From positions 2,903 through 66,902 of the forward strand of contig CAWGVH010000001.1 in the NCBI GenBank assembly GCA_963825995.1: a DNA stretch of 64,000 nucleotides, read 5' to 3'. The position numbers and the translations under genes are program-made. Positions within the stretch are counted from its first letter, which is position 1, and each line of letters begins with the position of its first letter. Source of the stretch: an uncultured Chloroflexia bacterium (lineage in GTDB: Bacteria; Chloroflexota; Limnocylindria; Limnocylindrales; CSP1-4). Shown piece by piece: positions 1 through 64,000 of this stretch. Below the pieces are notes generated by a model. The model was not told where the DNA came from, made no database searches, and was given only the letters and a program-made list of their open reading frames with translations.

Positions 1-274
1 GCGCGATGGCCCCAGCCAGCCCTTCGAGCAGGCGGTGGCTGCCGCTCTCGACCGTGCGGGTCGCGCACTCCACGAGGGGACCGTAGTCCACCGTGTCGGC
101 CAGCTCGTCCGACTCGCTGGCCGCGGAAAGGTCAGTCTCGACCTCGAGGTCGACCTCCAGGAGCTGTGGGAGTGCCCGTTCCTCCTCACTCACACCAAGA
201 CACCCCTCGAGACGCATCGAGCTCAGGATGATGCGGTCCATGCGCGACGCCTCCTCAACCTGCTGCCGGGTCAT
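1..274 (-). CDS. folB: dihydroneopterin aldolase, N-terminal part only (gene continues past the window start)
   Basis: Reverse translation from ATG 274 (alternative ATG 241) gives ..MDRIILSSMRLEGCLGVSEEERALPQLLEVDLEVETDLSAASESDELADTVDYGPLVECATRTVESGSHRLLEGLAGAIA. This matches the FolB pattern (GV..EE....VDL......SD.L.DTVDY....LLE.LA). It lies directly downstream of folP. It is not in the ORF track because it runs off the edge. Confidence 0.7.
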   Translation of the reverse strand, partial: MTRQQVEEASRMDRIILSSMRLEGCLGVSEEERALPQLLEVDLEVETDLSAASESDELADTVDYGPLVECATRTVESGSHRLLEGLAGAIA

Positions 275-1178
275 GCCACCCGCCCCGGATGATGGCATCA
301 CTCATGCGGGCGGCACGGACGTTGGCGGCCACGTCGTGGACGCGCACGATATCGACGAGCGCGGCGATGCCCAGCGCGGTCGTGGCCAGCGTGCCTTCCA
401 GACGCTCCGATACGGGCACGTCGAGGACCTTCCCGATGGTGGACTTGCGGCTGGTGCCCAGGAGGACCGGGCAGCCGAGTTCGTGGAGCGCGGCGAGGTT
501 GCCCAGCAGGTGAAGGTTCTGCTCGGCCGTCTTGCCGAAGCCGATACCCGGGTCGACGATGAGTCGTCCCTCGGCACAACCCGCCTCGCGAGCTCGTCGA
601 AGCGCAGCGCGCAGGTCCTCGACCACCTCGCGCACGACGTCGTGGTAGACCGGCACCGCACGGCTGTGCATGAGGATGTAGGGCGCGCCATGTGCCGCCG
701 CGACGCGGGCCAGCGCCGCCCGGGCGATCACGGCCGTGACGTCGTTGACGATGTCGGCGCCCGCCGCGATCGCCGCCTCCGCCACCCTGACCTTGCTCGT
801 GTCGATGCTGATGGGCAGGTCCGGAGACCGGGCGCGGAGAGCAGCCACCACGCGAATCAGGCGAGCCAGCTCCTCCGGTTCGCTGACCGGGTCGTGGCCG
901 GGGCGCGTCGATTCAGCACCGATGTCGATGATGTCGGCGCCCTCCCCGACCATGCGCATGGCTTGGGTCACGGCAGCCTCAACGGCTGCCTCAGCGGCGA
1001 CGGCGGTCGCGACTGCTGGCACGGCCCCACCGTCCTCGGATAGCAGTCCATCGCCGCTGAAGGAATCGGGCGTCACGTTGATGATGCCCATCACGTACGT
1101 GCGCGAACCGAAGCGCAGATCGCAGCCACGGATCCGCAGTGGCGCGGGCAGCGGCCGAGTGAACGCGTCAGCCGGCAT
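255..1178 (-). CDS. folP: dihydropteroate synthase
   Basis: ORF 255..1556 trimmed to ATG 1178, because the upstream part overlaps folC. DHPS motifs are present: VMGIINVTPDSFSGDG, GADIIDIGAESTRPG, IDTSK, IVNDV, GTSRKS, VRVHDV. The start overlaps the folC stop by 11 nt. Confidence 0.9.
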   Translation of the reverse strand: MPADAFTRPLPAPLRIRGCDLRFGSRTYVMGIINVTPDSFSGDGLLSEDGGAVPAVATAVAAEAAVEAAVTQAMRMVGEGADIIDIGAESTRPGHDPVSEPEELARLIRVVAALRARSPDLPISIDTSKVRVAEAAIAAGADIVNDVTAVIARAALARVAAAHGAPYILMHSRAVPVYHDVVREVVEDLRAALRRAREAGCAEGRLIVDPGIGFGKTAEQNLHLLGNLAALHELGCPVLLGTSRKSTIGKVLDVPVSERLEGTLATTALGIAALVDIVRVHDVAANVRAARMSDAIIRGGWHDPAAG

Positions 1179-2481
1179 CGACGTCAGGCACGAGCCGGGC
1201 GCGCATGTGCCCCACGAGGTACAGCGAGCCCGTGATGACCAGGAGACCACCGGCCGCCTCGGCCAGCTCGCAGGCCCGCTGGAGGGCCTCATCAGCATCG
1301 TCGATGGCATCCCCGGTCGCGCGACCCGTAGCTGTCGCCCATGCCGCTGCCAGGTCGGAGGCGGGCAGCGAGCGATCGGAATCGGGCACACGCGTTGCCA
1401 GGCAGCTCGCCTCACGCAACCGTTCGGAGGTCGCGAGCGCCGAAGCCACCTCGCCCACGGCCTTGTCGGCCATGATCGCCAGCAGCAGCGTGACCGGGCC
1501 CGGCGGCAGGTGTGGTGCCAGCTCCTCGATCGCCGCGGCCAGCGCCGCGGCACCATCGGGGTTGTGAGCGCCGTCCAGCAGGACGGTCAGGCCATCGTGT
1601 TCCAGCACCTCCAGCCGGCCGGGCCAGCGCGTGCGCGCCAGGCCGGCCACCACGGCCTCGTCGGGGACCTCGGCCACGCCGGCCGCGGCAAGTGCGGCCA
1701 CGATCCCCAGCGCCACGGCGGCATTGGCAGCCTGGTGGCGACCCAGGAGCGGCACCTGGAACCTGCCCAGCCGCGGCGCCTGCAGGATCAGGCCGGAGAG
1801 GTCCATCCCAGCCACGTCCAGCGGATGGCAGACCGTCAGTGGGGCTCCGACCTCCCGGGCACGGGCCTCGATGACCACCAGCGCAGACCCGGAGGCCCCG
1901 GTCACGGCCTGACAGCCGGGCTTGATGATGGCCGCCTTCTCCGCCGCCACCGACTCCACGGTGCCACCCAGATATTCCTGGTGGTCGAGGCCCACGCTGG
2001 TGATGGCGGCCACCTGCGCAGACCACGTGTTCGAGGCGTCGAGCCGGCCGCCAAGGCCGACCTCCATGACCAGGACGTCGACGCCCCGGCGGGCCGCCCA
2101 CAGCCAGGCGGCTGCGGTCAGGAGCTCGAACTCGGTGGCCGGACCGTGCGTCGGTTCGCCCGGGGCACTGGCGCGCAGGACCTCTTCCAACAGGCCGTCC
2201 AGGTCGGAGTCGGCGATGGGGCGGCCGTCGACGAGGATGCGTTCGCGGTAGCTGGAGAGGTGCGGGCTGGGTGACTGGGCGGTGGAACGGCCGGCTGCCT
2301 GGAGCACGGATGCCACCATCGCGGCCACGCTGCCCTTGCCGTTGGTGCCGCCCACGAGCACGCCTCGCAGGGCCTGCTGTGGGTCGCCGAGCTCGGCCAG
2401 GAGGGCACTCATGCGCTCCAGGCCCAGGCGGATGCCGATCGGGCCGCGGGCGTGGATGCGGGTCAGTGCGTCGGCCGGCAC
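1168..2481 (-). CDS. folC: bifunctional folylpolyglutamate synthase / dihydrofolate synthase
   Basis: Mur-ligase-type sequence with LVGGTNGKGS P-loop, ITSVGLDHQEYLG and LLDGAHNPDG. I place the start at in-frame GTG 2481 (VPADALTRIHARGPIGIRLGLERM..), one base after the stop of the upstream small ORF. This gives a typical length of about 437 aa. Confidence 0.85.
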   Translation of the reverse strand: MPADALTRIHARGPIGIRLGLERMSALLAELGDPQQALRGVLVGGTNGKGSVAAMVASVLQAAGRSTAQSPSPHLSSYRERILVDGRPIADSDLDGLLEEVLRASAPGEPTHGPATEFELLTAAAWLWAARRGVDVLVMEVGLGGRLDASNTWSAQVAAITSVGLDHQEYLGGTVESVAAEKAAIIKPGCQAVTGASGSALVVIEARAREVGAPLTVCHPLDVAGMDLSGLILQAPRLGRFQVPLLGRHQAANAAVALGIVAALAAAGVAEVPDEAVVAGLARTRWPGRLEVLEHDGLTVLLDGAHNPDGAAALAAAIEELAPHLPPGPVTLLLAIMADKAVGEVASALATSERLREASCLATRVPDSDRSLPASDLAAAWATATGRATGDAIDDADEALQRACELAEAAGGLLVITGSLYLVGHMRARLVPDVDAG

Positions 2482-2482
2482 G

Positions 2483-2779
2483 TCAGAAGGCCGCGATCTC
2501 TTCCTCGTAGAAGACGCACTGGTTGAAGCGTGCCGAGAGGCAGACATCGGTGACGTAGCCGGCGTCGAGATGAACGCCGCCGCGCACTTGACAGCGTGCG
2601 ACGGTGCCCTCATGCCGCATGTAGGCCTTGAGCAGGTGAGGTGTCTGGACTGGGATCGTGCCACGGGGTCCGGTCATGTAGTAGTGCGGGCAGACATTGC
2701 GCCGCAGGTTGGGCAGGCCGAAGGGGATGGTCGGTCGAAGGACGGCCAGCTGGGTGGCCGTCGCCATCGCGCGTGGCAT
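2483..2779 (-). CDS. hypothetical small Cys-containing protein (about 94-98 aa), translationally coupled to folC
   Basis: This is the C-terminal segment of ORF 2483..3943 and has good GC3 bias. Candidate starts are ATG 2779 or 2767 (MPRAMATATQLAVLRPTIPFGLPNLRRNVCPHYYMTGPRG...CQVRGG...CLSARFNQCVFYEEEIAAF). The rest of the long ORF is antisense to a better plus-strand gene. I do not recognise the family. Confidence 0.5.
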   Translation of the reverse strand: MPRAMATATQLAVLRPTIPFGLPNLRRNVCPHYYMTGPRGTIPVQTPHLLKAYMRHEGTVARCQVRGGVHLDAGYVTDVCLSARFNQCVFYEEEIAAF

Positions 2780-2957
2780 GCTCGGCACAACGCGCGCGAT
2801 GGGGCCCGCTGGCGGACGCGGCGGCGCGCTGCCGACCGAACTCGAGCGAGACCCGCGGTCGCGGTTCGATGGCACCCCACGCTCGTCTGGGTTCACGCGT
2901 TTCCCTCTCCAGGCCCCCACCGAAGTGTTCCACTCTAGCGTGCCACAATCTGAAGGG

Positions 2958-4124
2958 ATGGACGAAGCCACTTCACGGGCGCTCCCGCCGACCCGCAGGA
3001 TGGCGTCAGCGAAGCCCCCGTCGGTCGTCCGCGGACGCTCCGGCACCGGCCCAGCCCCGGGTCCCGGCAGGAGCGACGGGGATGAGATCTCCCGCGCTCG
3101 CTGGGCCGGCGTGGCGCTCGTCATCGCCGCGCTGCTGGGTGCCATCAGCCTGGCCATATTCAGCCCCAGTGAGGGCGCCCTCCCGTCACGGCCGGGATCC
3201 ACGGCCGTGAGCGCCTCGGCTTCTCCGCAGGCCACCACCCTGGACAACCGCCTGCCCTCGACACAGGCGGAGATCACGTCACCCAAGGCGGGCTGGATCA
3301 TCGGCGAGTGGTACGTCGACGTGGCCGTGGCTGTCCCCGAAGAGACGCTGCCCCGGCGACTGCTCTCGCTCGTCGTGCTGCGCGACGGCACAGAGGTCAA
3401 GAGCCTCGATCGGCCGGACGTCGGACGCACGGTCACCGTGCCTGACGTGCCACTGGCGGCCGGCCAGAATGTGCTGACGGCCGCGCTGCGCGGACCGGGT
3501 GGCCTCGGTCCCGCGTCGGAGCCGGTGATCGTGACCCAGGACCGTGATGCGCCGGTCCTGCGCATCACCGCTCCCAAGACTGGGCTCGAGACGATCGAGT
3601 CAAGCGTCACCGTCACCGGCACTTCGGAGCCGGGCGCATCCGTCAGCGTGGCCAACACCGCCAACCGCTGGGACACAGACATCGGCGTTGGACCCAGCGG
3701 CGACTTCGAGGTCAAGGTGCCGCTGGCCATGGGCCGCAACCGCATCGCTGTCAGCTCCACCGACGCGGCTGGCATGGAGCAGCGCGACGCCATCGCCGTC
3801 GTGCGCAAGGACGGCCGGCCCGTCATCAAGATCACCGCACCCAAGCAGGTGGCACGATCAGAGCTGCCCAAGCTGATCCGGATCGCTGTGGACGTCACCG
3901 ACGCGGATGGTGCCGAGCTGCAGGATGCGACCGTGTCGTACACGCTCGGCGGCCCCGGGTGGACGGCCCAGGACTTCGAGGATCAGACCGACGCCGATGG
4001 CCGCTCGTCCTGGGAGGTCGAGCTGGTGGCTGGGGACTCAGGCAGCGATCCCACCCTCGGGGTGGAGGTCATCGCTCCCAACGGCGAGAAGAACCAGGCC
4101 AGCCGGGTCATCGAGATCTCCTGA
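2958..4124 (+). CDS. membrane-anchored extracytoplasmic protein with Ig-like/beta-sandwich repeats
   Basis: ORF 2697..4124 trimmed to ATG 2958, which is preceded by GAAGGG. It has one N-terminal TM segment (WAGVALVIAALLGAISLAIF). After it come repeated segments of the type PVLRITAPKTG..VTVTGTSEPGASVSV / PVIKITAPK.. Confidence 0.65.
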   Translation: MDEATSRALPPTRRMASAKPPSVVRGRSGTGPAPGPGRSDGDEISRARWAGVALVIAALLGAISLAIFSPSEGALPSRPGSTAVSASASPQATTLDNRLPSTQAEITSPKAGWIIGEWYVDVAVAVPEETLPRRLLSLVVLRDGTEVKSLDRPDVGRTVTVPDVPLAAGQNVLTAALRGPGGLGPASEPVIVTQDRDAPVLRITAPKTGLETIESSVTVTGTSEPGASVSVANTANRWDTDIGVGPSGDFEVKVPLAMGRNRIAVSSTDAAGMEQRDAIAVVRKDGRPVIKITAPKQVARSELPKLIRIAVDVTDADGAELQDATVSYTLGGPGWTAQDFEDQTDADGRSSWEVELVAGDSGSDPTLGVEVIAPNGEKNQASRVIEIS

Positions 4125-4178
4125 AGGCGGCTTGACCTGCCGGGGCCCGCTCCCGGCGCGTCGGAGCTTGGCTCCCCG

Positions 4179-4667
4179 TCAGCCGTGATCCTGTCCAGAG
4201 CGGCGCCGCAGCTCGGAGACGAGGGTGCCCGCGGGGGCCACGTGCGGCGCCTCGACGAGCCGGCCCCGACGCTCGGAGCGAGCCTGGTCGACCTCGCCAT
4301 CCACAGGCTGCTGGACGGACCGGAGCGCGGACACACCAGCCGGTGCGCCGGGCGCTGGCACTGCCGTGGCCACCGTCGAGGGCGACAGCAGGGCGTCCAG
4401 GAGGCCGCCGTCGGGCCCGGAGGTCGCGCCGAGGCTCACCCAGCAGGGACGGACCTCGTGCCCCCCGAGGGGTTCGCGGGTCGGGTCGGTGGCGCAGAAG
4501 GCCAGGGCGCCCACGAACGAGGGCCGGAAGTAGTGGCAGCTGGCGCACGACACGGCTGCGCGAGAGCAGCCGCGGCAGCGCGAGGTCTCAGGCTGCAGGG
4601 TGCGGCAGTGCGGGCAACGCCAGGTCGGAGCATCGGGGATGCGTTCCACGGGGTCGAAGATCGACAT
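4179..4667 (-). CDS. hypothetical Cys-rich (zinc-ribbon-like) protein
   Basis: ORF 4179..4946 trimmed to ATG 4667, because the upstream part overlaps the kinase gene. The sequence MSIFDPVERIPDAPTWRCPHCRTLQPETSRCRGCSRAAVSCASCHYF.. has several CxxC pairs. The start codon (4667) lies 31 nt downstream of the kinase stop (4699). Confidence 0.55.
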   Translation of the reverse strand: MSIFDPVERIPDAPTWRCPHCRTLQPETSRCRGCSRAAVSCASCHYFRPSFVGALAFCATDPTREPLGGHEVRPCWVSLGATSGPDGGLLDALLSPSTVATAVPAPGAPAGVSALRSVQQPVDGEVDQARSERRGRLVEAPHVAPAGTLVSELRRRSGQDHG

Positions 4668-4698
4668 GGTCAGTCGCGTTGGGTGGCCGGCAGGCGCC

Positions 4699-6504
4699 CT
4701 ACGGGCAGGCCGTCTGCGGGTCGCCGAGGACGAGATCGACGTTGGAGCCCACGGGCACCATCGCGCCGGCTTTCGGCAATTGGTCGTGCACAAGCCAGGC
4801 GTCGCCTGGCGCGGGATCGCTCGGGATGACAGCCCCAACGAGCAGCTCGGCCTCCTCGATGTGGCCGCGCGCCTCAGCCAGGGTGAGGCACAGGAAGTCA
4901 CCCACCAGCGCCGACTGCTGCGACGGGAAGGGCGAGGGCGTGACACGCGGACGGAGCGTCGGCACTTGTCGCGGCGTGGAGGCCGGCGCGGCCGTCGCGC
5001 CCAGGCCGCGGCCAGTGGAGATCACGTAGTCCACGGCCGAGCCGCGTGTCAGCGATCCGCCGGGCCCGGGGTCCGTGGTGATGACGTAGCCCTCGGGCAA
5101 TAGGTCGTCCGCGATGTAGCGCATGCCCAGCTTCAGGCCCGCAGCTTCCAGCAGGGCGATGGCCCTGTCCTCCTTGATGCCGTGCACGTCAGGCACCACG
5201 ACGGTCTCCACCTCCGTGCCGACCGTCACCTGGATCAGAGTGCCGCTCGGAACCTGGACTCCGGGGCCGGGCAGCTGATCGATGACCAGGCCCACCTCGT
5301 TGTTCGATGCAACGTAGTCGGCCTCCACGACGAGGCCGCGTCGCCGGGCGACGTTGGCTGCGTCGCTCTCCGTGCGACCAACCAGCTGTGGGGTCCTGAC
5401 CAGGGCCACACCGCCCGTGGCTGTCGGGCTGGGCGCCGCGGCGCTGTCGCCGATGCCGCTGAAGAGGATGAAGAGCAGGATGCCGGATGCCACGATGACG
5501 AGCAGCCCGAGACCCGCGGCTGCCCAGGCCAAGGGGCCAGACCTGGAATGACCATGAGCCGCCGCTGCGGGCTGTCCCACCGACCCGGGGACGGATCCCC
5601 TGGACGCGACGCTCCCAGGGATGGGGACTGGGAGGCTGGCGCCTGGCGCGGTGCCCGCGGCAGCGAACGCCGACGCCCCTGACGGATCGGCGACGAAGCG
5701 CGTCAGGGCCATCGAGAGCTCCGACGCGGAAGGCCGCGCGGCCGGATCGATGGCCAGACACCAGCGCACGATGGCGTCCAGGGCCGGTGGCGTGTCAGCT
5801 CGCACCAGCGTCGGCGACGGCACGCTGCCGCTCAGGCGCGCCACGGCCACGGCGGCCGGCGAATCACCGGAGAATGGACGCTGGCCGGTGAGAAGCTCGT
5901 ACATCACGAGCCCCAGCGAGTAGATATCGGAGGCCGGGCTGGCGGTGTCCCCACGTGCCTGTTCCGGGCTGAAGTAGAGAACGCTGCCGAGCGTGATGCC
6001 GGTCGAGGTGACGGGTGAGCGGGCGGCAACGTGGGCGATGCCGAAATCGGCCACCTGCACCCGGCCGTCCGGCGAGAGCAGGATGTTGCTGGGCTTGATG
6101 TCGCGGTGGATAAGCCCCCGAGCATGCGCCGCCGCGAGAGCGTCGGCCACCTGCTGGCCGATGCGCGCCACGGCGGTCGGGGGCAGCGCGCCGTGCTCGC
6201 CGAGCGCCACGGAGAGGTCGCCGCCGGTCACCTGCTCCATGACGATGTAGGGTCCGGCCGGGTCGGTCCCGAAGTCGTAGACCTGCACGATATTGGGATG
6301 GCTGAGGGAGGCGGCCGCCCGTGCCTCGTGTCGGAAGCGCTCGACGAACTGGGCGTCGCTGCCGTACTCCGGGCGCAGCACCTTGACGGCCACCTCGCGC
6401 CCGAGCTTGCTGTCCGTGGCGCGGAAGATGGTGGCCATGCCACCCTGGCCCAGGACCTGGTCCAGTCGGTAGCGGCCAGCCAGGACCCGGCCGAGCTCAG
6501 CCAC
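4699..6504 (-). CDS. PknB-like Ser/Thr protein kinase with C-terminal PASTA domains
   Basis: Hanks kinase motifs are present: GQGGMATIF, AVKVL, HRDIKPSNILL, DFGIA, SPEQARG. A TM segment (AAAGLGLLVIVASGILLFILF) follows, then three PASTA-like units (VRTPQLVG.., VVVPDVHG.., VGDFLCLTLAEA..). Confidence 0.92.
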   Translation of the reverse strand: MAELGRVLAGRYRLDQVLGQGGMATIFRATDSKLGREVAVKVLRPEYGSDAQFVERFRHEARAAASLSHPNIVQVYDFGTDPAGPYIVMEQVTGGDLSVALGEHGALPPTAVARIGQQVADALAAAHARGLIHRDIKPSNILLSPDGRVQVADFGIAHVAARSPVTSTGITLGSVLYFSPEQARGDTASPASDIYSLGLVMYELLTGQRPFSGDSPAAVAVARLSGSVPSPTLVRADTPPALDAIVRWCLAIDPAARPSASELSMALTRFVADPSGASAFAAAGTAPGASLPVPIPGSVASRGSVPGSVGQPAAAAHGHSRSGPLAWAAAGLGLLVIVASGILLFILFSGIGDSAAAPSPTATGGVALVRTPQLVGRTESDAANVARRRGLVVEADYVASNNEVGLVIDQLPGPGVQVPSGTLIQVTVGTEVETVVVPDVHGIKEDRAIALLEAAGLKLGMRYIADDLLPEGYVITTDPGPGGSLTRGSAVDYVISTGRGLGATAAPASTPRQVPTLRPRVTPSPFPSQQSALVGDFLCLTLAEARGHIEEAELLVGAVIPSDPAPGDAWLVHDQLPKAGAMVPVGSNVDLVLGDPQTACP

Positions 6505-6552
6505 GCTGCCTGCCCCCCGGAAGACCTGCGGGACCGATGGGCTCGGCCGACG

Positions 6553-7431
6553 TCACCGCAGGTCGAGCCCCGCCAGGTAGGTGCGGAGCTCGGAACCGAA
6601 CTCCTCGCGATCCAAGGCCAGCTCCAGGGACGCCTTGAGCCAGCCCATCGTCGTCCCGGCGTCGTGTCGCGTGCCCTCGAACGCGTAGCAGAAGACCTCT
6701 TGCTCCTGCATGAGCGCTTCGATGGCATCTGTGAGCTGGACCTCACCGCCGGCGCCGGCCGGCGTCTGCTCGAGCTTGGCGAAGATCTTGGGCGTCAGGA
6801 CGTAGCGCCCGATGATGGCCAGGTTGCTGGGAGCCCGGTCCGGCGCAGGCTTCTCCACCACGCCCCTGATGCGGCTGAGGCGGGCATCATCGTGTTCCCA
6901 GGCGGGGTCCACGTCGACGATGCCGTAGCGATGGGTCTCGTCGTGTGGCACGGGCATGACGGCGAGCGTCGAGCCGCCCGTGAGCTGATAGGACTCCACG
7001 AGCTGGCCGATGCAGGGCCGTGGACCGGTCACGACGTCATCGGAGAGGATGACTGCAAACGGTTCGTGGCCGACGAGCTCCTTGGCCATGAGCACCGCGT
7101 GGCCCAACCCAAGCTGCTCCTTCTGGCGCACGTAGCTCACCTGCGCCATGTCGCCGATACGACGCACCCGGCGCAGCATCTCGATGTCGCCGCGCGCCTC
7201 GAGGAGCGATTCCAGCTCGAAGCTGTGGTCGAAATGATCCTCGATGGCACGCTTCTGGCTGCTCGTGACGATGATGACCTGCTCGATGCCGGCCGCCACC
7301 GCCTCCTCGACGGCGTACTGGATGACCGGCTTGTCGACCAGGGGCAGCATCTCCTTGGGCTGCGCCTTGGTGGCGGGCAGGAAGCGTGTGCCCCAGCCCG
7401 CGGCGGGAAAGACTGCCTTGCGAACGCGCAT
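6553..7431 (-). CDS. galU: UTP--glucose-1-phosphate uridylyltransferase
   Basis: ORF trimmed to ATG 7431, which has a GGAGG RBS. MRVRKAVFPAAGWGTRFLPATKAQPKEMLPLVDKPVIQY.. is the GalU signature. Confidence 0.9.
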   Translation of the reverse strand: MRVRKAVFPAAGWGTRFLPATKAQPKEMLPLVDKPVIQYAVEEAVAAGIEQVIIVTSSQKRAIEDHFDHSFELESLLEARGDIEMLRRVRRIGDMAQVSYVRQKEQLGLGHAVLMAKELVGHEPFAVILSDDVVTGPRPCIGQLVESYQLTGGSTLAVMPVPHDETHRYGIVDVDPAWEHDDARLSRIRGVVEKPAPDRAPSNLAIIGRYVLTPKIFAKLEQTPAGAGGEVQLTDAIEALMQEQEVFCYAFEGTRHDAGTTMGWLKASLELALDREEFGSELRTYLAGLDLR

Positions 7432-7578
7432 CCATCCTCCATGGGCGCTGGCCGGTCCGAGCCCGGACCAGGCGGTCGGCACGGGCGTCCCCAACGGGAG
7501 TGGCCCCGAGTGTAGCGCGGGGCGTGGCGGCTCGGCCGTGCCGGTCGGCCGGGCTCCGGGGTGCCGGTGGCCCATCTC

Positions 7579-8526
7579 TCAGGCGGGCTGCGTGCTCGGC
7601 AGTGGGGCCGGCTGGCGGTGCACCTGGGCCAGCAGGCTGCCGGCTAACACGAGCGCTCCCCCAACGAGCTGCACGAAGGCCGGCCGCTCTGCGAGCAGCA
7701 TGGCAGCCAGCAGGACCGCGACGACCGGCTCGAGCAGCATGAGGATGGAGGCCCGCGTGGGACCAAGGCGGCGGTAACCGGCCAGGACCGCTGCGGTCGG
7801 GATGGCCAACCCGATGGTGGCCGCCAGGACGAGCCAGATCCAGGCGCCTTCGGCGGTGAATGGCTCGGCCAGCATCGAGGCCGCGCCCGCGAGGAGCGCG
7901 ACGCCGACGAACCCGATGGCCTGGATGACCGATAGAGCGGCGGCCGCCTGGGGGGCCGGGAGCGACGAGTAGCCACGCCCTGCGATGAGCGAGTGGATGG
8001 CCTGGGCGACTGCTGCCAACAGGCCCAGGAGCAGTCCGATGGCGGACACGTCGGCGTCCCCCTGGCCCAGCATGGGGACCACGACGACAAGCACGAGGCC
8101 GGCCGAGGCCAAGGCCAACGCCGCCACCCGCAGCGCCGTGAGCGGCTCATGGTAGACGCGCGTGGCAGCCACGGCCACGATGACCGGGTAGGTGTAGAAG
8201 CAGATGAGCACGAGCGCGATGCTGGCGTACTCGAAGCCCGTGAAGACGGCCAGGTTGATGACCACGTTGAGGATGGCCACGGTACTGATCTGGAGCCAGT
8301 GCTTCGGCGGCACGCCCGCGAAGCGCACTGAGCGGATGAGGCCCAAACCCAGGGCCAGGGCCACCGAAACGACCAGGATGAGCGCCCCGAGTAGCGCGCG
8401 CCAGGTCACGAAGGTGATGGTGGAGATGCCTGCCTCCGTCGCGAAGCGCGAGAGCACCCCGAGCGTGCCATAGCCGACCGCGGCGATGACGATCAGCGAG
8501 GCGCCGGCGGCATTCGAGCGATTCAG
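7579..8526 (-). CDS. EamA/DMT-family transporter (start codon uncertain)
   Basis: The C-terminal ~315 aa of ORF 7579..9291 is a 10-TM EamA-like sequence (ASLIVIAAVGYGTLGV...). I saw no in-frame ATG or GTG in the roughly 25 codons inspected upstream of its first TM segment. The best candidate is CTG 8526, which overlaps the upstream stop (CTGA). Confidence 0.65.
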   Translation of the reverse strand: MNRSNAAGASLIVIAAVGYGTLGVLSRFATEAGISTITFVTWRALLGALILVVSVALALGLGLIRSVRFAGVPPKHWLQISTVAILNVVINLAVFTGFEYASIALVLICFYTYPVIVAVAATRVYHEPLTALRVAALALASAGLVLVVVVPMLGQGDADVSAIGLLLGLLAAVAQAIHSLIAGRGYSSLPAPQAAAALSVIQAIGFVGVALLAGAASMLAEPFTAEGAWIWLVLAATIGLAIPTAAVLAGYRRLGPTRASILMLLEPVVAVLLAAMLLAERPAFVQLVGGALVLAGSLLAQVHRQPAPLPSTQPA

Positions 8527-9584
8527 CGTTCGGTCGCCTCGGCCTGCTCGCTCCGGGCACCACGCAGGACGATGCCGGTGAAGGGCACGCGGATCTCGCC
8601 GAAGGTCTCCGTCGAGACCAGGAAGCCAGCCAGCAGCAAGAGCGCCCCAAGGAGCTTGCCCAGCTGGTACCACTCGGTCGAGCCGAACCGATTGAGGCTG
8701 TCGGTCAGGGCGGGGATGAAGGCGCCCAAGGCGATGAGCAGGGTGGCCGGCACGCGGCTGTTGATCTTGCCGGTCACCAGGGCCCGCACCGCGCCGGGCA
8801 GCGAGGCCGCGAAGTTCACGGTGATGGCGATCGGGGCGATGAGGAGATTGAAGAGAAACTGGTCGCCCGGCTGTCCCGGGTCCAGCGAATAGGCCAATAC
8901 GCGGCGCTTGGGCATGAAGACATAGGCTGAGAAGAGCGCTCCGAGGATGAGCGCGAAGGCGCCGCTTACGTTGAGGAACGGAGTCAGCAGGCGCAACTGG
9001 GGCGGCAAGATGGCAGCCGTGGGCACGCCCGTCACCGGGTCCAGTGAGTAGCCCGGCGCAGGCAGCGTGGCCATGGCCATGAGGACGATGGACAGCAGCG
9101 TCGCTCCGCCGACGGCTGCCAGGGCCATCCAGGGCCAGCGCCAATTCTGGAAGTAGGTCTCCACGGCCACGGCCAGCGCCAGCACCCCAGCGACGAGGAA
9201 GTAGAGCATGGCCACGGTGCTCGCATCGGCGTAGATCTCGGGGTTGCGGCGCGCGGTCAGGAAGGTGAAGAGGCCGGCCAGGAAGAGGCACAGCGCGAAG
9301 CCGAAGCCGAACCGGGTACGACCCAGCAGGAAGGCCGTGCCCAAGCCCAGCCAGCCGGCCGTCCAGACCGCGCCGGTCAGGTACCAGAGCTGGTAGAGGG
9401 GCTCGCTCCAGCCGGCGGCCGCAGCCATGGCCTCACAGCCCACCGCGAGCGCATAGAAGGCCATGCCCAGCGCCCAGATGAGCTGGTAGCCACGACGTCG
9501 CTCGCGCCACTGGTCTACGAGGAGCAGGGCGAAGACGCCCGCCAGCACGGCGGTCACCGCCGGGATGACGACGTTGGCATCCAT
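8523..9584 (-). CDS. polytopic integral membrane protein, unknown family
   Basis: 353-aa ORF with good coding bias and about 10 hydrophobic segments. It forms an operon-like arrangement with the EamA gene. Confidence 0.6.
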   Translation of the reverse strand: MDANVVIPAVTAVLAGVFALLLVDQWRERRRGYQLIWALGMAFYALAVGCEAMAAAAGWSEPLYQLWYLTGAVWTAGWLGLGTAFLLGRTRFGFGFALCLFLAGLFTFLTARRNPEIYADASTVAMLYFLVAGVLALAVAVETYFQNWRWPWMALAAVGGATLLSIVLMAMATLPAPGYSLDPVTGVPTAAILPPQLRLLTPFLNVSGAFALILGALFSAYVFMPKRRVLAYSLDPGQPGDQFLFNLLIAPIAITVNFAASLPGAVRALVTGKINSRVPATLLIALGAFIPALTDSLNRFGSTEWYQLGKLLGALLLLAGFLVSTETFGEIRVPFTGIVLRGARSEQAEATER

Positions 9585-9603
9585 GTCGAGGGGTGGCGGC
9601 CGG

Positions 9604-9981
9604 TCAGGCCGGCTCGAACGCGTGATCCTCGCGATGGTTGCCGTCGCAGAGGCCCCAGGCCGGAGGATCGACGGGCAGCGCCACCGGCCGCATCAGCTCG
9701 CGCACGTCGGAGAGCCGGCACAGGTAGTGACCACGGCGCCCCGCCCAGGCGCGGAAATGAGCAGCATCGGCATGGAACTGGTGGGGGCCAGGGTTCAACG
9801 GCGCTTGTTCAGCCCAGCTCGGTGCCACCTCACGCGACACGTTGTCCAGGATCGTGACGCGAAAGGGCGTGCCCAAGATGGGCTCGCCGCAGCCGGCGCA
9901 GCGCTTGGCGTCGTTCTCCGAGAAGACGGTCGGGATCCGGATGCCCATGATCCGGCCGCCGCGGAAGCGGGTGGCGGTCAC
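9604..9981 (-). CDS. hypothetical protein with a CxxC motif
   Basis: 125-aa ORF with a GTG start at 9981 (alternative ATG 9948). It contains KRCAGCGEPILG. I recognise no family. Confidence 0.4.
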   Translation of the reverse strand: MTATRFRGGRIMGIRIPTVFSENDAKRCAGCGEPILGTPFRVTILDNVSREVAPSWAEQAPLNPGPHQFHADAAHFRAWAGRRGHYLCRLSDVRELMRPVALPVDPPAWGLCDGNHREDHAFEPA

Positions 9982-10206
9982 GGGCCGATCGTAGCAGAGG
10001 GGTACGTCGATCGGTGCCCGGGGAGAAGGGTAGAAGCGTGGACGCCCTCGTCGACGAGCTCGTGGATGGCTGCTTCCGTGTCATCGATCTCACCAGTGAT
10101 CAGGTCGACGAGCAGTGTGTCCGGCGGCCCCGCACGGACGCCGCACGTCATCGCGACTCATTGTCTATATTGTCGCCTACACATATAGGAAATATGGGGT
10201 AGTCGC

Positions 10207-11244
10207 TTGGATCTCGGGTACATCGTGCTCCTCCTGCTCATCGGGTTTGTTGCCCAGTTGGTCGACGGCTCGCTGGGCATGGGTTACGGCGTCACCTCGG
10301 CCACGCTGCTGGCGACCATCGGGTTCGCCCCGGCGGTGGCCTCCGCCACGATCCACGTGGCCAAGATCGGCACGGGCATCATGTCTGGGACCGCGCACTG
10401 GCGCTTCGGGAACGTCAACTGGCGAGCCGTCTTCATGCTTGCTATCCCCGGCACGGTCGGGGCGTTCGCGGGAGCCCTGGCCATCAGCTACATCGCTGCA
10501 GACGTCGCCGCGCCGTGGGTCAGCGTCATCCTGGCCGTCCTCGGCATGGTCGTGCTGCTGCGGACCGTGTTCAACCGCAAGGCGGCCATCCACTTCCATG
10601 AGCCGCGCACCCGGGTGCTCGGCCCACTTGGCCTCGTCGGAGGCTTCATCGATTCGGTCGGCGGCGGCGGCTGGGGCCCGGTCACGACCTCCACCCTGAT
10701 GGCTGCCAACCGCATGAGCCCCAACCAGGTCATCGGCACGGTCAGCATGTCCGAGTTCATCGTGGCCATCGGAGCCAGCGCGGGCTTCCTCGTGGCCCTT
10801 GGCAGCGAGTCCATCGAGTGGGGGGCCACCGCGCTGCTCCTTCTTGGCGGCCTCTTCGCGGCACCCATCGCCGCCTGGCTGGTGAGCCGCCTTGACCACC
10901 GGGTGCTGGGCGGCCTCGTGGGCGGCATGATCCTCGTCTACAACGCCGAGAACGTCCTTCGGCTGTTGGGCGTCGTGGGCCCCGCGGTCCTGGTCGCCCA
11001 GGTCGCCATCGTGGGCATCTCGCTGGCCATCTGCGCCTGGGTCGTGCGTGGCCGCCGCCAGGAGCGCGATGACACGCAGGGAGCCGCGCAGCTCACCGGG
11101 GTACCTGAGCCTCAACTCGAACAGGCACCGCTTGAACTCGAGGGGACTTCGTTGCCGAACCCAGCCGACAGAGACCCTACATCCGTGATCCCCGTGCTCA
11201 CGTCCGACGTCAGCGCCCTCGTCAGTCCGACGTCGCCGCGGTGA
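10207..11244 (+). CDS. TauE/SafE (DUF81) family anion exporter
   Basis: TTG start. MDLGYIVLLLLIGFVAQLVDGSLGMGYGVTSATLL.. and repeated G-rich TM helices are typical of DUF81. The C-terminal tail is low complexity. Confidence 0.8.
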   Translation: MDLGYIVLLLLIGFVAQLVDGSLGMGYGVTSATLLATIGFAPAVASATIHVAKIGTGIMSGTAHWRFGNVNWRAVFMLAIPGTVGAFAGALAISYIAADVAAPWVSVILAVLGMVVLLRTVFNRKAAIHFHEPRTRVLGPLGLVGGFIDSVGGGGWGPVTTSTLMAANRMSPNQVIGTVSMSEFIVAIGASAGFLVALGSESIEWGATALLLLGGLFAAPIAAWLVSRLDHRVLGGLVGGMILVYNAENVLRLLGVVGPAVLVAQVAIVGISLAICAWVVRGRRQERDDTQGAAQLTGVPEPQLEQAPLELEGTSLPNPADRDPTSVIPVLTSDVSALVSPTSPR

Positions 11245-12013
11245 AGCGTTCGGTGCGGATGCTGGTGGCAGGAGCTCCCATTCCCATCAACTGAACCTCG
11301 CAGTCAGCGATCATCGAGGGATTGCCGCAGAGATAGGCGACCATCCTGTCGCGCGTGAAGCCGTGGGCCGCGAGGAGGTCCCGCAGGTGATCTCCGACTC
11401 TCCCCGTCAGGCCGCGCCAGCCGCCCTCGTCCCGCGGTCGCGACAACACGGGCCGGTAGGTCAGCCACGTGCCGTCGAACCGGGAGAGCAGGGCGCGCCC
11501 TGCCAGCTCCTCCTCGATCCGCACTCCATGGAGGAGGACGGTCCGCGGCGGCCTGGAGCAGGCGCCGAGCTCGGCCGCCATCGAGAGGAGTGGCGCGATG
11601 CCGCTGCCGGTCGCGACCAGGAGATGGTCGCGGTCGTCGTCGGGCTCCAACCGAAACCGACCGGCTGGTGCGCCCACGAAGAGGCGAGACCCGAGCGGGA
11701 GCCCGAAGAGTCGCGGCGTGACGGCGCCCCCCTCGACGAGGGAGACCACGAGCTCGATGTCCCGTGCGCCTGACGGCGAGGCGATCGAATACGGACGCAG
11801 CGGCGTCAGGGGATGCATCGATCGGACCGGGACGTACTGGCCGGCGACGAAAGGCATGCTGCCCCGATCCGGGCGTACCGTCAACGTGGCAAGCGTCGGC
11901 GTCAGCGGGGCACGAGCCACGAGGCTCGCATTCGCGACGTGGGTCGCCCTCGGACGTGGTGCGATCGCGGTGAGGTCGGGCCTGCTGAACGCGGTGAGTG
12001 TTGGGGCGGTCAC
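11222..12013 (-). CDS. ferredoxin--NADP(+) reductase family oxidoreductase
   Basis: FAD-binding RPYSIAS and NAD(P)-binding LLVATGSGIAPL motifs, plus a YLCGNPSM tail. The start overlaps the ferredoxin stop by 4 nt. Confidence 0.8.
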   Translation of the reverse strand: MTAPTLTAFSRPDLTAIAPRPRATHVANASLVARAPLTPTLATLTVRPDRGSMPFVAGQYVPVRSMHPLTPLRPYSIASPSGARDIELVVSLVEGGAVTPRLFGLPLGSRLFVGAPAGRFRLEPDDDRDHLLVATGSGIAPLLSMAAELGACSRPPRTVLLHGVRIEEELAGRALLSRFDGTWLTYRPVLSRPRDEGGWRGLTGRVGDHLRDLLAAHGFTRDRMVAYLCGNPSMIADCEVQLMGMGAPATSIRTERFTAATSD

Positions 12014-12309
12014 GACGCCAACCGCCGAGGCACCAGGCCATCCACGACGGCCCGAGCAGCGCCAACGTCACGGTACCAGGCCATGTCCGCCCAGGCGAAG
12101 TCGACCCAGGCAGGAGGCAGACGGTCGGCACGGAAGATGGCCACGTTCGGACAGACGGTCTCGCAGATCCCGCAGTCGATACACTCGTCCGGGTCGATGT
12201 AGAGCTTGCGATCGACGCCGTCCTCCGAGTCGATGGCTCCCACGGGACAGGCCTCGACGCAGGCGCGGTCCATGTGATCCACGCAGGGTGCCGCGATGGC
12301 ATAGGCCAT
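12010..12309 (-). CDS. fdxA: ferredoxin (FdxA-like, 4Fe-4S/3Fe-4S)
   Basis: ORF trimmed to ATG 12309, which has a GGAGG RBS. MAYAIAAPCVDHMDRACVEACPVGAI...CIDCGICETVCP are the cluster-binding motifs. Confidence 0.85.
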   Translation of the reverse strand: MAYAIAAPCVDHMDRACVEACPVGAIDSEDGVDRKLYIDPDECIDCGICETVCPNVAIFRADRLPPAWVDFAWADMAWYRDVGAARAVVDGLVPRRLAS

Positions 12310-12520
12310 GATCCGTGTCCTCCGTGCAGCTGGCTGCAGCCCTTCGGCTGGCACACGCAGCATGGAGGACGAGGTCACCCAGGTCCTGTGATGACCGTGA
12401 TGGCGGGATGAGAAGAGACCAATGTTGTCGCTCGTTCGTCCCCCCGGCCGTTTCGTCGCGGAACGTCGCTCTTGGGAGCGACGGCGATGAAGCGGGTCCG
12501 ACGAGACAGTTGCGAGGTGC

Positions 12521-12597
12521 TGGTACCCCCAACCGGATTCGAACCGGTGATCTCCACCTTGAAAGGGTGGCGTCCTGGGCCTCTAGACGATGGGGGC
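12521..12597 (-). tRNA. tRNA-Glu (anticodon UUC), CCA encoded
   Basis: The reverse complement is GCCCCCATCGTCTAGAGGCCCAGGACGCCACCCTTTCAAGGTGGAGATCACCGGTTCGAATCCGGTTGGGGGTACCA. It folds as a cloverleaf: anticodon stem CCACC/GGTGG, loop CTTTCAA, T-arm ACCGG-TTCGAAT-CCGGT. The D-arm GTCTAGAGGCCCAGGAC is typical of tRNA-Glu. Confidence 0.85.
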
Positions 12598-12667
12598 CGG
12601 AGACTCCGGGAGTGTACCCGAGGCGGCCGCTGGGTCCGTCCGATGCGGGGCGCCCTCGGCGCTCTGC

Positions 12668-12967
12668 TCAGAGCCCCGTGACGATGGCGAAGATGGAGGC
12701 TGCTGCCAGCGACATGGCGGCACCGATGGCGCAGAGGCCGCCAGCGAGGCCACCGAGGAGCGCTCCGCCCGTGCGTCCCCGTCGCGCATCGGTCAAGGCG
12801 CGTCCCAGGAACCAGGCCGCCACGAACACCAGGCAGAGACCGAAGACGAGCAGCCCGATCACGGTGAAGGTGATGTTCTGGCCGGAGCGGTCCAGGACCA
12901 GGCCATAGAAGGCCAGGACCCCGGAGAGGACCAGCAGGACGATGACGGCGATGCGGGCGAGCGTCAC
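12668..12967 (-). CDS. small membrane protein (3 TM), unknown function
   Basis: 99-aa hydrophobic ORF whose start overlaps the stop of the GH13 gene by 4 nt. Confidence 0.5.
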   Translation of the reverse strand: MTLARIAVIVLLVLSGVLAFYGLVLDRSGQNITFTVIGLLVFGLCLVFVAAWFLGRALTDARRGRTGGALLGGLAGGLCAIGAAMSLAAASIFAIVTGL

Positions 12968-14547
12968 GCCGCGAGTATAGGTTCGGCCCGCTGGGAGGAA
13001 CGCCAGGCCGACTCCAGTCGGACGATCCCGCCGTGGCGGGCCGGTAGCTCGACACGGAGCCGGCGGTCGCCCACGAGCCGCGCGTGGCCACCCTGGCGTT
13101 CAGAGCGAAGCGGCACGAGGTCCGCGGAGGTGAAGCCGACCGGGACGTCGAGGTCCAAGGTGAGCGGTCCGTCAGCGGCGTTCAGGACGCACACGAAGGC
13201 ATCGTCCTCGTGCTGGCGCAGGTACGCCAACGCCAGGCCGTCAGCTCGGAGCAGCCCCAGTCCGCCATCCCGGAGCGCGCGGCTCGAATGGCGCAGGGCC
13301 ACCAGGTCGGCCAGCCAGTCGGCCGGCTCGCGGTCCCAGGCGGCCGGGTCGGAGGGGAAGGCACGACGGCAGTCAGGATCCATGAGCCCCTCCATGCCGA
13401 TCTCGTCGCCGTAGTAGACGCAGGGCGCTCCGGGCAGCGTCATCTGCAGGAGCATGGCCAGGCGAAGGGCGTCCATGTCGCCGCTGCAGAGCGTGCGATA
13501 GCGCGGCGTGTCGTGGCTGCCCAGGAGGTTGAGCTGTACGGCCAGGCGCTCCGGCCCGTAGGTGCGGGCCAGTCCATCGATGCGCCCCCAGAGCCCGGCG
13601 CCGTCGAGGGGGACGACCTTGCCCTGGTACTCCCAGGGCAGGTCGATGCCGGACGCCAGGCGGTGCTGGGCCGTGAACCCCAGGATCGCCTCGGTCAGCG
13701 GGTAGTCCATGAGCGCATCGAAGGTATCGCCGGTCAGCCACTGCGGCATGACGCTCCAGATCTCGGCCACCAGGTAGGCGTCCGGCTTGACGGTCCGCAC
13801 CCGCGCCCGGAACTCGCGCCAGAAGTCGATGCCGATCTCCTCGGCCACGTCGAGGCGCCAGCCGTCGATGCCGAAGTGAAGCCAGTGCTCAGCGACATCC
13901 AGGATGAGGGCCCGCAGATGGGGCTCGTCGAGGTCGAGCTTGGGCAGGGCCGCCAGATCCCACCAGGCTTCGTAGCCGAGGACCGCCCGCGAGGCGGCGC
14001 CACCGGGCGCGCCCCTCGCGCGCAGCGCGTCGATGGCGGCCTGTTCGTCCGCGGTCGGGAACGCGGTGAGCGGGCGCCGGCCTGCGAGGACGCTGGGGTC
14101 GAGGTGGAACCACTGGCGATAGGGCGAACGGGCACCGTTCTCCAGCACGTGATGGAACGGCCAGAAGCCGCGACCGCAGTGGTTGAAGACACCGTCGAGG
14201 ATGACGCGCATGCCGCGGGCGTGGGCCTCGTCGAGCAGCTCGCGCATGGCCTCGTCGCCACCCAGCAGGGGGTCCACGTGGAAGTAGTCGTCGGTGTGAT
14301 ATCGATGGTTGGAGGCTGAGGTGAAGACAGGGTTCAGGTACAGCGCAGTGATGCCGAGCCTGAGGAGGCGGTCGAGGTGGGCGACGACACCGTAGAGGTC
14401 GCCACCCTTGAAGCCGTGTCGCGTTGGTGGCACCTCCCAGGGCTCCAGGTCGCCTGGAGCCGGGACGCGACCACTGCGGGCCAGGCGGTCTGGGAAGACC
14501 TGGTAGAAGACGGCGTCACTGGCCCAGGCGGGGATGTCGTAGTGCAT
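12964..14547 (-). CDS. glycoside hydrolase family 13 (alpha-amylase superfamily; neopullulanase/alpha-glucosidase-like)
   Basis: GH13 conserved regions are present: VILDGVFNHCG, GWRLDVAEEI, YLVAEIW, LLGSHDTPR. ORF trimmed to ATG 14547 (MHYDIPAWASDAVFYQVFPDR), consistent with a divergent plus-strand gene starting at 14639. Confidence 0.88.
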   Translation of the reverse strand: MHYDIPAWASDAVFYQVFPDRLARSGRVPAPGDLEPWEVPPTRHGFKGGDLYGVVAHLDRLLRLGITALYLNPVFTSASNHRYHTDDYFHVDPLLGGDEAMRELLDEAHARGMRVILDGVFNHCGRGFWPFHHVLENGARSPYRQWFHLDPSVLAGRRPLTAFPTADEQAAIDALRARGAPGGAASRAVLGYEAWWDLAALPKLDLDEPHLRALILDVAEHWLHFGIDGWRLDVAEEIGIDFWREFRARVRTVKPDAYLVAEIWSVMPQWLTGDTFDALMDYPLTEAILGFTAQHRLASGIDLPWEYQGKVVPLDGAGLWGRIDGLARTYGPERLAVQLNLLGSHDTPRYRTLCSGDMDALRLAMLLQMTLPGAPCVYYGDEIGMEGLMDPDCRRAFPSDPAAWDREPADWLADLVALRHSSRALRDGGLGLLRADGLALAYLRQHEDDAFVCVLNAADGPLTLDLDVPVGFTSADLVPLRSERQGGHARLVGDRRLRVELPARHGGIVRLESAWRSSQRAEPILAA

Positions 14548-14638
14548 GCCCGACAGGGTATCCGCGGCGAGCGATGGAGACCGTGCCCGCCCGCCCAGCG
14601 ATCCCTGTCGGACAGCGGCCGTGGGACAATCGGACCCG

Positions 14639-15013
14639 ATGCTCCAGCTCATTCGCCAGATGCCGCCGGGGGTCCTGCTCTTCCTGGCCTACGCCTTCGT
14701 CGTCCTCTCGATCATCGGCCTGACCATGCCCGTCGTCATAGACCAGGCCGTGCAGACCCCCGTCACCTTCATCGGCCTCGTCTGGATGGGCCTGCTGGCC
14801 TACCTGATCTTCACCATGACCCTCGTGCTGCAGCGCAAGCAGGCCGCCTACGGGCTTTCGCTGGGTCTCACCACGCTGCTCCTGCCGCTGGCAGCCATCG
14901 TCCTGTTCGGTGCTGGTGGCTGGATCCTCTCCGCGTTCCTGCTCGTCACCTTCGGGGCGATCGTCTGGGCGCTGCGCCGGCCGCGAAGTCGCGAGTGGTT
15001 CTGCGAGCTATGA
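14639..15013 (+). CDS. small integral membrane protein (4 TM)
   Basis: ORF 14546..15013 trimmed to ATG 14639 (MLQLIRQMPPGVLLFLAYAFVVLSIIG..). Hydrophobic throughout. Confidence 0.55.
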   Translation: MLQLIRQMPPGVLLFLAYAFVVLSIIGLTMPVVIDQAVQTPVTFIGLVWMGLLAYLIFTMTLVLQRKQAAYGLSLGLTTLLLPLAAIVLFGAGGWILSAFLLVTFGAIVWALRRPRSREWFCEL

Positions 15014-15023
15014 CCGCCGCCGC

Positions 15024-15668
15024 ATGACCGGAGCGGGGTCACGCTGGGTCGTGCTTGACGTGGGCGAGACGCTCATCGATGAGTCGCGCATCTGGGCAGC
15101 CTGGGCGGACGTATTGGGCATCCCACGCACGACGTTCATGTCCGTCTTCGGCTCGCTGGTGGAACGCGGCTTGAACTACCCGCAGCTGGCCGACTACTTC
15201 CCGGTCGACTGGGGTGCCCACCGCGACGCCGTCGAGCGGTCCATCGGGGGATTCCGGCCTGAGGATCTGTATCCGGATGCCCTGCCGGCCCTGAGGTCAT
15301 TTCGTGAGCAGGGCTATCGAACGGCCATCATCGCCAACCAGCCTTCTCAGCGGCACCGCGAGCTGCGCGAGCTGGGGGTGGATGCGGAAGTCATGGCCAT
15401 GAGCGACGAGATGGGCGTCTCCAAACCTGATCCGGCCTTCTTCGTCGCGTCACTGGCTCTCCTCGGCGCTCCCGACCCAGGCAGCGTGGCCTATGTGGGC
15501 GACCGCATCGACAACGATGTGCTGCCCGCGGCGGCAGTCGGCATGCGCGCGGTCTGGTTGCGGCGCGGGCCGTGGGGAGTCATCCCGCGTGAGACGCCGA
15601 CGCAAGCCCACCTCGTGGTGGCGTCGCTCGCGGAGCTCGCGGAGCGCATCGACGAAGCCTGGGGCTAG
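15024..15668 (+). CDS. HAD-superfamily hydrolase
   Basis: ORF trimmed to ATG 15024. Motif I is VVLDVGETLID and the late motif is YVGDRIDNDV. Confidence 0.8.
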   Translation: MTGAGSRWVVLDVGETLIDESRIWAAWADVLGIPRTTFMSVFGSLVERGLNYPQLADYFPVDWGAHRDAVERSIGGFRPEDLYPDALPALRSFREQGYRTAIIANQPSQRHRELRELGVDAEVMAMSDEMGVSKPDPAFFVASLALLGAPDPGSVAYVGDRIDNDVLPAAAVGMRAVWLRRGPWGVIPRETPTQAHLVVASLAELAERIDEAWG

Positions 15669-15673
15669 GGTCC

Positions 15674-16672
15674 TCAGTCGCGCCGCCCGGTGAGGTCGGG
15701 CAATGGGTCGGAGATGCCGGCCAGCTTGACGACCTCATCCCAGAGCCAGCGCCGCTGGGCAGCGGACAAGCGCGTGGAGGGCAGCCGATCGAAGGGCCGC
15801 TCCCGCCGGTCGAGGAAGAGGCGCCCGCCGCCGAGACCGGCCTGGGGATGGCTGGCCAGCCAGGTGACCGTGTCGATACCCTGCGCCGGCGTGCGCAGGA
15901 GCGGGCCCACGAGACCGTAGAAGCGGGGCAGCGATTCGGCCAGGCCCGGCGTGTCCGCCCAACCCGGATGCATGGCATTGACGCGGACGCCACGACCGCG
16001 CAGCCGCCGTCCCCATTCGCGAACCAGGGCTGTGGCTGCCCGCTTCGCCCGCGCGTAGGCGAGGGTGCCGTTGTACTCGCCCCGTTCGAACTGCAGGTCG
16101 TCGAGCGGCAATGCCTGGCCATACATGCCACCTGAGACGACCGTGATGATGCGACCATCGCCGCTCGTCTCCAGCATCGGCAGCAAACCGGAGGTGAGCA
16201 CGAACGGTCCCACCACCATGGTGGCCAGTGTTGCCTCCAACCCTTCCTCAGTGACCGTGCGCGCGGCGTGGATGGCTCCGGCGTTATCGACGAGGATGTC
16301 CAGACGCCGCTCTGAGGCCTCGATCGCAGCCACGGCCTCGCGCACGCTGGCCAGGGAGGACATGTCGGCCACAACGACCGGGAAATGCCCCGCGCCACCA
16401 TACCGTTGCGCCAGCTCGGCAGCCGTGGCTGACAGGCGTTCGCGACTGCGACCGACGAGGACGACCCGGGCACCGAGCGACGCCAGCGACTCTGCGGTAG
16501 CGCGGCCCAACCCGGACGTCGGCCCGGTGACGAGGGCTGTGCGGCCGGCCAGTGCCGCGGGTTCCCCATCGAACCACCGGTAGAGGCGCCGACGAGCCTG
16601 GTAGCCGAGGCGGCTGAAGCTGCCCACGATCGTGATCTCGAGCGCGTCATCGACGAGGTAGCGCAGGTCCAT
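15674..16672 (-). CDS. short-chain dehydrogenase/reductase (SDR)
   Basis: ORF trimmed to ATG 16672. It has the TALVTGPTSGLG cofactor motif, NNAG-like DNAG, and YARAKRA (YxxxK). Confidence 0.85.
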   Translation of the reverse strand: MDLRYLVDDALEITIVGSFSRLGYQARRRLYRWFDGEPAALAGRTALVTGPTSGLGRATAESLASLGARVVLVGRSRERLSATAAELAQRYGGAGHFPVVVADMSSLASVREAVAAIEASERRLDILVDNAGAIHAARTVTEEGLEATLATMVVGPFVLTSGLLPMLETSGDGRIITVVSGGMYGQALPLDDLQFERGEYNGTLAYARAKRAATALVREWGRRLRGRGVRVNAMHPGWADTPGLAESLPRFYGLVGPLLRTPAQGIDTVTWLASHPQAGLGGGRLFLDRRERPFDRLPSTRLSAAQRRWLWDEVVKLAGISDPLPDLTGRRD

Positions 16673-16679
16673 GGGGAGG

Positions 16680-17180
16680 TCAGCCTTCGCCGGCGTCGGG
16701 ACCGGTGGCGCTGGCATCGGCCGCACTGACACCAGCACCGCTCGCGGCCAGCGCGTCCAGCTCTCGCTTCATGCCGGTCACGGCACCCTTGGCGATGCCG
16801 GCAAAGGCACGACCAAGAAGCGGCTGGATGGCCCCCAGCAGCCCGGAGAGCCTGATCTCGGCCACGTAATCGACGCGGGTACCCCCGGGTGCCTCGCTGA
16901 AGGTGATGCGGTCCTGGCTCCAGACACCGGAGCCCTCCCCGACCAGCACCACCTGGGTGGGTGCCTGATACTCGGTGATGCGGTACTCCATCGGCGTTGT
17001 CCGGGCACCCATCTTGACGTTGAGGGTGAAGCGGGCGCCGACACCCAGTTCGCCATCGTCGATGCGCCTCGATGAGGCGGTGTTGGGATCCCACTCTGCT
17101 TGGTGGGAGAAATCGGCCACATAGGCGAAGGCCGCCTCACGCGCCAGGGGGGTCGTCACGTGTTCGGTCAGCGTGGTCAT
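16680..17180 (-). CDS. SRPBCC (polyketide cyclase/dehydrase-like) family protein
   Basis: ORF trimmed to ATG 17180, which has a GGAGG RBS. The sequence is MTTLTEHVTTPLAREAAFAYVADFSHQAEWDPN... It is the first gene of a two-gene unit with the SDR. Confidence 0.75.
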   Translation of the reverse strand: MTTLTEHVTTPLAREAAFAYVADFSHQAEWDPNTASSRRIDDGELGVGARFTLNVKMGARTTPMEYRITEYQAPTQVVLVGEGSGVWSQDRITFSEAPGGTRVDYVAEIRLSGLLGAIQPLLGRAFAGIAKGAVTGMKRELDALAASGAGVSAADASATGPDAGEG

Positions 17181-17206
17181 GGTCTCAGCCTCCGATCGGG
17201 GTTGGG

Positions 17207-17246
17207 TAGACACTGTACAAACATTGTACTATCCTTCAACAGGAGG
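17207..17246. promoter_or_regulatory. candidate sigma70-type promoter (TAGACA-N17-TATCCT) overlapped by three 11-bp-phased repeats (TGTACAAACAT / TGTACTATCCT / TCAACAGGAGG); putative CarH/LitR operator
   Basis: Read directly from the sequence in the 108-bp divergent intergenic region 17181..17288. The same core CT(G/C)TACAAACATT(G/A)TAC recurs at 23742..23759. Confidence 0.45.
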
Positions 17247-17288
17247 CGTGACTGAGGCGCCCATCGCAGCGGGGGAAGGTCGAGCGTC

Positions 17289-18620
17289 ATGGACATCGCG
17301 GTCATCGGGTCAGGCATCAGTGGTCTGTCGGCAGCCTACGCCCTTCGTAACGACCACCGCGTGCGGCTCTACGAGGCCGAGCCTGAGCCGGGCGGTCACG
17401 TCAAGACCGTGAGCGTTGGCACGCCGGGTGGGCAACTCGCCGTGGATATCGGCTTCATCGTCTACAACGAGCCCACTTATCCGCGCTTCACCAGGCTGCT
17501 CGCCGAGCTGGGCGTGGAGACACAGCCAACGGAGATGTCGCTGGGTCACACCTGCCGCTCATGCAGCCTCGAGTTCAGCTCGCTCGGAGCGCGTGGCATG
17601 TTCGCGCAGCCGTCTAGCCTCCTGCAGGCCTCCCACTGGCGCATGATCGCGGACATCCGGCGCTTCTACGGCGTGGCGCGGCGCCGCCTCGACCACGACC
17701 GCTGGACGCGCGAGACCCTGGGCACCTTCCTCGACGACGGCGGCTACGGCATCGCTTTTCGCAATCACTTCCTGGTGCCGGTCGTCTCGGCTGTCTGGTC
17801 GACCTCGGCGGCCGAGATCATGGACTTCCCCGTCGACTACCTGCTTCGCTTCCTGGACAACCACGGCCTCATCGGGTTCGGGCAGAGTCATCCCTGGCGC
17901 ACCCTCAAGGGGGGCTCGAAGACCTACGTGGAGCGCATCCTGGAACGGCTGCCCGAGGGCTCGGTCCGCGCAGGCGACCCGGTGACCCGCATCCTGCGGC
18001 ACGAACAGAGTGTGACGGTGGTCACCGAGAGCGGCGCCAGCGCCCGCTTCGACGGCGTCGTCATGGCCACCCACGCGGACGTCACGCTGGCCTTGCTGGC
18101 TGATGCCGATGACGAGGAACGCGACGCCCTCGGCCTCTTCGAGTACACCATCAACGACGTCGTTCTCCATACGGACGAGACGATGCTGCCGCGTCGCGAG
18201 GGGGCGCGGGGATCCTGGAACGTGGATACCGTGGACTGCCACCGCCCTGGTCAGCAGTTGACCATGACCTACTTCATGAGCCGCCTGCAGCACCTGCCCG
18301 GAGAGACGCTCTACTGCACGTCTGTCAACCCGGGCGACCTGGTGGACCCCGCGAAGGTCATCTTGGCGCGATCCATGAGCCACCCCAAGTACACGTTCCG
18401 CACGCTGGACGGGCAGGTCGCCCTGGGCCGACTGCAGGGACATCGGCGCACCCTCTACGCCGGAGCGCACCTCGGCTATGGTTTCCACGAGGATGGCTGC
18501 CGGTCCGGCTACGAGGCTGCCGAGCGGATCGCTGGCGGCATCCTAGCGATCGCCCCCACGGGCTCTGGGGACGTCGCCGGGCCAGAGGTCGCCTCCGTCG
18601 TCCCGGCAGGCGCGGCATGA
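17289..18620 (+). CDS. FAD/NAD(P)-binding amine-oxidase-like oxidoreductase
   Basis: N-terminal dinucleotide fold [29 protein letters not shown]. It is the first gene of a translationally coupled operon with DUF1365 and a CFA-synthase-like gene. Confidence 0.85.
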
Positions 18621-19420
18621 CAGCGGTCGCCTCCAGACCGCGCTCGACAACGGAGCCACTGGCATCAGGACCGCACCCGATGCGCTCACACCTGCTGCAC
18701 GGCAAGGTCCGTCACCGGCGCTCACGACCGCTCGAGTATGAGCTCGAGCACGACGTCTTCTACCTCGCGCTTGACCTCTCCGAGATGGATGCCGCGATCG
18801 GCGGCGTGCGCCTTCTCAGCCGCAACCGCGCCAACGTGCTCACCTTCCGCGACCGCGACCACTGGCTCCCGGCAGCGACCGACCTGGCGGCCTCCGTCCA
18901 GCGGCACCTGCGCGAGGAGGGCCTCGACCCGACCGGCTGGCGCATCACCTTCATCGCCACGCCGCGCATCTTCGGCTACCAGTTCAACCCGGCCAGCTTC
19001 TACCTCTGTCGCGACAGCGAGGGTGCCCTGCGCGTCGTCATCATCGAAGTGCACAACACGCATGGCGAGCGGCGCCTCTACACGCAGCACCCGGAGCGGC
19101 ACGGTTCCGGCTGGGTCGATTCGATGGACAAGGACTTCTACGTCTCGCCCTTCATCGACATGGACGCCCGCTACAGGGTGCGGGTCCAGGACGACCCGCG
19201 GATCCTGCGCATCGCGATGTCGGAGACCGAGCACGGATCGCCCCTCCTCACCGCAAGCCTGGTGCTGCAGCGGGCACGGCTGACCGACCGGATGCTGGCG
19301 CGGCTCCTGCTGCGGATCCCCTTCGCCACGCACAAGACCATCGCGGCCATCCACCTGCACGCCTGGCGGCTGTGGCGCCGGGGCCTCCGTTTCCATCGCC
19401 ACTCTGAGGTGACCCGTTGA
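18617..19420 (+). CDS. DUF1365 family protein
   Basis: ATGA overlap with the upstream stop. [29 protein letters not shown]...[10 protein letters not shown] is the DUF1365 pattern. Confidence 0.8.
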
Positions 19421-20658
19421 CGGCTCCCACGCGCCTGGAGTGGCTGGCCGGCCCGCTCGATCCCCTCCTGACGGGCGTTTCGGGTCGCATCGGGCTGGCT
19501 GCCGCCTCGCGCATCCGCCACGGCTGCTTGACGGTGCATCTGCCGGACGGCTCGCGACGGGTCTTCGGCGACCGCGACTCCGAGTTGCGCGGCGAGATGC
19601 GCATCCACGACCTGGAGGCCCTGCGGCGCCTCTTGCTTGGGGGTGAGATCGGCGGTGGTGAGGCCTACGTGGACGGTCTCTGGTCCAGTCCCGACCTCGT
19701 GGCGCTCATCTCGCTGGCCGTGGCGAACCGGACCGACCTGGCCCTCTCCAAGGGCTGGTGGCGGGTGCCCGCCAAGGTCGGTCGGACCGTCGCCCATCGC
19801 CGCAACCGCAACACGAAGGCCGGTGCCCGGCGCAACATCACCGCCCACTACGACCTGGGCAACGACTTCTACCGGCTCTGGCTGGACGAGACCATGACCT
19901 ACTCGAGCGCGCTCTTCGAATCGCCCGAGCAGTCGCTGGCCGATGCTCAGCGCAGCAAGTACCGCCGCATGGCAGAGCTGGCTGGCCTGGAGCGTGGCCA
20001 GCACGTGCTCGAGATCGGCACCGGATGGGGCGGCTTCGCACTGTACGCGGCAGGCGAGCTGGGCTGCCGGGTCACGACCATCACCATCTCGCGATCGCAG
20101 CACGACCTGGCTCGTCAGCGTGTCACGGAGGCGGGGCTCGCGGGTCTCGTGGACGTCCAACTGCGCGACTACCGGGACCTGGAAGGCACCTACGACGCCA
20201 TCGTGTCGATCGAGATGCTGGAGGCCGTCGGCGCCGAGTACTACCGTGACTTCTTCGCGGCCTGCGGGCGAGCCCTGAAGACCGGAGGCCGCTTGAGCGT
20301 GCAGGTCATCACCTTCCCCCACGATGCCTACGAGGCGCAGCTGCGAGGCGCCAACTGGATCCAGCGCTACATCTTCCCAGGCGGCGTGCTGCCCTCCCTG
20401 GCGGCAATCGAGGCTTCCCTAGCCCACACCCAGCTGCTGGTGACCGGGGTGCACGACATCCGCGACAGCTACGCGCGCACGCTGCAGACGTGGCGGACCA
20501 GCTTCTTCGGTCACCTCGATGAGGTTCACGCCATGGGCTTCGACGACCGCTTCATCCGCATGTGGGACTACTACCTGTCCCTCAGCGAGGCAGGCTTCCG
20601 CACGGGCATGACGCAGGACCTTCAGATCGCCTTCCAGAAGCGCCGCGGCGTGGTCTGA
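19417..20658 (+). CDS. cyclopropane-fatty-acyl-phospholipid synthase family SAM-dependent methyltransferase
   Basis: TTGA overlap with the upstream stop. Motifs are HYDLGNDFYRLWLDETMTYSSALF and VLEIGTGWGGFALYAA. Confidence 0.88.
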   Translation: MTAPTRLEWLAGPLDPLLTGVSGRIGLAAASRIRHGCLTVHLPDGSRRVFGDRDSELRGEMRIHDLEALRRLLLGGEIGGGEAYVDGLWSSPDLVALISLAVANRTDLALSKGWWRVPAKVGRTVAHRRNRNTKAGARRNITAHYDLGNDFYRLWLDETMTYSSALFESPEQSLADAQRSKYRRMAELAGLERGQHVLEIGTGWGGFALYAAGELGCRVTTITISRSQHDLARQRVTEAGLAGLVDVQLRDYRDLEGTYDAIVSIEMLEAVGAEYYRDFFAACGRALKTGGRLSVQVITFPHDAYEAQLRGANWIQRYIFPGGVLPSLAAIEASLAHTQLLVTGVHDIRDSYARTLQTWRTSFFGHLDEVHAMGFDDRFIRMWDYYLSLSEAGFRTGMTQDLQIAFQKRRGVV

Positions 20659-20737
20659 GCTGGTGCAGCCGATCACGGGCGATCCGTCGACGCTGGTTCG
20701 ATCAGCCGACCCCATGGCCGGCCCTGCAGCCGTGCCG

Positions 20738-22174
20738 ATGCGCATCCTGATCGTGGGCGCCAGCGGGTACGTCGGCGGACGCCTGGCAGCACGTCTCATC
20801 GAGCGCGGCCACCACGTGCGGTTGGCCAGCCGGGATCCGCGGGGTCTGGCTGACCGCTTCCCGACGGCAGAGGTCGTCCGCCTCGATCTCCTGGACCCGG
20901 CAACCCTGCCGGCTGCCCTCGAGGGTGTCGAGCTGGCCTACTACCTGGCCCACTCCATGGCCGGTGGCGAGGCCGGCTTCGAACAGCGCGACCTTGCCGC
21001 CGCCCGCGCGTTCGCACGCTCCGCGCATGAGGCTGGCGTGGGCCACGTCGTCTACCTGGGCGGGCTGGGTGACCCCTCCAGGGAGCTCTCCCCGCACCTC
21101 ACCAGTCGCCAGCGGGTCGGGGCAGAGCTGGCCGCCCATGGCGTGCCGGTGACCGAGTTCCGGGCCGCCATCATCATCGGCTCGGGCAGCGCCTCCTTCG
21201 AGCTGTTGCGCAGCCTCGTGGAGCACCTGCCGGTGATGATCACGCCGCGCTGGGTGCGGACGCTATGCCAGCCCATCGCCGTCCGTGACGTACTCGACTT
21301 CCTCGTGGGAGCGGCCGGTCATCCGGAGCGCGCGGGCATCGTCGAGATCGGCGGGCCGGATGTGCTCTCCTACGCCGAGATGATGCAGACGTACGCGCGC
21401 CTGCGGGGCATGCGCCGTCTCATGATCCCGGTCCCGGTGCTCACGCCTCGGCTCAGCTCCTACTGGTGCAACCTGGTCACACCCGTCCCCGCCTCGATCG
21501 CGCGGCCACTCATCGAGGGACTCCGCAACGAGGTGGTCGTGCGCGAGCCCGGGCCTGCGGTAGCCTTCGGCATCGAGGCCACGCCCTTCGAGCTGGCCGT
21601 GCGGCGCGCCATCGAGCGTACCGACGGCCACGACATCGAGACCACCTGGTTCGATTCGATGGGCGTGCCCGGTCGGCCGGACCTGACCGAGGTGGGGTCA
21701 CGCGAGGGCATGATCGTGGACCGCCAGCGCCGCTCGGTCCATGCCAGTGCCACCGTGACCTTCGCCGAGATCGAGCGCCTCGGTGGGACCAGCGGCTGGC
21801 CGTTCGCCAACCTGCTCTGGGCGGCCCGCGGTCTGCTCGACCGCACCGTCGGTGGGCCCGGCATGCGCCTGGGTCGTCGGGACCCTGATCATGTCCGCGT
21901 CGGCGATGCTGTCGACTTCTGGCGCGTGGAGGCGGTGCGCTGGCCCGAGCTGCTGCGTCTCCGTGCCGAGATGAAGGTCCCCGGTCGCGCCTGGCTGCAG
22001 TACGAGGTGACCGAGTCAGCTGCAGGCAGCCTCATCACCCAGACCGCCTTCTTCGAGCCAAAGGGTCTCAGCGGCCGGCTCTACTGGTACCTCCTGCTGC
22101 CCGCGCACTGGCTGATCTTCCGCGGCTCCATCCGCAAGCTGGTGCAACGCGCCGAGCGAGCCGAGCGTCTCTGA
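20738..22174 (+). CDS. NAD(P)H-binding (atypical SDR/NmrA-like) protein with DUF2867-like C-terminal domain
   Basis: MRILIVGASGYVGGRLAARL Rossmann motif. The start could also be ATG 20714 or GTG 20663. Confidence 0.75.
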   Translation: MRILIVGASGYVGGRLAARLIERGHHVRLASRDPRGLADRFPTAEVVRLDLLDPATLPAALEGVELAYYLAHSMAGGEAGFEQRDLAAARAFARSAHEAGVGHVVYLGGLGDPSRELSPHLTSRQRVGAELAAHGVPVTEFRAAIIIGSGSASFELLRSLVEHLPVMITPRWVRTLCQPIAVRDVLDFLVGAAGHPERAGIVEIGGPDVLSYAEMMQTYARLRGMRRLMIPVPVLTPRLSSYWCNLVTPVPASIARPLIEGLRNEVVVREPGPAVAFGIEATPFELAVRRAIERTDGHDIETTWFDSMGVPGRPDLTEVGSREGMIVDRQRRSVHASATVTFAEIERLGGTSGWPFANLLWAARGLLDRTVGGPGMRLGRRDPDHVRVGDAVDFWRVEAVRWPELLRLRAEMKVPGRAWLQYEVTESAAGSLITQTAFFEPKGLSGRLYWYLLLPAHWLIFRGSIRKLVQRAERAERL

Positions 22175-22189
22175 CGCAGCGTCGGGTCC

Positions 22190-23623
22190 TCAAACGTCGG
22201 CACCCTCCCCGGCCCCGGCGGCCGTGACCGACCGGAAGGCAGCCAGGGCGCGCTCGCGCCCGGCCTGCAAGTCCACGATGGGCCGAGGGTAGGAACCACC
22301 GAGGTGGACGCCCGCCTCCGCGGACACAGCGGCAGACATCTCCCAGGGCGCGTGGATGTGGCGTGCCGGGACCTTCCCCAGCTCGGGCACCCAGCGGCGC
22401 ACCCAGTCACCATCAGGATCGAAGCGCTGCCCTTGCAGGACCGGGTTGAAGATGCGGAACCATGGCTGCGGGTCTGCGCCCACGCCCGCCGTCCACTGCC
22501 AGCCACCTCTGTTGTTCGCGACATCGCCATCGATCAGGTGCCCCATGAAGTGACGCTCGCCGACGCGGTAGTCCATGAGCAGGTGCCGGGTCAGGAAGGA
22601 GGCCACCACCAGGCGGGCCCGGTTGCCCAACCACGAGGTCGCCGCCAGCTGGCGCATGCCGGCATCCACGGCCGGGATGCCCGTGCGTCCTTCGCGCCAG
22701 GCAGCGACCGCCTCGGGGTCCTCCCGCTCTGAACGAAAGACGGCCATGAAGGGGCTATCAGCCGCGGGGTCGACGGCCGCGCGTCGATGGAAGAGCAGGT
22801 GATGGTAGAACTCCCGCCAGGCGACCTGGCGCACGAACGGCTGGGCCGTCTCGCCGACCTCAAGGGCGGCGCTCTCGACCTGGAGCGGCGAGAGCGTGCC
22901 GAGGTGGAGGTCGGGCCCCAGCCGCGACGTGGCCTGGCCGTCAAGGCCGTCACGGCCGCGACCGTAACCGGAGAGCCCTTCGAGCACCCAGGTCCGGAGG
23001 CGCTCCTGGGCGGCCGATTCGCCCGCCTCGGGCGTGCCGGGATATGGTGCCTCGCGATCAGCCAGCGCAGCCGTGACCGCCATCGACCCAGCCACGAGGT
23101 GCGCCGGGGTGTGGATGGCTCCGATGGCTGGCAGCAGTGGCCGCCGGGCGGCCTGCTGCAGCGCTCGCCAGAACGGCGTGAAGACGCCGTACGGCCGGCC
23201 AGAGGCGGTGAGCATGGACTCAGGCTCGGCCAGCAGCAGACCGGGCTGCAGCTGGAGGCGACGGCCGTCGCGCTCGAGCGCGGCAGCCACGGCCTGGTCA
23301 CGTCGATGGCTGAAGGGCGTGACGTCCCGGGTCGCCAGGATGACGGCAGCGCCGGCCTCATGCGCCAGCCTCGGCACGACCTCCTCGGGGCGACCGGTAC
23401 GCAGGAGCAGGCCGCTGCCACGCACCCGCAGGGAGGCGTCGAGCTCGGCGAGCGTGCGCATCAGGAACCACGTCCGTGCCGGCGCGGACGTGGAAGCGTC
23501 CAGGAGTCGCTCATCGAGCACAAAGAGCGGGATCACGGCGCGCCCTCCAGCCACCGCCATGCTCAGGGCCGGATGGTCCCTGATCCGCAGGTCGCGCCGA
23601 AACCAGACGATGGCGGTGTCCAT
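22190..23623 (-). CDS. phr: deoxyribodipyrimidine photolyase (CPD photolyase/cryptochrome family)
   Basis: ORF trimmed to ATG 23623, which has a GGAGG RBS. Motifs are MDTAIVWFRRDLRIRDHPAL, TSRLGPDLHLGTLSP, WREFY, GWQWTAGVGAD and RIFNPVLQ. Confidence 0.9.
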   Translation of the reverse strand: MDTAIVWFRRDLRIRDHPALSMAVAGGRAVIPLFVLDERLLDASTSAPARTWFLMRTLAELDASLRVRGSGLLLRTGRPEEVVPRLAHEAGAAVILATRDVTPFSHRRDQAVAAALERDGRRLQLQPGLLLAEPESMLTASGRPYGVFTPFWRALQQAARRPLLPAIGAIHTPAHLVAGSMAVTAALADREAPYPGTPEAGESAAQERLRTWVLEGLSGYGRGRDGLDGQATSRLGPDLHLGTLSPLQVESAALEVGETAQPFVRQVAWREFYHHLLFHRRAAVDPAADSPFMAVFRSEREDPEAVAAWREGRTGIPAVDAGMRQLAATSWLGNRARLVVASFLTRHLLMDYRVGERHFMGHLIDGDVANNRGGWQWTAGVGADPQPWFRIFNPVLQGQRFDPDGDWVRRWVPELGKVPARHIHAPWEMSAAVSAEAGVHLGGSYPRPIVDLQAGRERALAAFRSVTAAGAGEGADV

Positions 23624-23673
23624 GCTCTCCTCCACCCTGCTCCTCTGGTCGATGTCTTGGTCGGCGCTCCAGA

Positions 23674-23760
23674 ACCCTGTACAGCCGCCAAGAACATTGT
23701 ACAAGTGGTTGACACCTGAGGGTGATATCCGTATCCTGAAACTCTACAAACATTATACAC
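23674..23760. promoter_or_regulatory. divergent phr / SRPBCC-epimerase control region: promoter TTGACA-N17-TATCCT plus five TGTACA/ACA repeat units; putative CarH/LitR operators
   Basis: Repeat units are CTGTACA (23677), AACATTGTACAAGTGGTTGACAC (23693..23715, two units 11 bp apart) and CTCTACAAACATTATACAC (23742..23760, two units 11 bp apart). The -35 is at 23709..23714 and the -10 at 23732..23737. Confidence 0.45.
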
Positions 23761-25215
23761 ATGGGATCCGAGGCGATGACGAAACACACGCTGGACAGCA
23801 CCCACATCGTGAAGGCGGACCTGGAGCGCGTGTGGGATTTCTTCTCCCGTGCCCGCAACCTGGGACGCATCACCCCCCGCTCGATGGGCTTCGACATTCA
23901 CACGCCCGACCCGGTGACGGAGACCGGCGCCGTCATCGATTACACGGTGCGGCCGCTGTTCGGCATCCCCACCCACTGGCAGACGCACATCGATGAGGTG
24001 GAAGCTCCCCTGCGCTTCCGCGACGTGCAGGCCAAGGGCCCCTACAGGTCGTGGGTCCACGAACACCGCTTCACTCCTGTCACGGACGGGGTCCGCATGG
24101 ACGACCACGTCGAGTACGAGCTGCCCCTCGGGCCGCTCGGCACCCTGGGACACCGTCTCGTGGTGCGGGCCCAGCTCGAGCACGTCTTCGCCTTTCGTGC
24201 CACGGCCATCGACCAGATCTTTGAGCCGGCCGGCGACCGGGCGAACGGGCGACCGGGTACCATCGCCGTCGCCGGCGGGACAGGTTTCGTGGGTGGTGAG
24301 ATCGCCCGTGAGCTCCGCCGCCGCGGGCGGCACGTCGTCGTCCTCTCCTCTCGGGGCGAGGGTGCCCGCGGGCAGTTGCCGGACGACATCGAACTGCGGT
24401 CGGCCGACGTCCGCGACCCCGCAGGCCTGGGCGCCGCGCTGGAGGGCGTGGATGAGCTGGTCATCTCACTGGCCTTCCCTGGCCTACCGGTCGAGCAGCC
24501 CAGCAAGGGCTACACCTTCATGGAGGTCGATGCCGGCGGCACGCAGCGGCTCATCGCAGCCGGCCGGCAGGCTGGCGTCCGCCGCGTGGTCTACCTCTCG
24601 GGTGCGGGTGCTGGTCACGACGCCCAGCGTCACTGGTTCCGCGCCAAGGCCGTGGCGGAGGACGCCGTGCGCGGCTCAGGGATGGCCTGGACGATCCTGC
24701 GACCAACTTGGGTCTATGGCTCCGGCGACGTCTCGCTCAACCGCTTCCTCGGGTTCACACGCTCCCTGCCCTTCGTGCCTCTCACGAATCTGGGCCGCCA
24801 GCTGCTGGCCCCGGTCTTCGTCGGCGACGTGGCTCGCCTGGCGGCGGATTCACTGGAGCAGGATGCTGCCGTCGAGCAGGTCTTCGAGGTCGGTGGCCCG
24901 GAGGCCATGTCCATGCGCGAGGTCATCGGACGGGCCATGAGCGTGGCGGGCCTTCACAAGCCCCTCATCCCCGGCCCCGCTCCACTCCTCAAGATGGCCG
25001 CCTGGCCCATGCGCTTCCTGCCGAACCCGCCCCTGAGCCCTGACGCGGTGGATTTCGTCAACCAGCCGGCCACCGTGGACATCGAGCCCCTCTTGCGATC
25101 CATGCCGCGCACGCTCACGCCACTGGAGGCCGGCCTGGCGACGTACCTGGGCCCGCGGCACACCTCGACCACGATCATCGACGGACTCACGGAGGGTGTG
25201 CGGACGCCCGCCTGA
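23761..25215 (+). CDS. fusion protein: N-terminal SRPBCC domain + NAD-dependent epimerase/dehydratase (atypical SDR) domain
   Basis: N-terminal sequence is HIVKADLERVWDFFSRARNLGRITP...YRSWVHEHRF. It is followed by IAVAGGTGFVGGEIAREL and a Rossmann-type domain. Confidence 0.8.
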   Translation: MGSEAMTKHTLDSTHIVKADLERVWDFFSRARNLGRITPRSMGFDIHTPDPVTETGAVIDYTVRPLFGIPTHWQTHIDEVEAPLRFRDVQAKGPYRSWVHEHRFTPVTDGVRMDDHVEYELPLGPLGTLGHRLVVRAQLEHVFAFRATAIDQIFEPAGDRANGRPGTIAVAGGTGFVGGEIARELRRRGRHVVVLSSRGEGARGQLPDDIELRSADVRDPAGLGAALEGVDELVISLAFPGLPVEQPSKGYTFMEVDAGGTQRLIAAGRQAGVRRVVYLSGAGAGHDAQRHWFRAKAVAEDAVRGSGMAWTILRPTWVYGSGDVSLNRFLGFTRSLPFVPLTNLGRQLLAPVFVGDVARLAADSLEQDAAVEQVFEVGGPEAMSMREVIGRAMSVAGLHKPLIPGPAPLLKMAAWPMRFLPNPPLSPDAVDFVNQPATVDIEPLLRSMPRTLTPLEAGLATYLGPRHTSTTIIDGLTEGVRTPA

Positions 25216-25243
25216 CGGTGCGCCTGTAGCCGGACACGACGCC

Positions 25244-27520
25244 ATGGTCGAGAGGCGCATCCCCCACGACGACGTGCCGCACATCCACGGCGGCACGATC
25301 CGCATCGCATCGGCGCCCCGCTGGCTACGTCAGCCTGCGACACGGTCTTTCGGGCTGGCCTCGTCGCTCGACGCTGTGCGGCGCGCTCCGACCATCCTGT
25401 CCGCTATCCGTCTCGCCCCGCAGGTCCGCGATGCAGCCGGCGCCGCCCTCCGTGCTGGCACCCGTCCGGCGCTCCTCCTGGAGCCGCTCGAGGAGGCCAT
25501 CCGGGACGCCAGCGACACGGTCACGGCCGTGGCCGCCATCCACGCCCTGGGGGAGGTCCCGGGCCGCCTCGCCGAGCGCGAGATGGCCCAGATGCTGAGC
25601 GAGGGCGTGAACGGCTTCGACGCCCACGCCGCCTGGACCGCGAGCCTGCGGCCGGCGTCGCCCGCGCTCATCGAGCCACTCACCAAGACCGTTGCACGCG
25701 GTGGCCTGGCCGGCATGCACGCCCAGCATGCCCTGGCCCGTTGGGCGAGCCAGGACGCCGGCATCGCGTCGGCTGTCCTGGTCGCCCTCGACACGGCGCT
25801 CCGGGAGACAGGCGTCGCGACCGCGCGCCGCTACCTCGCCGAGGTCGCTGGCCTCGTGCCCGGTCCCGTCGGCCGACGACTCCTGGAGCGGCTGGCCACC
25901 GATGCCTCGGAAGCGTCGGCCGTGCGAGTCGAGGCTGTCGCTTCGCTGGGTGACCGGGTCGGCGAGCGGCTGCCGCCGAGCGTCACGTCCCTGGCCTCGC
26001 AGGGCGGCCCCATCGGAGAGGCGGTTCGACAGGCGCGGGCACGGCAGGTGCTGGGGCGCCGCGGCCCGCGCCGCAGCCACACCCGCGAAGACGGCCTGAA
26101 GATCGCCCAGGTCCACCTCGGCGCCGTCCTGGACGCCGAGGCGACTCGCGCCGGTGTGGGTGATGCTGGTGGCGTTGCCACGCTGCTGCCGAGGCTGGGG
26201 GCAGCGCTGGCGGCAGAGCCGCACATCCACGAGATCATCAGCGTCGGCCGGGCGCTGCCCGGCGTGCCGGCGCGAACGCGGCTGCACGAGCAGCCCACGA
26301 TGGGCGGCCACTGCTTCGAGAACGTGGCCCTGGAAGAAGGCGAGGGTGCCACCTTCGCGGGTGACTGGCCCTCGCTCGTGGCGGCCGAGCGCGGCATTCG
26401 CGCCGCCTTGCTGGCATCAGGCACGCCGGACGTCCTCCACCTGCGCATTGCTGACCCGGGCAGCCTGGCCGCAGCACGTGTGGCCCACGAACTCGGCATC
26501 CCGACCGTCTTCACGCTCGCTCCTGATCCGCACGGTCCCATCGCGGCCGCCGAGCGCCGGGGCACACTCGACCGTCGGACCTTCGGGACGGAGGACGCGC
26601 GGTCGGCACTCTGGTATCGCGTCGGCCTCGTGGCACGGTTTGCCCACGAGGCCCGCGAGTTGGTCCTCTTCCCGCGACCCGACCTGCCGCGACAGCTCGC
26701 CGAGCTGGTGGGCATCGACCTGGCTGCCGGGCCGCCTCGTCACACCATCGTGGCCGAGGGCGTGGATACCCAGCAGGCCGACGAAGCTGCGGCAGCACGT
26801 GCGGCCGGCACGAGCGCAGCCGTCCTGGACGACCTGGTGCGGGCCATCGAGCGCCTGCCTGAGGAACGGCAGGGGCTGCCCATCGTCGTGAGCGTCGGCC
26901 GGCTCCACGACGTCAAGGGCATGGCCCGCATCGTCGAGGCCATCGCCCGCGACCCATCGCTCGGCGCGGGGGCGAACCTCGTCCTCGTCGGCGGCGACCT
27001 CGACCATCCAAATGCCGGTGAAGCGGCCGAGCTGGCGCGCATCAACGTGCTCTTCCACAGGCATGCCGGCCTCAGCGATCGGGTGATCCTGCTCGGACAC
27101 CGTCGGCACGCCGAGGCTGGCCTGCTCCTCGCGGTCGCGAGGCACGGCTGGGGCGACTGGGTCGCGCCTGGTGGCGCCTACGTCTGTGGCAGTCCCAAGG
27201 AGGAGTTCGGGCTCGCCATCCTGGAGGCCATGGCCGCGGGCCTGCCCGTCGTGGCGCCGCTGACTGGCGGCCCTGCCACCTACATCGAGCCCGGGGTCAC
27301 CGGCGCGTTGGTGGACACGACCGACCCGCGTGCCATCGCTGCCGGCATCCACGAGGCGCTGCACCTTGCCGCGGATCCGGCGACCGGCGAGCGCACCCGG
27401 TCCGTCGTGGACGCGCGCTTCACCCTCAGCCGGATGGCCCACACGCTGGCCGCTGTCTACCGCATCGCGGCCGGCGCCAGCACGCTGGCCCTGACCGTGG
27501 AGGAAGGCCGGGCGGCGTGA
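25244..27520 (+). CDS. HEAT-repeat N-terminal region fused to a GT4-family (GT-B) glycosyltransferase
   Basis: The C-terminal half carries VVSVGRLHDVKG...LVLVGG...GSPKEEFGLAILEAMAAGLPVVAP..GGPATYIEPGVTG, the glycos_transf_1 signature. Start chosen at ATG 25244, just after the upstream stop. Confidence 0.75.
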   Translation: MVERRIPHDDVPHIHGGTIRIASAPRWLRQPATRSFGLASSLDAVRRAPTILSAIRLAPQVRDAAGAALRAGTRPALLLEPLEEAIRDASDTVTAVAAIHALGEVPGRLAEREMAQMLSEGVNGFDAHAAWTASLRPASPALIEPLTKTVARGGLAGMHAQHALARWASQDAGIASAVLVALDTALRETGVATARRYLAEVAGLVPGPVGRRLLERLATDASEASAVRVEAVASLGDRVGERLPPSVTSLASQGGPIGEAVRQARARQVLGRRGPRRSHTREDGLKIAQVHLGAVLDAEATRAGVGDAGGVATLLPRLGAALAAEPHIHEIISVGRALPGVPARTRLHEQPTMGGHCFENVALEEGEGATFAGDWPSLVAAERGIRAALLASGTPDVLHLRIADPGSLAAARVAHELGIPTVFTLAPDPHGPIAAAERRGTLDRRTFGTEDARSALWYRVGLVARFAHEARELVLFPRPDLPRQLAELVGIDLAAGPPRHTIVAEGVDTQQADEAAAARAAGTSAAVLDDLVRAIERLPEERQGLPIVVSVGRLHDVKGMARIVEAIARDPSLGAGANLVLVGGDLDHPNAGEAAELARINVLFHRHAGLSDRVILLGHRRHAEAGLLLAVARHGWGDWVAPGGAYVCGSPKEEFGLAILEAMAAGLPVVAPLTGGPATYIEPGVTGALVDTTDPRAIAAGIHEALHLAADPATGERTRSVVDARFTLSRMAHTLAAVYRIAAGASTLALTVEEGRAA

Positions 27521-28884
27521 CCCTGTTGGTCGTCAGCCCCGACTACGTCTCACACGCCATCCCGCTGCTCACCATCGCGGAAGCCTGGGCCGCCAAGGGC
27601 GAGCGGGTCGTGGTGGCCACAGGGCCGGCCATCGCCCCGATCGTCGAGGGGGCCGGCTTCGAGCACGCTGAGCTCATCATGTCGCGTGGGTCTAACGCGG
27701 GCGCCGCCGTGGCCGAGCGAGGATCGCGCGCCGAGGCACGCTCACTGGACGCCTTCTTCATGGCCACTCGCCGAGGCATGCTCCAGACCCTGCGCTTCCA
27801 GGCGGAGGCTCGCGCCATCGACCTGCTGTGGCAGCCGCAGCTCGTGGCCCGAAGGACGATCCGCATCGTAGAGCGCGTGCGCCCCGACGCCATCCTTGTG
27901 GACCACCTTGCCTTCGCGGCCACGATCGGCCTGCGGGCCATGGGCGTGCCGTACGCAGATGTCGTCGTCGGCCACCCAACGGCACTGCCCGTCGGCGCGG
28001 AGGTCTATGGCGTGCCATCGGCGTGGCCGTCCGCCATCACAGCCGACCAGGTCCAGCTCGCGACGCTGCGGGCCATCGCCCGCGGGGTCAGCGAGGCCTT
28101 TGGCGATGCCTACGATCGCGTCCTGCGCTCGCTGGCGCCGGGGACCGAGCCTGTCGGCGATGCCTTCGCCGCCCACGGGGACCTGGTCCTCTACGCCTAC
28201 CCCGAGGATCTGCACGAGGCGACGCGATCGGCACTCCTGCCGCGACACGCCTTCCTGGGCAGTGCCGTCCGCCACGAACCGCCCGACGACGAAGCGGCGG
28301 CCTGGCTGGCATGCGCCGATGGACGACCACTGGTGGTCGTATCCCTCGGCACCTTCCTCTCTGCGCGCAGCGACGTCCTGGCGCGGGTCGCCGCAGCACT
28401 GCGCAAGGTCGAGGCACGCGTGGCAATCGCCATCGGCGCCAACGACCCCGGGATCATCGGTCCGCTCCCCTTGGACTGGCTCGTGCGTGCCAGCCTGCCG
28501 CAGGTGGCGCTGCTGGGGCATGCCTCCCTGCTCGTGACGCACGGCGGCAACAACAGCGTGACGGAGGCCCTCACTCACGGCGTGCCGCTGTTGGTCATGC
28601 CCTTCTCGAGCGACCAGTTCGACGGTGCCGCGGCCATCGAACGGCATCTGGCCGGTGTGGCGCTGGACCCGAACCGCGCCAGCCGGCCACTCATCGCCGG
28701 GAGCGTCCGCGGCCTGCTCCAGTCCCCACCGACGACGCCCGGACGCATCAGCGAGAGGCTCCGGGCGCTGCCAGGCTCTGAGATCGCCTATGCGGCGCTG
28801 TCTGGAGGCGGCCATCTCGCGCCCCACCCGACCCCCACGGCGACACCCACGGCGAGAAGCAGCGTCGTGACGACCTCCGCCTGA
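27517..28884 (+). CDS. GT1-family UDP-glycosyltransferase (MGT/CrtX-like)
   Basis: GTGA overlap with the upstream stop. The C-terminal motif is LLVTHGGNNSVTEALTHGVPLLVMPFSSDQF. Confidence 0.8.
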   Translation: MTLLVVSPDYVSHAIPLLTIAEAWAAKGERVVVATGPAIAPIVEGAGFEHAELIMSRGSNAGAAVAERGSRAEARSLDAFFMATRRGMLQTLRFQAEARAIDLLWQPQLVARRTIRIVERVRPDAILVDHLAFAATIGLRAMGVPYADVVVGHPTALPVGAEVYGVPSAWPSAITADQVQLATLRAIARGVSEAFGDAYDRVLRSLAPGTEPVGDAFAAHGDLVLYAYPEDLHEATRSALLPRHAFLGSAVRHEPPDDEAAAWLACADGRPLVVVSLGTFLSARSDVLARVAAALRKVEARVAIAIGANDPGIIGPLPLDWLVRASLPQVALLGHASLLVTHGGNNSVTEALTHGVPLLVMPFSSDQFDGAAAIERHLAGVALDPNRASRPLIAGSVRGLLQSPPTTPGRISERLRALPGSEIAYAALSGGGHLAPHPTPTATPTARSSVVTTSA

Positions 28885-28955
28885 CGGAGCTCTCAGGGAC
28901 ACCGGGGCGCTGGACCGCCCTGCCCTGACCATCCACCAGGGCCACGGGAATCGAG

Positions 28956-28983
28956 CGAGCCGGCCCCCGAAGGGACCGGCTCG
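28956..28983. terminator. GC-rich hairpin between convergent genes (possible bidirectional terminator)
   Basis: GAGCCGGCCC-CGAA-GGGACCGGCTC: an 11-bp stem with 1 mismatch and a tetraloop. There is no clear U-tract. Confidence 0.3.
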
Positions 28984-29012
28984 ATCGGCAGGGGGAGAGG
29001 GTGGAGGAGCGG

Positions 29013-29579
29013 TCAGCTCAGAGAGGGCGGCAGCATGACCTTCTGGATGACGTGGATGATGCCCTGGTCGCTGGCGCGGATGTCCGTGGCCAGGATGACC
29101 GCGTCGTCGATGCGCAGCTTGCCACCGCGATCGGTGATGGCGGCCTTGTCGCCGTTGAGCATCTCGACCTTGGAGCCGAGTGCAGCGGTGGCCGTCTTGG
29201 CGTTCACCTTGCCGTCGACGACGTGGTAGGCCAGGATGTCGAGCAGGACGCCCTCACCCAGAAGGCTGTCGACGCTGCAGACGTTGCTGGGGTTGAGGCC
29301 GGCCTTGCCAAGGCCGAGGGCATCGCCCAGGCGGCGGAAGGCCGCATCGGTCGGGGCGAAGAGCGTCTTGTCCGGAGAGGACAGCACGTCCACCACGGCA
29401 CCATCGAGGTAGTCGCAGGTGGCAGCGGTCAGGAGCGTGTCGTAGTTGCCGGTTCGGCTGTTCACGGCGATGGCCTTGTCCACGATCGTCGTGCCGGGGG
29501 CGGCCGAGGCGGCGGCCGGGATGATGGCCGTCACGGAGAGGGCGGCCAGCATCGCGCCAGCCATGATCTTCTTCAACAT
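29013..29579 (-). CDS. secreted fasciclin (FAS1) domain protein
   Basis: ORF trimmed to ATG 29579, which has a GGAGG RBS. It has a signal peptide (MLKKIMAGAMLAALSVTAIIPAAASA) and the motifs TLFAPTDAAF and ILAYHVV..G. Confidence 0.85.
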   Translation of the reverse strand: MLKKIMAGAMLAALSVTAIIPAAASAAPGTTIVDKAIAVNSRTGNYDTLLTAATCDYLDGAVVDVLSSPDKTLFAPTDAAFRRLGDALGLGKAGLNPSNVCSVDSLLGEGVLLDILAYHVVDGKVNAKTATAALGSKVEMLNGDKAAITDRGGKLRIDDAVILATDIRASDQGIIHVIQKVMLPPSLS

Positions 29580-29675
29580 CAGGGGTTCCTCCTTGTGGTA
29601 GTCCGTGTCAGTGCTTGAGGTGGACGGAGGCTTGGGAGCGGATGGAAGATCGTCCCCCAAGCCTCCAGTCGTGGC

Positions 29676-30983
29676 CTAGTTGGCCGACGCGTCCTCGACG
29701 AGGATCACGTTGAACGAGCCACCGCTGAGCTGGCCAATGGCCATGGCGCTGTAGCTCTTGCCGGCCTCGAGCGTGAGGGGTTCGATGTCGAAGGCGGCCT
29801 TCTTGGCGCCGGCGGGACGGACCTCGAGGTCGTACTCACCCGCGGGAACGGTGGCGTAGCCCTTGGCCTTGCCGTACTTGAGGTTCTTGAAGATGGCGTC
29901 CTTGACAGCGCTGCCGTCAGGGGCCACGTCGACCTTGGGCGCGTCGGCGCTCAGGTGCACGACGCGGATCTGGGCCTGGTCGGCGACCGGGGCCGGCTTG
30001 TCCGCGACGATGACCGGGGTGATGTTGGCGAGCTCGTTGGTGGCCGCGACGGTCGTCAGGGTGCCGCCCTCGAAGGTGAGCGGGGCATCGATGACCACGG
30101 GGCCCTCCTCGAGCGAAGCGCCCGCGGGAACGACCTGGATCTGATAGGTGCCGGCCGGCACGAAGAGGTAGTCGGAGATGGCGCCGAAGGGGACGTCCGT
30201 GAGGATGGCCCCGCCGTTGGCGTAGACATCGACGTTCGGAGCGTCGGCCGAGAAGTGACCGACACGCACGCCCGCCAGGGCGGCATCGACGGCCGGCACG
30301 ACCGTGAAGCTGCCGTCCTCGAGGCCGCCGACGGCGAACACGGAGTAGCTCGTGCCGGCGTCGAGGGTGACCTCGGGGATGTCGAAGGCGACGGTGTCCG
30401 TACCCGCGGCGCGGATCTCCAGATCGTAGGCGCCAGCCGGCAGGTCGACGTAGCCGGTGTTGTCAGGGAAGGCCAGGCCCTCGATGAGGGCAGCCTCGCC
30501 GTCAGGGGCGATGTCGACGGCCGGGGCGTCGAAGCTGAAGTGGACGACGCGGACCTGGGTGCCATCGGCGTTGGGAGCGGGGGCGTCGGCCAGGACCTGC
30601 GGGATGATCGCGGTGGCAAGGCTGCCGGTGGCGGCCACGGTGGTCATGGTGCCGGCATCGAAGGTGAGGGGTGCGTCGATGACGACGGGGCCCTCCTCCA
30701 GCGTGGCGCCGCTCGGCACGACCTGGATCTGGTACTCGCCACCGGGGACCTCGAGATAGTCCGTGATGCTGGCGTACTCGAGGCCCTCGACGACGAGGTT
30801 GCCGCCGGCGTACACATCGACGGCCGGGGCATCGCCCGCGCCGTGGAGGACGCGAACCTTGGCCATCGCATCGGCCATCTCGTCCTGGGCGCCGACCGCG
30901 GTCGGGACGACGGCTGCGGCCGAGAGGGCAGCAGCGATACCGATGAGCGCGATCTTGCGCCCTCGGGTGGTTGGCTGAGACAT
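29676..30983 (-). CDS. secreted DUF4397 protein (internally duplicated, four DUF4397-like modules)
   Basis: ORF trimmed to ATG 30983, which has an AGGAAG RBS. It has a signal peptide. Four VR(V/G)(L/V)H..(A/F)DAP.VD(V/I) motifs mark four modules that alternate between two types. The matching segments VVPSGATLEEGPVVIDAPLTFDAG and VVPAGASLEEGPVVIDAPLTFEGG lie in the first and third modules. Confidence 0.8.
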   Translation of the reverse strand: MSQPTTRGRKIALIGIAAALSAAAVVPTAVGAQDEMADAMAKVRVLHGAGDAPAVDVYAGGNLVVEGLEYASITDYLEVPGGEYQIQVVPSGATLEEGPVVIDAPLTFDAGTMTTVAATGSLATAIIPQVLADAPAPNADGTQVRVVHFSFDAPAVDIAPDGEAALIEGLAFPDNTGYVDLPAGAYDLEIRAAGTDTVAFDIPEVTLDAGTSYSVFAVGGLEDGSFTVVPAVDAALAGVRVGHFSADAPNVDVYANGGAILTDVPFGAISDYLFVPAGTYQIQVVPAGASLEEGPVVIDAPLTFEGGTLTTVAATNELANITPVIVADKPAPVADQAQIRVVHLSADAPKVDVAPDGSAVKDAIFKNLKYGKAKGYATVPAGEYDLEVRPAGAKKAAFDIEPLTLEAGKSYSAMAIGQLSGGSFNVILVEDASAN

Positions 30984-31090
30984 CTGGGTGACTTCCTTTC
31001 GGGTTGCGACGGTCAAAGATGTGGAGCGGGCCGGCAGTGGCAAGGGGAAGCGCACTGCCGACCCGGTTGGATCAGTGAAGGTTGGCTGGG

Positions 31091-31840
31091 CTAGGCCGCA
31101 GGGGACTCCTCGGCGTCCATCGACTCTTCGGCCATCATGTCGTCGTCAGCCATGAGGCTGGCGTCGACGGCCGGCAGCACCGTGAAGGAGCCGTCAGCCA
31201 GGGAGCCGATGGCGAAGACCGTGAAGCTGTTGCCACCTGCAAGCGCCAGCGGGTCGATGTCGAAGGCGACGTCGGTCGTGCCGGTCGGGCGGATCTCGAG
31301 GTCGTACTCACCCTCGGGCAGGTCAAGGTAGCCGGCCGCGTTCGGGTAGGCGAGGTTCTCGACCACCACGTCACCACCGTCAAGGGCGATGTCGACCGCG
31401 GGGGCGTCAGCGCTGTAGTGGACGACGCGCACTTGGGCGATACCGTCCTGCGGGTTGGGTTCGTCAACAAGGACCTGAGCCTCGATGGAGGCGAGGGCGT
31501 TGGTCGCGGCGACCGTGGTCATGGTGCCAGCGGCGAACTCGAGGTCGACCGGGCCGATGACCGCGCCGTCGGCGGGATCAGCGCCTGCAGCCACGACCTC
31601 GATGGTGTACGTGCCACCGGGAACCTCGAGGTAATCAGAGAGCACGCCGAAGGGGACCTCGGTGAGGATGGCGCCACCGTTGGCGTAGACGTCGACCGCG
31701 GGCGCGTCCGGGCTGAAGTGCCCGACGCGGACCTTGGCCATGTCGGCCATGTCGTCCTGGGCGGCGACGCCGACCGGAAGGACGGAGATGGCCGCAAGGG
31801 CGGCAGCTGCACCAAGGATCGAGAGCTTCGTGGTTCGCAT
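31091..31840 (-). CDS. secreted DUF4397 protein (two modules) with acidic C-terminal tail
   Basis: ORF trimmed to ATG 31840, which has an AGGAA RBS. It has a signal peptide and is a paralog of the 29676..30983 product (AKVRVGHFSPDAPAVDVYANGGAILTEVPFG..). Confidence 0.8.
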   Translation of the reverse strand: MRTTKLSILGAAAALAAISVLPVGVAAQDDMADMAKVRVGHFSPDAPAVDVYANGGAILTEVPFGVLSDYLEVPGGTYTIEVVAAGADPADGAVIGPVDLEFAAGTMTTVAATNALASIEAQVLVDEPNPQDGIAQVRVVHYSADAPAVDIALDGGDVVVENLAYPNAAGYLDLPEGEYDLEIRPTGTTDVAFDIDPLALAGGNSFTVFAIGSLADGSFTVLPAVDASLMADDDMMAEESMDAEESPAA

Positions 31841-32047
31841 GGTTCGTTCCTTTCCATGAGTGTTGGTCACTGATGTGAGCCTGTGGCTCGAAGCGGCGAG
31901 CCTGGAGGCCCACCGGCGGGGCGGTCGAGGCGCGCTGCGCCCCTTGCGTGGGCCCCTAGCGGGACCACCTGTCGGTCATGTCGTTGTCTCCTCGCTCTGC
32001 TCTCCTGTTCAAGGTCTGTTGACCTGATGGAGCAGACGATACCCGTG

Positions 32048-32080
32048 GTGTCCATACCTTGTCAAGTGTTTGTCTGACCT
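32048..32080. promoter_or_regulatory. weak candidate operator: three TGT (ACA on the minus strand) triplets phased at 11 bp upstream of the CarH/LitR gene
   Basis: TGT occurs at 32049, 32060 and 32071 (GTGTCCATACC TTGTCAAGTGT TTGTCTGACCT), within the 285-bp intergenic region 31841..32125. Confidence 0.25.
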
Positions 32081-32125
32081 TTTCAGCGTGCGGCTGTCAC
32101 ACAGGCGTGATATGGTCAACAAAGC

Positions 32126-33043
32126 ATGTACAGCATCAAGCAAGCTTCAATCCGCTCTGGCGTCAGCGTTCCGCTCATCCGGGCGTGGGAGCGCCGCTAC
32201 GGCGTGGTCAGCCCTAAGCGCACGCCATCCGGCTACCGGCTCTACGACGACGAGGCCATCGCCACCCTCGTGCGCGTGCGGGAGCTGACCGATAGCGGGT
32301 GGGGTGCCAGCGAGGCCAGTCGAGCCATCCTGGCCGGCGAGGTTGGGGTGATGCCCATCGTCCAAATGGCTCCCGTCCCCCTGGGCGACGGGTCCGCACG
32401 CACGCGTCAGGCAGACCTCAACGGGCGGTTCCTGGCAGCCGCAACGGCCATGGACATCGCCGGGACGGGCGCCGTGCTTGACGAGATCCTCGCGCAGGGA
32501 TCGTTCGAGTCCGTCGTCGACGATCTGCTCATGCCGGCCCTCGCGTCACTCGGTCTGGCCTGGACGGAGGGCCGGCTGGACGTCGCGGCGGAGCATGCCG
32601 CAAGCGCCGCTGTCCATCGCCGGCTGTCTGCACTGTACGAGGCGGCCGCGGTCATCGGTGACGTCAGCGTCGTCGTTGGCCTGCCGCCAGAGGGCCGCCA
32701 CGAGCTGGGTGCGCTCGCGTTCGCCGTGGCGCTGCGGCGCCTGGGGGTCGGCGTGCTGTACCTCGGTGCGGACGTGCCCGCCGCCAGCTGGGTGCACGTC
32801 ATCCGGCAGCATCGTGCTCGTGTCGTGGTTCTGGCTGTTGTCCAGGATTCCGACCAGCGTAGGGCGCTCGAGGTTGCAGACGCGCTGCGCGCCGCAGGCC
32901 AGAGCCTCGTCTTCGCGGTCGGTGGCCGCAGCGCCAGATGGGACGGGACGCGGGAAGCCGGTATCGTGGTGCTGCCGGACCGCATCAACGAGGCGGCCGC
33001 GGTGACGGCCAGGCTCGCAGCAGGGTCAGTCGCGGCACGGTAG
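32126..33043 (+). CDS. MerR-family transcriptional regulator with C-terminal cobalamin-binding domain (CarH/LitR-type light-responsive repressor)
   Basis: The N-terminal MerR HTH is YSIKQASIRSGVSVPLIRAWERRYGVVSPKRTPSGYRLYDDEAI. The helical-bundle motif WTEGRLDVAAEH has W-x9-EH spacing. The B12-binding Rossmann segment is VVVGLPPEGRHELGALAFAVALRRLGVGVLYLGADVP. Confidence 0.85.
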   Translation: MYSIKQASIRSGVSVPLIRAWERRYGVVSPKRTPSGYRLYDDEAIATLVRVRELTDSGWGASEASRAILAGEVGVMPIVQMAPVPLGDGSARTRQADLNGRFLAAATAMDIAGTGAVLDEILAQGSFESVVDDLLMPALASLGLAWTEGRLDVAAEHAASAAVHRRLSALYEAAAVIGDVSVVVGLPPEGRHELGALAFAVALRRLGVGVLYLGADVPAASWVHVIRQHRARVVVLAVVQDSDQRRALEVADALRAAGQSLVFAVGGRSARWDGTREAGIVVLPDRINEAAAVTARLAAGSVAAR

Positions 33044-33122
33044 GCTGCCCGGACGGGGTCATCGACACCCAGATAGGACGGGGAGCACAGAACATGAGCA
33101 GGAGCAGCCACTCGCTGCGTGC

Positions 33123-33890
33123 GTGGGCGTGAGGCTCACCGTCCTCGGCTCGTCAGCCGCGTGGTCCGAGCGCCCCGGTCGACCGTCGTCGTCCTATCTC
33201 GTCGAACTCGCGGGAGAGGCGCTGGTGCTGGACCTGGGCCAGGGCGCCATGGGGGCGCTGTTCGGGCATCGCGAACCGTCGACCATTCGAGCCCTGGTGA
33301 TCAGCCACATGCACGCCGACCACCACGTCGACCTGATACCGCTGCGCCACCACCTGCGGTACCAGTTCGAGGAGCCGCGCAGCATCGAGCTGCACGTTCC
33401 CGACGAGCTCAGGCTCCGGTACGACGCCTTCTGCGGCGAAGCGGATTTTCTGCGTGATCTCGTGGGGCCGGAGCTCGTGGCAGGCACCAGGGAGATCGGA
33501 CCATTCAGGCTGGAGGTCCAGCCGGTCCTCCACTCGGAGCACAGCTACGCTTTCCGTGTCGCAGCGGTGGACGATCCGGGTGGTCCGGGCCTGGTCTACA
33601 GCGGCGACTGCGGCCGCGCGGAGGACCTGGCGCCGCTCATCCATGAGGGTGACACCGTGCTCTGCGAGGCCTTCTGGTCGACGCGGACACCCGAACCTGG
33701 GGCCAATCACCTCACCGCCGTCCAGGCAGCGGGCGTGGCGCAACGCGGGCATGCCGCCTGCCTCGTCCTGACCCACATCCTCGAGTCCAACGACCCGCAG
33801 GCCGCCCTGGAGGCCGCTGGGCAGGTCTTCAGCGGTGCCGTGGGCCTGGCCGAACCTGACGGGATCCACCACATCGGAGAGCAGCCATGA
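33123..33890 (+). CDS. MBL-fold metallo-hydrolase
   Basis: VISHMHADHHVD is an HxHxDH motif. GTG start. The stop overlaps the argS start by 4 nt. Confidence 0.8.
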   Translation: MGVRLTVLGSSAAWSERPGRPSSSYLVELAGEALVLDLGQGAMGALFGHREPSTIRALVISHMHADHHVDLIPLRHHLRYQFEEPRSIELHVPDELRLRYDAFCGEADFLRDLVGPELVAGTREIGPFRLEVQPVLHSEHSYAFRVAAVDDPGGPGLVYSGDCGRAEDLAPLIHEGDTVLCEAFWSTRTPEPGANHLTAVQAAGVAQRGHAACLVLTHILESNDPQAALEAAGQVFSGAVGLAEPDGIHHIGEQP

Positions 33891-35584
33891 ACGGGATGGC
33901 CGATCGCAGAAGCCCGGCCCCGTCGGTGCGGACCCGCGTGCAGGGACTCATCGAGCAGGCGCTGCGCCACGCTGTCGAATCGGGTGCCTTGCCGGAGCCA
34001 GGGCCCCGGCAGGCGCCGGAGGTGGAGGTCGAGCGGCCCGCCAATCCGGAGCACGGCGACCTGGCCACCAACCTGGCCATGAAGCTGGCTCGGCCGATGC
34101 GGCGGTCGCCACTGCAGATCGCGGAGGCGCTGGCGGCCAGCCTGCGTGCCCAGTCCACCGGTATCGCCATCAACGACGTGCAGGTGGCCGCGCCCGGCTT
34201 CCTCAACTTGCGCCTCTCGCCCACCTGGCTCGAGGCCGTGCTTGACGAGGCTCTGATGGCCGGACAGGACTTCGGGAGAGTCCGGCCGGAAACCCCGCGG
34301 CACGTGAACGTGGAGTTCGTCTCGGCCAACCCCACGGGCCCCCTGACCGTCGGTAACGCACGCGGCGCCTTCGTCGGCGATCTCCTCTGCCGCGTGCTGG
34401 AAGGCGGCGGTCATCGCGTCACCCGCGAGTACTACTTCAATGACTCGGGCCGCCAAGTCCGGGTGCTCGGCGCTTCCGTGGTCGCCCGTCGGCTCGGACA
34501 ACCGCTGCCAGAGGAGGCGTACCGTGGCAGCTACGTGGACGAGCTGGCCGCGGCCATGCCGGACCACGTCTGGGAGGCCGCCTCAGCTCCGGGCGTCGAT
34601 CGTGATGCTCGCATCGGCGACTGGGCTGGGTCCCAGATCCGCGATGGCATCGAAGCCAGCCTCGAGCGGCTCGGTGTGCACTTCGACGTCTGGAAGAGCG
34701 AGGCGAGCCTGTACGGGGAGGGCTGGGTGGAACGCGCCGTGGCCACGCTGCGCGAGGGCGGCCACGTCTTCGAGTCGGAGGGCGCCACGTGGTTTCGCTC
34801 GACGGCATTCGGCGACGACAAAGACCGCGTCATCTTCCGCTCCTCTGGTGAACCCACCTACTTCGCGTCCGACATCGGCTACGTCTCGGAGAAGTTCAGC
34901 CGCGGCTTCGACAAGCTCATCTACGTGTGGGGTGCCGACCACCACGGGACTGTGGCGCGCGTCCGCAACGCGGCGGAGGCCTTGGGCTTCGACAGGGAGG
35001 CCGTGGAGATGCTCATGGTGGCCTGGGTGCGCTTCGTGCGCGAGGGCCAGGAGATCCCCATGAGCAAGCGATCCGGTGAGTTCCTGACGCTCGACGAGCT
35101 GCTCGAAGAGATCGGGGTTGACGCCGCACGCTGGTCGTTCGCCTCCCGATCGGCAAGCTCGCCCATCGACGTGGACATCGAGCTGGCGCGCCGCCAGTCA
35201 TCCGAGAACCCCGTCTACTACGTGCAGTACGCCCACGCCAGGATCTGTTCGATCCTCTCCAAGGCGACAGCGGTGGGTCTGGCGCGAGCCACGTCGTTCC
35301 GCGGCGTGCTGGCTGACGACGACGTGGCGGCCGGACTGGCACGCGACCTGCTGCGGTTGCCCGAGGTCGTGGAGGACGCGGCGCGCTCGGAGGAGGCGCA
35401 GGGCGTGACCGCGTACGCCACGGAGTTGGCTACCACGTTCCATGCCTTCTACCGAGACCGTCGAGTCATCGACGTCGACGACCCGGCCACCTCGGCTGGC
35501 CGCCTGGCGCTCATCGACCTGGCGCGCTCGGTCATCGGCAACACCCTGGCCCTGCTGGGCATCTCGGCACCAGCGGCCATGTGA
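33887..35584 (+). CDS. argS: arginine--tRNA ligase
   Basis: Class I signatures are present: SANPTGPLTVGNARG (HIGH-like region), YYFNDSGRQV, and MSKRSG (KMSKS). Confidence 0.93.
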   Translation: MNGMADRRSPAPSVRTRVQGLIEQALRHAVESGALPEPGPRQAPEVEVERPANPEHGDLATNLAMKLARPMRRSPLQIAEALAASLRAQSTGIAINDVQVAAPGFLNLRLSPTWLEAVLDEALMAGQDFGRVRPETPRHVNVEFVSANPTGPLTVGNARGAFVGDLLCRVLEGGGHRVTREYYFNDSGRQVRVLGASVVARRLGQPLPEEAYRGSYVDELAAAMPDHVWEAASAPGVDRDARIGDWAGSQIRDGIEASLERLGVHFDVWKSEASLYGEGWVERAVATLREGGHVFESEGATWFRSTAFGDDKDRVIFRSSGEPTYFASDIGYVSEKFSRGFDKLIYVWGADHHGTVARVRNAAEALGFDREAVEMLMVAWVRFVREGQEIPMSKRSGEFLTLDELLEEIGVDAARWSFASRSASSPIDVDIELARRQSSENPVYYVQYAHARICSILSKATAVGLARATSFRGVLADDDVAAGLARDLLRLPEVVEDAARSEEAQGVTAYATELATTFHAFYRDRRVIDVDDPATSAGRLALIDLARSVIGNTLALLGISAPAAM

Positions 35585-37022
35585 AGAGGCCGGCGTGGGG
35601 CCCAGCCTCGAATGATGCGCTGACGCCGCTCCGGCGACAGGGTCGCCGCTGGGGCTAAGGAGCCAGCCCGAGGGCAGCCTTCACGTTCGCGAGCGTGTTC
35701 GGGTCGCTGGTCAGGAGCACCAGCGCTGGATCGGAGATGCCGGTCGAGACATCGGCGGCGATCACGGCATGGGCTCCTGGCAGGTCGGCGATGGCGGCAT
35801 TGGCCGCCTCCACGAACTGGCCCACGTCCTCGGGGCTGTCCCACTTCGTCTGCCAGACGATTGCCCACGTTCCGTCGGGGCCGTCGAGGCTGACGAGGCG
35901 GTCACCGCCCCAGCCGGCCGCGGCGTTGGCCTTGGGCAGCTCGATCGGAGCCTTCGGACCTTCCTGCGTGCCCGGCTGGCCATCGGCCAGCCAGACGGCG
36001 ATGCGGAGCTCGCCCATCGTCTCTCGCCAGGCCTCCACCCAGCCTGCTCCGAGCCGACCGGCGAGGTCGCCGAGGTCGATGGACGTGGGTCGCTCACCCG
36101 GGTAGAGCTTGGGATGCAGGATCTGCTCGGTCGATTCTGGTGGGCTGGCCCAGGCGTTATTGACGCTGGCCCAGCCACCGGCTTCCCGAAGCCGATCAAC
36201 GAAGAGGCGACCTTCAAGGAATGGGAGGTTGTACTCCCGCTGGAGGATCTGCGGCAGGGAGGCGAGGGTGCCGTCGTCGCCCGGTACGATGACATCTTCT
36301 ACCTTGGACTGGTTGCCTGGCGCGATGTTCGAGGCCGCCCAATCAAGCATGACGGCGGTGCCATCACCCTGCTCGAGGGCCAAGCCGGCGAGAGCCTGGT
36401 CGCCCATGGCTGGGTCACTCACGCGGACGCGGCTGATCCCGATCTGCTGGTCGACGGCCGTGCGGCCGAACTCACGCGCCGCGTTGGCCTCGTCGCCGAT
36501 GGTGAGCTTCTCGAGCGAGTTCAGGACTGTCAGGTTGCCACCTCCGGCCTGGTACGCGACCGAGAGCTCCTGGCCGTAGAGCCGGTCGAGCAGGGAGGCC
36601 AGATCGTCGCCTGGTCCGAGCAGGCCGAGGCGCTTGAGCGTCTTGTCTTCGCCGGCGACGGAGGCGGGGTCATGCACGATCTGCGAGCGAGGGCTGAGCA
36701 GTGCCTTCTGGTCAGCGTTGCCGACAGCGTCATATGGGACGGCTCCCAGCGGGAGCTCACGGACGGTCGGGATGGCCGCCGCCGCCGCATCCAGCTGGCC
36801 GCTTACGGTCGGGTTCTGGAGGGTGCCGCCGGCACCCAGTGGCTGGATGGGCGGGCCCAGCGAGACAACGTAGGCGACCGGGCTGTCCTTGATGACCACG
36901 GTGCCCGGCTGCGGATCCTGGGAGAGGACGACACCGTTCGGAACGGCTGGGTCATTGACCTCCGACCGCGCGCCCGGTGTGACCTCGGCAGCCGCAAGCG
37001 TGGCCTGGGCATCCGCCTCCGC

Positions 37023-38470
37023 GAGGCCCACGATGGCGGGCACGCTGACCTGCTTGGGACCCTTGCTGACGGTGAGGGTGACGGCCGAGCCGGTCTGCAC
37101 CTCGCTGCCCGCGGCGGGCTCGGTCTTGACGGCCTGGCCGGCGGGGACCGTGGCGTTGGTCTTCTGCTCGGTGGCGCCCACGACGAGGCCGGCGGCCGCG
37201 ATGGCGGCGTTGGCGTCGGCCTCAGCGAGGCCCTTGACCTCGGGCACGAGGGTGAGCGGCGGGCCGGAGCTGACGCTGTAGTTCACCGCGCTGCCCGCGG
37301 CGACCGTGCTGTCGGGTGGCGGATCCTGGGCGAGGACGGTGTTCTTGGGGCTGGCGTCCTCGACGACGGTCGAGGTGCCCACGCTGAGCTCGGCAGCCTC
37401 GATGGCGGCCTTGGCGTCGGGCTGCAGGAGGCCCACGATGGCGGGCACGCTGACCTGCTTGGGACCCTTGCTGACGGTGAGGGTGACGGCCGAGCCGGTC
37501 TGCACCTCGCTGCCCGCGGCGGGCTCGGTCTTGACGGCCTGGCCGGCGGGGACCGTGGCGTTGGTCTTCTGCTCGGTGGCGCCCACGACGAGGCCGGCGG
37601 CCGCGATGGCGGCGTTGGCGTCGGCCTCAGCGAGGCCCTTGACCTCGGGCACGAGGGTGAGCGGCGGGCCGGAGCTGACGCTGTAGTTCACCGCGCTGCC
37701 CGCGGCGACCGTGCTGTCGGGTGGCGGATCCTGGGCGAGGACGGTGTTCTTGGGGCTGGCGTCCTCGACGACGGTCGAGGTGCCCACGCTGAGCTCGGCA
37801 GCCTCGATGGCGGCCTTGGCGTCGGGCTGCAGGAGGCCCACGATGGCGGGCACGCTGACCTGCTTGGGACCCTTGCTGACGGTGAGGGTGACGGCCGAGC
37901 CGGTCTGCACCTCGCTGCCCGCGGCGGGCTCGGTCTTGACGGCCTGGCCGGCGGGGACCGTGGCGTTGGTCTTCTGCTCGGTGGCGCCCACGACGAGGCC
38001 GGCGGCCGCGATGGCGGCGTTGGCGTCGGCCTCAGCGAGGCCCTTGACCTCGGGCACGAGGGTGAGCGGCGGGCCGGAGCTGACGCTGTAGTTCACCGCG
38101 CTGCCCGCGGCGACCGTGCTGTCGGGTGGCGGATCCTGGGCGAGGACGGTGTTCTTGGGGCTGGCGTCCTCGACGACGGTCGAGGTGCCCACGCTGAGCT
38201 CGGCAGCCTCGATGGCGGCCTTGGCGTCGGGCTGCAGGAGGCCCACGATGGCGGGCACGCTGACCTGCTTGGGACCCTTGCTGACGGTGAGGGTGACGGC
38301 CGAGCCGGTCTGCACCTCGCTGCCCGCGGCGGGCTCGGTCTTGACGGCCTGGCCGGCGGGGACCGTGGCGTTGGTCTTCTGCTCGGTGGCGCCCACGACG
38401 AGGCCGGCGGCCGCGATGGCGGCGTTGGCGTCGGCCTCAGCGAGGCCCTTGACCTCGGGCACGAGGGTGA
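37023..38470. repeat. tandem repeat, 405-bp unit x about 3.6 (each unit encodes two different PASTA domains)
   Basis: Antisense ORFs at 37306, 37711 and 38116 (the first two 126 aa, the third 195 aa) share an identical N-terminal sequence of about 115 aa. The protein segment TLVPEVKGLAEADANAAI...SSGPPL repeats exactly. Confidence 0.9.
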
Positions 38471-38675
38471 CGCTTGTGCCCGCCGAGACGTACAGCGCGA
38501 CCTCCGAGCCGAGCGAGATCTCTTCATCGGCAGCCGGAACGGTCTTGATGGCGTCGCCCACAGCGACGTCTTCATTGCTCTGCTCGATGGTTTCTCCGAC
38601 GACCAGCCCGGCGTCCTCGATGGCCGCGACCGCATCAGCCTCTGAGAGGTCACGCACCGCGGGGACGGCCACGTT

Positions 38676-41600
38676 CGGCTCGACGCCCAGGCTCACGAGG
38701 TAGCTGACGGTGCTCCCCACGGCCACGCTGCTGCCGGGCTCGGGATCCTGGCTCACGACGTCACCGGCGGGCACGTCGGCGCTGTAGGCCTCGCTGGGGG
38801 CGCCGCTGAGGCGGGCGTCGGCGAGGGCCTGCTCGGCCTCGGAGGCGGGCGCGCTCGTGAGGTCGGGCACCGTGACCTGCTCGACGCCCAGGCTCACGAG
38901 GTAGCTGACGGTGCTCCCCACGGCCACGCTGCTGCCGGGCTCGGGATCCTGGCTCACGACGTCACCGGCGGGCACGTCGGCGCTGTAGGCCTCGCTGGGG
39001 GCGCCGCTGAGGCGGGCGTCGGCGAGGGCCTGCTCGGCCTCGGAGGCGGGCGCGCTCGTGAGGTCGGGCACCGTGACCTGCTCGACGCCCAGGCTCACGA
39101 GGTAGCTGACGGTGCTCCCCACGGCCACGCTGCTGCCGGGCTCGGGATCCTGGCTCACGACGTCACCGGCGGGCACGTCGGCGCTGTAGGCCTCGCTGGG
39201 GGCGCCGCTGAGGCGGGCGTCGGCGAGGGCCTGCTCGGCCTCGGAGGCGGGCGCGCTCGTGAGGTCGGGCACCGTGACCTGCTCGACGCCCAGGCTCACG
39301 AGGTAGCTGACGGTGCTCCCCACGGCCACGCTGCTGCCGGGCTCGGGATCCTGGCTCACGACGTCACCGGCGGGCACGTCGGCGCTGTAGGCCTCGCTGG
39401 GGGCGCCGCTGAGGCGGGCGTCGGCGAGGGCCTGCTCGGCCTCGGAGGCGGGCGCGCTCGTGAGGTCGGGCACCGTGACCTGCTCGACGCCCAGGCTCAC
39501 GAGGTAGCTGACGGTGCTCCCCACGGCCACGCTGCTGCCGGGCTCGGGATCCTGGCTCACGACGTCACCGGCGGGCACGTCGGCGCTGTAGGCCTCGCTG
39601 GGGGCGCCGCTGAGGCGGGCGTCGGCGAGGGCCTGCTCGGCCTCGGAGGCGGGCGCGCTCGTGAGGTCGGGCACCGTGACCTGCTCGACGCCCAGGCTCA
39701 CGAGGTAGCTGACGGTGCTCCCCACGGCCACGCTGCTGCCGGGCTCGGGATCCTGGCTCACGACGTCACCGGCGGGCACGTCGGCGCTGTAGGCCTCGCT
39801 GGGGGCGCCGCTGAGGCGGGCGTCGGCGAGGGCCTGCTCGGCCTCGGAGGCGGGCGCGCTCGTGAGGTCGGGCACCGTGACCTGCTCGACGCCCAGGCTC
39901 ACGAGGTAGCTGACGGTGCTCCCCACGGCCACGCTGCTGCCGGGCTCGGGATCCTGGCTCACGACGTCACCGGCGGGCACGTCGGCGCTGTAGGCCTCGC
40001 TGGGGGCGCCGCTGAGGCGGGCGTCGGCGAGGGCCTGCTCGGCCTCGGAGGCGGGCGCGCTCGTGAGGTCGGGCACCGTGACCTGCTCGACGCCCAGGCT
40101 CACGAGGTAGCTGACGGTGCTCCCCACGGCCACGCTGCTGCCGGGCTCGGGATCCTGGCTCACGACGTCACCGGCGGGCACGTCGGCGCTGTAGGCCTCG
40201 CTGGGGGCGCCGCTGAGGCGGGCGTCGGCGAGGGCCTGCTCGGCCTCGGAGGCGGGCGCGCTCGTGAGGTCGGGCACCGTGACCTGCTCGACGCCCAGGC
40301 TCACGAGGTAGCTGACGGTGCTCCCCACGGCCACGCTGCTGCCGGGCTCGGGATCCTGGCTCACGACGTCACCGGCGGGCACGTCGGCGCTGTAGGCCTC
40401 GCTGGGGGCGCCGCTGAGGCGGGCGTCGGCGAGGGCCTGCTCGGCCTCGGAGGCGGGCGCGCTCGTGAGGTCGGGCACCGTGACCTGCTCGACGCCCAGG
40501 CTCACGAGGTAGCTGACGGTGCTCCCCACGGCCACGCTGCTGCCGGGCTCGGGATCCTGGCTCACGACGTCACCGGCGGGCACGTCGGCGCTGTAGGCCT
40601 CGCTGGGGGCGCCGCTGAGGCGGGCGTCGGCGAGGGCCTGCTCGGCCTCGGAGGCGGGCGCGCTCGTGAGGTCGGGCACCGTGACCTGCTCGACGCCCAG
40701 GCTCACGAGGTAGCTGACGGTGCTCCCCACGGCCACGCTGCTGCCGGGCTCGGGATCCTGGCTCACGACGTCACCGGCGGGCACGTCGGCGCTGTAGGCC
40801 TCGCTGGGGGCGCCGCTGAGGCGGGCGTCGGCGAGGGCCTGCTCGGCCTCGGAGGCGGGCGCGCTCGTGAGGTCGGGCACCGTGACCTGCTCGACGCCCA
40901 GGCTCACGAGGTAGCTGACGGTGCTCCCCACGGCCACGCTGCTGCCGGGCTCGGGATCCTGGCTCACGACGTCACCGGCGGGCACGTCGGCGCTGTAGGC
41001 CTCGCTGGGGGCGCCGCTGAGGCGGGCGTCGGCGAGGGCCTGCTCGGCCTCGGAGGCGGGCGCGCTCGTGAGGTCGGGCACCGTGACCTGCTCGACGCCC
41101 AGGCTCACGAGGTAGCTGACGGTGCTCCCCACGGCCACGCTGCTGCCGGGCTCGGGATCCTGGCTCACGACGTCACCGGCGGGCACGTCGGCGCTGTAGG
41201 CCTCGCTGGGGGCGCCGCTGAGGCGGGCGTCGGCGAGGGCCTGCTCGGCCTCGGAGGCGGGCGCGCTCGTGAGGTCGGGCACCGTGACCTGCTCGACGCC
41301 CAGGCTCACGAGGTAGCTGACGGTGCTCCCCACGGCCACGCTGCTGCCGGGCTCGGGATCCTGGCTCACGACGTCACCGGCGGGCACGTCGGCGCTGTAG
41401 GCCTCGCTGGGGGCGCCGCTGAGGCGGGCGTCGGCGAGGGCCTGCTCGGCCTCGGAGGCGGGCGCGCTCGTGAGGTCGGGCACCGTGACCTGCTCGACGC
41501 CCAGGCTCACGAGGTAGCTGACGGTGCTCCCCACGGCCACGCTGCTGCCGGGCTCGGGATCCTGGCTCACGACGTCACCGGCGGGCACGTCGGCGCTGTA

Positions 41601-42493
41601 GGCCTCGCTGGGGGCGCCGCTGAGGCGGGCGTCGGCGAGGGCCTGCTCGGCCTCGGAGGCGGGCGCGCTCGTGAGGTCGGGCACCGTGACCTGCTCGACG
41701 CCCAGGCTCACGAGGTAGCTGACGGTGCTCCCCACGGCCACGCTGCTGCCGGGCTCGGGATCCTGGCTCACGACGTCACCGGCGGGCACGTCGGCGCTGT
41801 AGGCCTCGCTGGGGGCGCCGCTGAGGCGGGCGTCGGCGAGGGCCTGCTCGGCCTCGGAGGCGGGCGCGCTCGTGAGGTCGGGCACCGTGACCTGCTCGAC
41901 GCCCAGGCTCACGAGGTAGCTGACGGTGCTCCCCACGGCCACGCTGCTGCCGGGCTCGGGATCCTGGCTCACGACGTCACCGGCGGGCACGTCGGCGCTG
42001 TAGGCCTCGCTGGGGGCGCCGCTGAGGCGGGCGTCGGCGAGGGCCTGCTCGGCCTCGGAGGCGGGCGCGCTCGTGAGGTCGGGCACCGTGACCTGCTCGA
42101 CGCCCAGGCTCACGAGGTAGCTGACGGTGCTCCCCACGGCCACGCTGCTGCCGGGCTCGGATCCTGGCTCACGACGTCACCGGCGGGCACGTCGGCGCTG
42201 TAGGCCTCGCTGGGGGCGCCGCTGAGGCGGGCGTCGGCGAGGGCCTGCTCGGCCTCGGAGGCGGGCGCGCTCGTGAGGTCGGGCACCGTGACCTGCTCGA
42301 CGCCCAGGCTCACGAGGTAGCTGACGGTGCTCCCCACGGCCACGCTGCTGCCGGGCTCGGGATCCTGGCTCACGACGTCACCGGCGGGCACGTCGGCGCT
42401 GTAGGCCTCGCTGGGGGCGCCGCTGAGGCGGGCGTCGGCGAGGGCCTGCTCGGCCTCGGAGGCGGGCGCGCTCGTGAGGTCGGGCACCGTGAC
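38676..42493. repeat. tandem repeat, 201-bp unit x 19 (one 67-aa PASTA domain per unit), apparently identical copies apart from one 1-nt deletion and the last codon
   Basis: The unit starts CTCGACGCCCAGGCTCACGAGG and ends ..GGGCACCGTGACCTG. Successive unit starts at 38880, 39081 and 39282 are 201 bp apart. The protein unit is VTVPDLTSAPASEAEQALADARLSGAPSEAYSADVPAGDVVSQDPEPGSSVAVGSTVSYLVSLGVEQ. Confidence 0.92.
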
Positions 42494-42694
42494 CTGCTCG
42501 GGTGCGATGGCGACATCGACGTCCACCCTGGACCCGCCCAGCACCATCGTGCCCGCTGCCGGGTCCTGATCGAGGATGGTGTTGGGCTCCACCTCGGTGG
42601 TCTCCAGAGAGGTGGTCCCGAGAACTAGACCCAGGGAATCCGCTTCCGTCTGGGCGTCCGCCAGCATCATGCCCTCGAATGTCGGCACGGCGAC

Positions 42695-43510
42695 CAGCGC
42701 GGGGCCCGAGGAGACGACGTAGGCGACGGCCGAGAGGCGGGCCACCTCGGTGGCGGCCACGGGGTTCGAGCTGATGACGTTGCCCGCCACGATGCTGGCG
42801 TCGCTGGCTTGGGTGCGGGTGCCGGCCGCCAGGCCGGCGTCGGCGAGGGCCTTGAGAGCCTCGCTCTCGGGCAGGTCGATGATGTCGGGCACGGCGACCA
42901 GCGCGGGGCCCGAGGAGACGACGTAGGCGACGGCCGAGAGGCGGGCCACCTCGGTGGCGGCCACGGGGTTCGAGCTGATGACGTTGCCCGCCACGATGCT
43001 GGCGTCGCTGGCTTGGGTGCGGGTGCCGGCCGCCAGGCCGGCGTCGGCGAGGGCCTTGAGAGCCTCGCTCTCGGGCAGGTCGATGATGTCGGGCACGGCG
43101 ACCAGCGCGGGGCCCGAGGAGACGACGTAGGCGACGGCCGAGAGGCGGGCCACCTCGGTGGCGGCCACGGGGTTCGAGCTGATGACGTTGCCCGCCACGA
43201 TGCTGGCGTCGCTGGCTTGGGTGCGGGTGCCGGCCGCCAGGCCGGCGTCGGCGAGGGCCTTGAGAGCCTCGCTCTCGGGCAGGTCGATGATGTCGGGCAC
43301 GGCGACCAGCGCGGGGCCCGAGGAGACGACGTAGGCGACGGCCGAGAGGCGGGCCACCTCGGTGGCGGCCACGGGGTTCGAGCTGATGACGTTGCCCGCC
43401 ACGATGCTGGCGTCGCTGGCTTGGGTGCGGGTGCCGGCCGCCAGGCCGGCGTCGGCGAGGGCCTTGAGAGCCTCGCTCTCGGGCAGGTCGATGATGTCGG
43501 GCACGGCGAC
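42695..43510. repeat. tandem repeat, 204-bp unit x 4 (one 68-aa PASTA domain per unit)
   Basis: The protein unit VAVPDIIDLPESEALKALADAGLAAGTRTQASDASIVAGNVISSNPVAATEVARLSAVAYVVSSGPAL occurs four times exactly. GCAGGTCGAT recurs at 42871 and 43075. Confidence 0.9.
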
Positions 43511-44475
43511 GGTTGGCGTCGCCACAGCGACGGACAGCTCGATGGTGGACCCGACAGGCACGGCTTGGCCGGGAGGCGGTTGCTGACCCAGCACCGTGCC
43601 GGGCTCCACGTCGTCGTTCTCGACCGAGACGACCCGAACGACGAGCCCGTAATCATCGGCCGTGAGCTCGGCCTCCTCGAGGCTGAGGCCCTGGAAGTTG
43701 GGCGTGTCGACCACCGCTTCAGCCGACGGAGTCGCGCTGGGGACCTCGGTCACGACCGGCGAGGGTGACAGGGTCACGTCCGGCGAGCCGGAGTCGAAGG
43801 GGCGGAAGAGGAGGATGACGATGGCGAGCGCCACGATGAAGGCGCCCACGAGGATGCCCCCCACGAGCAGCACGGGCGTGCCCTCGTCTGGCGGCTCGCC
43901 GTCCATGCCGGGCGGTGGCAGAGGCGGGCCGTCAGGCGGTTCGATCGTCACCTCTGGCCTGGCGGCCAGCGCAGCCAGGGCGGCCTCAGTGGCTTCCGGG
44001 TCGGGGGCCACGGGCGTCGTCGTCCAGGCTGCGACGCCAGTCGCGGCGGCCATGCCGGCGCCTCCATCAGCAGCCAGGCCGGCCTCGTCCGCCAGATCGT
44101 CGGCAGGGTCCGGCCCAGCGGCCACGGCGTCCGGGTCCGCGGCCCCAGCCTCGAACTCTCCGGCGTCCTCGTCAGATCCGACGACAGCCTCCGACGGGTC
44201 CTCGTTATCTGACAGAGGGGGTCCGGCATCTGGGCCGGACGGCTGACCGGCGACTGCCTTGACCTCCGTCGGGTCAGACGCAGCTGCAAGTGGATCAGTG
44301 GAGGCAGTGGGGTCGCCGGGGTCCGGCCGCTGATCAGTCATGGCAGGCGGACCTTAGGTGACTTCGGCTCTGCGTGCGAGCACCCTGCGTGAGTCGATTG
44401 GGTCGTTCCCGGCACAAGTGTCCGAATTCTTCATCGTCCGCCGCTCCTCGCTTCACGTGCCCACAGGCCGACGGA

Positions 44476-45819
44476 TCAGGGCAAGACACCAAGGGCCGTT
44501 TCGACAGTATCGAGCGTCGCGTCGCTGTCGGCCAGCAGGACAAGTACTGGAGAGGATAGTCCTCCGCTCAGGTCGGCATTCGAGACTGCCTGGGCCCCGG
44601 ACAGATCTCGCATGGCATCGCGGGCGGCTTCCTTGAACTCCCTGGCGTCAGCCTGGCTGTCCCAGTCGGTCTGCCAGACGACGGCCCAGGTACCTTCCGG
44701 CCCATCAAGGCTCACCAAGCGGTCACCACCCCAACCGGCGGCCGCGTCAGCGCGCGGCAGGCGGGGCGGCAGGACCGGGAAGAGCGACCGCGCCTTCTGA
44801 CCATCCGCCACCCACACGCCGATCTGCATCTCGCCCAGGGTCTGCTCGTAGGAGGTCGTCCAGTCGGGGCCAAGCATTGCTTCCACATCCGGCAGTGCGA
44901 CCTCGATCGGGGTCTCGTCGGGGTAGAGCTCAGGGTGCATGATCTGCTCGGTCGAGACCGGCTGTGCCTGCCAGGCCTCATCCACGGCCGGCCAGTCGCC
45001 ACGGCCCCGGATGGCATTCACGAAGGCGAAGCCGTCGATGTAGGGGAACTCCAACTGCCGGCGCATCAGGACCGGCATCTCTCGCAGCACCTTGCTGTCC
45101 TGCCTCGTGAGCGCGCCCGCGGACACGGCCAGCAGGTCGGCCAGCTTGAGTTGGCGGGCCGCCCAGTCGTACATGATGGCGGTGGCATCGCCCTCGACCA
45201 ACGCCTGCTGAGCGAGGATGGCGTCCGACTGGTCCAGCTGCCTGATGCGGCGGGCCTCCAGGTCGTATGCCGCGTCCTGGAGGGCGTGCTCATACTCGTG
45301 GGCGACGACGACCAATTCGAGCGCCCCGATCTTGCGAGCCGGGCCGATGAGCGAGAACGTATCCGACCTCGGGTCGTAGTACGCCAGCACCTGGGCGTCG
45401 TACAGCGAGAGGGTCAGCTCACCCAGGTCGTCGTCCGGATCGATCAGCCCGAGGCGTGTGAGGGCAGCATCCTCGGCCGCGACGTCGGCGTCCGTGTATT
45501 CCTCGCGGAAGAGAGCTTCCAGTTCAGCCGTGAAGGTGCCGGCGTCGATGACGCGGTACTTGACGCCGTCGGCCGGCGGGAGGCCGCGGATGGGAGGCAC
45601 GGAGTCGATGACCGCGTTCACCCGCCTGACCATCCTGGCGTTGAAGCCATCCGGCAGCGACGCGGCCTCGCCCGAGGAGGCCGGCGTGGACGCATCCTGT
45701 GCTGAGGCGAGGCCTGACGGGGCGAGCGCAAGCAGGGCGAGGGACAGGGCCAGTGCGGCGGGGCGGGCGAGCCACGACCGGCGCAGCGCCGACGCGGAGC
45801 GACTGACGATGGCTGTCAT
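44476..45819 (-). CDS. secreted HExxH (zinc metallopeptidase-like) protein, paralog of the C-terminal domain of the giant PASTA protein
   Basis: Signal peptide MTAIVSRSASALRRSWLARPAALALSLALLALAPSGLASA (start ATG 45819 or 45828). The HExxH motif is intact (VVAHEYEHALQD). The C-terminus AAGWGGDRLVSLDGPEGTWAVVWQTDWDS matches the giant protein's AAGWGGDRLVSLDGPDGTWAIVWQTKWDS. Confidence 0.8.
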   Translation of the reverse strand: MTAIVSRSASALRRSWLARPAALALSLALLALAPSGLASAQDASTPASSGEAASLPDGFNARMVRRVNAVIDSVPPIRGLPPADGVKYRVIDAGTFTAELEALFREEYTDADVAAEDAALTRLGLIDPDDDLGELTLSLYDAQVLAYYDPRSDTFSLIGPARKIGALELVVVAHEYEHALQDAAYDLEARRIRQLDQSDAILAQQALVEGDATAIMYDWAARQLKLADLLAVSAGALTRQDSKVLREMPVLMRRQLEFPYIDGFAFVNAIRGRGDWPAVDEAWQAQPVSTEQIMHPELYPDETPIEVALPDVEAMLGPDWTTSYEQTLGEMQIGVWVADGQKARSLFPVLPPRLPRADAAAGWGGDRLVSLDGPEGTWAVVWQTDWDSQADAREFKEAARDAMRDLSGAQAVSNADLSGGLSSPVLVLLADSDATLDTVETALGVLP

Positions 45820-46026
45820 GTCGCGCATTCTGACAGCGTTGGCGCGAGGCTCCTTGGGGACCGCCCCCGGCACCCCCAGGGGGTCTGTGCGAGGTCACCC
45901 GTGTGGGCGCCGACAGCCGGTGTGCGTTTCTTCATCGTTCGAGGGCTGGCGCCTTCATCGTCGAGGGCTACTCTTTCGCTCACGGAACCGCGAAGCATCC
46001 CTTCACAGTTCCCTCTCCCTCCCTCT

Positions 46027-46065
46027 GGAACGAGGGGCGCCGATTGGGCAGGCGCCCCTCGTTCC
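46027..46065. other. perfect 15-bp-stem hairpin (GGAACGAGGGGCGCC - 9 nt loop - GGCGCCCCTCGTTCC) in a divergent intergenic region
   Basis: Read directly from the sequence. It is followed on the plus strand by CTTTATGTGT. It lies 30 nt upstream of the ATG at 46095. Confidence 0.6.
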
Positions 46066-46094
46066 CTTTATGTGTCCTGCGTGTGGCACCATCC

Positions 46095-46790
46095 ATGGTC
46101 ATGGAGATCACCTGGTTCGGCGCGTCGTGTGTTCGACTGAAGGGTCGAGAGGGAGTCGTCGCGGCGGATCCATTCCGTTCCATCGTGGGACCGACCGGTC
46201 GCGGCATCACGGCTGACATCGTCTCGTACGGCTACCCCGACGAGTCAGAGGTGGTCGGGCGCGGCGCAAGGTCCAAGGCCGACGTGGTCTCGCGCCAGCT
46301 GGGCGTGCCGCTGCCGAGCAGCCTCGAGTCGGCGTACGTCCTCAATTCGCCGGGTGAGTTCGAGGTGCACGACGTGATGGTCATCGGCGCCCGCACCTTC
46401 CGGGACGCCGAGCGTGGTGGCAGGCGCGGTCCGAGTACGGCGTTCGTGTACGAGCTTGATGGCATCTATACGGCGCACCTGGGCGACATCGGGCACGTGC
46501 TCGACGCCGACACCATCCGCGAGATCGGCCACGTGGACATCGTCTGCCTCGGGATCGGCCCACAGCTCAGCGCGGCCCAAGCCGCAGAGGTCATCACCCA
46601 GCTGGACGCGGCCATGGTCGTGCCGATGCCCCTGACAGACGCCGCGGCGGCCACAGATGGCGACCTGGCACGGTTCCTCAAGGAGATGAGCACCAGTCAC
46701 CCGCAATCTGTCCCACGGCTGAACGTGACGATCTCGTCGCTGCCGGCCGAGACCACGATCGTCATGCTGGAGCAGCGCGGCAAGACCTGA
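46095..46790 (+). CDS. MBL-fold metal-dependent hydrolase (UlaG/YtkL-like)
   Basis: ORF 45903..46790 trimmed to ATG 46095 (MVMEITWFGASCVRLKG..). ..YTAHLGDIGH.. and ..VDIVCLGIG.. are typical of this small MBL family. Confidence 0.7.
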   Translation: MVMEITWFGASCVRLKGREGVVAADPFRSIVGPTGRGITADIVSYGYPDESEVVGRGARSKADVVSRQLGVPLPSSLESAYVLNSPGEFEVHDVMVIGARTFRDAERGGRRGPSTAFVYELDGIYTAHLGDIGHVLDADTIREIGHVDIVCLGIGPQLSAAQAAEVITQLDAAMVVPMPLTDAAAATDGDLARFLKEMSTSHPQSVPRLNVTISSLPAETTIVMLEQRGKT

Positions 46791-46839
46791 GACCCATCGA
46801 ACTCCGCGGGCCATCTGTCGTCCGTGGATCGTGGGCGCT

Positions 46840-47805
46840 TCAGTGGGTCGAGCGCGCCGAGGCCAAGCGAAGCTCGAGCACCATGCCGGGCTCGTAGCGC
46901 CGTATGCGCAGCCAGCCGGCCGCCTCGCGGACGCGATCCTCGAGCAGCCTGCCGGTAGCGACGCCGATGTGGTCGGCCACATCGAGCAGGGCCGATGCGG
47001 GGGCAAGCCCGATGAGTTCTGAATCGAGCATGCTCACGCCTTCGTTCCGGGCCAGTCGATCGACCGTCTCCCAGATGTGCCACATCGAAGTCCTGGCGTG
47101 GTCGAGCACGTTCATGGAGAGCTGAACGCACCCCTGCGACGCAAGATCGATGCCCAGCGCCTGCACCGCCGGCAGCCCGCCATCGCGCTCTCGGACCTGG
47201 CTGGCCAGTCGTCGCGCGACCACCACGTCCGTGGTGGACAGCTGGATGTTCCAGGCGATGAGGAAAGGACGCGCGCCCACGACTGTCGCGCCGGCCGTCG
47301 GGTGTGGCGTGGCTGGCCCGAAGTCCGGCTCATGGGCCTTCTGGCGCATGGCCGCCGCCAGACCCTCGAACCCGGGCCGTCGGATGTCGGCCAGGACGCG
47401 CCGGTCGGGGCGGATGGCGGCCTCGGCATAGAGGAAGACCGGCAGGTCGAACCGCTCCGCCAGGGTGGCGGCGAAACGGCGCGCACCCTCGACACACTGC
47501 TCCATGGTCGTGTCGCCGAGGGGCACGAAAGGGATAACGTCCACTGCCCCGATGCGCGGATGCTTGCCCCGCTGCACGCGCATGTCGATGCATCCGATGG
47601 CCACCTCGACCGCACGTTCCATGGCCGCCATCACGCGGCCCGGGTAGCCCGCGATGGTGTAGACGCTGCGCTCATGGTCCGCGTCAGCCGTGCGGTCCAG
47701 GAGCCATACACCGGCGTGGCTGCGGATGACCTCAGCGATGGCGTCCAGGGCCTGGGTTCTGGAGCCCTCACTGAAGTTGGGGACACACTCCACGAGGCTT
47801 TCCAT
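46840..47805 (-). CDS. glutamate formimidoyltransferase (FtcD N-terminal-type)
   Basis: MESLVECVPNFSEGSRTQALDAI... and HPRIGAVDVIPFVP are hallmark formiminotransferase motifs. Confidence 0.88.
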   Translation of the reverse strand: MESLVECVPNFSEGSRTQALDAIAEVIRSHAGVWLLDRTADADHERSVYTIAGYPGRVMAAMERAVEVAIGCIDMRVQRGKHPRIGAVDVIPFVPLGDTTMEQCVEGARRFAATLAERFDLPVFLYAEAAIRPDRRVLADIRRPGFEGLAAAMRQKAHEPDFGPATPHPTAGATVVGARPFLIAWNIQLSTTDVVVARRLASQVRERDGGLPAVQALGIDLASQGCVQLSMNVLDHARTSMWHIWETVDRLARNEGVSMLDSELIGLAPASALLDVADHIGVATGRLLEDRVREAAGWLRIRRYEPGMVLELRLASARSTH

Positions 47806-47815
47806 GCCATCCGTC

Positions 47816-48625
47816 CTAGTGCAGCTCGATGCGCATCACGGGGTAGCGCTCATCGGCGATGGCCATGATGAAGCCGCAACGCTCCCAGAAGCGCGGGTGG
47901 GCCGTGGATGCCTCGTCAACGGCAAGTGTCAGGTCCGGGTAGGCCTCCGCAGCCGCGAAGCCGCGTGAGGACAGGTCACTGGTGACTGCGCTGACAAGCT
48001 CTGCCCCCAGACCCTCTCCCCTCGCCGCGACGACGGTGGCGACGCAGGTGATGACCGCGGGCAGGGGCGAGCTGGGAAGAGCCGGGTACAGATCCCGGAT
48101 CTGCTGAGCCCGCGGATAGGCGGACAGGGGCCCGAACTGCGCATAGGCCATGGGCGACCCGTCGATCATCAGGACCTTGGCATAAGTGCCGAAGACCGCA
48201 AGGCCTCGGGTCAGGAGGCGCAGCTTGCGCGGCGTGTCGGCAGTTGGCCGCCGATCCGCTGTCGACTCGGGCAGGAACGGATTGACGGTGGGCGTGGTGA
48301 CGGTATCGTCTGCGCCCGCGTCGACCAGGAACGCACGCGGGTCGGCCGACGTCCCGCCAGGCGCGGGAGCGAAGGGGTTGAAGGCAGGCTCCCTGTGCGG
48401 GGCGGGGGCGAACGGATTGTCAGCCATCGCTCGTGGGGTCCCGCCGGATGCGGGGGCAGGACTCGCCTGCCACCAGGACGCCCTCGCCGTCTTCTGACCC
48501 CGGACCCCGTCTTCCCAGTAGTCGCAACTGCGGTGGTCGAAGCGCGGGTCGGCGCAGGGAGGCAGGAGCGCCAACGAGGCTTCATCGACGATATCGACGA
48601 TCTCGACGCCAGGGCGCGTGCTCAC
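47816..48625 (-). CDS. GNAT-like acetyltransferase domain protein
   Basis: GTG start. The C-terminal segment VATVVAARGEGLGAELVSAV...FWERCGF resembles the GNAT acetyl-CoA-binding motif. The central region is Pro-rich and low complexity. Confidence 0.6.
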   Translation of the reverse strand: MSTRPGVEIVDIVDEASLALLPPCADPRFDHRSCDYWEDGVRGQKTARASWWQASPAPASGGTPRAMADNPFAPAPHREPAFNPFAPAPGGTSADPRAFLVDAGADDTVTTPTVNPFLPESTADRRPTADTPRKLRLLTRGLAVFGTYAKVLMIDGSPMAYAQFGPLSAYPRAQQIRDLYPALPSSPLPAVITCVATVVAARGEGLGAELVSAVTSDLSSRGFAAAEAYPDLTLAVDEASTAHPRFWERCGFIMAIADERYPVMRIELH

Positions 48626-48643
48626 CCGCTGAGTCTAGGGCCG

Positions 48644-49357
48644 TCAGACCCCGAACCGGAGGCTGGCGGCGATGGCTTCGAAGATGGCCTCCGCGTCCTC
48701 GAAGCCCTCTTGCGACGCCACGAAGCAGACGAGATACGCGTCACCACCGAAGCGGAAGAGGTACGAGCGCACCTGGATGGCACCAAGGTCCGGGTCCTCG
48801 AGGCTGAAGTCGAAGCGCACGCCCCTGGCAGTCGGCAGCGTCACGTCATCGCGGAAGGGACCGCCGCTGAGACCCGGCAGGCCGGAGATCTGGTCCTTGA
48901 CGAGCGACTTGACAGCATGGGCCTGCTGGTCGTCGGTCGGCTGCGCGAGGACGATGAGAAGTGGGGGCAGGTCGCCGAGCGCACTGGGGTCGCCAGCCAC
49001 GGCGCTGACCCGTGAGTTGGTCGCGTCCAGGACGTCCTCGATGCGCAGCGCGAGGTCCGGGGACGACACTGAGACCGCGTCCACCAGCTCGCTTGTTTGG
49101 GCGTCATCGACGGCAGCGCCACTCCACCCCGAGGGCAGCACCATGGCATACCCATCCGGATGGGGCCACCAGGTCGGCTCGCCGGTGCCTGCGATGGCAG
49201 CGGGAATCTCGACGACAGCCCCGGACGGAGACGCGGGCGCCCCGAAGGGGTCGAGCAGAGCTTCGAACACGGCACCCGTTGGGGCGCTGCAGCCTCCTGC
49301 GATGAGTCCGACCAGCGCCACGACGAGGATGCCGACTGGGGTCGTTCGGCTCGTCAT
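48644..49357 (-). CDS. putative lipoprotein, unknown function
   Basis: Signal peptide with a lipobox-like LIAGGC (MTSRTTPVGILVVALVGLIAGGCSAP). Confidence 0.6.
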   Translation of the reverse strand: MTSRTTPVGILVVALVGLIAGGCSAPTGAVFEALLDPFGAPASPSGAVVEIPAAIAGTGEPTWWPHPDGYAMVLPSGWSGAAVDDAQTSELVDAVSVSSPDLALRIEDVLDATNSRVSAVAGDPSALGDLPPLLIVLAQPTDDQQAHAVKSLVKDQISGLPGLSGGPFRDDVTLPTARGVRFDFSLEDPDLGAIQVRSYLFRFGGDAYLVCFVASQEGFEDAEAIFEAIAASLRFGV

Positions 49358-49487
49358 TCCGCAGCAAGGATGCCCCAGAAGCGAAAGACGTGCAGGCTAA
49401 CCATCTGGCCCTGCGCGCGGTGACCAATGCCTCAGCGGGGATGCTGGGAGCCGCTGCTATAGTCGAACGACAACTAGCAATAGCACG

Positions 49488-49640
49488 CCTCACCTTCGGG
49501 GTCGGGTGCAATCCCCTACCGGTGGTCGGCAGACGGGCCAGGGTGGCCACTGCCAGCCCACGAGCCGCCGCTAGATGCGGCGGTCGATCCCCTCACAGGG
49601 AGCCGACGGTCACAGTCCGGATGGAAGAAGGAGAGAGGCG
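49488..49640 (+). promoter_or_regulatory. FMN riboswitch (RFN element)
   Basis: CUUCGGGGUCGGGUGCAAUCCCCUACCGGUGGU ... AGCCCACGAGCC ... GGAGCCGACGGUCACAGUCCGGAUGGAAGAAGGAGAG. These blocks match the conserved RFN blocks of B. subtilis ribD (CUUCGGGGCAGGGUGGAAAUCCCGACCGGCGGU .. AGCCCGUGACC .. GAAGCCGACAGUGAAAGUCUGGAUGGGAGAAGGA). A TATAGT -10-like hexamer sits at 49458. Confidence 0.88.
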
Positions 49641-49658
49641 ACCGCCGACGTTCTGTCG

Positions 49659-50537
49659 GTGCATGTCGCTCGTGGCGCGGTCGCCGGCAACTGTCCGGCC
49701 GCGTCCGTCCCTCTCCGGTCGATCCCGACGGCGGGGCGGGAGGTCGCAAGACTGGACGCCATCGAGCTCCGCGGGATCAGCCGCAGCTTCGAGATCACGG
49801 GCACCCGTTTGGTCGCCTTGGACGGGCTTGACCTGCGCGTGGCCGAACGCGAGGTGGTGGCGATCGTGGGCCCCAACGGCTGCGGGAAGTCGACGCTCCT
49901 GCGGGTCGTGAGCGGCCTGCTCCCTCCCGATCGCGGCACCGTCCTCTCCTTCGGCTCCAGCGTGGCCGGTGTCGACCCACGCGTCGGGCTGGTCTTCCAG
50001 GAGCCACGCTTGCTGCCGTGGCGGACCGTGCTGCAGAACGTGGCGCTGCCCCTGGAGCTGGCCGGTGTGGCTCGCATCGATTGCGAGACACGGGCCCGCG
50101 AGGTCCTGGCCCTGACCGACCTCGAGTCCTTCGCCGGAGCGATGCCACATCAGCTTTCGGGAGGCATGGCCCAGCGAGCCGCGCTGGCCCGCGCGCTGGC
50201 ACCTCGGCCGGATGTGCTGCTGCTGGACGAACCCTTCAGTGCCCTCGACGCCATGACCCGCGAGCGACTCGACGCCGAGCTGCTGGACCTCTGGAGTCGC
50301 ACGGGCACGACCATCGTGCTCGTCACGCACAGCATCTCGGAGGCGGTCTTCGTAGCCGACCGGGTCCTCGTGATGTCGCCTCGTCCCGGGCGCATCGTGG
50401 CCGAGGTGGTGGTTCCGGTGCAGCGCCCGCGCCGCATCTCCGGCAGCGACGCCGCCACGTTCAGTGAGGCCGCCGACGAGGTCCGCTCGCTGCTGGCCCA
50501 GGACGAGCTCGAGGGCCCACGAGGGGCGGCCGCCTGA
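49659..50537 (+). CDS. ABC transporter ATP-binding protein (NitT/TauT family); start codon uncertain
   Basis: Walker A GPNGCGKST, signature LSGGMAQR, Walker B LLLDEPFSALD. The annotated ORF start (49575) lies inside the riboswitch. In-frame GTG 49659 or CTG 49752 (8 nt after GGGAGG) are the candidates. Confidence 0.8.
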   Translation: MHVARGAVAGNCPAASVPLRSIPTAGREVARLDAIELRGISRSFEITGTRLVALDGLDLRVAEREVVAIVGPNGCGKSTLLRVVSGLLPPDRGTVLSFGSSVAGVDPRVGLVFQEPRLLPWRTVLQNVALPLELAGVARIDCETRAREVLALTDLESFAGAMPHQLSGGMAQRAALARALAPRPDVLLLDEPFSALDAMTRERLDAELLDLWSRTGTTIVLVTHSISEAVFVADRVLVMSPRPGRIVAEVVVPVQRPRRISGSDAATFSEAADEVRSLLAQDELEGPRGAAA

Positions 50538-51412
50538 TGGCGCCGGCACGCACCCCGTCGACCCAGCCGCCTGGCGGTGGCGTGACCACGGGGGCCACGG
50601 TCGCGGTCGACCAGCCGAAGGCGGATCAGGCCGGCCGCAATCCGGCGCCGGCATGGCGTCGCCTGCTCCACGATATGGTCCCCGTCGTGGCCGCGGCGTC
50701 CATCTTCATCCTCGCCTGGCAGCTCGTCGTCATCGTGGGCGACTATCCCCACTTCATCCTGCCAGGACCCCTCGCAGTGGCCCAGCGCTTCGTGGGCGGC
50801 TGGACCGATGGGATCATCGGGCCGCACTTCCTGACGACCCTGAGCGAGGTCCTGCTGGGGCTGGCTGTGGGAGGCCTGGCCGGCCTGCTGACCGGCATCC
50901 TGCTGGCACGCTCTCGGCTGGCCGCACGCATGCTGTCTCCCTACATCGTGGCCGCGCAGGCCACCCCGATCCTCGCGCTGGCGCCCCTCATCGCGCTCTG
51001 GTTCGGCACGGGACTGGCCAGCCGACTGCTCATCTGCGCGCTCATCTGCTACTTCCCCATCGCCGTCGGGACCATGGTCGGTATCCGCTCGGTCGACCCA
51101 CGCCTGATCGAGATGGGGCGCAGCCTGCGGGCGACGCGCTGGCAGATCCTGAGCACGATCGAGGTGCCCTCGGCATTGCCGCAGATCCTGGGCGGCCTGC
51201 GCATCGGCGTCACGCTGGCTGTCGTGGGCGCCATCGTGGCCGAGTGGGCGGGCGGCGACCAGGGCCTGGGCGTGCTCGTCAACCTCGCGCGCGGCAGCAT
51301 GTTCGATATCCCGCTCATGTTCGCGACGCTCATCACCATCGCCCTCCTCGGGGTCGGGCTCTACCTCATCGTCATCTCGATCGAGCGCCGGCTCGTGCCG
51401 GCGCGCGGCTGA
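50537..51412 (+). CDS. ABC transporter permease (BPD_transp_1; ThiX/RibX-like)
   Basis: ATGA overlap with the ATPase stop. It has about six TM segments and an EAA-like loop (MGRSLRATRWQILSTIEVPSALPQILGGLRIG). Confidence 0.85.
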   Translation: MAPARTPSTQPPGGGVTTGATVAVDQPKADQAGRNPAPAWRRLLHDMVPVVAAASIFILAWQLVVIVGDYPHFILPGPLAVAQRFVGGWTDGIIGPHFLTTLSEVLLGLAVGGLAGLLTGILLARSRLAARMLSPYIVAAQATPILALAPLIALWFGTGLASRLLICALICYFPIAVGTMVGIRSVDPRLIEMGRSLRATRWQILSTIEVPSALPQILGGLRIGVTLAVVGAIVAEWAGGDQGLGVLVNLARGSMFDIPLMFATLITIALLGVGLYLIVISIERRLVPARG

Positions 51413-51435
51413 AACCAGCGGAAAGGCAGGCGCGC

Positions 51436-52497
51436 ATGTCGACCCCTCATCCTGGACCAGCGGCCCGGGCGCGAGCTGCGTGGCCGCCTCACCTCGCGCT
51501 ACCCGCTTGGGTCGCGGTCCTCCTCCTGCTGACGGGCCCGGCCAGCAGCCTGGCGCAGTCCGAGGGGTCCAGTCCCGTCCCGGAACCGATCAGCCTGACG
51601 GTGGGCCTGGGCTACATCCCGAGCGTGCAGTTCGCACAGTTCTACCTCGCCGAGGAGGCAGGCTACTACGCCGATGCGGGGCTGGCCGTGACGTTCCAGA
51701 ACAAGGTGGATCCCGAGCTCATCACGCTCGTCGGGCAAGGTGCGGTGGATATCGGCATTGGTGATGGGACGAGCATCATCCCGGCAGTCAGCCAGGGCAT
51801 CCCGGTCCGCTACGGCGCAACCATCTACGGGCGCTTCCCCAACGTGCTCTTCTCGCTCGAGGAAAGCGGCATCGAGAACGCGGCGGACCTGGCCGGTAGG
51901 TCGATCGGCATCCCCGGCCGCTTCGGCTCATCCTGGATCGCGCTGCAGGCCCTGCTGGCATCCGCAGGCCTGACGCCGGAGGACGTCGAGATCGTGACGT
52001 ACCCGGACTTCGGGCACGGTGTCGCCGTCGCCGAGGGCCAGGTCGACGCTGCCATCGGCTACCTCAACAACGAGCCGGTCCAGCTGGCCCGCGAAGGGCT
52101 GACCGTGAATGTCATCCACGTCGACGACGTGGCCCCGCTGCCCGGCCCGGGTCTCGTGGTCGGGACGAGCACCCTGCAGGCGAAGGGTGACGCCCTGCGG
52201 GCCTTCACTCGTGCCACGCTGCGGGCCATGGAGGACATCGCGGCCGACCCGCAACGGGGCCTCGATGCCACGTTCGTACGGGTACCGGAGCTGGCTGCCG
52301 ATCCCGAGACGCAGCTGGCCATCCTGGAGGCCACCGTCGACGCCTGGCAGAACGACTACACCCTCGTCCACGGCCTTGGCAGCATCGACCGGGCGACCTG
52401 GGCGTCAGCCGTGGGCATCATGACTGCCCTGCCGGACTCCGTCGTGACGAACCCTCCGCTGGTCGATGATCTCATCACGGATGAGCTGGTGCCCTGA
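51436..52497 (+). CDS. NMT1/THI5-like (ThiY/RibY-type) periplasmic substrate-binding protein
   Basis: This is the C-terminal 353 aa of ORF 50464..52497, starting at ATG 51436. After a signal peptide come LTVGLGYIPSVQFAQFYLAEEAGYY and GIPGRFGSSW, typical of the NMT1 family. Confidence 0.85.
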   Translation: MSTPHPGPAARARAAWPPHLALPAWVAVLLLLTGPASSLAQSEGSSPVPEPISLTVGLGYIPSVQFAQFYLAEEAGYYADAGLAVTFQNKVDPELITLVGQGAVDIGIGDGTSIIPAVSQGIPVRYGATIYGRFPNVLFSLEESGIENAADLAGRSIGIPGRFGSSWIALQALLASAGLTPEDVEIVTYPDFGHGVAVAEGQVDAAIGYLNNEPVQLAREGLTVNVIHVDDVAPLPGPGLVVGTSTLQAKGDALRAFTRATLRAMEDIAADPQRGLDATFVRVPELAADPETQLAILEATVDAWQNDYTLVHGLGSIDRATWASAVGIMTALPDSVVTNPPLVDDLITDELVP

Positions 52498-52553
52498 CGA
52501 TGTCCGATACTGGACCCATGTCCGATGCTGACCATGTCCGATGCTGATCCGGG

Positions 52554-52754
52554 ATGACCATCGCTGCGCCAGCCCACGACAGCCACCACGATGACGCTGG
52601 CGACCACGACTCCGGCCACGGCCATGGCCACGGACACGAGGGCGCGGCCGAGCCGCTCGGGCCACCGGATCTCATGGCTTGGGCGTACGCCGTCGCGGGT
52701 GGAGCGGTGGGCCTCGTGGCGGCTCTCGCGCTGTACGTCGCCGCGCACGACTGA
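52554..52754 (+). CDS. small His-rich membrane-anchored protein (66 aa)
   Basis: MTIAAPAHDSHHDDAGDHDSGHGHGHGHEG...WAYAVAGGAVGLVAALALYVAAHD. GC3 bias is strong. The His/Asp-rich head and single C-terminal TM are reminiscent of small metal-binding transporter subunits such as CbtB; the family is not established. Confidence 0.5.
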   Translation: MTIAAPAHDSHHDDAGDHDSGHGHGHGHEGAAEPLGPPDLMAWAYAVAGGAVGLVAALALYVAAHD

Positions 52755-52877
52755 GCGAACGCCCACGGCCATCCTGAGCCGTGGCCAGCAGCCGGTCGAG
52801 CCCCTGTCCGGTTCAGCGCCCCGGACCCCAGCGGCGCCGATCTGGACGGCGCTGAGTTGGCGGGCGCCTCTACGCTC

Positions 52878-54574
52878 CTAGAAGAGGCCGACGATCCGCC
52901 CATCGGCGTCGATGTCGACGTCCTCTCCGGCCGGGTGGGTGGGTAGCCCGGGCATCGTCATCATGCTCCCGCAGTAGGCAGTCACAAAGCCGGCGCCCGC
53001 GAAGAGCCGTGCGTCCCGGATGGGCAGACGCCACCCGCGTGGCCGCCCCTTCAGCGCCGGGTCATGAGTCAGCGATGACTGCGTCTTGGCCATGCATACC
53101 GGCACGCTGCCAAAGCCGAGACGCTCGATGGCATCCAGGGAGGCCTCGGCCTGCGGCGTGAGGTCGACGCCGTCGGCACCATACACGCGGGTCGCGATGT
53201 CCTCGATCTGCTCGCGCAGGGAGGCGCCGTCACGTGACAGGAAACGGAAATCCGGCGCGCCTTTCTGGGCGGCCGTCCAGACGGCGCGTGCCAGATCCAT
53301 CGCACCCTCTCCGCCATCCGAGAAGTGGCGCGAGACCACGACGGCCTCAGCGCCGGCCGCCAGCGCGGCCTTACGGGCGGCCTGGAACTCCGACTCGTGA
53401 TCCGTGGGGAAGGTGTTGATGGCGACGACGGCGGGCACGCCGTAGTTGGCCACGATGGCGAGGTGCTGGGCGAGGTTCTCAGCCCCGCGGCCGACCGCCT
53501 CCGGATCTTCCGCGAGCAGCACCGGGTCCAGCGACTGCCCGGCCACGACCCTGCCGACACCGCCGTGCATCTTGAGGGCCCGGATGGTGGCCACGATGAC
53601 TGCTGCAGACGGGCGCAGTCCGGAGAGTCGGCACTTGATGTCCATGAACTTCTGGAGGCCCATGTCGGAGGCGAAGCCGCCTTCCGTGCAGACGGCCTCG
53701 TTGAGCTTGAGTGCGACCCGGTCAGCCACAACGGACGAGTTGCCGTGGGCGATGTTGGCGAATGGTCCGGCGTGGACGAAGGCCGGGCCGCCCTCCGTGG
53801 TCTGGACGAGGTTCGGCTTGATGGCGTCCCGCAGCAGGACGGTCATGGCGCCTGCGACCCTGAGGTCCTCCATGGTCACGGCCATGCCATTCGTGGTCTC
53901 GGCCACGATGATGCGACCGATGCGGCGGCGAAGGTCCTGCAGGTCGGTGGCCAGGGCAAGCACCGCCATGACCTCCGAGGCTGCCGTGATGTGGAACTCG
54001 CCGCTCGCGCTGCAGCTCGACCGCCTCCCCGATGCCGAGGCGTACGTGCCGCAGGATGCGGTCATTCAGGTCGAGGACGCGAGGCCAACGGATGGTGGCC
54101 AGAGTCGATGCCCAGCTGGTTGCCGCGCAGAAGGTGATTGTCCAGGAAGGCTGCCCCAAGATCGTGGGCCGCGGTGACGGCGTGGATATCCCCGGTGAAG
54201 TGGAGGTTGATGTCCTCCATGGGCAGCACCTGGCTGTAGCCGCCGCCGGCGCCACCGCCCTTGATCCCAAAGACCGGGCCGAGCGAGGGCTGCCGAATGG
54301 CCACTGCCGCACGGACGCCCAATCGGTTGAGCCCTTGAGCCAGCCCGATCGTGGTGGTCGTCTTGCCCTCGCCCAGCGGGGTGGGCGTGACCGCCGTGAC
54401 GATGATCTCCTTGCCATTCGGCCGGTCCGACAGACGATCGAGCACCTCCAGGCGGATCTTGGCCTTGAAGCGGCCGTAGAGCTCGATCTCGTCGGGCAGG
54501 AGGCCTAACTCGAGGGCGATGTCGGCGATGGGACGCAGCGTGGCGTCCTGGGCGATCTGGAGGCTGCTGGGCAT
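52878..54574 (-). pseudogene. fhs: formate--tetrahydrofolate ligase, interrupted by two same-direction frameshifts
   Basis: The N-terminal ORF 54062..54574 reads ..TPTPLGEGKTTTTIGL..GIKGGGAGGGY.. The middle segment, in the frame of ORF 53722..54417, reads ATIRWPRVLDLNDRILRHVRLGIGE. The remainder, ORF 52878..54065, reads GEFHITAASEVMAVLALA...FVHAGPFANIAHG.. The breaks are near 54097 and near 54000-54005. Confidence 0.85.
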
Positions 54575-54630
54575 GCGCGTCAGGATGCCACGCTGCCGCC
54601 GCCCTCGCCGAGCCTAGCTGTCACCAGCAG

Positions 54631-55515
54631 CTAATCGGCAGCCAGCTGCATGTGCGCGGCACGAGCGAGATGACGCATGAGCACGGCGTTGGTGACGGGA
54701 CCGACTCCGCCAGGTACCGGGGTGATGGCACCCGCCACCGGCAGGACGGAAGGCCGGTCGACGTCACCCACGATGGTGCCGTCCGCCAGAACGTTGATGC
54801 CGCAGTCGATGACGGCCGCACCTGGCTGGATGGCATCACCACGGATGAGTCCGGGCGCACCGGCGGCCACGATGACGATCTCCGCCTGCCGGACCTGGGC
54901 GTCGAGATCCTGGTCTTGCGATGGCAGACCGTCACCGTGGCATCCTCGCCGATGAGGAGCAGTTGGGCCGGACGACCCACGACGTTGCTGCGCCCCACGA
55001 CGACGGCGGGGCGACCGGCCATGGGGATGCCCGCGCGCTTGAGGATCTCGATGGCCGCCTCCGCGCAGGAAGGCGCGAAGCCGCCGGAACCGCGCGAGAT
55101 GCGCCCGGCGTTGACGGGGTGGATGCCGTCGAGGTCCTTCCGCGGATCGAGCGCATCGATGATGCCTGGCGAGTTCGAGGCCGGCCGGCAGCGGCAACTG
55201 CAGGATGACACCCGCCACGGCGGCATCCAAGCTGAGTTCGGCCAGCCTGGCGCGCACAGCGGCGGAATCGACATCGCCGGGCATCGTCAGCAGCCGGCCG
55301 GCCGAGCCCACCGACTCGGCCGAGCGCAGGATGCGTCTCGCGTAGACGGCAGAGGCGGCATCGTCCCCCACCAGGAGCACTCGGAGCTCCGGGATCGACC
55401 CACGTGACCGGGTCAGATCAGCGACCTCTCGCTTGGTCTCTTCGAGCATCTGCCGGGCCATGGCCCGTCCGTCGAGAAGTTCGGCACCCCGACCGACTCC
55501 CCCCGCGAAGCTCAT
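54631..55515 (-). pseudogene. folD: methylenetetrahydrofolate dehydrogenase/methenyl-THF cyclohydrolase with two compensating frameshifts (central ~80 codons out of frame)
   Basis: The ends of ORF 54631..55515 are FolD-like (..VLLVGDDAASAVYAR..VILQLPLP.. and ..AEIVIVAAGAPGLIRGD..ITPVPGGVGPVT..). The conserved middle (IIDALDPRKDLDGIHPVNAGRI...GRPAVVVGRSNVVGRP...VTVCHRKT) is found only in the frame of ORF 54621..55274. The shifts are near 55173 and 54912. Confidence 0.85.
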
Positions 55516-56195
55516 GCGGGCTCAGGATCACGCAGCCGGCCCGAGGCCAGCAGATCACGTATCCGGGCCGTGGCGCTCTGTACTTGCCGGAGGTGCTCCT
55601 CCACCAAGATCCGCGCCTCGTCAGCGAACGCCTCATCTCCGACCGCGGGCAGGTTGACCAGGACGTTCGCGGCTGCCGCCCGGGCCGCGGCTTCGAGCAG
55701 CAGGGCGGCACAGTCGAGGTCGCTGGAGGCATGCGGGTTGGTGCGGCCGACGAGCCGCTCGACGAGCTCGATCTGATGAAGACAGGCTTCCACGAGGGCC
55801 AGCGGAACAGCAGTGGAGCTTCGGGCTGCGGTACGCGTGGCGGCGTCCCGGCTCGAGATCTCTGCCGCTGTCGCGCGCGGCAGACGGCGAGCCTCCCTGT
55901 AGGCTGCATACGCGGCGGCGTCCTCATCCGCCAGCGCCAGGAAGCGCGCTCGGGCGGCGTCCGAGTCGAGCAGCGCGACCCTGTGCAGGAGGGCGTGAGC
56001 CTCGTAGGCGGGTCGCTCGAGTGAGAGTCGCACGACCATGCTGGCGAGGCTGGCCGCCAGCGAGGCCGTCACGGCGGCGGCGCTGCCACCACCGGGTACC
56101 GGCTGGCCCGACGCCAGCGCCGCGGTGAAGCCTTCCACCGTCATGTCACCGAACGGTTCACGCCTCTCGATCATGTCGGGCATTCTCGCACGCAT
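55512..56195 (-). CDS. formiminotetrahydrofolate cyclodeaminase / methenyl-THF cyclohydrolase (FTCD_C family)
   Basis: ..FTAALASGQPVPGGGSAAAVTASLAASLASMV.. is the cyclodeaminase domain signature. The stop overlaps the folD ATG (ATGA). The start could be ATG 56195, 56183, 56174 or 56144. Confidence 0.8.
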   Translation of the reverse strand: MRARMPDMIERREPFGDMTVEGFTAALASGQPVPGGGSAAAVTASLAASLASMVVRLSLERPAYEAHALLHRVALLDSDAARARFLALADEDAAAYAAYREARRLPRATAAEISSRDAATRTAARSSTAVPLALVEACLHQIELVERLVGRTNPHASSDLDCAALLLEAAARAAAANVLVNLPAVGDEAFADEARILVEEHLRQVQSATARIRDLLASGRLRDPEPA

Positions 56196-56258
56196 GGCAG
56201 GTGGGGCCGCTCGTCCATCTGGACCGCCGGGGAGTCCGGATGGCAGGTCGCTCCGCCC

Positions 56259-56540
56259 TCAGGCGGCGCGTGTCAGATCCGCGTCGCGGGCGGGGAGTTC
56301 TTCGATGGTCCAACGGCGCTCACCCAACAGGTGGACGAGCCGGTAGCGGCGCTCGTGTGAACGGACCACGAAGACCGTCCGCGGGCCAGTCTGCAGCGGG
56401 TAGGCAGAGGTCTCGTCGCGGACCGCCTCTACGTCCGTGACTCGGCGGCGCTCGCCTGCCGCACGGATCTCCACGGGACGGCCGGAGCGGCCATCCACGG
56501 CCACGACAGCGCCTGGCATCAGGGTGTTGAGATCGAACAT
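56259..56540 (-). CDS. hypothetical 93-aa protein with its own SOS-box promoter
   Basis: GGAGG RBS 7 nt upstream of ATG 56540. GC3 bias is high. Two LexA boxes lie 57-110 nt upstream. I recognise no family. Confidence 0.65.
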   Translation of the reverse strand: MFDLNTLMPGAVVAVDGRSGRPVEIRAAGERRRVTDVEAVRDETSAYPLQTGPRTVFVVRSHERRYRLVHLLGERRWTIEELPARDADLTRAA

Positions 56541-56596
56541 CGGCAGAGCCTCCTCTCCGAACCGCCTTGCTGGCCGAGGGTCACGTTTCGGACTAC

Positions 56597-56649
56597 TCGA
56601 ACATCCGTTCTATCGCGGGCCCCGGGAATCTACTAGAACACCTGTTCCA
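56597..56649. promoter_or_regulatory. two LexA (Cheo-type) boxes: TCGAACATCCGTTCTA and TAGAACACCTGTTCCA
   Basis: Perfect GAAC-N4-GTTC palindromes at 56599..56610 and 56636..56647. The same core is present in front of lexA. Confidence 0.8.
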
Positions 56650-56732
56650 TCGTCAAGAGCCCGCTCGGATGTGCCGATAGGCTCACGCCGGCTCGTGCCA
56701 GCTCGCCTGGCACGACGTGGGACGGCGCCGGA

Positions 56733-57983
56733 TCAGCTGCGCCGCGCCGTGTCGTCGCCGCGCGCCCGGCCGATGCTGCCGTCGTCCGGGGAGCGCAGCG
56801 GGTCACGTTCGAAGGGCTCGGCGACGCCGCTGTCGAGGAGGCGTGCGCGGCGGATGGCCCGGGAGCCGAAGCGACGCCTGATCTCATCGGCGGCCTCCGT
56901 GGCCCGGCGCCTACGGTCGTCTGCCTCGTGGAAGAGGGCCAGCTGCTGACCTTCCTCGAGGTGCGAAGCAGCGACGCCGAGCAGTCTCACCTTGATGCCG
57001 CGAAGCTCGGGACGTGCCAGCTCGAGAGCCGCCCGGAAGACGACCTCCGTCTCGTCGCTCGGCTCGGGCAGCGTGCGCTGGCGGGAGATGGTGGCGAAGG
57101 ATGCGTCCCGGACCTTGACGGCCACCGTCCGCGCCCTCACGTGACCTGCCCGCAGCCGGCCCGCGACCCCCTCCGACAGCGCCAGGAGCGTGCGCTCCAA
57201 GAGCTCGGGGTCGGATGTGTCCACGTCGAAGGTGTGCTCGTGGCTGACCGATCGCGCAGGCTCCGCACCCGAGACCGGTGACGGATCGATGCCGCGTGCG
57301 CGTGCGGCCAACACGGGTCCCTGCTTGCCGAAACGACGGGCCAGCAGGTCATCCGGCAGGGCTGCCAGATCGCCGATCGTGCGGACGCCGTAGTCGGCCA
57401 GCTGGGCGGCCGTGCGCTCACCCACGCCCCACAGGCGCGCGATGGGAAGCGGTGCCAGGAAGGCAGCCTCGTGGCCCGGCTCGACGATCACCAGGCCATC
57501 CGGTTTGTCAAGGTCCGAGGCCACCTTGGCGACGAGCTTGGAGGTGGCCAGGCCGACCGAGGCAGTCAGCCCGAGCTCGTCACGGACGACCGCCTTGATG
57601 GACCGTGCGATCTGTGCAGGGCTGCCGTGGAGGGCCTCCGAACCAGCCACGTCGAGGAAGGCCTCGTCGATGGAGATGGGTTCGACGGCCGGCGTGAAGC
57701 GACGCAGGATCTCCATGACCTGGCGACTGACGGCCGCGTACTTGCGGCCGTCGACGGGCACGAAGACGGCCTCAGGGCACAGCGCAGCGGCCGTTCGCAG
57801 GGGCATGGCCGAGTGGATCCCGTAGCGCCGAGCCTCGTACGAGGCGGCGCTGACGACTCCGCGATCAGTGGGAGCGCCCGCTCCCACGATGACGGGCCGG
57901 CCCCGCAACTCGGGGCGATCCCGCTGTTCGACGGACGCGAAGAAGGCGTCGAGGTCGACATGCAGCGTCGTGGCGGGTCTCAC
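56733..57983 (-). CDS. dinB: DNA polymerase IV (Y-family)
   Basis: GTG start. LHVDLDAFFASVEQRDRPELRGRPVIVG, SIDEAFLDV and the little-finger region are present. Confidence 0.9.
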   Translation of the reverse strand: MRPATTLHVDLDAFFASVEQRDRPELRGRPVIVGAGAPTDRGVVSAASYEARRYGIHSAMPLRTAAALCPEAVFVPVDGRKYAAVSRQVMEILRRFTPAVEPISIDEAFLDVAGSEALHGSPAQIARSIKAVVRDELGLTASVGLATSKLVAKVASDLDKPDGLVIVEPGHEAAFLAPLPIARLWGVGERTAAQLADYGVRTIGDLAALPDDLLARRFGKQGPVLAARARGIDPSPVSGAEPARSVSHEHTFDVDTSDPELLERTLLALSEGVAGRLRAGHVRARTVAVKVRDASFATISRQRTLPEPSDETEVVFRAALELARPELRGIKVRLLGVAASHLEEGQQLALFHEADDRRRRATEAADEIRRRFGSRAIRRARLLDSGVAEPFERDPLRSPDDGSIGRARGDDTARRS

Positions 57984-58019
57984 CCCGCCATGATGCCGCG
58001 GCGGGCAAGCCCGGCGGTG

Positions 58020-58466
58020 CTAGCCCTTGGGCTCGACCGCGACCGTGACCTCCGAGGTCATCTCCGGAGCGACGCGGATGGCCACCTTGTACGTGCCCAG
58101 CTGACGGAGCGGTTCATCCAGGTCGATGCGATGGCGGTCGATCTCGATGCCGCGGCGCGCCAGCGCGTCAGCGATGTCCTTGGCCGTGATGGAACCATAG
58201 AGCTTGCCGCCCTCGCCGACCTTGACGCCCATCGTCAGCGTCGTGCTGCTGATGCGCTGGGCGGCGATCTCGGCCTCCTCGCGCTCGCGCTTGCGCTGCT
58301 CCTCGCGGCTGGCGATGTCGTGCTGCCAGGCGCGGAAGGCCCCGCCCGAGGCCGGCACAGCCAGGCTCCGCGGAATCAGGTAGTTGCGAGCGTAGCCGTT
58401 GGTCACATCCTTGAGCTCACCGCTCTTGCCCACCGACTCGACGTCCGCTGTGAGGATCACCTTCAC
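58020..58466 (-). CDS. rplI: 50S ribosomal protein L9
   Basis: MKVILTADVESVGKSGELKDVTNGYARNYLIPRSLAV.. is the canonical L9 N-terminus. Confidence 0.93.
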   Translation of the reverse strand: MKVILTADVESVGKSGELKDVTNGYARNYLIPRSLAVPASGGAFRAWQHDIASREEQRKREREEAEIAAQRISSTTLTMGVKVGEGGKLYGSITAKDIADALARRGIEIDRHRIDLDEPLRQLGTYKVAIRVAPEMTSEVTVAVEPKG

Positions 58467-58490
58467 GGTCTCAGAAGCCTCCTGGTATCG

Positions 58491-58958
58491 CTACGTCTTG
58501 ATGATGCCGCGTTCAGCCAGCTCGACGCGCAGGACGCTGGCGCTGGCTTCCATCAGAGCCGGCAGGCGGCGGGCGAGCGACCGGACGGGCATCGGGAGCA
58601 GGCGCCGTGCCGCTTCCATATCCCGTTCGAGCTCGCGGCCATCGATGCCGAGCGCGTACATCTTCTCCATCATCAGGTCTCGCGGGACCCCCTCCAGGAA
58701 GAGGTCCAAGGCGATGATAGTGACCATCACGTCATCGAACCTGCTGATGATTGGGATCCAATCGGGGATGACGTCGATGGGTGCCACGATGTAGGCCCCC
58801 GCCATCCCCAGGATGGCCTTGCGCGACCAGGGCACCCGTCCGTCGAGCGCAAGCTCGATGAGAAGCCGTCCGTAGATCGGCGCTCGCTGCAGGAAGGGCA
58901 GGAACGGCCAGAAGCTGAGCGCGGTCAGCCCCAGCCGGAAAGTGGTTCGCAGGGCCAT
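58491..58958 (-). CDS. DUF1232 (YkvA-like) membrane protein
   Basis: ORF 58491..59198 trimmed to ATG 58958 (alternative GTG 59018). YIVAPIDVIPDWIPIISRFDDV is the DUF1232 motif. Confidence 0.65.
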   Translation of the reverse strand: MALRTTFRLGLTALSFWPFLPFLQRAPIYGRLLIELALDGRVPWSRKAILGMAGAYIVAPIDVIPDWIPIISRFDDVMVTIIALDLFLEGVPRDLMMEKMYALGIDGRELERDMEAARRLLPMPVRSLARRLPALMEASASVLRVELAERGIIKT

Positions 58959-59096
58959 CGGGAGCGCGAGTCTAGCACCCGAGCCGCCTGCGGCACGCGT
59001 CGCGAACCAGCCAGACACCCGCCCGGCTTTGGCGTTGGTCGGTCGTCGGCGTGCGCCGTGTCGCAGCAGGATGCGTGCCGTTCCGGCTCGGATGTC

Positions 59097-59125
59097 TTGA
59101 CATTCGAACAGGTGTTCGGTAGCCT
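59097..59125 (+). promoter_or_regulatory. lexA promoter (TTGACA-N17-TAGCCT) with a LexA box (TCGAACAGGTGTTCGG) in the spacer
   Basis: The -35 is at 59097..59102, GAAC-N4-GTTC at 59106..59117, and the -10-like hexamer at 59120..59125. A GGAGG RBS and GTG 59143 follow. Confidence 0.75.
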
Positions 59126-59142
59126 TCACGAAAGGAGGACGC

Positions 59143-59778
59143 GTGACCAAGCACGACGCGCTGCGCAGACAGCGAATCATCGAGTACATCGCCACCACGG
59201 TCCGGCGCAGCGGCTATCCCCCGTCCGTCCGGGAGATCGCCGCGGCCGTCGGGCTGGCTTCGACGTCCGCCGTCCATCACCATCTGTCGGCACTCGAGCG
59301 TGAAGGCCTGCTTGAACGGGACGCCACCCAATCCCGGGCCCTTCGACTGAAGCCGGCGGCACTCCTGGGAAACGGCGGTACTGACATCCTTGGAGCGGAT
59401 GAGCGTCGCTACCCCATCCTCGGTGAGATCGCCGCAGGCGGACCGATCGAGGCTTATCAGGATGCCAGTGAGACGATCTCTATCCCAGACATGATCAATG
59501 CCAGCACCGCCACCTATGTCCTACGGGTACGCGGTGATTCGATGGTCGATGCCCACATCATGGACGGCGACCTGGTTGTCATCCGCGAACAGCAGACGGC
59601 GCAGGATGGCGACATCGTCGTTGCCCAGGTCGAGGAGAACGCCGTCACGCTGAAGCGGTTCTTCAAGGAACACGACCGGGTGCGCCTGCAGCCTGCCAAT
59701 GACCGTTATGAGCCCCAGTACTACGACGCCGTGCGCATCCAGGGCAAGCTGGTGGGCGTCATCAGGCGGGTCGACTAG
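59143..59778 (+). CDS. lexA: LexA repressor
   Basis: Winged-helix N-terminus (GYPPSVREIAAAVGLASTSAVHHHLSALEREGLL). The S24 peptidase domain has RVRGDSM and LKRF (Ser/Lys dyad context). Confidence 0.93.
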   Translation: MTKHDALRRQRIIEYIATTVRRSGYPPSVREIAAAVGLASTSAVHHHLSALEREGLLERDATQSRALRLKPAALLGNGGTDILGADERRYPILGEIAAGGPIEAYQDASETISIPDMINASTATYVLRVRGDSMVDAHIMDGDLVVIREQQTAQDGDIVVAQVEENAVTLKRFFKEHDRVRLQPANDRYEPQYYDAVRIQGKLVGVIRRVD

Positions 59779-59780
59779 GG

Positions 59781-59800
59781 TTGTCCACGGCTTATCCACA
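59781..59800. promoter_or_regulatory. DnaA boxes upstream of dnaB (TTGTCCACG and perfect TTATCCACA)
   Basis: Read directly from the sequence: 59781..59789 and 59792..59800. Confidence 0.5.
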
Positions 59801-59949
59801 GTGCTCGTGGAGAGTCACTGCGGACGACCTGCGGACAGGCCCGCGATCGTTGGTGGAGATGGCGCTTGCGTGCGCCCACCAGGACCATGAACATGCCGAG
59901 GGCGTGAGGTGATGCCCAGCTGAGCCACAGCCACCCTCTGGAGAGAAGC

Positions 59950-61311
59950 GTGTCCATCGATCGTCTGCCACCCCAGTCCATCGAGGCCGAGCAATCGGTC
60001 CTGGGTGCGCTGCTGATCGACCGTGATGCGGTCATCGAGGTCGCAGAGCTGCTTCAACCGGGTGACTTCTACCGCCAGCACCACGGCACCGTCTACGCGG
60101 CGGTCGTGGATCTCTACGAGCGGCGCGAACCGGTCGACATCGTCACCGTCAGTGAGACGCTGGAGCGCCAGGGACGCTTGGATGAGGTCGGCGGCACGGC
60201 CTATCTGACGAGCCTCATCAACCTCACCCCGACGGCTGTCAACGCAGTTCACTACGCGCGCATCGTCGAGCGCAAGAGCGTGCTGCGGAATCTCATCAGC
60301 GCGGCGGGTCGTATCGCGGGGCTGGGCTACCAGGAAGATGGAGACGTCGGAGAGGTCATCGACCGAGCCGAATCTGAGCTCTTCGCGGTCAGCGAGAAGC
60401 GCGTTCAGTCCGGATTCGCACCTCTCAAGACGCTGCTCCACGACGCGTACGACCGCCTTGACTATCTCCACCAGCACAAGGGTGAGATCAGCGGCATCCG
60501 CACCGGGTTCGCGGACCTGGACACCATGACCACCGGCCTCCAGAAGTCGGACCTCGTCCTCGTGGCGGCGCGGCCTTCCATCGGCAAGACGAGCCTGGCG
60601 CTCAACTTCGCGGAGCATGCCGCCGTCAACGAGGGCAAGGTCGTCGGCGTCTTCAGCCTCGAGATGAGCAAGGAGCAGCTGGTGCTCAGGCTGCTCTCGT
60701 CGGTGGCTAACATCGACTCGCAGCGCCTGCGCACCGGTTTCCTGGAGGAGATGGACTTCGCGCGGCTGGCGCCTGCCATGAACAAGCTGGCCGAGGCGCC
60801 CATCTTCATCGACGACACGCCGAACATCAGCACCATGGAGCTGCGCACCAAGGCGCGGCGCCTGCAAGCCGAGTCGGGCCTGGACATGATCATCGTGGAC
60901 TATCTGCAGCTCATGCAGGCGAGCGTGCAGACGCGGGAGGCCAACCGCGTCCAGGAGGTCAGTGACATCTCACGGGGCCTCAAGGCACTGGCCCGAGAAC
61001 TCGAGGTCCCGGTCGTGGCCCTGTCTCAGCTGTCCCGGCAGACCGAGACGCGCGAGAAGGGCGAGCCCCGGCTGTCAGACCTGCGGGAGTCGGGCGCATT
61101 GGAACAGGACTCCGACCTGGTCATGTTCCTCTGGCGCGACAAGGAGCGTGGCACCGATGACCAGGAGCGCGACGGAGAAGTCATCAACCTCAGGCTAGCC
61201 AAGCACCGCAACGGCCCGACCGGCGAGACGAAGCTGTGGTTCAGGAAGCGCCAGACCCGGTTCGTCTCCTATGCCGAGGAGGAACACTACGCAGACAGCT
61301 CGTACGCGTAA
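59950..61311 (+). CDS. dnaB: replicative DNA helicase
   Basis: LPPQSIEAEQSVLGALL.., Walker A AARPSIGKTS and the RecA-like C-terminal domain. GTG start preceded by GGAGAG. Confidence 0.93.
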   Translation: MSIDRLPPQSIEAEQSVLGALLIDRDAVIEVAELLQPGDFYRQHHGTVYAAVVDLYERREPVDIVTVSETLERQGRLDEVGGTAYLTSLINLTPTAVNAVHYARIVERKSVLRNLISAAGRIAGLGYQEDGDVGEVIDRAESELFAVSEKRVQSGFAPLKTLLHDAYDRLDYLHQHKGEISGIRTGFADLDTMTTGLQKSDLVLVAARPSIGKTSLALNFAEHAAVNEGKVVGVFSLEMSKEQLVLRLLSSVANIDSQRLRTGFLEEMDFARLAPAMNKLAEAPIFIDDTPNISTMELRTKARRLQAESGLDMIIVDYLQLMQASVQTREANRVQEVSDISRGLKALARELEVPVVALSQLSRQTETREKGEPRLSDLRESGALEQDSDLVMFLWRDKERGTDDQERDGEVINLRLAKHRNGPTGETKLWFRKRQTRFVSYAEEEHYADSSYA

Positions 61312-61403
61312 CCTCTCCGCTGGGCCGCGTTCGCGTGCCGATGGCAGCCCCGACTGCCTACACTCGATGTCCCGGTCGAGAGGTCCAAGCGAAGGAGCGC
61401 AGC

Positions 61404-61610
61404 ATGGGTGTCATCATCATCCGCGAGATGGTCGGCAGCAGCCCGGATTCGTGGAGCGCTGCAGCAGCTGACGCCGTGTCGCGCGCTTCCCATACGGTGC
61501 GCAATATCCGCCAGATCGAGGTCGTGCGCCACACCGCTCGGGTCGATGAGGGGCGCATCGTCGAGTTCCAGGTCGAACTCAAGATCCACTTCGAGTACGA
61601 GGGTGCTTAA
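61404..61610 (+). CDS. dodecin-family (flavin-binding) protein
   Basis: ORF trimmed to ATG 61404, which has a GAAGGAG RBS. MGVIIIREMVGSSPDSWSAAAADAVSRASHTVRNIRQIEVVRHTARVDEGRIVEFQVELKIHFEYE fits the dodecin pattern. Confidence 0.75.
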   Translation: MGVIIIREMVGSSPDSWSAAAADAVSRASHTVRNIRQIEVVRHTARVDEGRIVEFQVELKIHFEYEGA

Positions 61611-61616
61611 GGGCGG

Positions 61617-61625
61617 TTATCCACA
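61617..61625. promoter_or_regulatory. perfect DnaA box TTATCCACA embedded in a GCTTAAG(G/T)GGCGGTT direct repeat
   Basis: GCTTAAGGGCGGTTATCCACAGCCTGCTTAAGTGGCGGTTGAG at 61605..61647. Confidence 0.4.
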
Positions 61626-61669
61626 GCCTGCTTAAGTGGCGGTTGAGACCGAGACCGGATGATGCGGGC

Positions 61670-64000
61670 ATGCCGAGCGAGCCGCTGACATCCGAGACAG
61701 CCACCAGCGCCCCCACGTCACCCGCAGCGGATCCGCCTGTCACTGCTGACCGACCGGGCGATCCGGCGGGCCATCCCTCCGGGCTGGCCATCATCGCCAG
61801 CAAGATCTCACCTGCGATCGAGGGCCGCCTCGTACTGACGCGTGCGCGGCTGGTGGGCTGGCTGGAACAGCAGTCGCACGCCCGGGTGATCCTGCTGACG
61901 GCAGAGGCCGGCTACGGCAAGTCGACGCTGCTCAGTGACTTCGCCCGGCGTTCGGACCTGGCGTGCATCTGGTATCGCCTGGAAACCTCGGATGGCGACT
62001 GGATCACCTTCCTGAGCTACATGGTGGCCTCGCTGCGGGGTTCCGTACCGGGCTTCGGCCAGGCGACGGAAGCACTGCTGCGCAACGTGGCGGCCATGGG
62101 ATCGTCGAGGGAGCTGGTGCTGGCGCAGTTCCTGTCCGACCTTGGAGAGGTCGGCAGCAGAGAATTGCTCGTCATCCTCGATGACTACCACCTGGTTGGT
62201 GAGTCGGCAGACGTGCGCATGATCCTGGGTCGGCTGATCGACCGTGCTCCGGCTGGCATGCGCTTCGTGCTTGCCGGTCGTGGTCGCCCCAACCTCGCAC
62301 TCGGGCGCATGATCGCCCAGGGACGCGTGGCAGAGCTGACCACTCACGACCTGCGGTTCTCACGGCCAGAGATCGAGGAGCTATTCGCGACCGCCTACCT
62401 GCAGCCGCTCGACCAGCGGGCACGCGAAGTCGTGGCCGAGCGGACCCAGGGCTGGGCGGCCAGCCTGCAGCTCGTGGCGGCGTCGATCGCTGTCAGTCGC
62501 CCGAGCGAGGTGGCTTCGTTCATCGAAGCGCTGAGTGGGGCCACGGGACCCATCTACGACTTCCTTGCCGAAGAGGTCCTGGCCCGCATGGCGCCGCTCA
62601 CGGAGCGCGTATTACTGCAGGCCTCTCTCCTTGACCGGGTCACACCCGAACTCGTCACGGCTGGGCTCTCGGTGAGCGACGAGCCCATCGACCGGGACAC
62701 GGTGGCCGCCCACTTGGAAGACGCGCGTTCACTGGGTCTGCTGGGAGAGGCCGAGGCTGAGAGTGGCGGTGCGCGCATCCATCCCCTATTCCGGGAGTTG
62801 CTGGAGCATCACCTCGGGCAACTGACGCCGCCCGAGCACATCAAGGCCATGCATGCTGCCATCGCCCGGAGCGCTGAGAGCACAGCCTGGCTGGCGTCCG
62901 CCAAGCACTACGCCCTGGCGGGCATGGAAATCGAAGCTATGCGAGTCCTCGGTTCGGCGGCAAGCGAGGCCCTCGGGACCGGCGGATGGGGCGCTGTCGT
63001 GGAGGTCGTTGCGCTCATGCCCGACGCCACACCTCCTCCCGCCGTCGAAGTGATCAAAGCACGAGCACTTCTTTCACATGGCAAGACGCCTGCCGCGCTC
63101 GAACTCCTAAGGGCAATCGACCGCAGACACCTGACCCCGGAAGAGCGTGGATTGGTGGGTCTAACGTCGGCGACCGCGTTCCATCTCGACGGCTCAATGC
63201 ATGAGCTCGAAACCGAGGTTGAGTTCGTTGCCAAGGACGAGTTGGTTCCAGCACCCCTCCGTGGGGTTGCACTGTCCTGGCGGCAGATGCTGATCGCGAA
63301 CCACGGCGGAAGCATTTCAACTGCGGTGGACCTTCTCAGCGAATCGGCGAGACACCAACTCCGATCGGGCCTTCGGTACTTCGCGGGTATTACGTTGCAC
63401 AACACGGCGAACGCCGAACTCGCTCGCGGCAACTACCAGGAGGCGCGCCGGTTGGCACTAGAGGCGGTCGAGCAATTGTCACAGGTCGAGGACGGGGCAG
63501 GGGTTGTCGCCTCCTCACGATCCATAGCTGCCGTGGCGGCCGCTGAACGTGGGCAGTTGACGGATGGCCTTCGTGAGGCGACTGCCGCCGCAACGGAGCC
63601 CGGGGCAACAGCAGACGCAATCGCAGAGGCCGCCTACATAAACGCTGTGTGCGGCAGACCCCAACGCGCAGAGTCGCTGCTGGCCAGGTTCGATCGAGGT
63701 GATGCACCGTGGTCCAAGGAACTCGCGTCGCGTGCTCAGGCATGCCATGGGCGGGTTGCGCTGCGGCTGTGTGAGGGCGACCTGCGCGGCGCGCGCTCAG
63801 CGTGGGACGAGATTGTCGGCATTGAAGCTTCGGACATAGATTCGGTATCGCGAGGAGCACTGGTCGACTCCGCCTTGGCGCTCCTGGAAGGAGCAGAGGG
63901 CGCCCTGGAGTTGGCCAGAGATGCAGTTGCCAAGGCTGCGAGTCAAGACGCATGGCGATGGATTGCACGCGCCCGCATTCTCGAGGCCGCGGCCGACCGC
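61670..64000 (+). CDS. MalT/LAL-like STAND NTPase regulator with TPR-like helical repeats (3' end beyond window)
   Basis: My own translation from ATG 61670 stays open to the window end (777 codons). It is not in the ORF track because there is no stop. It has Walker A LLTAEAGYGKSTLL, Walker B LVILDDYH, and the MalT-like TQGWAASLQL. Confidence 0.8.
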   Translation, partial: MPSEPLTSETATSAPTSPAADPPVTADRPGDPAGHPSGLAIIASKISPAIEGRLVLTRARLVGWLEQQSHARVILLTAEAGYGKSTLLSDFARRSDLACIWYRLETSDGDWITFLSYMVASLRGSVPGFGQATEALLRNVAAMGSSRELVLAQFLSDLGEVGSRELLVILDDYHLVGESADVRMILGRLIDRAPAGMRFVLAGRGRPNLALGRMIAQGRVAELTTHDLRFSRPEIEELFATAYLQPLDQRAREVVAERTQGWAASLQLVAASIAVSRPSEVASFIEALSGATGPIYDFLAEEVLARMAPLTERVLLQASLLDRVTPELVTAGLSVSDEPIDRDTVAAHLEDARSLGLLGEAEAESGGARIHPLFRELLEHHLGQLTPPEHIKAMHAAIARSAESTAWLASAKHYALAGMEIEAMRVLGSAASEALGTGGWGAVVEVVALMPDATPPPAVEVIKARALLSHGKTPAALELLRAIDRRHLTPEERGLVGLTSATAFHLDGSMHELETEVEFVAKDELVPAPLRGVALSWRQMLIANHGGSISTAVDLLSESARHQLRSGLRYFAGITLHNTANAELARGNYQEARRLALEAVEQLSQVEDGAGVVASSRSIAAVAAAERGQLTDGLREATAAATEPGATADAIAEAAYINAVCGRPQRAESLLARFDRGDAPWSKELASRAQACHGRVALRLCEGDLRGARSAWDEIVGIEASDIDSVSRGALVDSALALLEGAEGALELARDAVAKAASQDAWRWIARARILEAAADR

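Follow-up and report, generated by a model that had tools for sequence, protein, structure and literature searches.

The window analysed here is a 64-kb stretch of DNA from an uncultured Limnocylindria-type Chloroflexota bacterium of soil or freshwater. Its minus strand carries a giant PASTA gene (35655..44341). In the assembly, the gene is represented by two overlapping minus-strand ORFs, 42110..44341 (743 aa) and 35655..42143 (2,162 aa). An in silico insertion of one base regains a single ORF of 2,895 codons. The repaired product consists of an N-terminal tail, one transmembrane (TM) helix and 34 PASTA domains, followed by DUF8575 at the C-terminus. From its sequence, it is predicted to be a single-pass membrane protein located at the cell surface.

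All parts of the gene are encoded on the minus strand and are described here from the N-terminus. The translated N-terminal region (43874..44341, about 156 aa) is acidic, of low complexity and presumably cytoplasmic. Profile searches with Pfam and NCBIfam found no kinase or other domain in it, and its motifs are kept in two related genomes, L009 and L010. The predicted single TM helix (VLLVGGILVGAFIVALAIVILLF, 43805..43873), read off the translation, is kept in the same two relatives and in protein P0123. It is followed by a unique PASTA domain, U1 (43511..43711), and by array A (42695..43510), made of four identical 204-bp units. A second unique PASTA domain, U2 (42494..42694), separates array A from array B (38676..42493), which has 19 units of 201 bp. 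Both U1 and U2 were recognized by PASTA profile matches. Then come U3 (38472..38672), found with the unit HMM and 52% identical in amino acids to unit C, and array C/D (37023..38470), with 3.6 identical 405-bp units that each encode a PASTA C and a PASTA D domain, seven domains in total. The last unique PASTA domain, U4 (36849..37049), shares 52% amino acid identity with D and represents a C/D unit that has diverged at the edge of the array. The C-terminal DUF8575 (PF26686)-like domain (35658..36854, 399 aa) has REFGR in place of the HExxH motif of the family. Upstream of the gene, also on the minus strand, a stand-alone DUF8575 paralogue (44476..45873) has kept its HEYEH motif intact and apparently carries a signal peptide. 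This pairing is kept in the relatives.

Tandem Repeats Finder and direct slicing reproduced the three arrays at the positions given in the preliminary description, and no further large tandem repeat was found in the 64-kb window. The periods (201, 204 and 405 bp) are all multiples of 3; each A or B unit corresponds to exactly one PASTA domain and each C/D unit to two. An HMM built from the repeat units counted 34 PASTA domains, 30 of which are inside the arrays, in agreement with the first count. All eight unit types match Pfam PASTA (PF03793). A construct containing one copy each of U1, A, U2, B, U3, C and D yielded seven PASTA stretches and 258 bits, against a gathering score of 23.2; U4 scored 32 bits against the same cut-off. 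The strong divergence reported between unit types was also recovered, their mutual identity being 22-52% at the amino acid level. As to the identity of the copies within an array, the earlier reading holds for A and C/D, where no difference and hence no overlooked synonymous substitution was found, but it fails for one copy of B, in which a 1-bp deletion shifts the frame. Apart from this, the B copies differ only in the edge copy, whose outermost base shows a G/T difference. The arrays thus show the very high DNA identity between repeats that is a criterion for Periscope Proteins, with the reservation that the copy numbers and copy perfection in the window rest on one assembly, in which polishing can erase rare differences between copies.

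The deletion is located in the second B copy in gene orientation, where GG is read at 42159..42160 and the other B copies compared have GGG, as at 41958-41960. Because of it, array B spans 3,818 nt and not 3,819, and the assembled gene is split into two ORFs, contrary to the initial view of three arrays inside one gene with every copy translated identically. The missing base is best explained by an error of the long-read consensus within a repeat, or else by a mutation that arose very recently, and is probably not characteristic of the family. Were the deletion genuine, the gene would be a true pseudogene or a switched-off gene, with a protein truncated after 743 aa. That the deletion stands in the assembled sequence, and that the flanking genes are free of frameshifts in comparison with the relatives, speaks in favor of this reading. 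We nevertheless regard it as improbable: loss of a single base from a short homopolymer within a repeat is a typical residual error of long-read consensus, the remainder of the 8.7 kb is in frame and perfectly homogenized, the orthologues in L009 and L010 are intact, and classical phase variation would need a homopolymer longer than three bases.

Assignment of the C-terminal domain to PF26686 is supported by a precomputed match on protein P0001, 100% identical to it over the 399-aa query, and by precomputed matches on all listed homologues (at least 120). The NCBIfam model of the Hvo_1808 family surface protein (NF038145) also detects both DUF8575 proteins of the locus, with 87 bits (E = 1.6e-24) for the C-terminal domain and 157.7 bits (E = 5.5e-46) for the upstream paralogue. 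As both scores are below the curated cut-off of 200, the two proteins are homologous to this family but are not equivalogs. Sequence alignments show HE[YH]xH in 39 members, mostly stand-alone, one of which (P0049) also carries PASTA domains. In contrast, in the window protein and 17 other sequences, the first histidine is replaced by arginine, mostly within REFGR, and the second is lost in all cases, mostly to arginine. The HExxH motif suggests a putative peptidase activity for DUF8575; the PASTA-fused copy, with REFGR at this place, lacks the motif of such a putative zinc metallopeptidase. No solved structure similar to the confident model of the C-terminal domain was found.

Ten syntenic Limnocylindria-like contigs from separate long-read assemblies were compared with the window, giving 11 genomes in all. 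The relatives that resolve the arrays are all Nanopore-only, assembled with Flye and one Medaka round (PMC12313526), and in several of them indels are enriched in the arrays. The relatives share with the window the order of arrays A, B and C/D and their positions in the gene, except for the error-rich L001, where A and B run together. Copy numbers differ, as the comparison proposed in the preliminary description was meant to reveal. In the order A, B and C/D, they are 4, 19 and 3.6 in the window; about 6, about 9 and 3.6 in L001; 3.1, 16 and 5.6 in L002; 4.1, 13.9 and 3.6 in L091; 3.1, 17 and 3.6 in L093; 5.1, 17 and 3.6 in L092; 6.2, 21 and 2.6 in L013; 4.1, 17 and 2.6 in L010; 22.1, 2.4 and 3.6 in L009; 9, 15 and 4.5 in L004; and 8.4, 12 and 3.4 in L006. 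The ranges are therefore 3-22 for A, 2-21 for B and 2.6-5.6 for C/D. The gene is intact in a single frame in L009 and L010; one of the two has 30 PASTA domains and the other 38. The C-terminal domains are 59-93% identical to that of the window, where measured, and nucleotide identity of the flanks to the window is at most 92%. As no conspecific long-read assembly was found, variation in copy number is shown between species and not within a population. At that level, the suggestion that ectodomain length is an evolvable trait is supported, with 24-38 PASTA domains among genomes. Short-read contigs of this gene family break or collapse at the arrays. Contig L003, 99.6% identical to the window, lacks exactly 3 × 405 bp and begins 99 nt inside a B unit.

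Within a genome, copies of most arrays are 0.98-1.00 identical. Identity of the same array to the unit of the window is 0.79-0.95 and is uniform across all copies of each relative. For instance, the B period is 198 bp in every copy of L002, L004 and L010 and 201 bp in the window. Units are thus more similar within than between genomes, which is the signature of concerted evolution. Small or weakly homogenized arrays are diverging (L009 B, 85%; L006 C/D, 70%; L005 C/D, 79%). The arrayed units reach a GC3 of 0.95-0.97. The unique PASTA domains of this gene stand at 0.83, and the remaining gene sequence and the neighboring genes at 0.79-0.87. The contrast is significant in the window (Fisher p = 1.6e-7) and was reproduced in three relatives. 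Between the window and L002, dS is lowest in the arrays (about 0.19), higher in the unique PASTA domains (0.51) and highest in the flanks (0.6-0.8), so that it is about 3-fold lower in arrayed units than in unique PASTA domains. The dN/dS ratio is 0.5-1.0 in the arrays versus about 0.25 in the unique PASTA domains. High GC3 and low dS fit long-term recombination in the arrays. The elevated GC3 could instead reflect codon selection amplified over many copies rather than biased gene conversion.

We consider it likely that the protein bears a stalk of 34 PASTA domains whose arrays are repeatedly resized and homogenized, so that its length changes over evolution. The extracellular part would consist of the PASTA domains arranged head-to-tail and would end in the DUF8575-like domain. 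Misaligned copies would recombine by unequal crossing-over, gene conversion or slippage, and the arrays would expand, contract and homogenize. Recombination is the probable cause of the homogenization. Since each repeat encodes one or two whole domains, shifts in register would preserve the reading frame, and the four unique PASTA domains may act as boundaries, so that each array would evolve in concert separately. The expected outcome would be near-perfect identity inside a genome, divergence among genomes and a stalk length that shifts over evolutionary time.

An AlphaFold model of four B units (pLDDT 92.9, pTM 0.59) matches solved PASTA structures with E-values down to 5e-18. When superposed on the S. 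aureus PrkC ectodomain, a linear chain of three PASTA domains, it gives TM-scores of 0.66 (3py9) and 0.70 (3m9g). By estimate, the extracellular part may form a rod of roughly 100 nm or more, and stalk length may be a selected property. PASTA domains of kinases and penicillin-binding proteins (PBPs) are generally viewed as muropeptide- or peptidoglycan-binding modules. Hence, the repeats might have been selected for multivalent binding, that is, for avidity to peptidoglycan or lipid II along the wall, and copy number would tune binding strength and not reach. The weak protein-level constraint indicated by the dN/dS of the arrays would agree with this. However, the same high values speak against every unit having a conserved ligand site. 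In addition, the four domains are predicted to lie in a line, as in the PrkC ectodomain, and all relatives have a distinct conserved domain at the far end. Selection for binding strength rather than stalk length is conceivable but doubtful.

The arrays might also result from very recent, independent amplifications that occurred once, in this genome only, without continuing homogenization. Zero substitutions among the copies in any window array would fit such young duplications. This is very unlikely, however: arrays at the same three positions in 11 of 11 genomes would require unparsimonious independent origins, and a GC3 of 0.97 versus 0.83 requires many substitutions fixed array-wide over a long time. 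Because the arrays are present in all 11 genomes and the arrayed units bear this long-term GC3 signature, ongoing homogenization, one of the two possibilities raised at the outset, is favored over a single very recent amplification. It is also very unlikely that the assembler or polisher over-expanded the arrays or made them uniform, the true repeats being far fewer or more heterogeneous. In favor of such an artefact, tandem repeats are described as a cause of errors in assemblies (PMC6868369), arrays of 0.8-3.8 kb made of perfect repeats are difficult to assemble, the arrays collapse in short-read contigs from this lineage, and several Nanopore relatives show clustered indels in their arrays. 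Against it, the same three arrays, with 24-38 PASTA domains, appear in 11 independent assemblies including the window, the B count of 19 falls within the 2-21 range, the frame stays open over 22 copies in L009 and 17 in L010, and the occurrence of the deletion in just one of 19 B copies indicates that copies were called individually and not unrolled from a graph loop.

The closest known class is that of the Periscope Proteins (SasG, Rib, Sgo_0707, Aap, Esp and CdrA; Whelan et al. 2021, PMC8201768). Like these, the PASTA gene encodes folded domains in tandem, with repeats that are very similar at the DNA level, a stalk predicted to be rod-like and a different domain at the distal end. In Periscope Proteins, repeat number varies among related genomes, which is ascribed to intragenic recombination; here, the variation observed is between species only. 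Several features set the PASTA gene apart. Its stalk domain is PASTA, which is not mentioned in the accessible text or supplements of PMC8201768. Three separately homogenized arrays occur in one gene, with unique PASTA domains between them. The TM anchor is N-terminal and the head C-terminal, the reverse of cell-wall-anchored proteins with an N-terminal head. Finally, the organism is an uncultured environmental Chloroflexota bacterium rather than a pathogen associated with a host. The succession of TM helix, PASTA domains and conserved DUF8575 fits a predicted surface protein with a distal domain.

The domain family is that of the PASTA Ser/Thr kinases (PknB, PrkC, StkP) and PBP2x-type PBPs, with which the protein also has a predicted topology in common (cytoplasmic N-terminus, one TM helix, extracellular linear PASTA chain). 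It belongs to neither group: Pfam and NCBIfam searches showed that a Hanks-type kinase domain is absent N-terminal to the TM helix, and no transpeptidase Pfam match was obtained in either tested segment. Unlike these proteins, it has nucleotide-identical repeats and a C-terminal DUF8575 domain, and its 34 PASTA domains compare with three or four in the matched solved kinase ectodomains. It also differs, by its REFGR, from the stand-alone DUF8575/Hvo_1808-family members with HE[YH]xH. Other metagenomic multi-PASTA giants (such as P0121, P0129 and P0125) have 16-27 near-identical adjacent PASTA units; thus, the phenomenon recurs. The non-PASTA parts of P0129 and P0125 differ from those of the window protein. 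No protein with more than 34 matched PASTA stretches was found among the best 150 matches in a library of 1.84 billion proteins, and the gene family of the window is at the top of the PASTA counts among these matches.

The window gene is a further example of an already known class of variable-length surface proteins. It extends the principle of the variable-length repeat stalk to PASTA domains, to a reversed topology of anchor and head and to Chloroflexota that are free-living and uncultured. Short-read assemblies miss such genes, as their contigs break or collapse at the arrays. Three independently homogenized arrays and four unique copies of one fold provide an unusually clean internal control for studies of concerted evolution, of how recombination acts on GC3 and dS, and of selection on stalk length. 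The locus also flags a conserved pair of uncharacterized DUF8575 proteins: one has HExxH, and the other, tethered by PASTA domains, lacks it. A more speculative joint reading, which we hold to be rather unlikely, combines GC-biased gene conversion within the gene with a compensated stalk length that serves as a molecular ruler for a dead DUF8575 head. If true, the gene would be a natural experiment in which one type of domain is present both in recombining arrays and as unique copies, and the fact that only the arrayed copies are driven to a GC3 of about 0.97, with lower dS, would be direct within-gene evidence of GC-biased gene conversion in a bacterium. The arrays would compensate for each other, as in L009 (A 22, B 2), so that the stalk would stay near 30-38 PASTA domains. 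The DUF8575 head, itself catalytically dead, would thereby be kept at a fixed distance from the membrane and would cooperate there with the product of the gene immediately upstream, a secreted DUF8575 enzyme with HExxH.

The giant PASTA-repeat gene is located on the minus strand of the window (35655..44341). From the N-terminus, the encoded protein is composed of about 156 acidic, low-complexity residues, one hydrophobic helix, a PASTA stretch and a 399-residue C-terminal domain. An HMM built from the unit types finds 34 PASTA domains, arranged as U1, A x4, U2, B x19, U3, (C D) x3 + C, U4. A, B and C/D are tandem arrays, and U1 to U4 are unique PASTA domains located, in that order, at 43511-43711, 42494-42694, 38472-38672 and 36849-37049. 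Each of the eight unit types matches Pfam PASTA; between types, protein identity is 22-52%. U3 is nearest to C and U4 to D, as expected of diverged edge units.

Tandem Repeats Finder places array A at 42679..43510 (period 204, 4.1 copies, 99% matches), array B at 38678..42500 (period 201, 19.0 copies, 99%) and array C/D at 37023..38470 (period 405, 3.6 copies, 100%). It reveals no further large tandem repeats in the 64-kb window. The preliminary description had reported three internally perfect arrays in one gene, with A at 42695..43510 and B at 38676..42493. Slicing at these coordinates gives no differences among the A copies or among the C/D copies. Array B shows one edge-base difference and one copy out of register. 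Thus, the arrays themselves stand, and one frameshifted B copy had been overlooked.

The out-of-register copy lacks a single base, with GG at window positions 42159-42160 where the other copies, aligned or sliced, have GGG (e.g. 41958-41960). Because of this 1 bp missing in one of 19 B copies, the gene as assembled is split into two minus-strand ORFs, 42110..44341 (743 aa) and 35655..42143 (2,162 aa). Putting one base back restores a single ORF of 2,895 codons. For comparison, we used ten syntenic loci that span the arrays, all taken from metagenomes assembled with Nanopore reads only; six correspond to MAGs from the Microflora Danica long-read study, in which Flye assemblies received a single Medaka round (PMC12313526). 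The most probable reading of the deletion, held with good confidence, is a long-read consensus error. It could possibly be a real, very recent frameshift; against this, frame changes gather inside the arrays in several of the Nanopore relatives, suggesting less effective polishing of repeats. Phase variation at this site is unlikely, the homopolymer run being only 3 bases long. The flanking genes of the window are full-length when compared with relatives. That a single copy of the 19 carries the deletion speaks for individual calling of the window copies from spanning reads. Two related genes are in a single frame throughout, L009 with 3,226 codons and 38 PASTA domains and L010 with 2,621 codons and 30 PASTA domains. 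Therefore, the gene family is functional, and the frameshift in the window is not characteristic of it.

Long antisense ORFs overlie the arrays, including one of 958 aa in the window (35769-38645, plus strand). At locus L002 (8778-9836), gene callers put three antisense genes of 82 aa, at 405-bp intervals, in the C/D array, which is frameshifted there. These ORFs are probably spurious, arising from the high GC content and the repeats.

At all ten syntenic loci, the corresponding gene carries arrays A, B and C/D in unchanged order. The window has 4 copies of A, 19 of B and 3.6 of C/D. The closest long-read relative, L001, has ~92% identity to the window in the flanks and carries ~6, ~9 and 3.6 copies, respectively; in this error-rich locus the A and B arrays merge and U2 is not delimitable. 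Three loci from species other than that of the window share 3.6 C/D copies, with 4.1 A and 13.9 B copies in L091, 5.1 and 17 in L092, and 3.1 and 17 in L093. L002 has 3.1 A, 16 B and 5.6 C/D copies, L004 has 9, 15 and 4.5, and L006 has 8.4, 12 and 3.4. Only 2.6 C/D copies are observed in L010 (A 4.1, B 17) and L013 (A 6.2, B 21), and L009 has 22.1 A, 2.4 B and 3.6 C/D copies. Copy-number variation is therefore demonstrated between species. In L009, the array sizes are inverted, A (2669-7184) being the large array and B (7700-8175) the small one.

PASTA totals calculated from the spans range from 24 to 38, or from 29 to 38 leaving out the error-rich L001. The total varies much less across loci than do single arrays. 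A permutation test on array sums, ignoring phylogeny, gives p = 0.011, and p = 0.12 without L009. This is only a hint of length homeostasis, or compensation between arrays, since the statistics depend on that one genome.

Within an array, units are 98-100% identical in L002, L004 and L010. When compared with the window B unit, all 16 B units of L002 are ~86.5% identical and all 15 B units of L004 are ~80% identical. The corresponding values are 88% (L002) and 79% (L004) for the A unit, and ~90% (L002) and ~95% (L001) for the C/D unit. Moreover, the B period is 198 bp in every copy of L002, L004, L010, L092 and L093, versus 201 bp in the window. Within-genome paralogues are far more alike than between-genome orthologues. 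Independent one-off amplifications would have to account for arrays at the same three sites in 11 of 11 genomes examined, and a continuing process of turnover and homogenisation explains them much more parsimoniously. Decay is visible in some small or poorly homogenised arrays (L009 B, 85% identity; L005 C/D, 79%; L006 C/D, 70%). The comparative evidence supports the evolutionary interpretation first proposed from the window sequence, ongoing homogenisation with variable copy number, which is borne out between species. Perfect long repeats built from units of one or two entire domains would allow in-frame gain and loss via homologous recombination, and the unique PASTA domains would block exchange from array to array.

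Base composition and substitution rates also distinguish the arrays. In the window, GC3 is 0.967 in the distinct arrayed units versus 0.833 in the gene's four unique PASTA domains (Fisher p = 1.6e-7), a contrast seen again in L002, L010 and L009. Values of 0.79-0.87 are found in the C-terminal domain, the N-terminal region, argS, the upstream paralogue and FTCD. Nei-Gojobori estimates between the window and L002 give dS of 0.18-0.20 and dN/dS of 0.5-0.8 in the arrays, dS of 0.51 and dN/dS of 0.26 in the unique PASTA domains, and dS of 0.62-0.81 and dN/dS of 0.16-0.31 in the flanks. Hence array dS is about 3-fold lower between species, dN being similar in all regions (about 0.10-0.17). Near-saturated GC3 and low synonymous divergence go with array membership, not with PASTA identity. 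We read this signature as a footprint of long-term recombination, which is consistent with GC-biased gene conversion, a process proposed for bacteria (PMC4450053). Codon selection, more effective when a variant is copied into many units, may also explain the high GC3.

One short-read contig, L003 (JGI 3300056969, Ga0566178_0033209), is 99.6% identical to the window when compared with 34126-38776. Exactly three C/D units (3 x 405 bp) are missing from it, and its sequence begins 99 nt into a B unit. We rejected its interpretation as a shorter allele: it is a classic repeat-loop collapse, uninformative on copy number. Other short-read contigs, from a scan of JGI metagenomes, break just upstream of the C-terminal domain. 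L003 illustrates how short-read assemblies collapse or break the giant gene.

The locus is surrounded by ordinary chromosomal genes, argS and genes for a metallo-beta-lactamase-fold protein, a MerR/B12-binding regulator, DUF4397 proteins and a formiminotransferase. The regulator gene (32126-33043, plus strand) encodes a MerR-type HTH fused to B12-binding domains and is conserved beside argS and the metallo-beta-lactamase-fold gene in relatives. A scan of the 3' intergenic region detected no terminator or promoter. Source names of the homologues suggest an origin in Chloroflexota, Candidatus Limnocylindrales/Limnocylindria.

When four B units are modelled with AlphaFold (pLDDT 92.9), the result superposes on the PASTA ectodomains of S. 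aureus PrkC, which are linear. The TM scores are 0.66 over 213 columns for 3py9 and 0.70 for 3m9g. Neither a kinase nor a transpeptidase domain was found, ruling out a homologue of the PASTA kinases (PknB/PrkC/StkP) or of PBP/PBP2x. Extrapolating from the four-unit model, the 34 PASTA domains would form an extended stalk with a predicted length of at least 100 nm by our own rough estimate. The N-terminal helix would anchor the stalk, with the DUF8575-like domain at its tip. The N-terminal ~156 residues give no domain match. Within this acidic tail (43874-44341, minus strand), segments are conserved in L009, L010 and L002: MTDQRPDPGDPT... and AAWTTTPVAPDPEATEAALAALAA.PE. They may correspond to a docking motif in this presumably cytoplasmic tail.

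The C-terminal domain (35658-36854, minus strand, 399 aa) belongs to PF26686 (DUF8575). The domain is a distant relative of the Hvo_1808 surface (lipobox) proteins in NCBIfam, scoring below the cut-off of that family. Its very confident AlphaFold model (pLDDT 95.5, pTM 0.93) has no structure match in the PDB at E < 0.3, and a profile search with the domain retrieved only 3cmn (E 0.22). The predicted fold may thus be one without a solved representative. A literature search gave no match for DUF8575; in the papers found, HVO_1808 is mentioned solely as a lipobox protein of haloarchaea.

An HE[YH]xH motif is present in 39 of the 57 aligned DUF8575 members. These are mostly stand-alone proteins of ~440 aa; one of them, P0049, also carries PASTA. 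In the window protein and 17 other sequences, an arginine replaces the first histidine (mostly REFGR) and the second histidine is always lost, mostly to arginine. Most of those 17 sequences have PASTA domains or fragments. Directly upstream, on the same strand, a stand-alone DUF8575 paralogue (44476..45873, minus strand) retains HEYEH intact and apparently carries a signal peptide. This pairing with the giant gene is kept in relatives, which suggests, from the motifs, a pseudo-enzyme/enzyme pair. As a working guess, a tethered, catalytically dead binding module would work with a secreted enzyme, both functions being putative.

The closest described class is that of the Periscope Proteins, in which rod-like stalks are built of near-identical domains and intragenic recombination varies the number of domains (PMC8201768). 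The giant gene shares the near-identity of the repeats; its variation is observed between species, and its surface location and rod geometry are predicted. That paper makes no mention of PASTA, nor do those of its supplements examined, and literature searches combining PASTA with repeat or tandem terms listed no paper on PASTA arrays. When 1.84 billion representative proteins were searched with a profile, none of the 150 best matches had more than 34 PASTA stretches. P0121, P0129, P0125 and P0134, from public metagenomes, are giant proteins with about 8-27 near-identical PASTA units; the last three are joined to different non-PASTA sequence, and the tail of P0121 is apparently frameshifted. 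Several library proteins, P0121, P0129 and P0125 among them, have 16-27 near-identical units, some with different non-PASTA parts, indicating that PASTA repeat stalks recur in environmental bacteria. Such stalks seem widespread and undescribed, and the giant gene adds an unusually clean example to a known type of system, rather than a new type.

Follow-up and report, generated by a model that had tools for sequence, protein, structure and literature searches.

A secreted DUF8575 protein and its degenerate paralogue on a PASTA stalk, encoded side by side in an uncultured Chloroflexia bacterium

Results and discussion

The gene for the secreted protein

The window, meaning the whole stretch of DNA that was analysed, comprises 64,000 nucleotides from an uncultured Chloroflexia bacterium of Limnocylindria type (phylum Chloroflexota). 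On its minus strand two adjacent genes encode proteins that share a homologous domain, one of them a secreted protein and the other a giant protein with a long stalk. The features of the first gene are the following:

44476..45819, minus strand: gene encoding the secreted DUF8575 protein with intact HExxH motif (ORF and translation)
45700..45819, minus strand: signal peptide MTAIVSRSASALRRSWLARPAALALSLALLALAPSGLASA of the secreted protein, read from the translation
45286..45300, minus strand: HEYEH, putative zinc-binding and catalytic motif (coordinates checked)
45193..45195, minus strand: E227 in the motif LVEGDAT, gluzincin-like candidate for the third metal ligand (conservation and model)
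45040..45042, minus strand: Y278 of FPY, family-invariant Tyr and candidate catalytic helper (conservation)

The stop codon lies at 44476, and the ATG at 45819 gives a product of 447 aa, as in the gene calls of the orthologues P0001 and P0002; other possible starts are an ATG at 45828 and a GTG at 45873, the latter giving 465 aa. The residue numbers H192, E193 and H196 of HEYEH, and likewise E227 and Y278, follow the 465-aa numbering. The preliminary description of this DNA had called the product secreted, and a cleavable signal peptide is indeed present; it is probably cleaved before QD and its translation has no lipobox Cys. Export by the Tat pathway through the RRSWL of this signal peptide was considered and dropped as a family feature, since the RR motif occurs in just 9 of 141 orthologues.

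The HExxH motif is invariant in about 350 intact members of the DUF8575 family, E227 is 100% conserved in intact members, and position 278 is Tyr in 96-100% of them (Phe in 88% of the RExxR clade described below). In the AF2 model of the secreted protein (pLDDT 91.6) HEYEH falls in the predicted helix 126-145 and the Glu of LVEGD on the next long helix, 158-183, which is the arrangement of the zincin/gluzincin signature. Because the full putative catalytic set is kept (H192, E193, H196, E227 and Y278), the protein is most likely active, as a zinc-dependent hydrolase or peptidase outside the membrane; we infer both zinc binding and peptidase activity from resemblance of motif and fold.

The giant stalk gene

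The second gene and its main features are:

35655..44341, minus strand: gene encoding the giant stalk protein (two ORFs in the window, one after a 1-nt repair)
43805..43873, minus strand: single TM helix VLLVGGILVGAFIVALAIVILLF, residues 157-179 of the stalk protein
36846..43711, minus strand: PASTA array of 34 domains, residues 211-2499 (Pfam PF03793 and HMM count on the repaired ORF)
42159..42160, minus strand: frameshift site, GGATCCGAG here as against GGATCCCGAG in 18 other repeat copies
35658..36845, minus strand: C-terminal degenerate DUF8575 domain of about 396 aa (BLASTP to the soluble paralogue)

In the window one nucleotide is missing from a CCC run, which splits the gene into the ORFs 42110..44341 and 35655..42143; with that base put back the gene becomes a single ORF of 2,895 aa. 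This break, together with the finding that the stalk gene lies in pieces in several related long-read assemblies, could be taken to mean that the gene is a decaying pseudogene, frameshifted, with a dead site and functionless. Several observations argue against this. The deletion removes one C from a homopolymer within 19 near-identical tandem copies of 201 bp (99% matches, TRF), and the 18 other copies have CCC. Uninterrupted stalk ORFs were found elsewhere, of 2,621 codons in L005 and 3,226 codons in L007 (stop-to-stop lengths). The C-terminal domain, which lies past the break, keeps a conserved RExxR and has a dN/dS of 0.14-0.41, next to 0.11-0.28 for the soluble gene, figures that are rough because dS is near saturation. 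In L002 and L010 the soluble gene is in pieces too, a pattern that suggests indel errors of assembly. Decay was therefore rejected as highly improbable, and the break in the window is probably a sequencing error.

The stalk protein is a type-II membrane protein, with a disordered cytoplasmic tail (156 aa of low complexity, rich in A, P, D and G), the TM helix, about 34 PASTA domains and the C-terminal DUF8575 domain. The PASTA stalk proposed beforehand was borne out by Pfam, with PF03793 matching eight stretches of the N-terminal ORF (E 1.5e-78) and again near the C-terminus (E 1.4e-22). In the N-terminal 743 aa no kinase or PBP/transpeptidase domain was found with Pfam, PASTA alone being significant, and the PASTA Ser/Thr kinase model NF033483 matched through its PASTA part only (94 bits against a cut-off of 450).

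Family and fold of the two domains

Both domains belong to DUF8575 (PF26686), a relative of the Hvo_1808 family. Membership was established indirectly, through precomputed PF26686 matches on homologues 88-100% identical to each domain; P0001 shares 88% identity with the soluble protein, and for the dead domain P0121 does so at 100%. Both fall below the NCBIfam cut-off of 200 bits for the Hvo_1808 equivalog (NF038145), the soluble protein scoring 157.7 and the dead domain 85.3. Hvo_1808 itself is a Haloferax Tat lipoprotein (PMC2945643), and most DUF8575 relatives, like it, are anchored at the cell surface through a lipobox or a TM helix. The DUF8575 profile matched 11,949 clusters (50% identity), and the family was found at no fewer than 596 genome loci in several phyla. 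In the literature we found nothing on DUF8575, nor on PASTA domains in connection with Limnocylindria, zincins or pseudoenzymes, and no description of a PASTA-DUF8575 fusion or of the degenerate clade.

The suggestion that HExxH sits in a metallopeptidase-type fold agrees with the helices predicted above and with the best PDB match of the soluble model, the zincin-like 3CMN (Foldseek probability 1.0, E 2.3e-3), a moderate match with TM 0.39 (query) and 0.51 (target) and an rmsd of 7.3 Å; the same search of the PDB gave no match to any characterised peptidase. The structure 3CMN is Caur_0242 of Chloroflexus aurantiacus (PF10103, formerly DUF2342), itself functionally uncharacterised; it is classed as Zincin_2, zincin-like, SCOP d.92.1.16 (PMC3650047). 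The HExxH and the downstream (I/V)EG helix of the two proteins are collinear, HEYEH with HEMTH and LVEG with LIEG, in a sequence match that is weak. They differ in the spacing from HExxH to the Glu, about 31 residues in the soluble protein and about 79 in 3CMN, and DUF8575 has an additional conserved C-terminal alpha/beta part (GWGGD...WD). Searching PDB sequences with the single soluble sequence returned nothing and with profiles only a sub-significant 3CMN (E 0.2-0.9). Neither domain matched Zincin_2 (PF10103) in Pfam at E <= 1, and Zn_peptidase_2 was weakly matched by 30 of 62 family members. The model of the soluble protein suggests a zincin-like fold for the DUF8575 paralogues.

With the model of the dead domain Foldseek returned PknB and PrkC PASTA structures and did not recover 3CMN; the PASTA unit included in the model dominates this search, which says little on the zincin part. 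Weak matches to PknH and TiME were also obtained (probability about 0.85, TM below 0.4).

Loss of the active site in the stalk copy

The secreted protein and the C-terminus of the stalk protein are true paralogues, as had been claimed, with 151 of 388 identities (39%), E 4e-87 and only 2 gaps in BLASTP. The alignable part is about 388 aa, shorter than the roughly 470 aa first proposed, and the three example alignment blocks given at that time were all found in the translations. The pairing of HEYEH with REFGR is ungapped in this alignment and ALVEGDATA stands opposite ALEQGDGTA, so that both zinc-ligand His are indeed replaced by Arg in the stalk copy. Beyond both His, E227 is changed to Q and Y278 to F; the Glu of HExxH is retained. 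The positions of these changes are:

36462..36476, minus strand: REFGR replacing HExxH in the stalk domain (codons CGT GAG TTC GGC CGC)
36369..36371, minus strand: Q replacing the ligand Glu (LEQGDGT) in the stalk domain
36219..36221, minus strand: F replacing the invariant Tyr (LPF, against FPY in intact members) in the stalk domain

The change from HExxH to RExxR is not a matter of chance, since RExxR is found in 46-48 orthologues whereas about 350 other family members keep HExxH. Within the RExxR clade both Arg are conserved in 96-100%, the Glu in 94% and the Gln in 90% of the sequences. Over some 43 columns in which distant intact members show a conservation of 90% or more, the RExxR clade clearly differed only at H192, H196, L198, Q199, E227, A230 and Y278; D200 and F276 are kept in about half of the clade and A393 differs too. 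Retained are R96, Y166, D217, GD, STEQxxHP, GE, GWxGD and WD.

The stalk copy thus has REFGR and Q in place of the zincin/gluzincin signature, and the replacement of the catalytic set (Arg for both His, Q for E227 and F for Y278) would rule out canonical zinc binding, judging by sequence. Its AF2 model is confident (pLDDT 94.4), with secondary-structure elements in the same order as in the soluble protein. As the other family-invariant motifs are kept under purifying selection, we regard the stalk domain, on sequence and model, as a conserved pseudoenzyme: the catalytic set is lost, the dN/dS range given above indicates selection, the model is confident and an intact paralogue adjoins. The catalytically dead copy of the preliminary description is hence upheld, with the His and Glu ligands and the Tyr all gone.

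The conservation of both Arg, the Glu and the Gln themselves could be read in another way, namely that the RExxR domain is still an enzyme with a metal-independent or Arg-assisted mechanism. This is extremely improbable. Farther out in the degenerate clade the site is occupied by unrelated residues (GEAGK, GQADT, VALAE and REAAH), which means that no one common constraint acts on it. The helper Tyr is lost as well, and the replacement of His by Arg or Lys recurs in inactive zincins (PMC3650047).

Conservation of the gene pair

The preliminary description had proposed looking for the pair in related genomes, and it does co-occur there. A soluble intact gene lies directly upstream of a dead stalk gene at nine distinct loci: the window, L001/L008, L002, L003, L004, L005, L007, L010 and L015. 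All distinct loci with the soluble gene (9 of 9) have the dead stalk copy. Across the series the common context is a position between a Lactamase_B_3 gene and ArgRS, and this same locus holds other forms of the family. In L011 it encodes a lipobox, a linker and an intact enzyme (lipoprotein type). In L087 and L088 a TM helix and a PASTA array are followed by an intact enzyme, and the soluble neighbour is absent. In L086 a PASTA-linked intact enzyme is followed by convergent ArgRS, the 2.9-kb contig ending before the upstream side. In L085, from the genome GCA_034436555.1, a PASTA-stalked dead copy stands alone, with GQADT at the site and Gly at the ligand-Glu position, and no soluble paralogue was found within 10 kb of it.

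In the NJ tree all 16 degenerate copies fall in one clade (97% bootstrap), within which the RExxR clade has 100% bootstrap; soluble and dead clades appear as sisters with a weak bootstrap of 31-34%. Multiple independent losses of the site had been considered and were dropped in view of this single clade. P0239 and P0341 have RExxH and are candidate intermediates in which the first His alone has become Arg.

Intergenic region and expression

44342..44475, minus strand: conserved intergenic region ahead of the stalk gene, perhaps a 5' leader or a promoter of its own

This region contains more than 30 contiguous nucleotides that are invariant across six genomes. In L085 and L087, neither of which has the soluble gene, the stalk gene is preceded by a related motif, GTGAAGAA..ACAC. 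An Rfam scan of the region gave no match and its RNAalifold structure showed next to no covariation. Scanning 35400-46300 for promoters and terminators revealed no sigma-70-like sites, and no minus-strand terminator between the genes, a neutral outcome that neither favours nor disfavours co-transcription of the two genes. The conserved element itself suggests that the stalk gene is regulated on its own and not as an operon with the soluble gene.

The presence of this upstream element, the lone dead stalk in L085 and the tandem DUF8575 duplicates of L080, both of them intact, would fit a pair of independent genes whose adjacency is the relic of a tandem duplication, the dead domain serving to cap or wall-anchor the PASTA fibre and having nothing to do with the substrate of the enzyme. 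We consider this rather unlikely. The pair stays together down to about 60% protein identity of the dead domain, with dS of about 1. Moreover only catalytic residues have been lost and the other invariant motifs kept, of which a mere cap has no need, and the intact stalk copies whose upstream side can be checked (L087 and L088) lack a soluble neighbour.

A probable division of a tethered enzyme in two

The explanation that we consider probable is that the locus represents a tethered enzyme whose role has been shared out between a free catalyst and a tip that binds without catalysing. The ancestor at the locus would have been an active enzyme tethered to the surface, and in the lineage of the window this one function would have been divided between two proteins. 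The soluble form is the derived one, the family being anchored elsewhere through a TM helix or a lipobox. Catalysis would be provided by the secreted paralogue. The dead domain at the tip of the stalk would retain the fold and the binding groove, and may act as a non-catalytic module binding the substrate or ligand of the family, or the enzyme itself, while the PASTA stalk would hold it far from the membrane. The dead stalk of L085, with no soluble gene within 10 kb, speaks against a strict dependence of the tip on a catalyst next door.

A related possibility is that the dead domain docks the secreted paralogue directly, as a heterodimer, rather than binding substrate, and so re-tethers, activates or inhibits the enzyme at the tip of the stalk, much as degenerate LytM factors do with amidases. 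We hold this proposal to be unlikely. In its favour can be cited the presence of a dead stalk copy wherever the soluble gene occurs, the largely parallel branching of the soluble and dead clades, the conserved surface motifs of the family that are kept in the dead copy and the derived nature of the soluble form. However, shared descent alone predicts parallel trees, and in L085 the dead stalk stands with no soluble gene beside it.

Carried further, the idea of a divided enzyme leads to a picture of an undescribed surface system in two parts. In it the PASTA array, with 34 or more domains, is a 'line', possibly more than 100 nm long, whose pseudo-zincin tip catches either a ligand, be it a peptide or part of the cell wall, or the secreted paralogue, the free paralogue doing the chemistry. 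This is speculative and rather unlikely. If it were true, the stalk protein would found a functional class of its own among PASTA proteins, and the locus would be one of the few where the way from an enzyme to a pseudoenzyme receptor can be traced, step by step, at a single syntenic position.

Comparison with known systems

Degenerate LytM factors such as EnvC, NlpD and ActS regulate cell-wall amidases. By analogy, the stalk domain may be a similar case, a domain of metallopeptidase fold without its zinc ligands that is kept in the envelope, is non-catalytic and is tied to an active hydrolase. The fold family of these factors (M23/LytM) is unrelated, they have no PASTA stalk, and their partner enzymes are not their paralogues.

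Another parallel is offered by the zincins with substituted sites surveyed by Lenart et al. 2013 (PMC3650047), which include inactive ADAMs, CLCA and others, and for which roles as decoys or as accessory proteins of active paralogues were suggested. In these, as in the stalk copy, the change of the HExxH His to Arg or Lys is non-random and conserved within a clade. The window differs in that the intact paralogue is encoded next door, the dead copy is carried on a stalk of 34 PASTA domains, and the successive forms, intact first and then dead, can be seen at the DUF8575 locus.

Pseudo-peptidases are already well known as a phenomenon, and the organisms studied here are uncultured. For DUF8575, with about 12,000 clusters at 50% identity in several phyla and in haloarchaea, the analysis offers a first functional hypothesis: sequence and models suggest a zincin-like hydrolase tethered to the surface, for which H, H, E and Y are the candidate catalytic tetrad. 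The evolution of a pseudoenzyme can also be followed stepwise at one syntenic locus, where four natural variants bear on the role that a dead peptidase domain has. The enzyme is intact in two of them, as a lipoprotein and on a PASTA stalk; in the other two the stalked copy is dead, once by itself and once accompanied by an intact paralogue that is secreted.

Kinases and PBPs with PASTA domains usually have 1-5 PASTA units. The stalk protein resembles the Ser/Thr kinases PknB, PrkC and StkP and class B PBPs such as PBP2x in having extracytoplasmic PASTA repeats after one TM helix, but it has 34 of them, it lacks a kinase or transpeptidase domain and it carries a pseudo-zincin at the distal end. 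PASTA arrays occur beyond kinases and PBPs, here as a giant and rapidly expanding stalk. One more PASTA-linked member of the family, P0170, is intact.

The soluble protein and its paralogue on the stalk

The gene for the secreted DUF8575 protein can be read from either of two starts:

44476..45873, minus strand: soluble DUF8575 ORF, 465 aa from GTG
45819, minus strand: alternative ATG start giving 447 aa, the one chosen in orthologue gene calls

Its translation begins with a typical cleavable signal peptide (…LALLALAPSGLASA/QD, the slash marking cleavage) that lacks a lipobox Cys and whose RR motif is not conserved (9 of 141 orthologues). The preliminary description had taken this product and the C-terminus of the giant stalk protein to be paralogous, and BLASTP of the 465-aa product bears this out: 388 aa align at 39% identity with two gaps (E 4e-87), and the two proteins match over about 390 aa, not the ~470 aa claimed. 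HEYEHALQD lies opposite REFGRTAVD with no gap, ALVEGDATA pairs with ALEQGDGTA as proposed, and every matching block quoted was found in both translations.

Family and predicted fold

The soluble protein had no match in a Pfam release predating PF26686 (DUF8575), an entry annotated on close homologues. Both window domains belong to DUF8575 and fall outside the NCBIfam equivalog "Hvo_1808 family surface protein", scoring 157.7 bits (soluble) and 85.3 bits (dead domain) against a cut-off of 200; the window proteins are not Zincin_2 members, PASTA kinases or PBPs. Hvo_1808 of Haloferax volcanii, a Tat lipoprotein that has served as a model for lipidation, has no assigned function (PMC2945643), and our literature search found no paper mentioning DUF8575. 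The family comprises 11,949 clusters at 50% identity (matches at E <= 1e-3) and at least 596 loci in species-representative genomes, predominantly of Chloroflexota, with others in Sumerlaeota, Haliangiales, Krumholzibacteriia, Isosphaeraceae, Gaiellales and further groups.

In the AF2 model of the mature soluble protein (pLDDT 91.6, pTM 0.90), HEYEH lies within helix 126-145 and the invariant LVEGD Glu within the long helix that follows (158-183); short strands precede the two helices, and a conserved alpha/beta part comes after them. The top PDB match was 3CMN, the structure of Chloroflexus aurantiacus Caur_0242 (probability 1.0, E 2.3e-3, TM 0.39 on the query and 0.51 on the target), whose matched segment scores as Pfam Zincin_2 (PF10103) and which Lenart et al. 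(PMC3650047) class as zincin-like (SCOP d.92.1.16). A profile of the catalytic region is collinear with 3CMN, pairing HExxH with HEMTH and lvEGDA with LIEGYG, at a non-significant E of 0.2, and 30 of 62 DUF8575 members gave weak Zn_peptidase_2 matches. The modelled HExxH thus has a zincin-like context with a putative third ligand of gluzincin type. Because no characterised peptidase was matched in the PDB fold comparison, the soluble protein is here called only a presumed peptidase. Both AF2 models (m006dfc552a05, m9a2afbed1b26) also gave weak Foldseek matches (probability ~0.85, TM < 0.4) to 4ESQ, the extracellular sensor domain of M. tuberculosis PknH, and to TiME (7CU8), which may stem from the conserved C-terminal alpha/beta part.

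The degenerate site of the stalk copy

An alignment of 193 homologues with both window domains showed HExxH plus E in all 144 soluble-type sequences, and RE(F/L)xR, usually with Q, in the PASTA-linked clade. About 350 intact sequences were then compared by column with this RExxR clade (48 sequences). Distant intact members agree to 90% or more at some 43 columns. The RExxR clade departs from these clearly only in the HExxHxLQD helix (H192R, H196R and changes at L198 and Q199), in the EGDA motif (E227Q, A230G) and in the FPY motif (Y278F); D200 and F276 are retained only about half of the time, and A393 is a further difference. As all other conserved columns are kept, including R96, Y166, D217, G228-D229, STEQxxHP, GE, GWxGD and WD, the loss is limited to what are presumably the metal-binding and catalytic residues. 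The FPY Tyr, which judging by its conservation is likely a fourth catalytic-site residue of DUF8575, lies at:

45040-45042, soluble gene: Tyr, invariant in intact family members
36219-36221, stalk gene: Phe, as in 88% of the dead clade

The codons CAC GAG TAT GAG CAC of the soluble gene stand against CGT GAG TTC GGC CGC in the stalk gene, so that H to R is a one-step change; it is over-represented among substituted zincin sites (Lenart et al., PMC3650047). The HExxH Glu persists in 94% of the RExxR clade, and continued catalysis by some alternative Arg-based chemistry is hardly credible. The dead domain is modelled with confidence (pLDDT 94.4) and with the same order of secondary-structure elements as the soluble protein. 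Against six relatives it has a dN/dS of 0.14-0.41, the soluble gene having 0.11-0.28, rough figures as dS is near saturation; purifying selection on the dead domain is indicated. We consider it very probable that an intact enzyme here stands beside a conserved pseudoenzyme paralogue, the stalk copy.

The giant stalk gene

The stalk gene is read as two ORFs whose overlap falls within a tandem repeat:

42110..44341, minus strand: N-terminal ORF, 743 aa
35655..42143, minus strand: C-terminal ORF, 2,162 aa
42159-42160, minus strand: frameshift site, one C missing from a CCC run (GGATCCGAG against GGATCCCGAG in 18 other repeat copies)
37023-38470, 38678-42500, 42679-43510: PASTA tandem arrays, near-identical at the nucleotide level

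Adding back one C yields a single ORF of 2,895 aa, with an A/P/D/G-rich N-terminal tail of 156 aa, one TM helix only (residues 157-179), 34 PASTA domains (residues 211-2499) and a C-terminal domain of ~396 aa. Since unbroken stalk ORFs occur in relatives (L005, 2,621 codons; L007, 3,226 codons) and both genes are fragmented in several other assemblies, the break is probably a homopolymer error of long-read sequencing and not pseudogenisation; that the giant gene is a pseudogene seems very improbable. The PASTA-coding repeats comprise 19 copies of a 201-bp unit and 4.1 of a 204-bp unit (99% matches between copies each) and 3.6 of a 405-bp unit (100%). This near-identity, together with the range of 11 to 38 PASTA units among orthologues, implies rapid expansion and homogenisation, by very recent expansion or concerted evolution.

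A stepwise series at one locus

The window reads FTCD, Lactamase_B_3, soluble DUF8575, stalk gene, convergent ArgRS, a metallo-beta-lactamase-fold gene, a MerR/B12 regulator, DUF4397 genes and glycosyltransferases. A window-like order, with the intact soluble gene directly upstream of the dead stalk gene, is found in the related loci L001 (= L008), L002, L003, L004, L005, L007, L010 and L015, and one MAG has its locus divided between L006 and L013. The occupant of the slot between Lactamase_B_3 and ArgRS changes stepwise with divergence from the window.

Occupants of the slot, with ArgRS identity to the window as the divergence yardstick
L011, 9776-11182, ArgRS 61%: 469-codon ORF with lipobox, Pro/Thr linker and intact DUF8575, without PASTA
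L087, 6198-11227, ArgRS 67%: TM helix, PASTA array and intact HEYDH/E/FPY, without soluble gene
L088, 5492-11833: as L087, a PASTA-stalked intact enzyme without soluble gene
L086, ArgRS 70%: PASTA-linked intact HEYDH beside convergent ArgRS; the 2.9-kb contig ends before the upstream side
L085, 10001-14416, ArgRS 70%: TM helix, 11 PASTA and a degenerate domain (GQADT, with Gly replacing the ligand Glu)
Pair clade, ArgRS 74-85%: secreted intact gene plus 30-38 PASTA with RExxR

More distant relatives thus carry tethered intact forms at this locus. The gene pair, whose co-occurrence in related genomes the preliminary description had left to be checked, recurs at nine distinct loci including the window, and in all nine the soluble neighbour is accompanied by a dead stalk copy; both loci examined with an intact stalk copy and its upstream side lack the soluble neighbour. 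L085 is the sole examined locus with a dead stalk copy alone, no soluble gene being found within 10 kb.

A NJ tree (100 bootstraps) placed all 16 degenerate copies included, among them GEAGK, GQADT, VALAE and the half-degenerate REVDH, in a single clade (97%); the tree does not include a similar half-degenerate copy, REAAH (P0341). The RExxR and soluble clades each received 100%, and their mutual placement a weak 31-34%. At the ligand-Glu position the homologues P0239 (REVDH) and P0341 (REAAH) have D and A, P0226 and P0227 (GEAGK, GQADT) have G, and P0256 (VALAE) has A. Because the degenerate copies share one clade, the catalytic site appears to have been lost once, anciently, in the PASTA-stalked lineage, followed by apparent drift at catalytic positions in some branches and fixation of RExxR/Q/F in the branch with the soluble neighbour. 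The half-degenerate and differently substituted sites suggest that the first His changed to Arg earliest, the drift coming later and outside the RExxR branch. In locus L080 (490-3465) both copies of a tandem DUF8575 pair retain HExxH/E, so tandem duplication has happened repeatedly in the family and can leave the site intact.

Possible division of labour

The reading as an intact enzyme with a dead paralogue is supported by the zincin-like motif and fold context, the paralogy, the targeted and conserved site loss, the selection and the conserved adjacency. The usual DUF8575 protein would be a hydrolase anchored at the cell surface, whether through a lipobox, through a TM helix or through a TM helix with a PASTA array. 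Labour would then have been divided in the lineage of the window, the secreted paralogue supplying catalysis and the stalk tip, retaining fold and groove, serving as a non-catalytic binding module for a shared ligand or for the enzyme itself. Such a division with a binding role for the tip is put forward tentatively; the overall explanation, an enzyme/pseudoenzyme pair plus division of labour, we regard as moderately probable. It is unlikely that the dead domain docks on or regulates the soluble enzyme directly, in the manner of dLytM regulators. Still less likely is functional independence of the two genes, in which case the dead domain would be a structural cap; this view is countered by the strict link of the soluble neighbour with a dead stalk copy.

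The dLytM regulators and substituted-site zincins are the closest analogies for how the pair may work, and are not homologous in the relevant sense. A pseudo-peptidase paralogue is a known phenomenon; new here are DUF8575 as a family showing it, a giant PASTA stalk with neither kinase nor PBP, a secreted intact paralogue adjoining the stalk copy, and a stepwise series readable at one locus.

Spacer and neighbouring genes

Two intergenic features were found:

44342-44475, minus strand: spacer of 134 nt between the soluble and stalk genes
L085 9825-9875 and L087 6068-6118: perfect hairpin, GAACGAGG(A/G)GCGCC...GGCGC(T/C)CCTCGTTC, then GAGGGAGGGAGAGGGAACC

More than 30 contiguous nt of the spacer (GGAGCGGCGGACGATGAAGAA...) are invariant in six genomes (window, L001, L003, L004, L005, L007), against a dS of ~1 in the flanking genes, and L085 and L087, both without a soluble gene, carry a related GTGAAGAA..ACAC motif upstream of their stalk genes. 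An Rfam search of the spacer gave no match; RNAalifold paired GCGGCGGAC with GTCCGCC adjoining the start codon, without covariation. The element may belong to the stalk gene itself, as a promoter or a translational leader. This conserved element and the lone dead stalk copy of L085 argue against an obligatorily operonic pair. The divergent Lactamase_B_3 gene and the stalk gene flank the hairpin, of which the window spacer retains only a similar left half (GAAGCGAGGAGCG).

Downstream of ArgRS and the metallo-beta-lactamase-fold gene, an arrangement kept in L001-L003, 32126-33040 (plus strand) encodes a MerR HTH fused to B12-binding domains, a CarH-like architecture. The conserved block 25196-31870 encodes two DUF4397 proteins, a UDP-glycosyltransferase and a large GT4 glycosyltransferase. 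Relatives carry a fasciclin-domain protein within it, the corresponding window ORF (29001-29615) having no Pfam match, and the block may be a cell-envelope gene neighbourhood.
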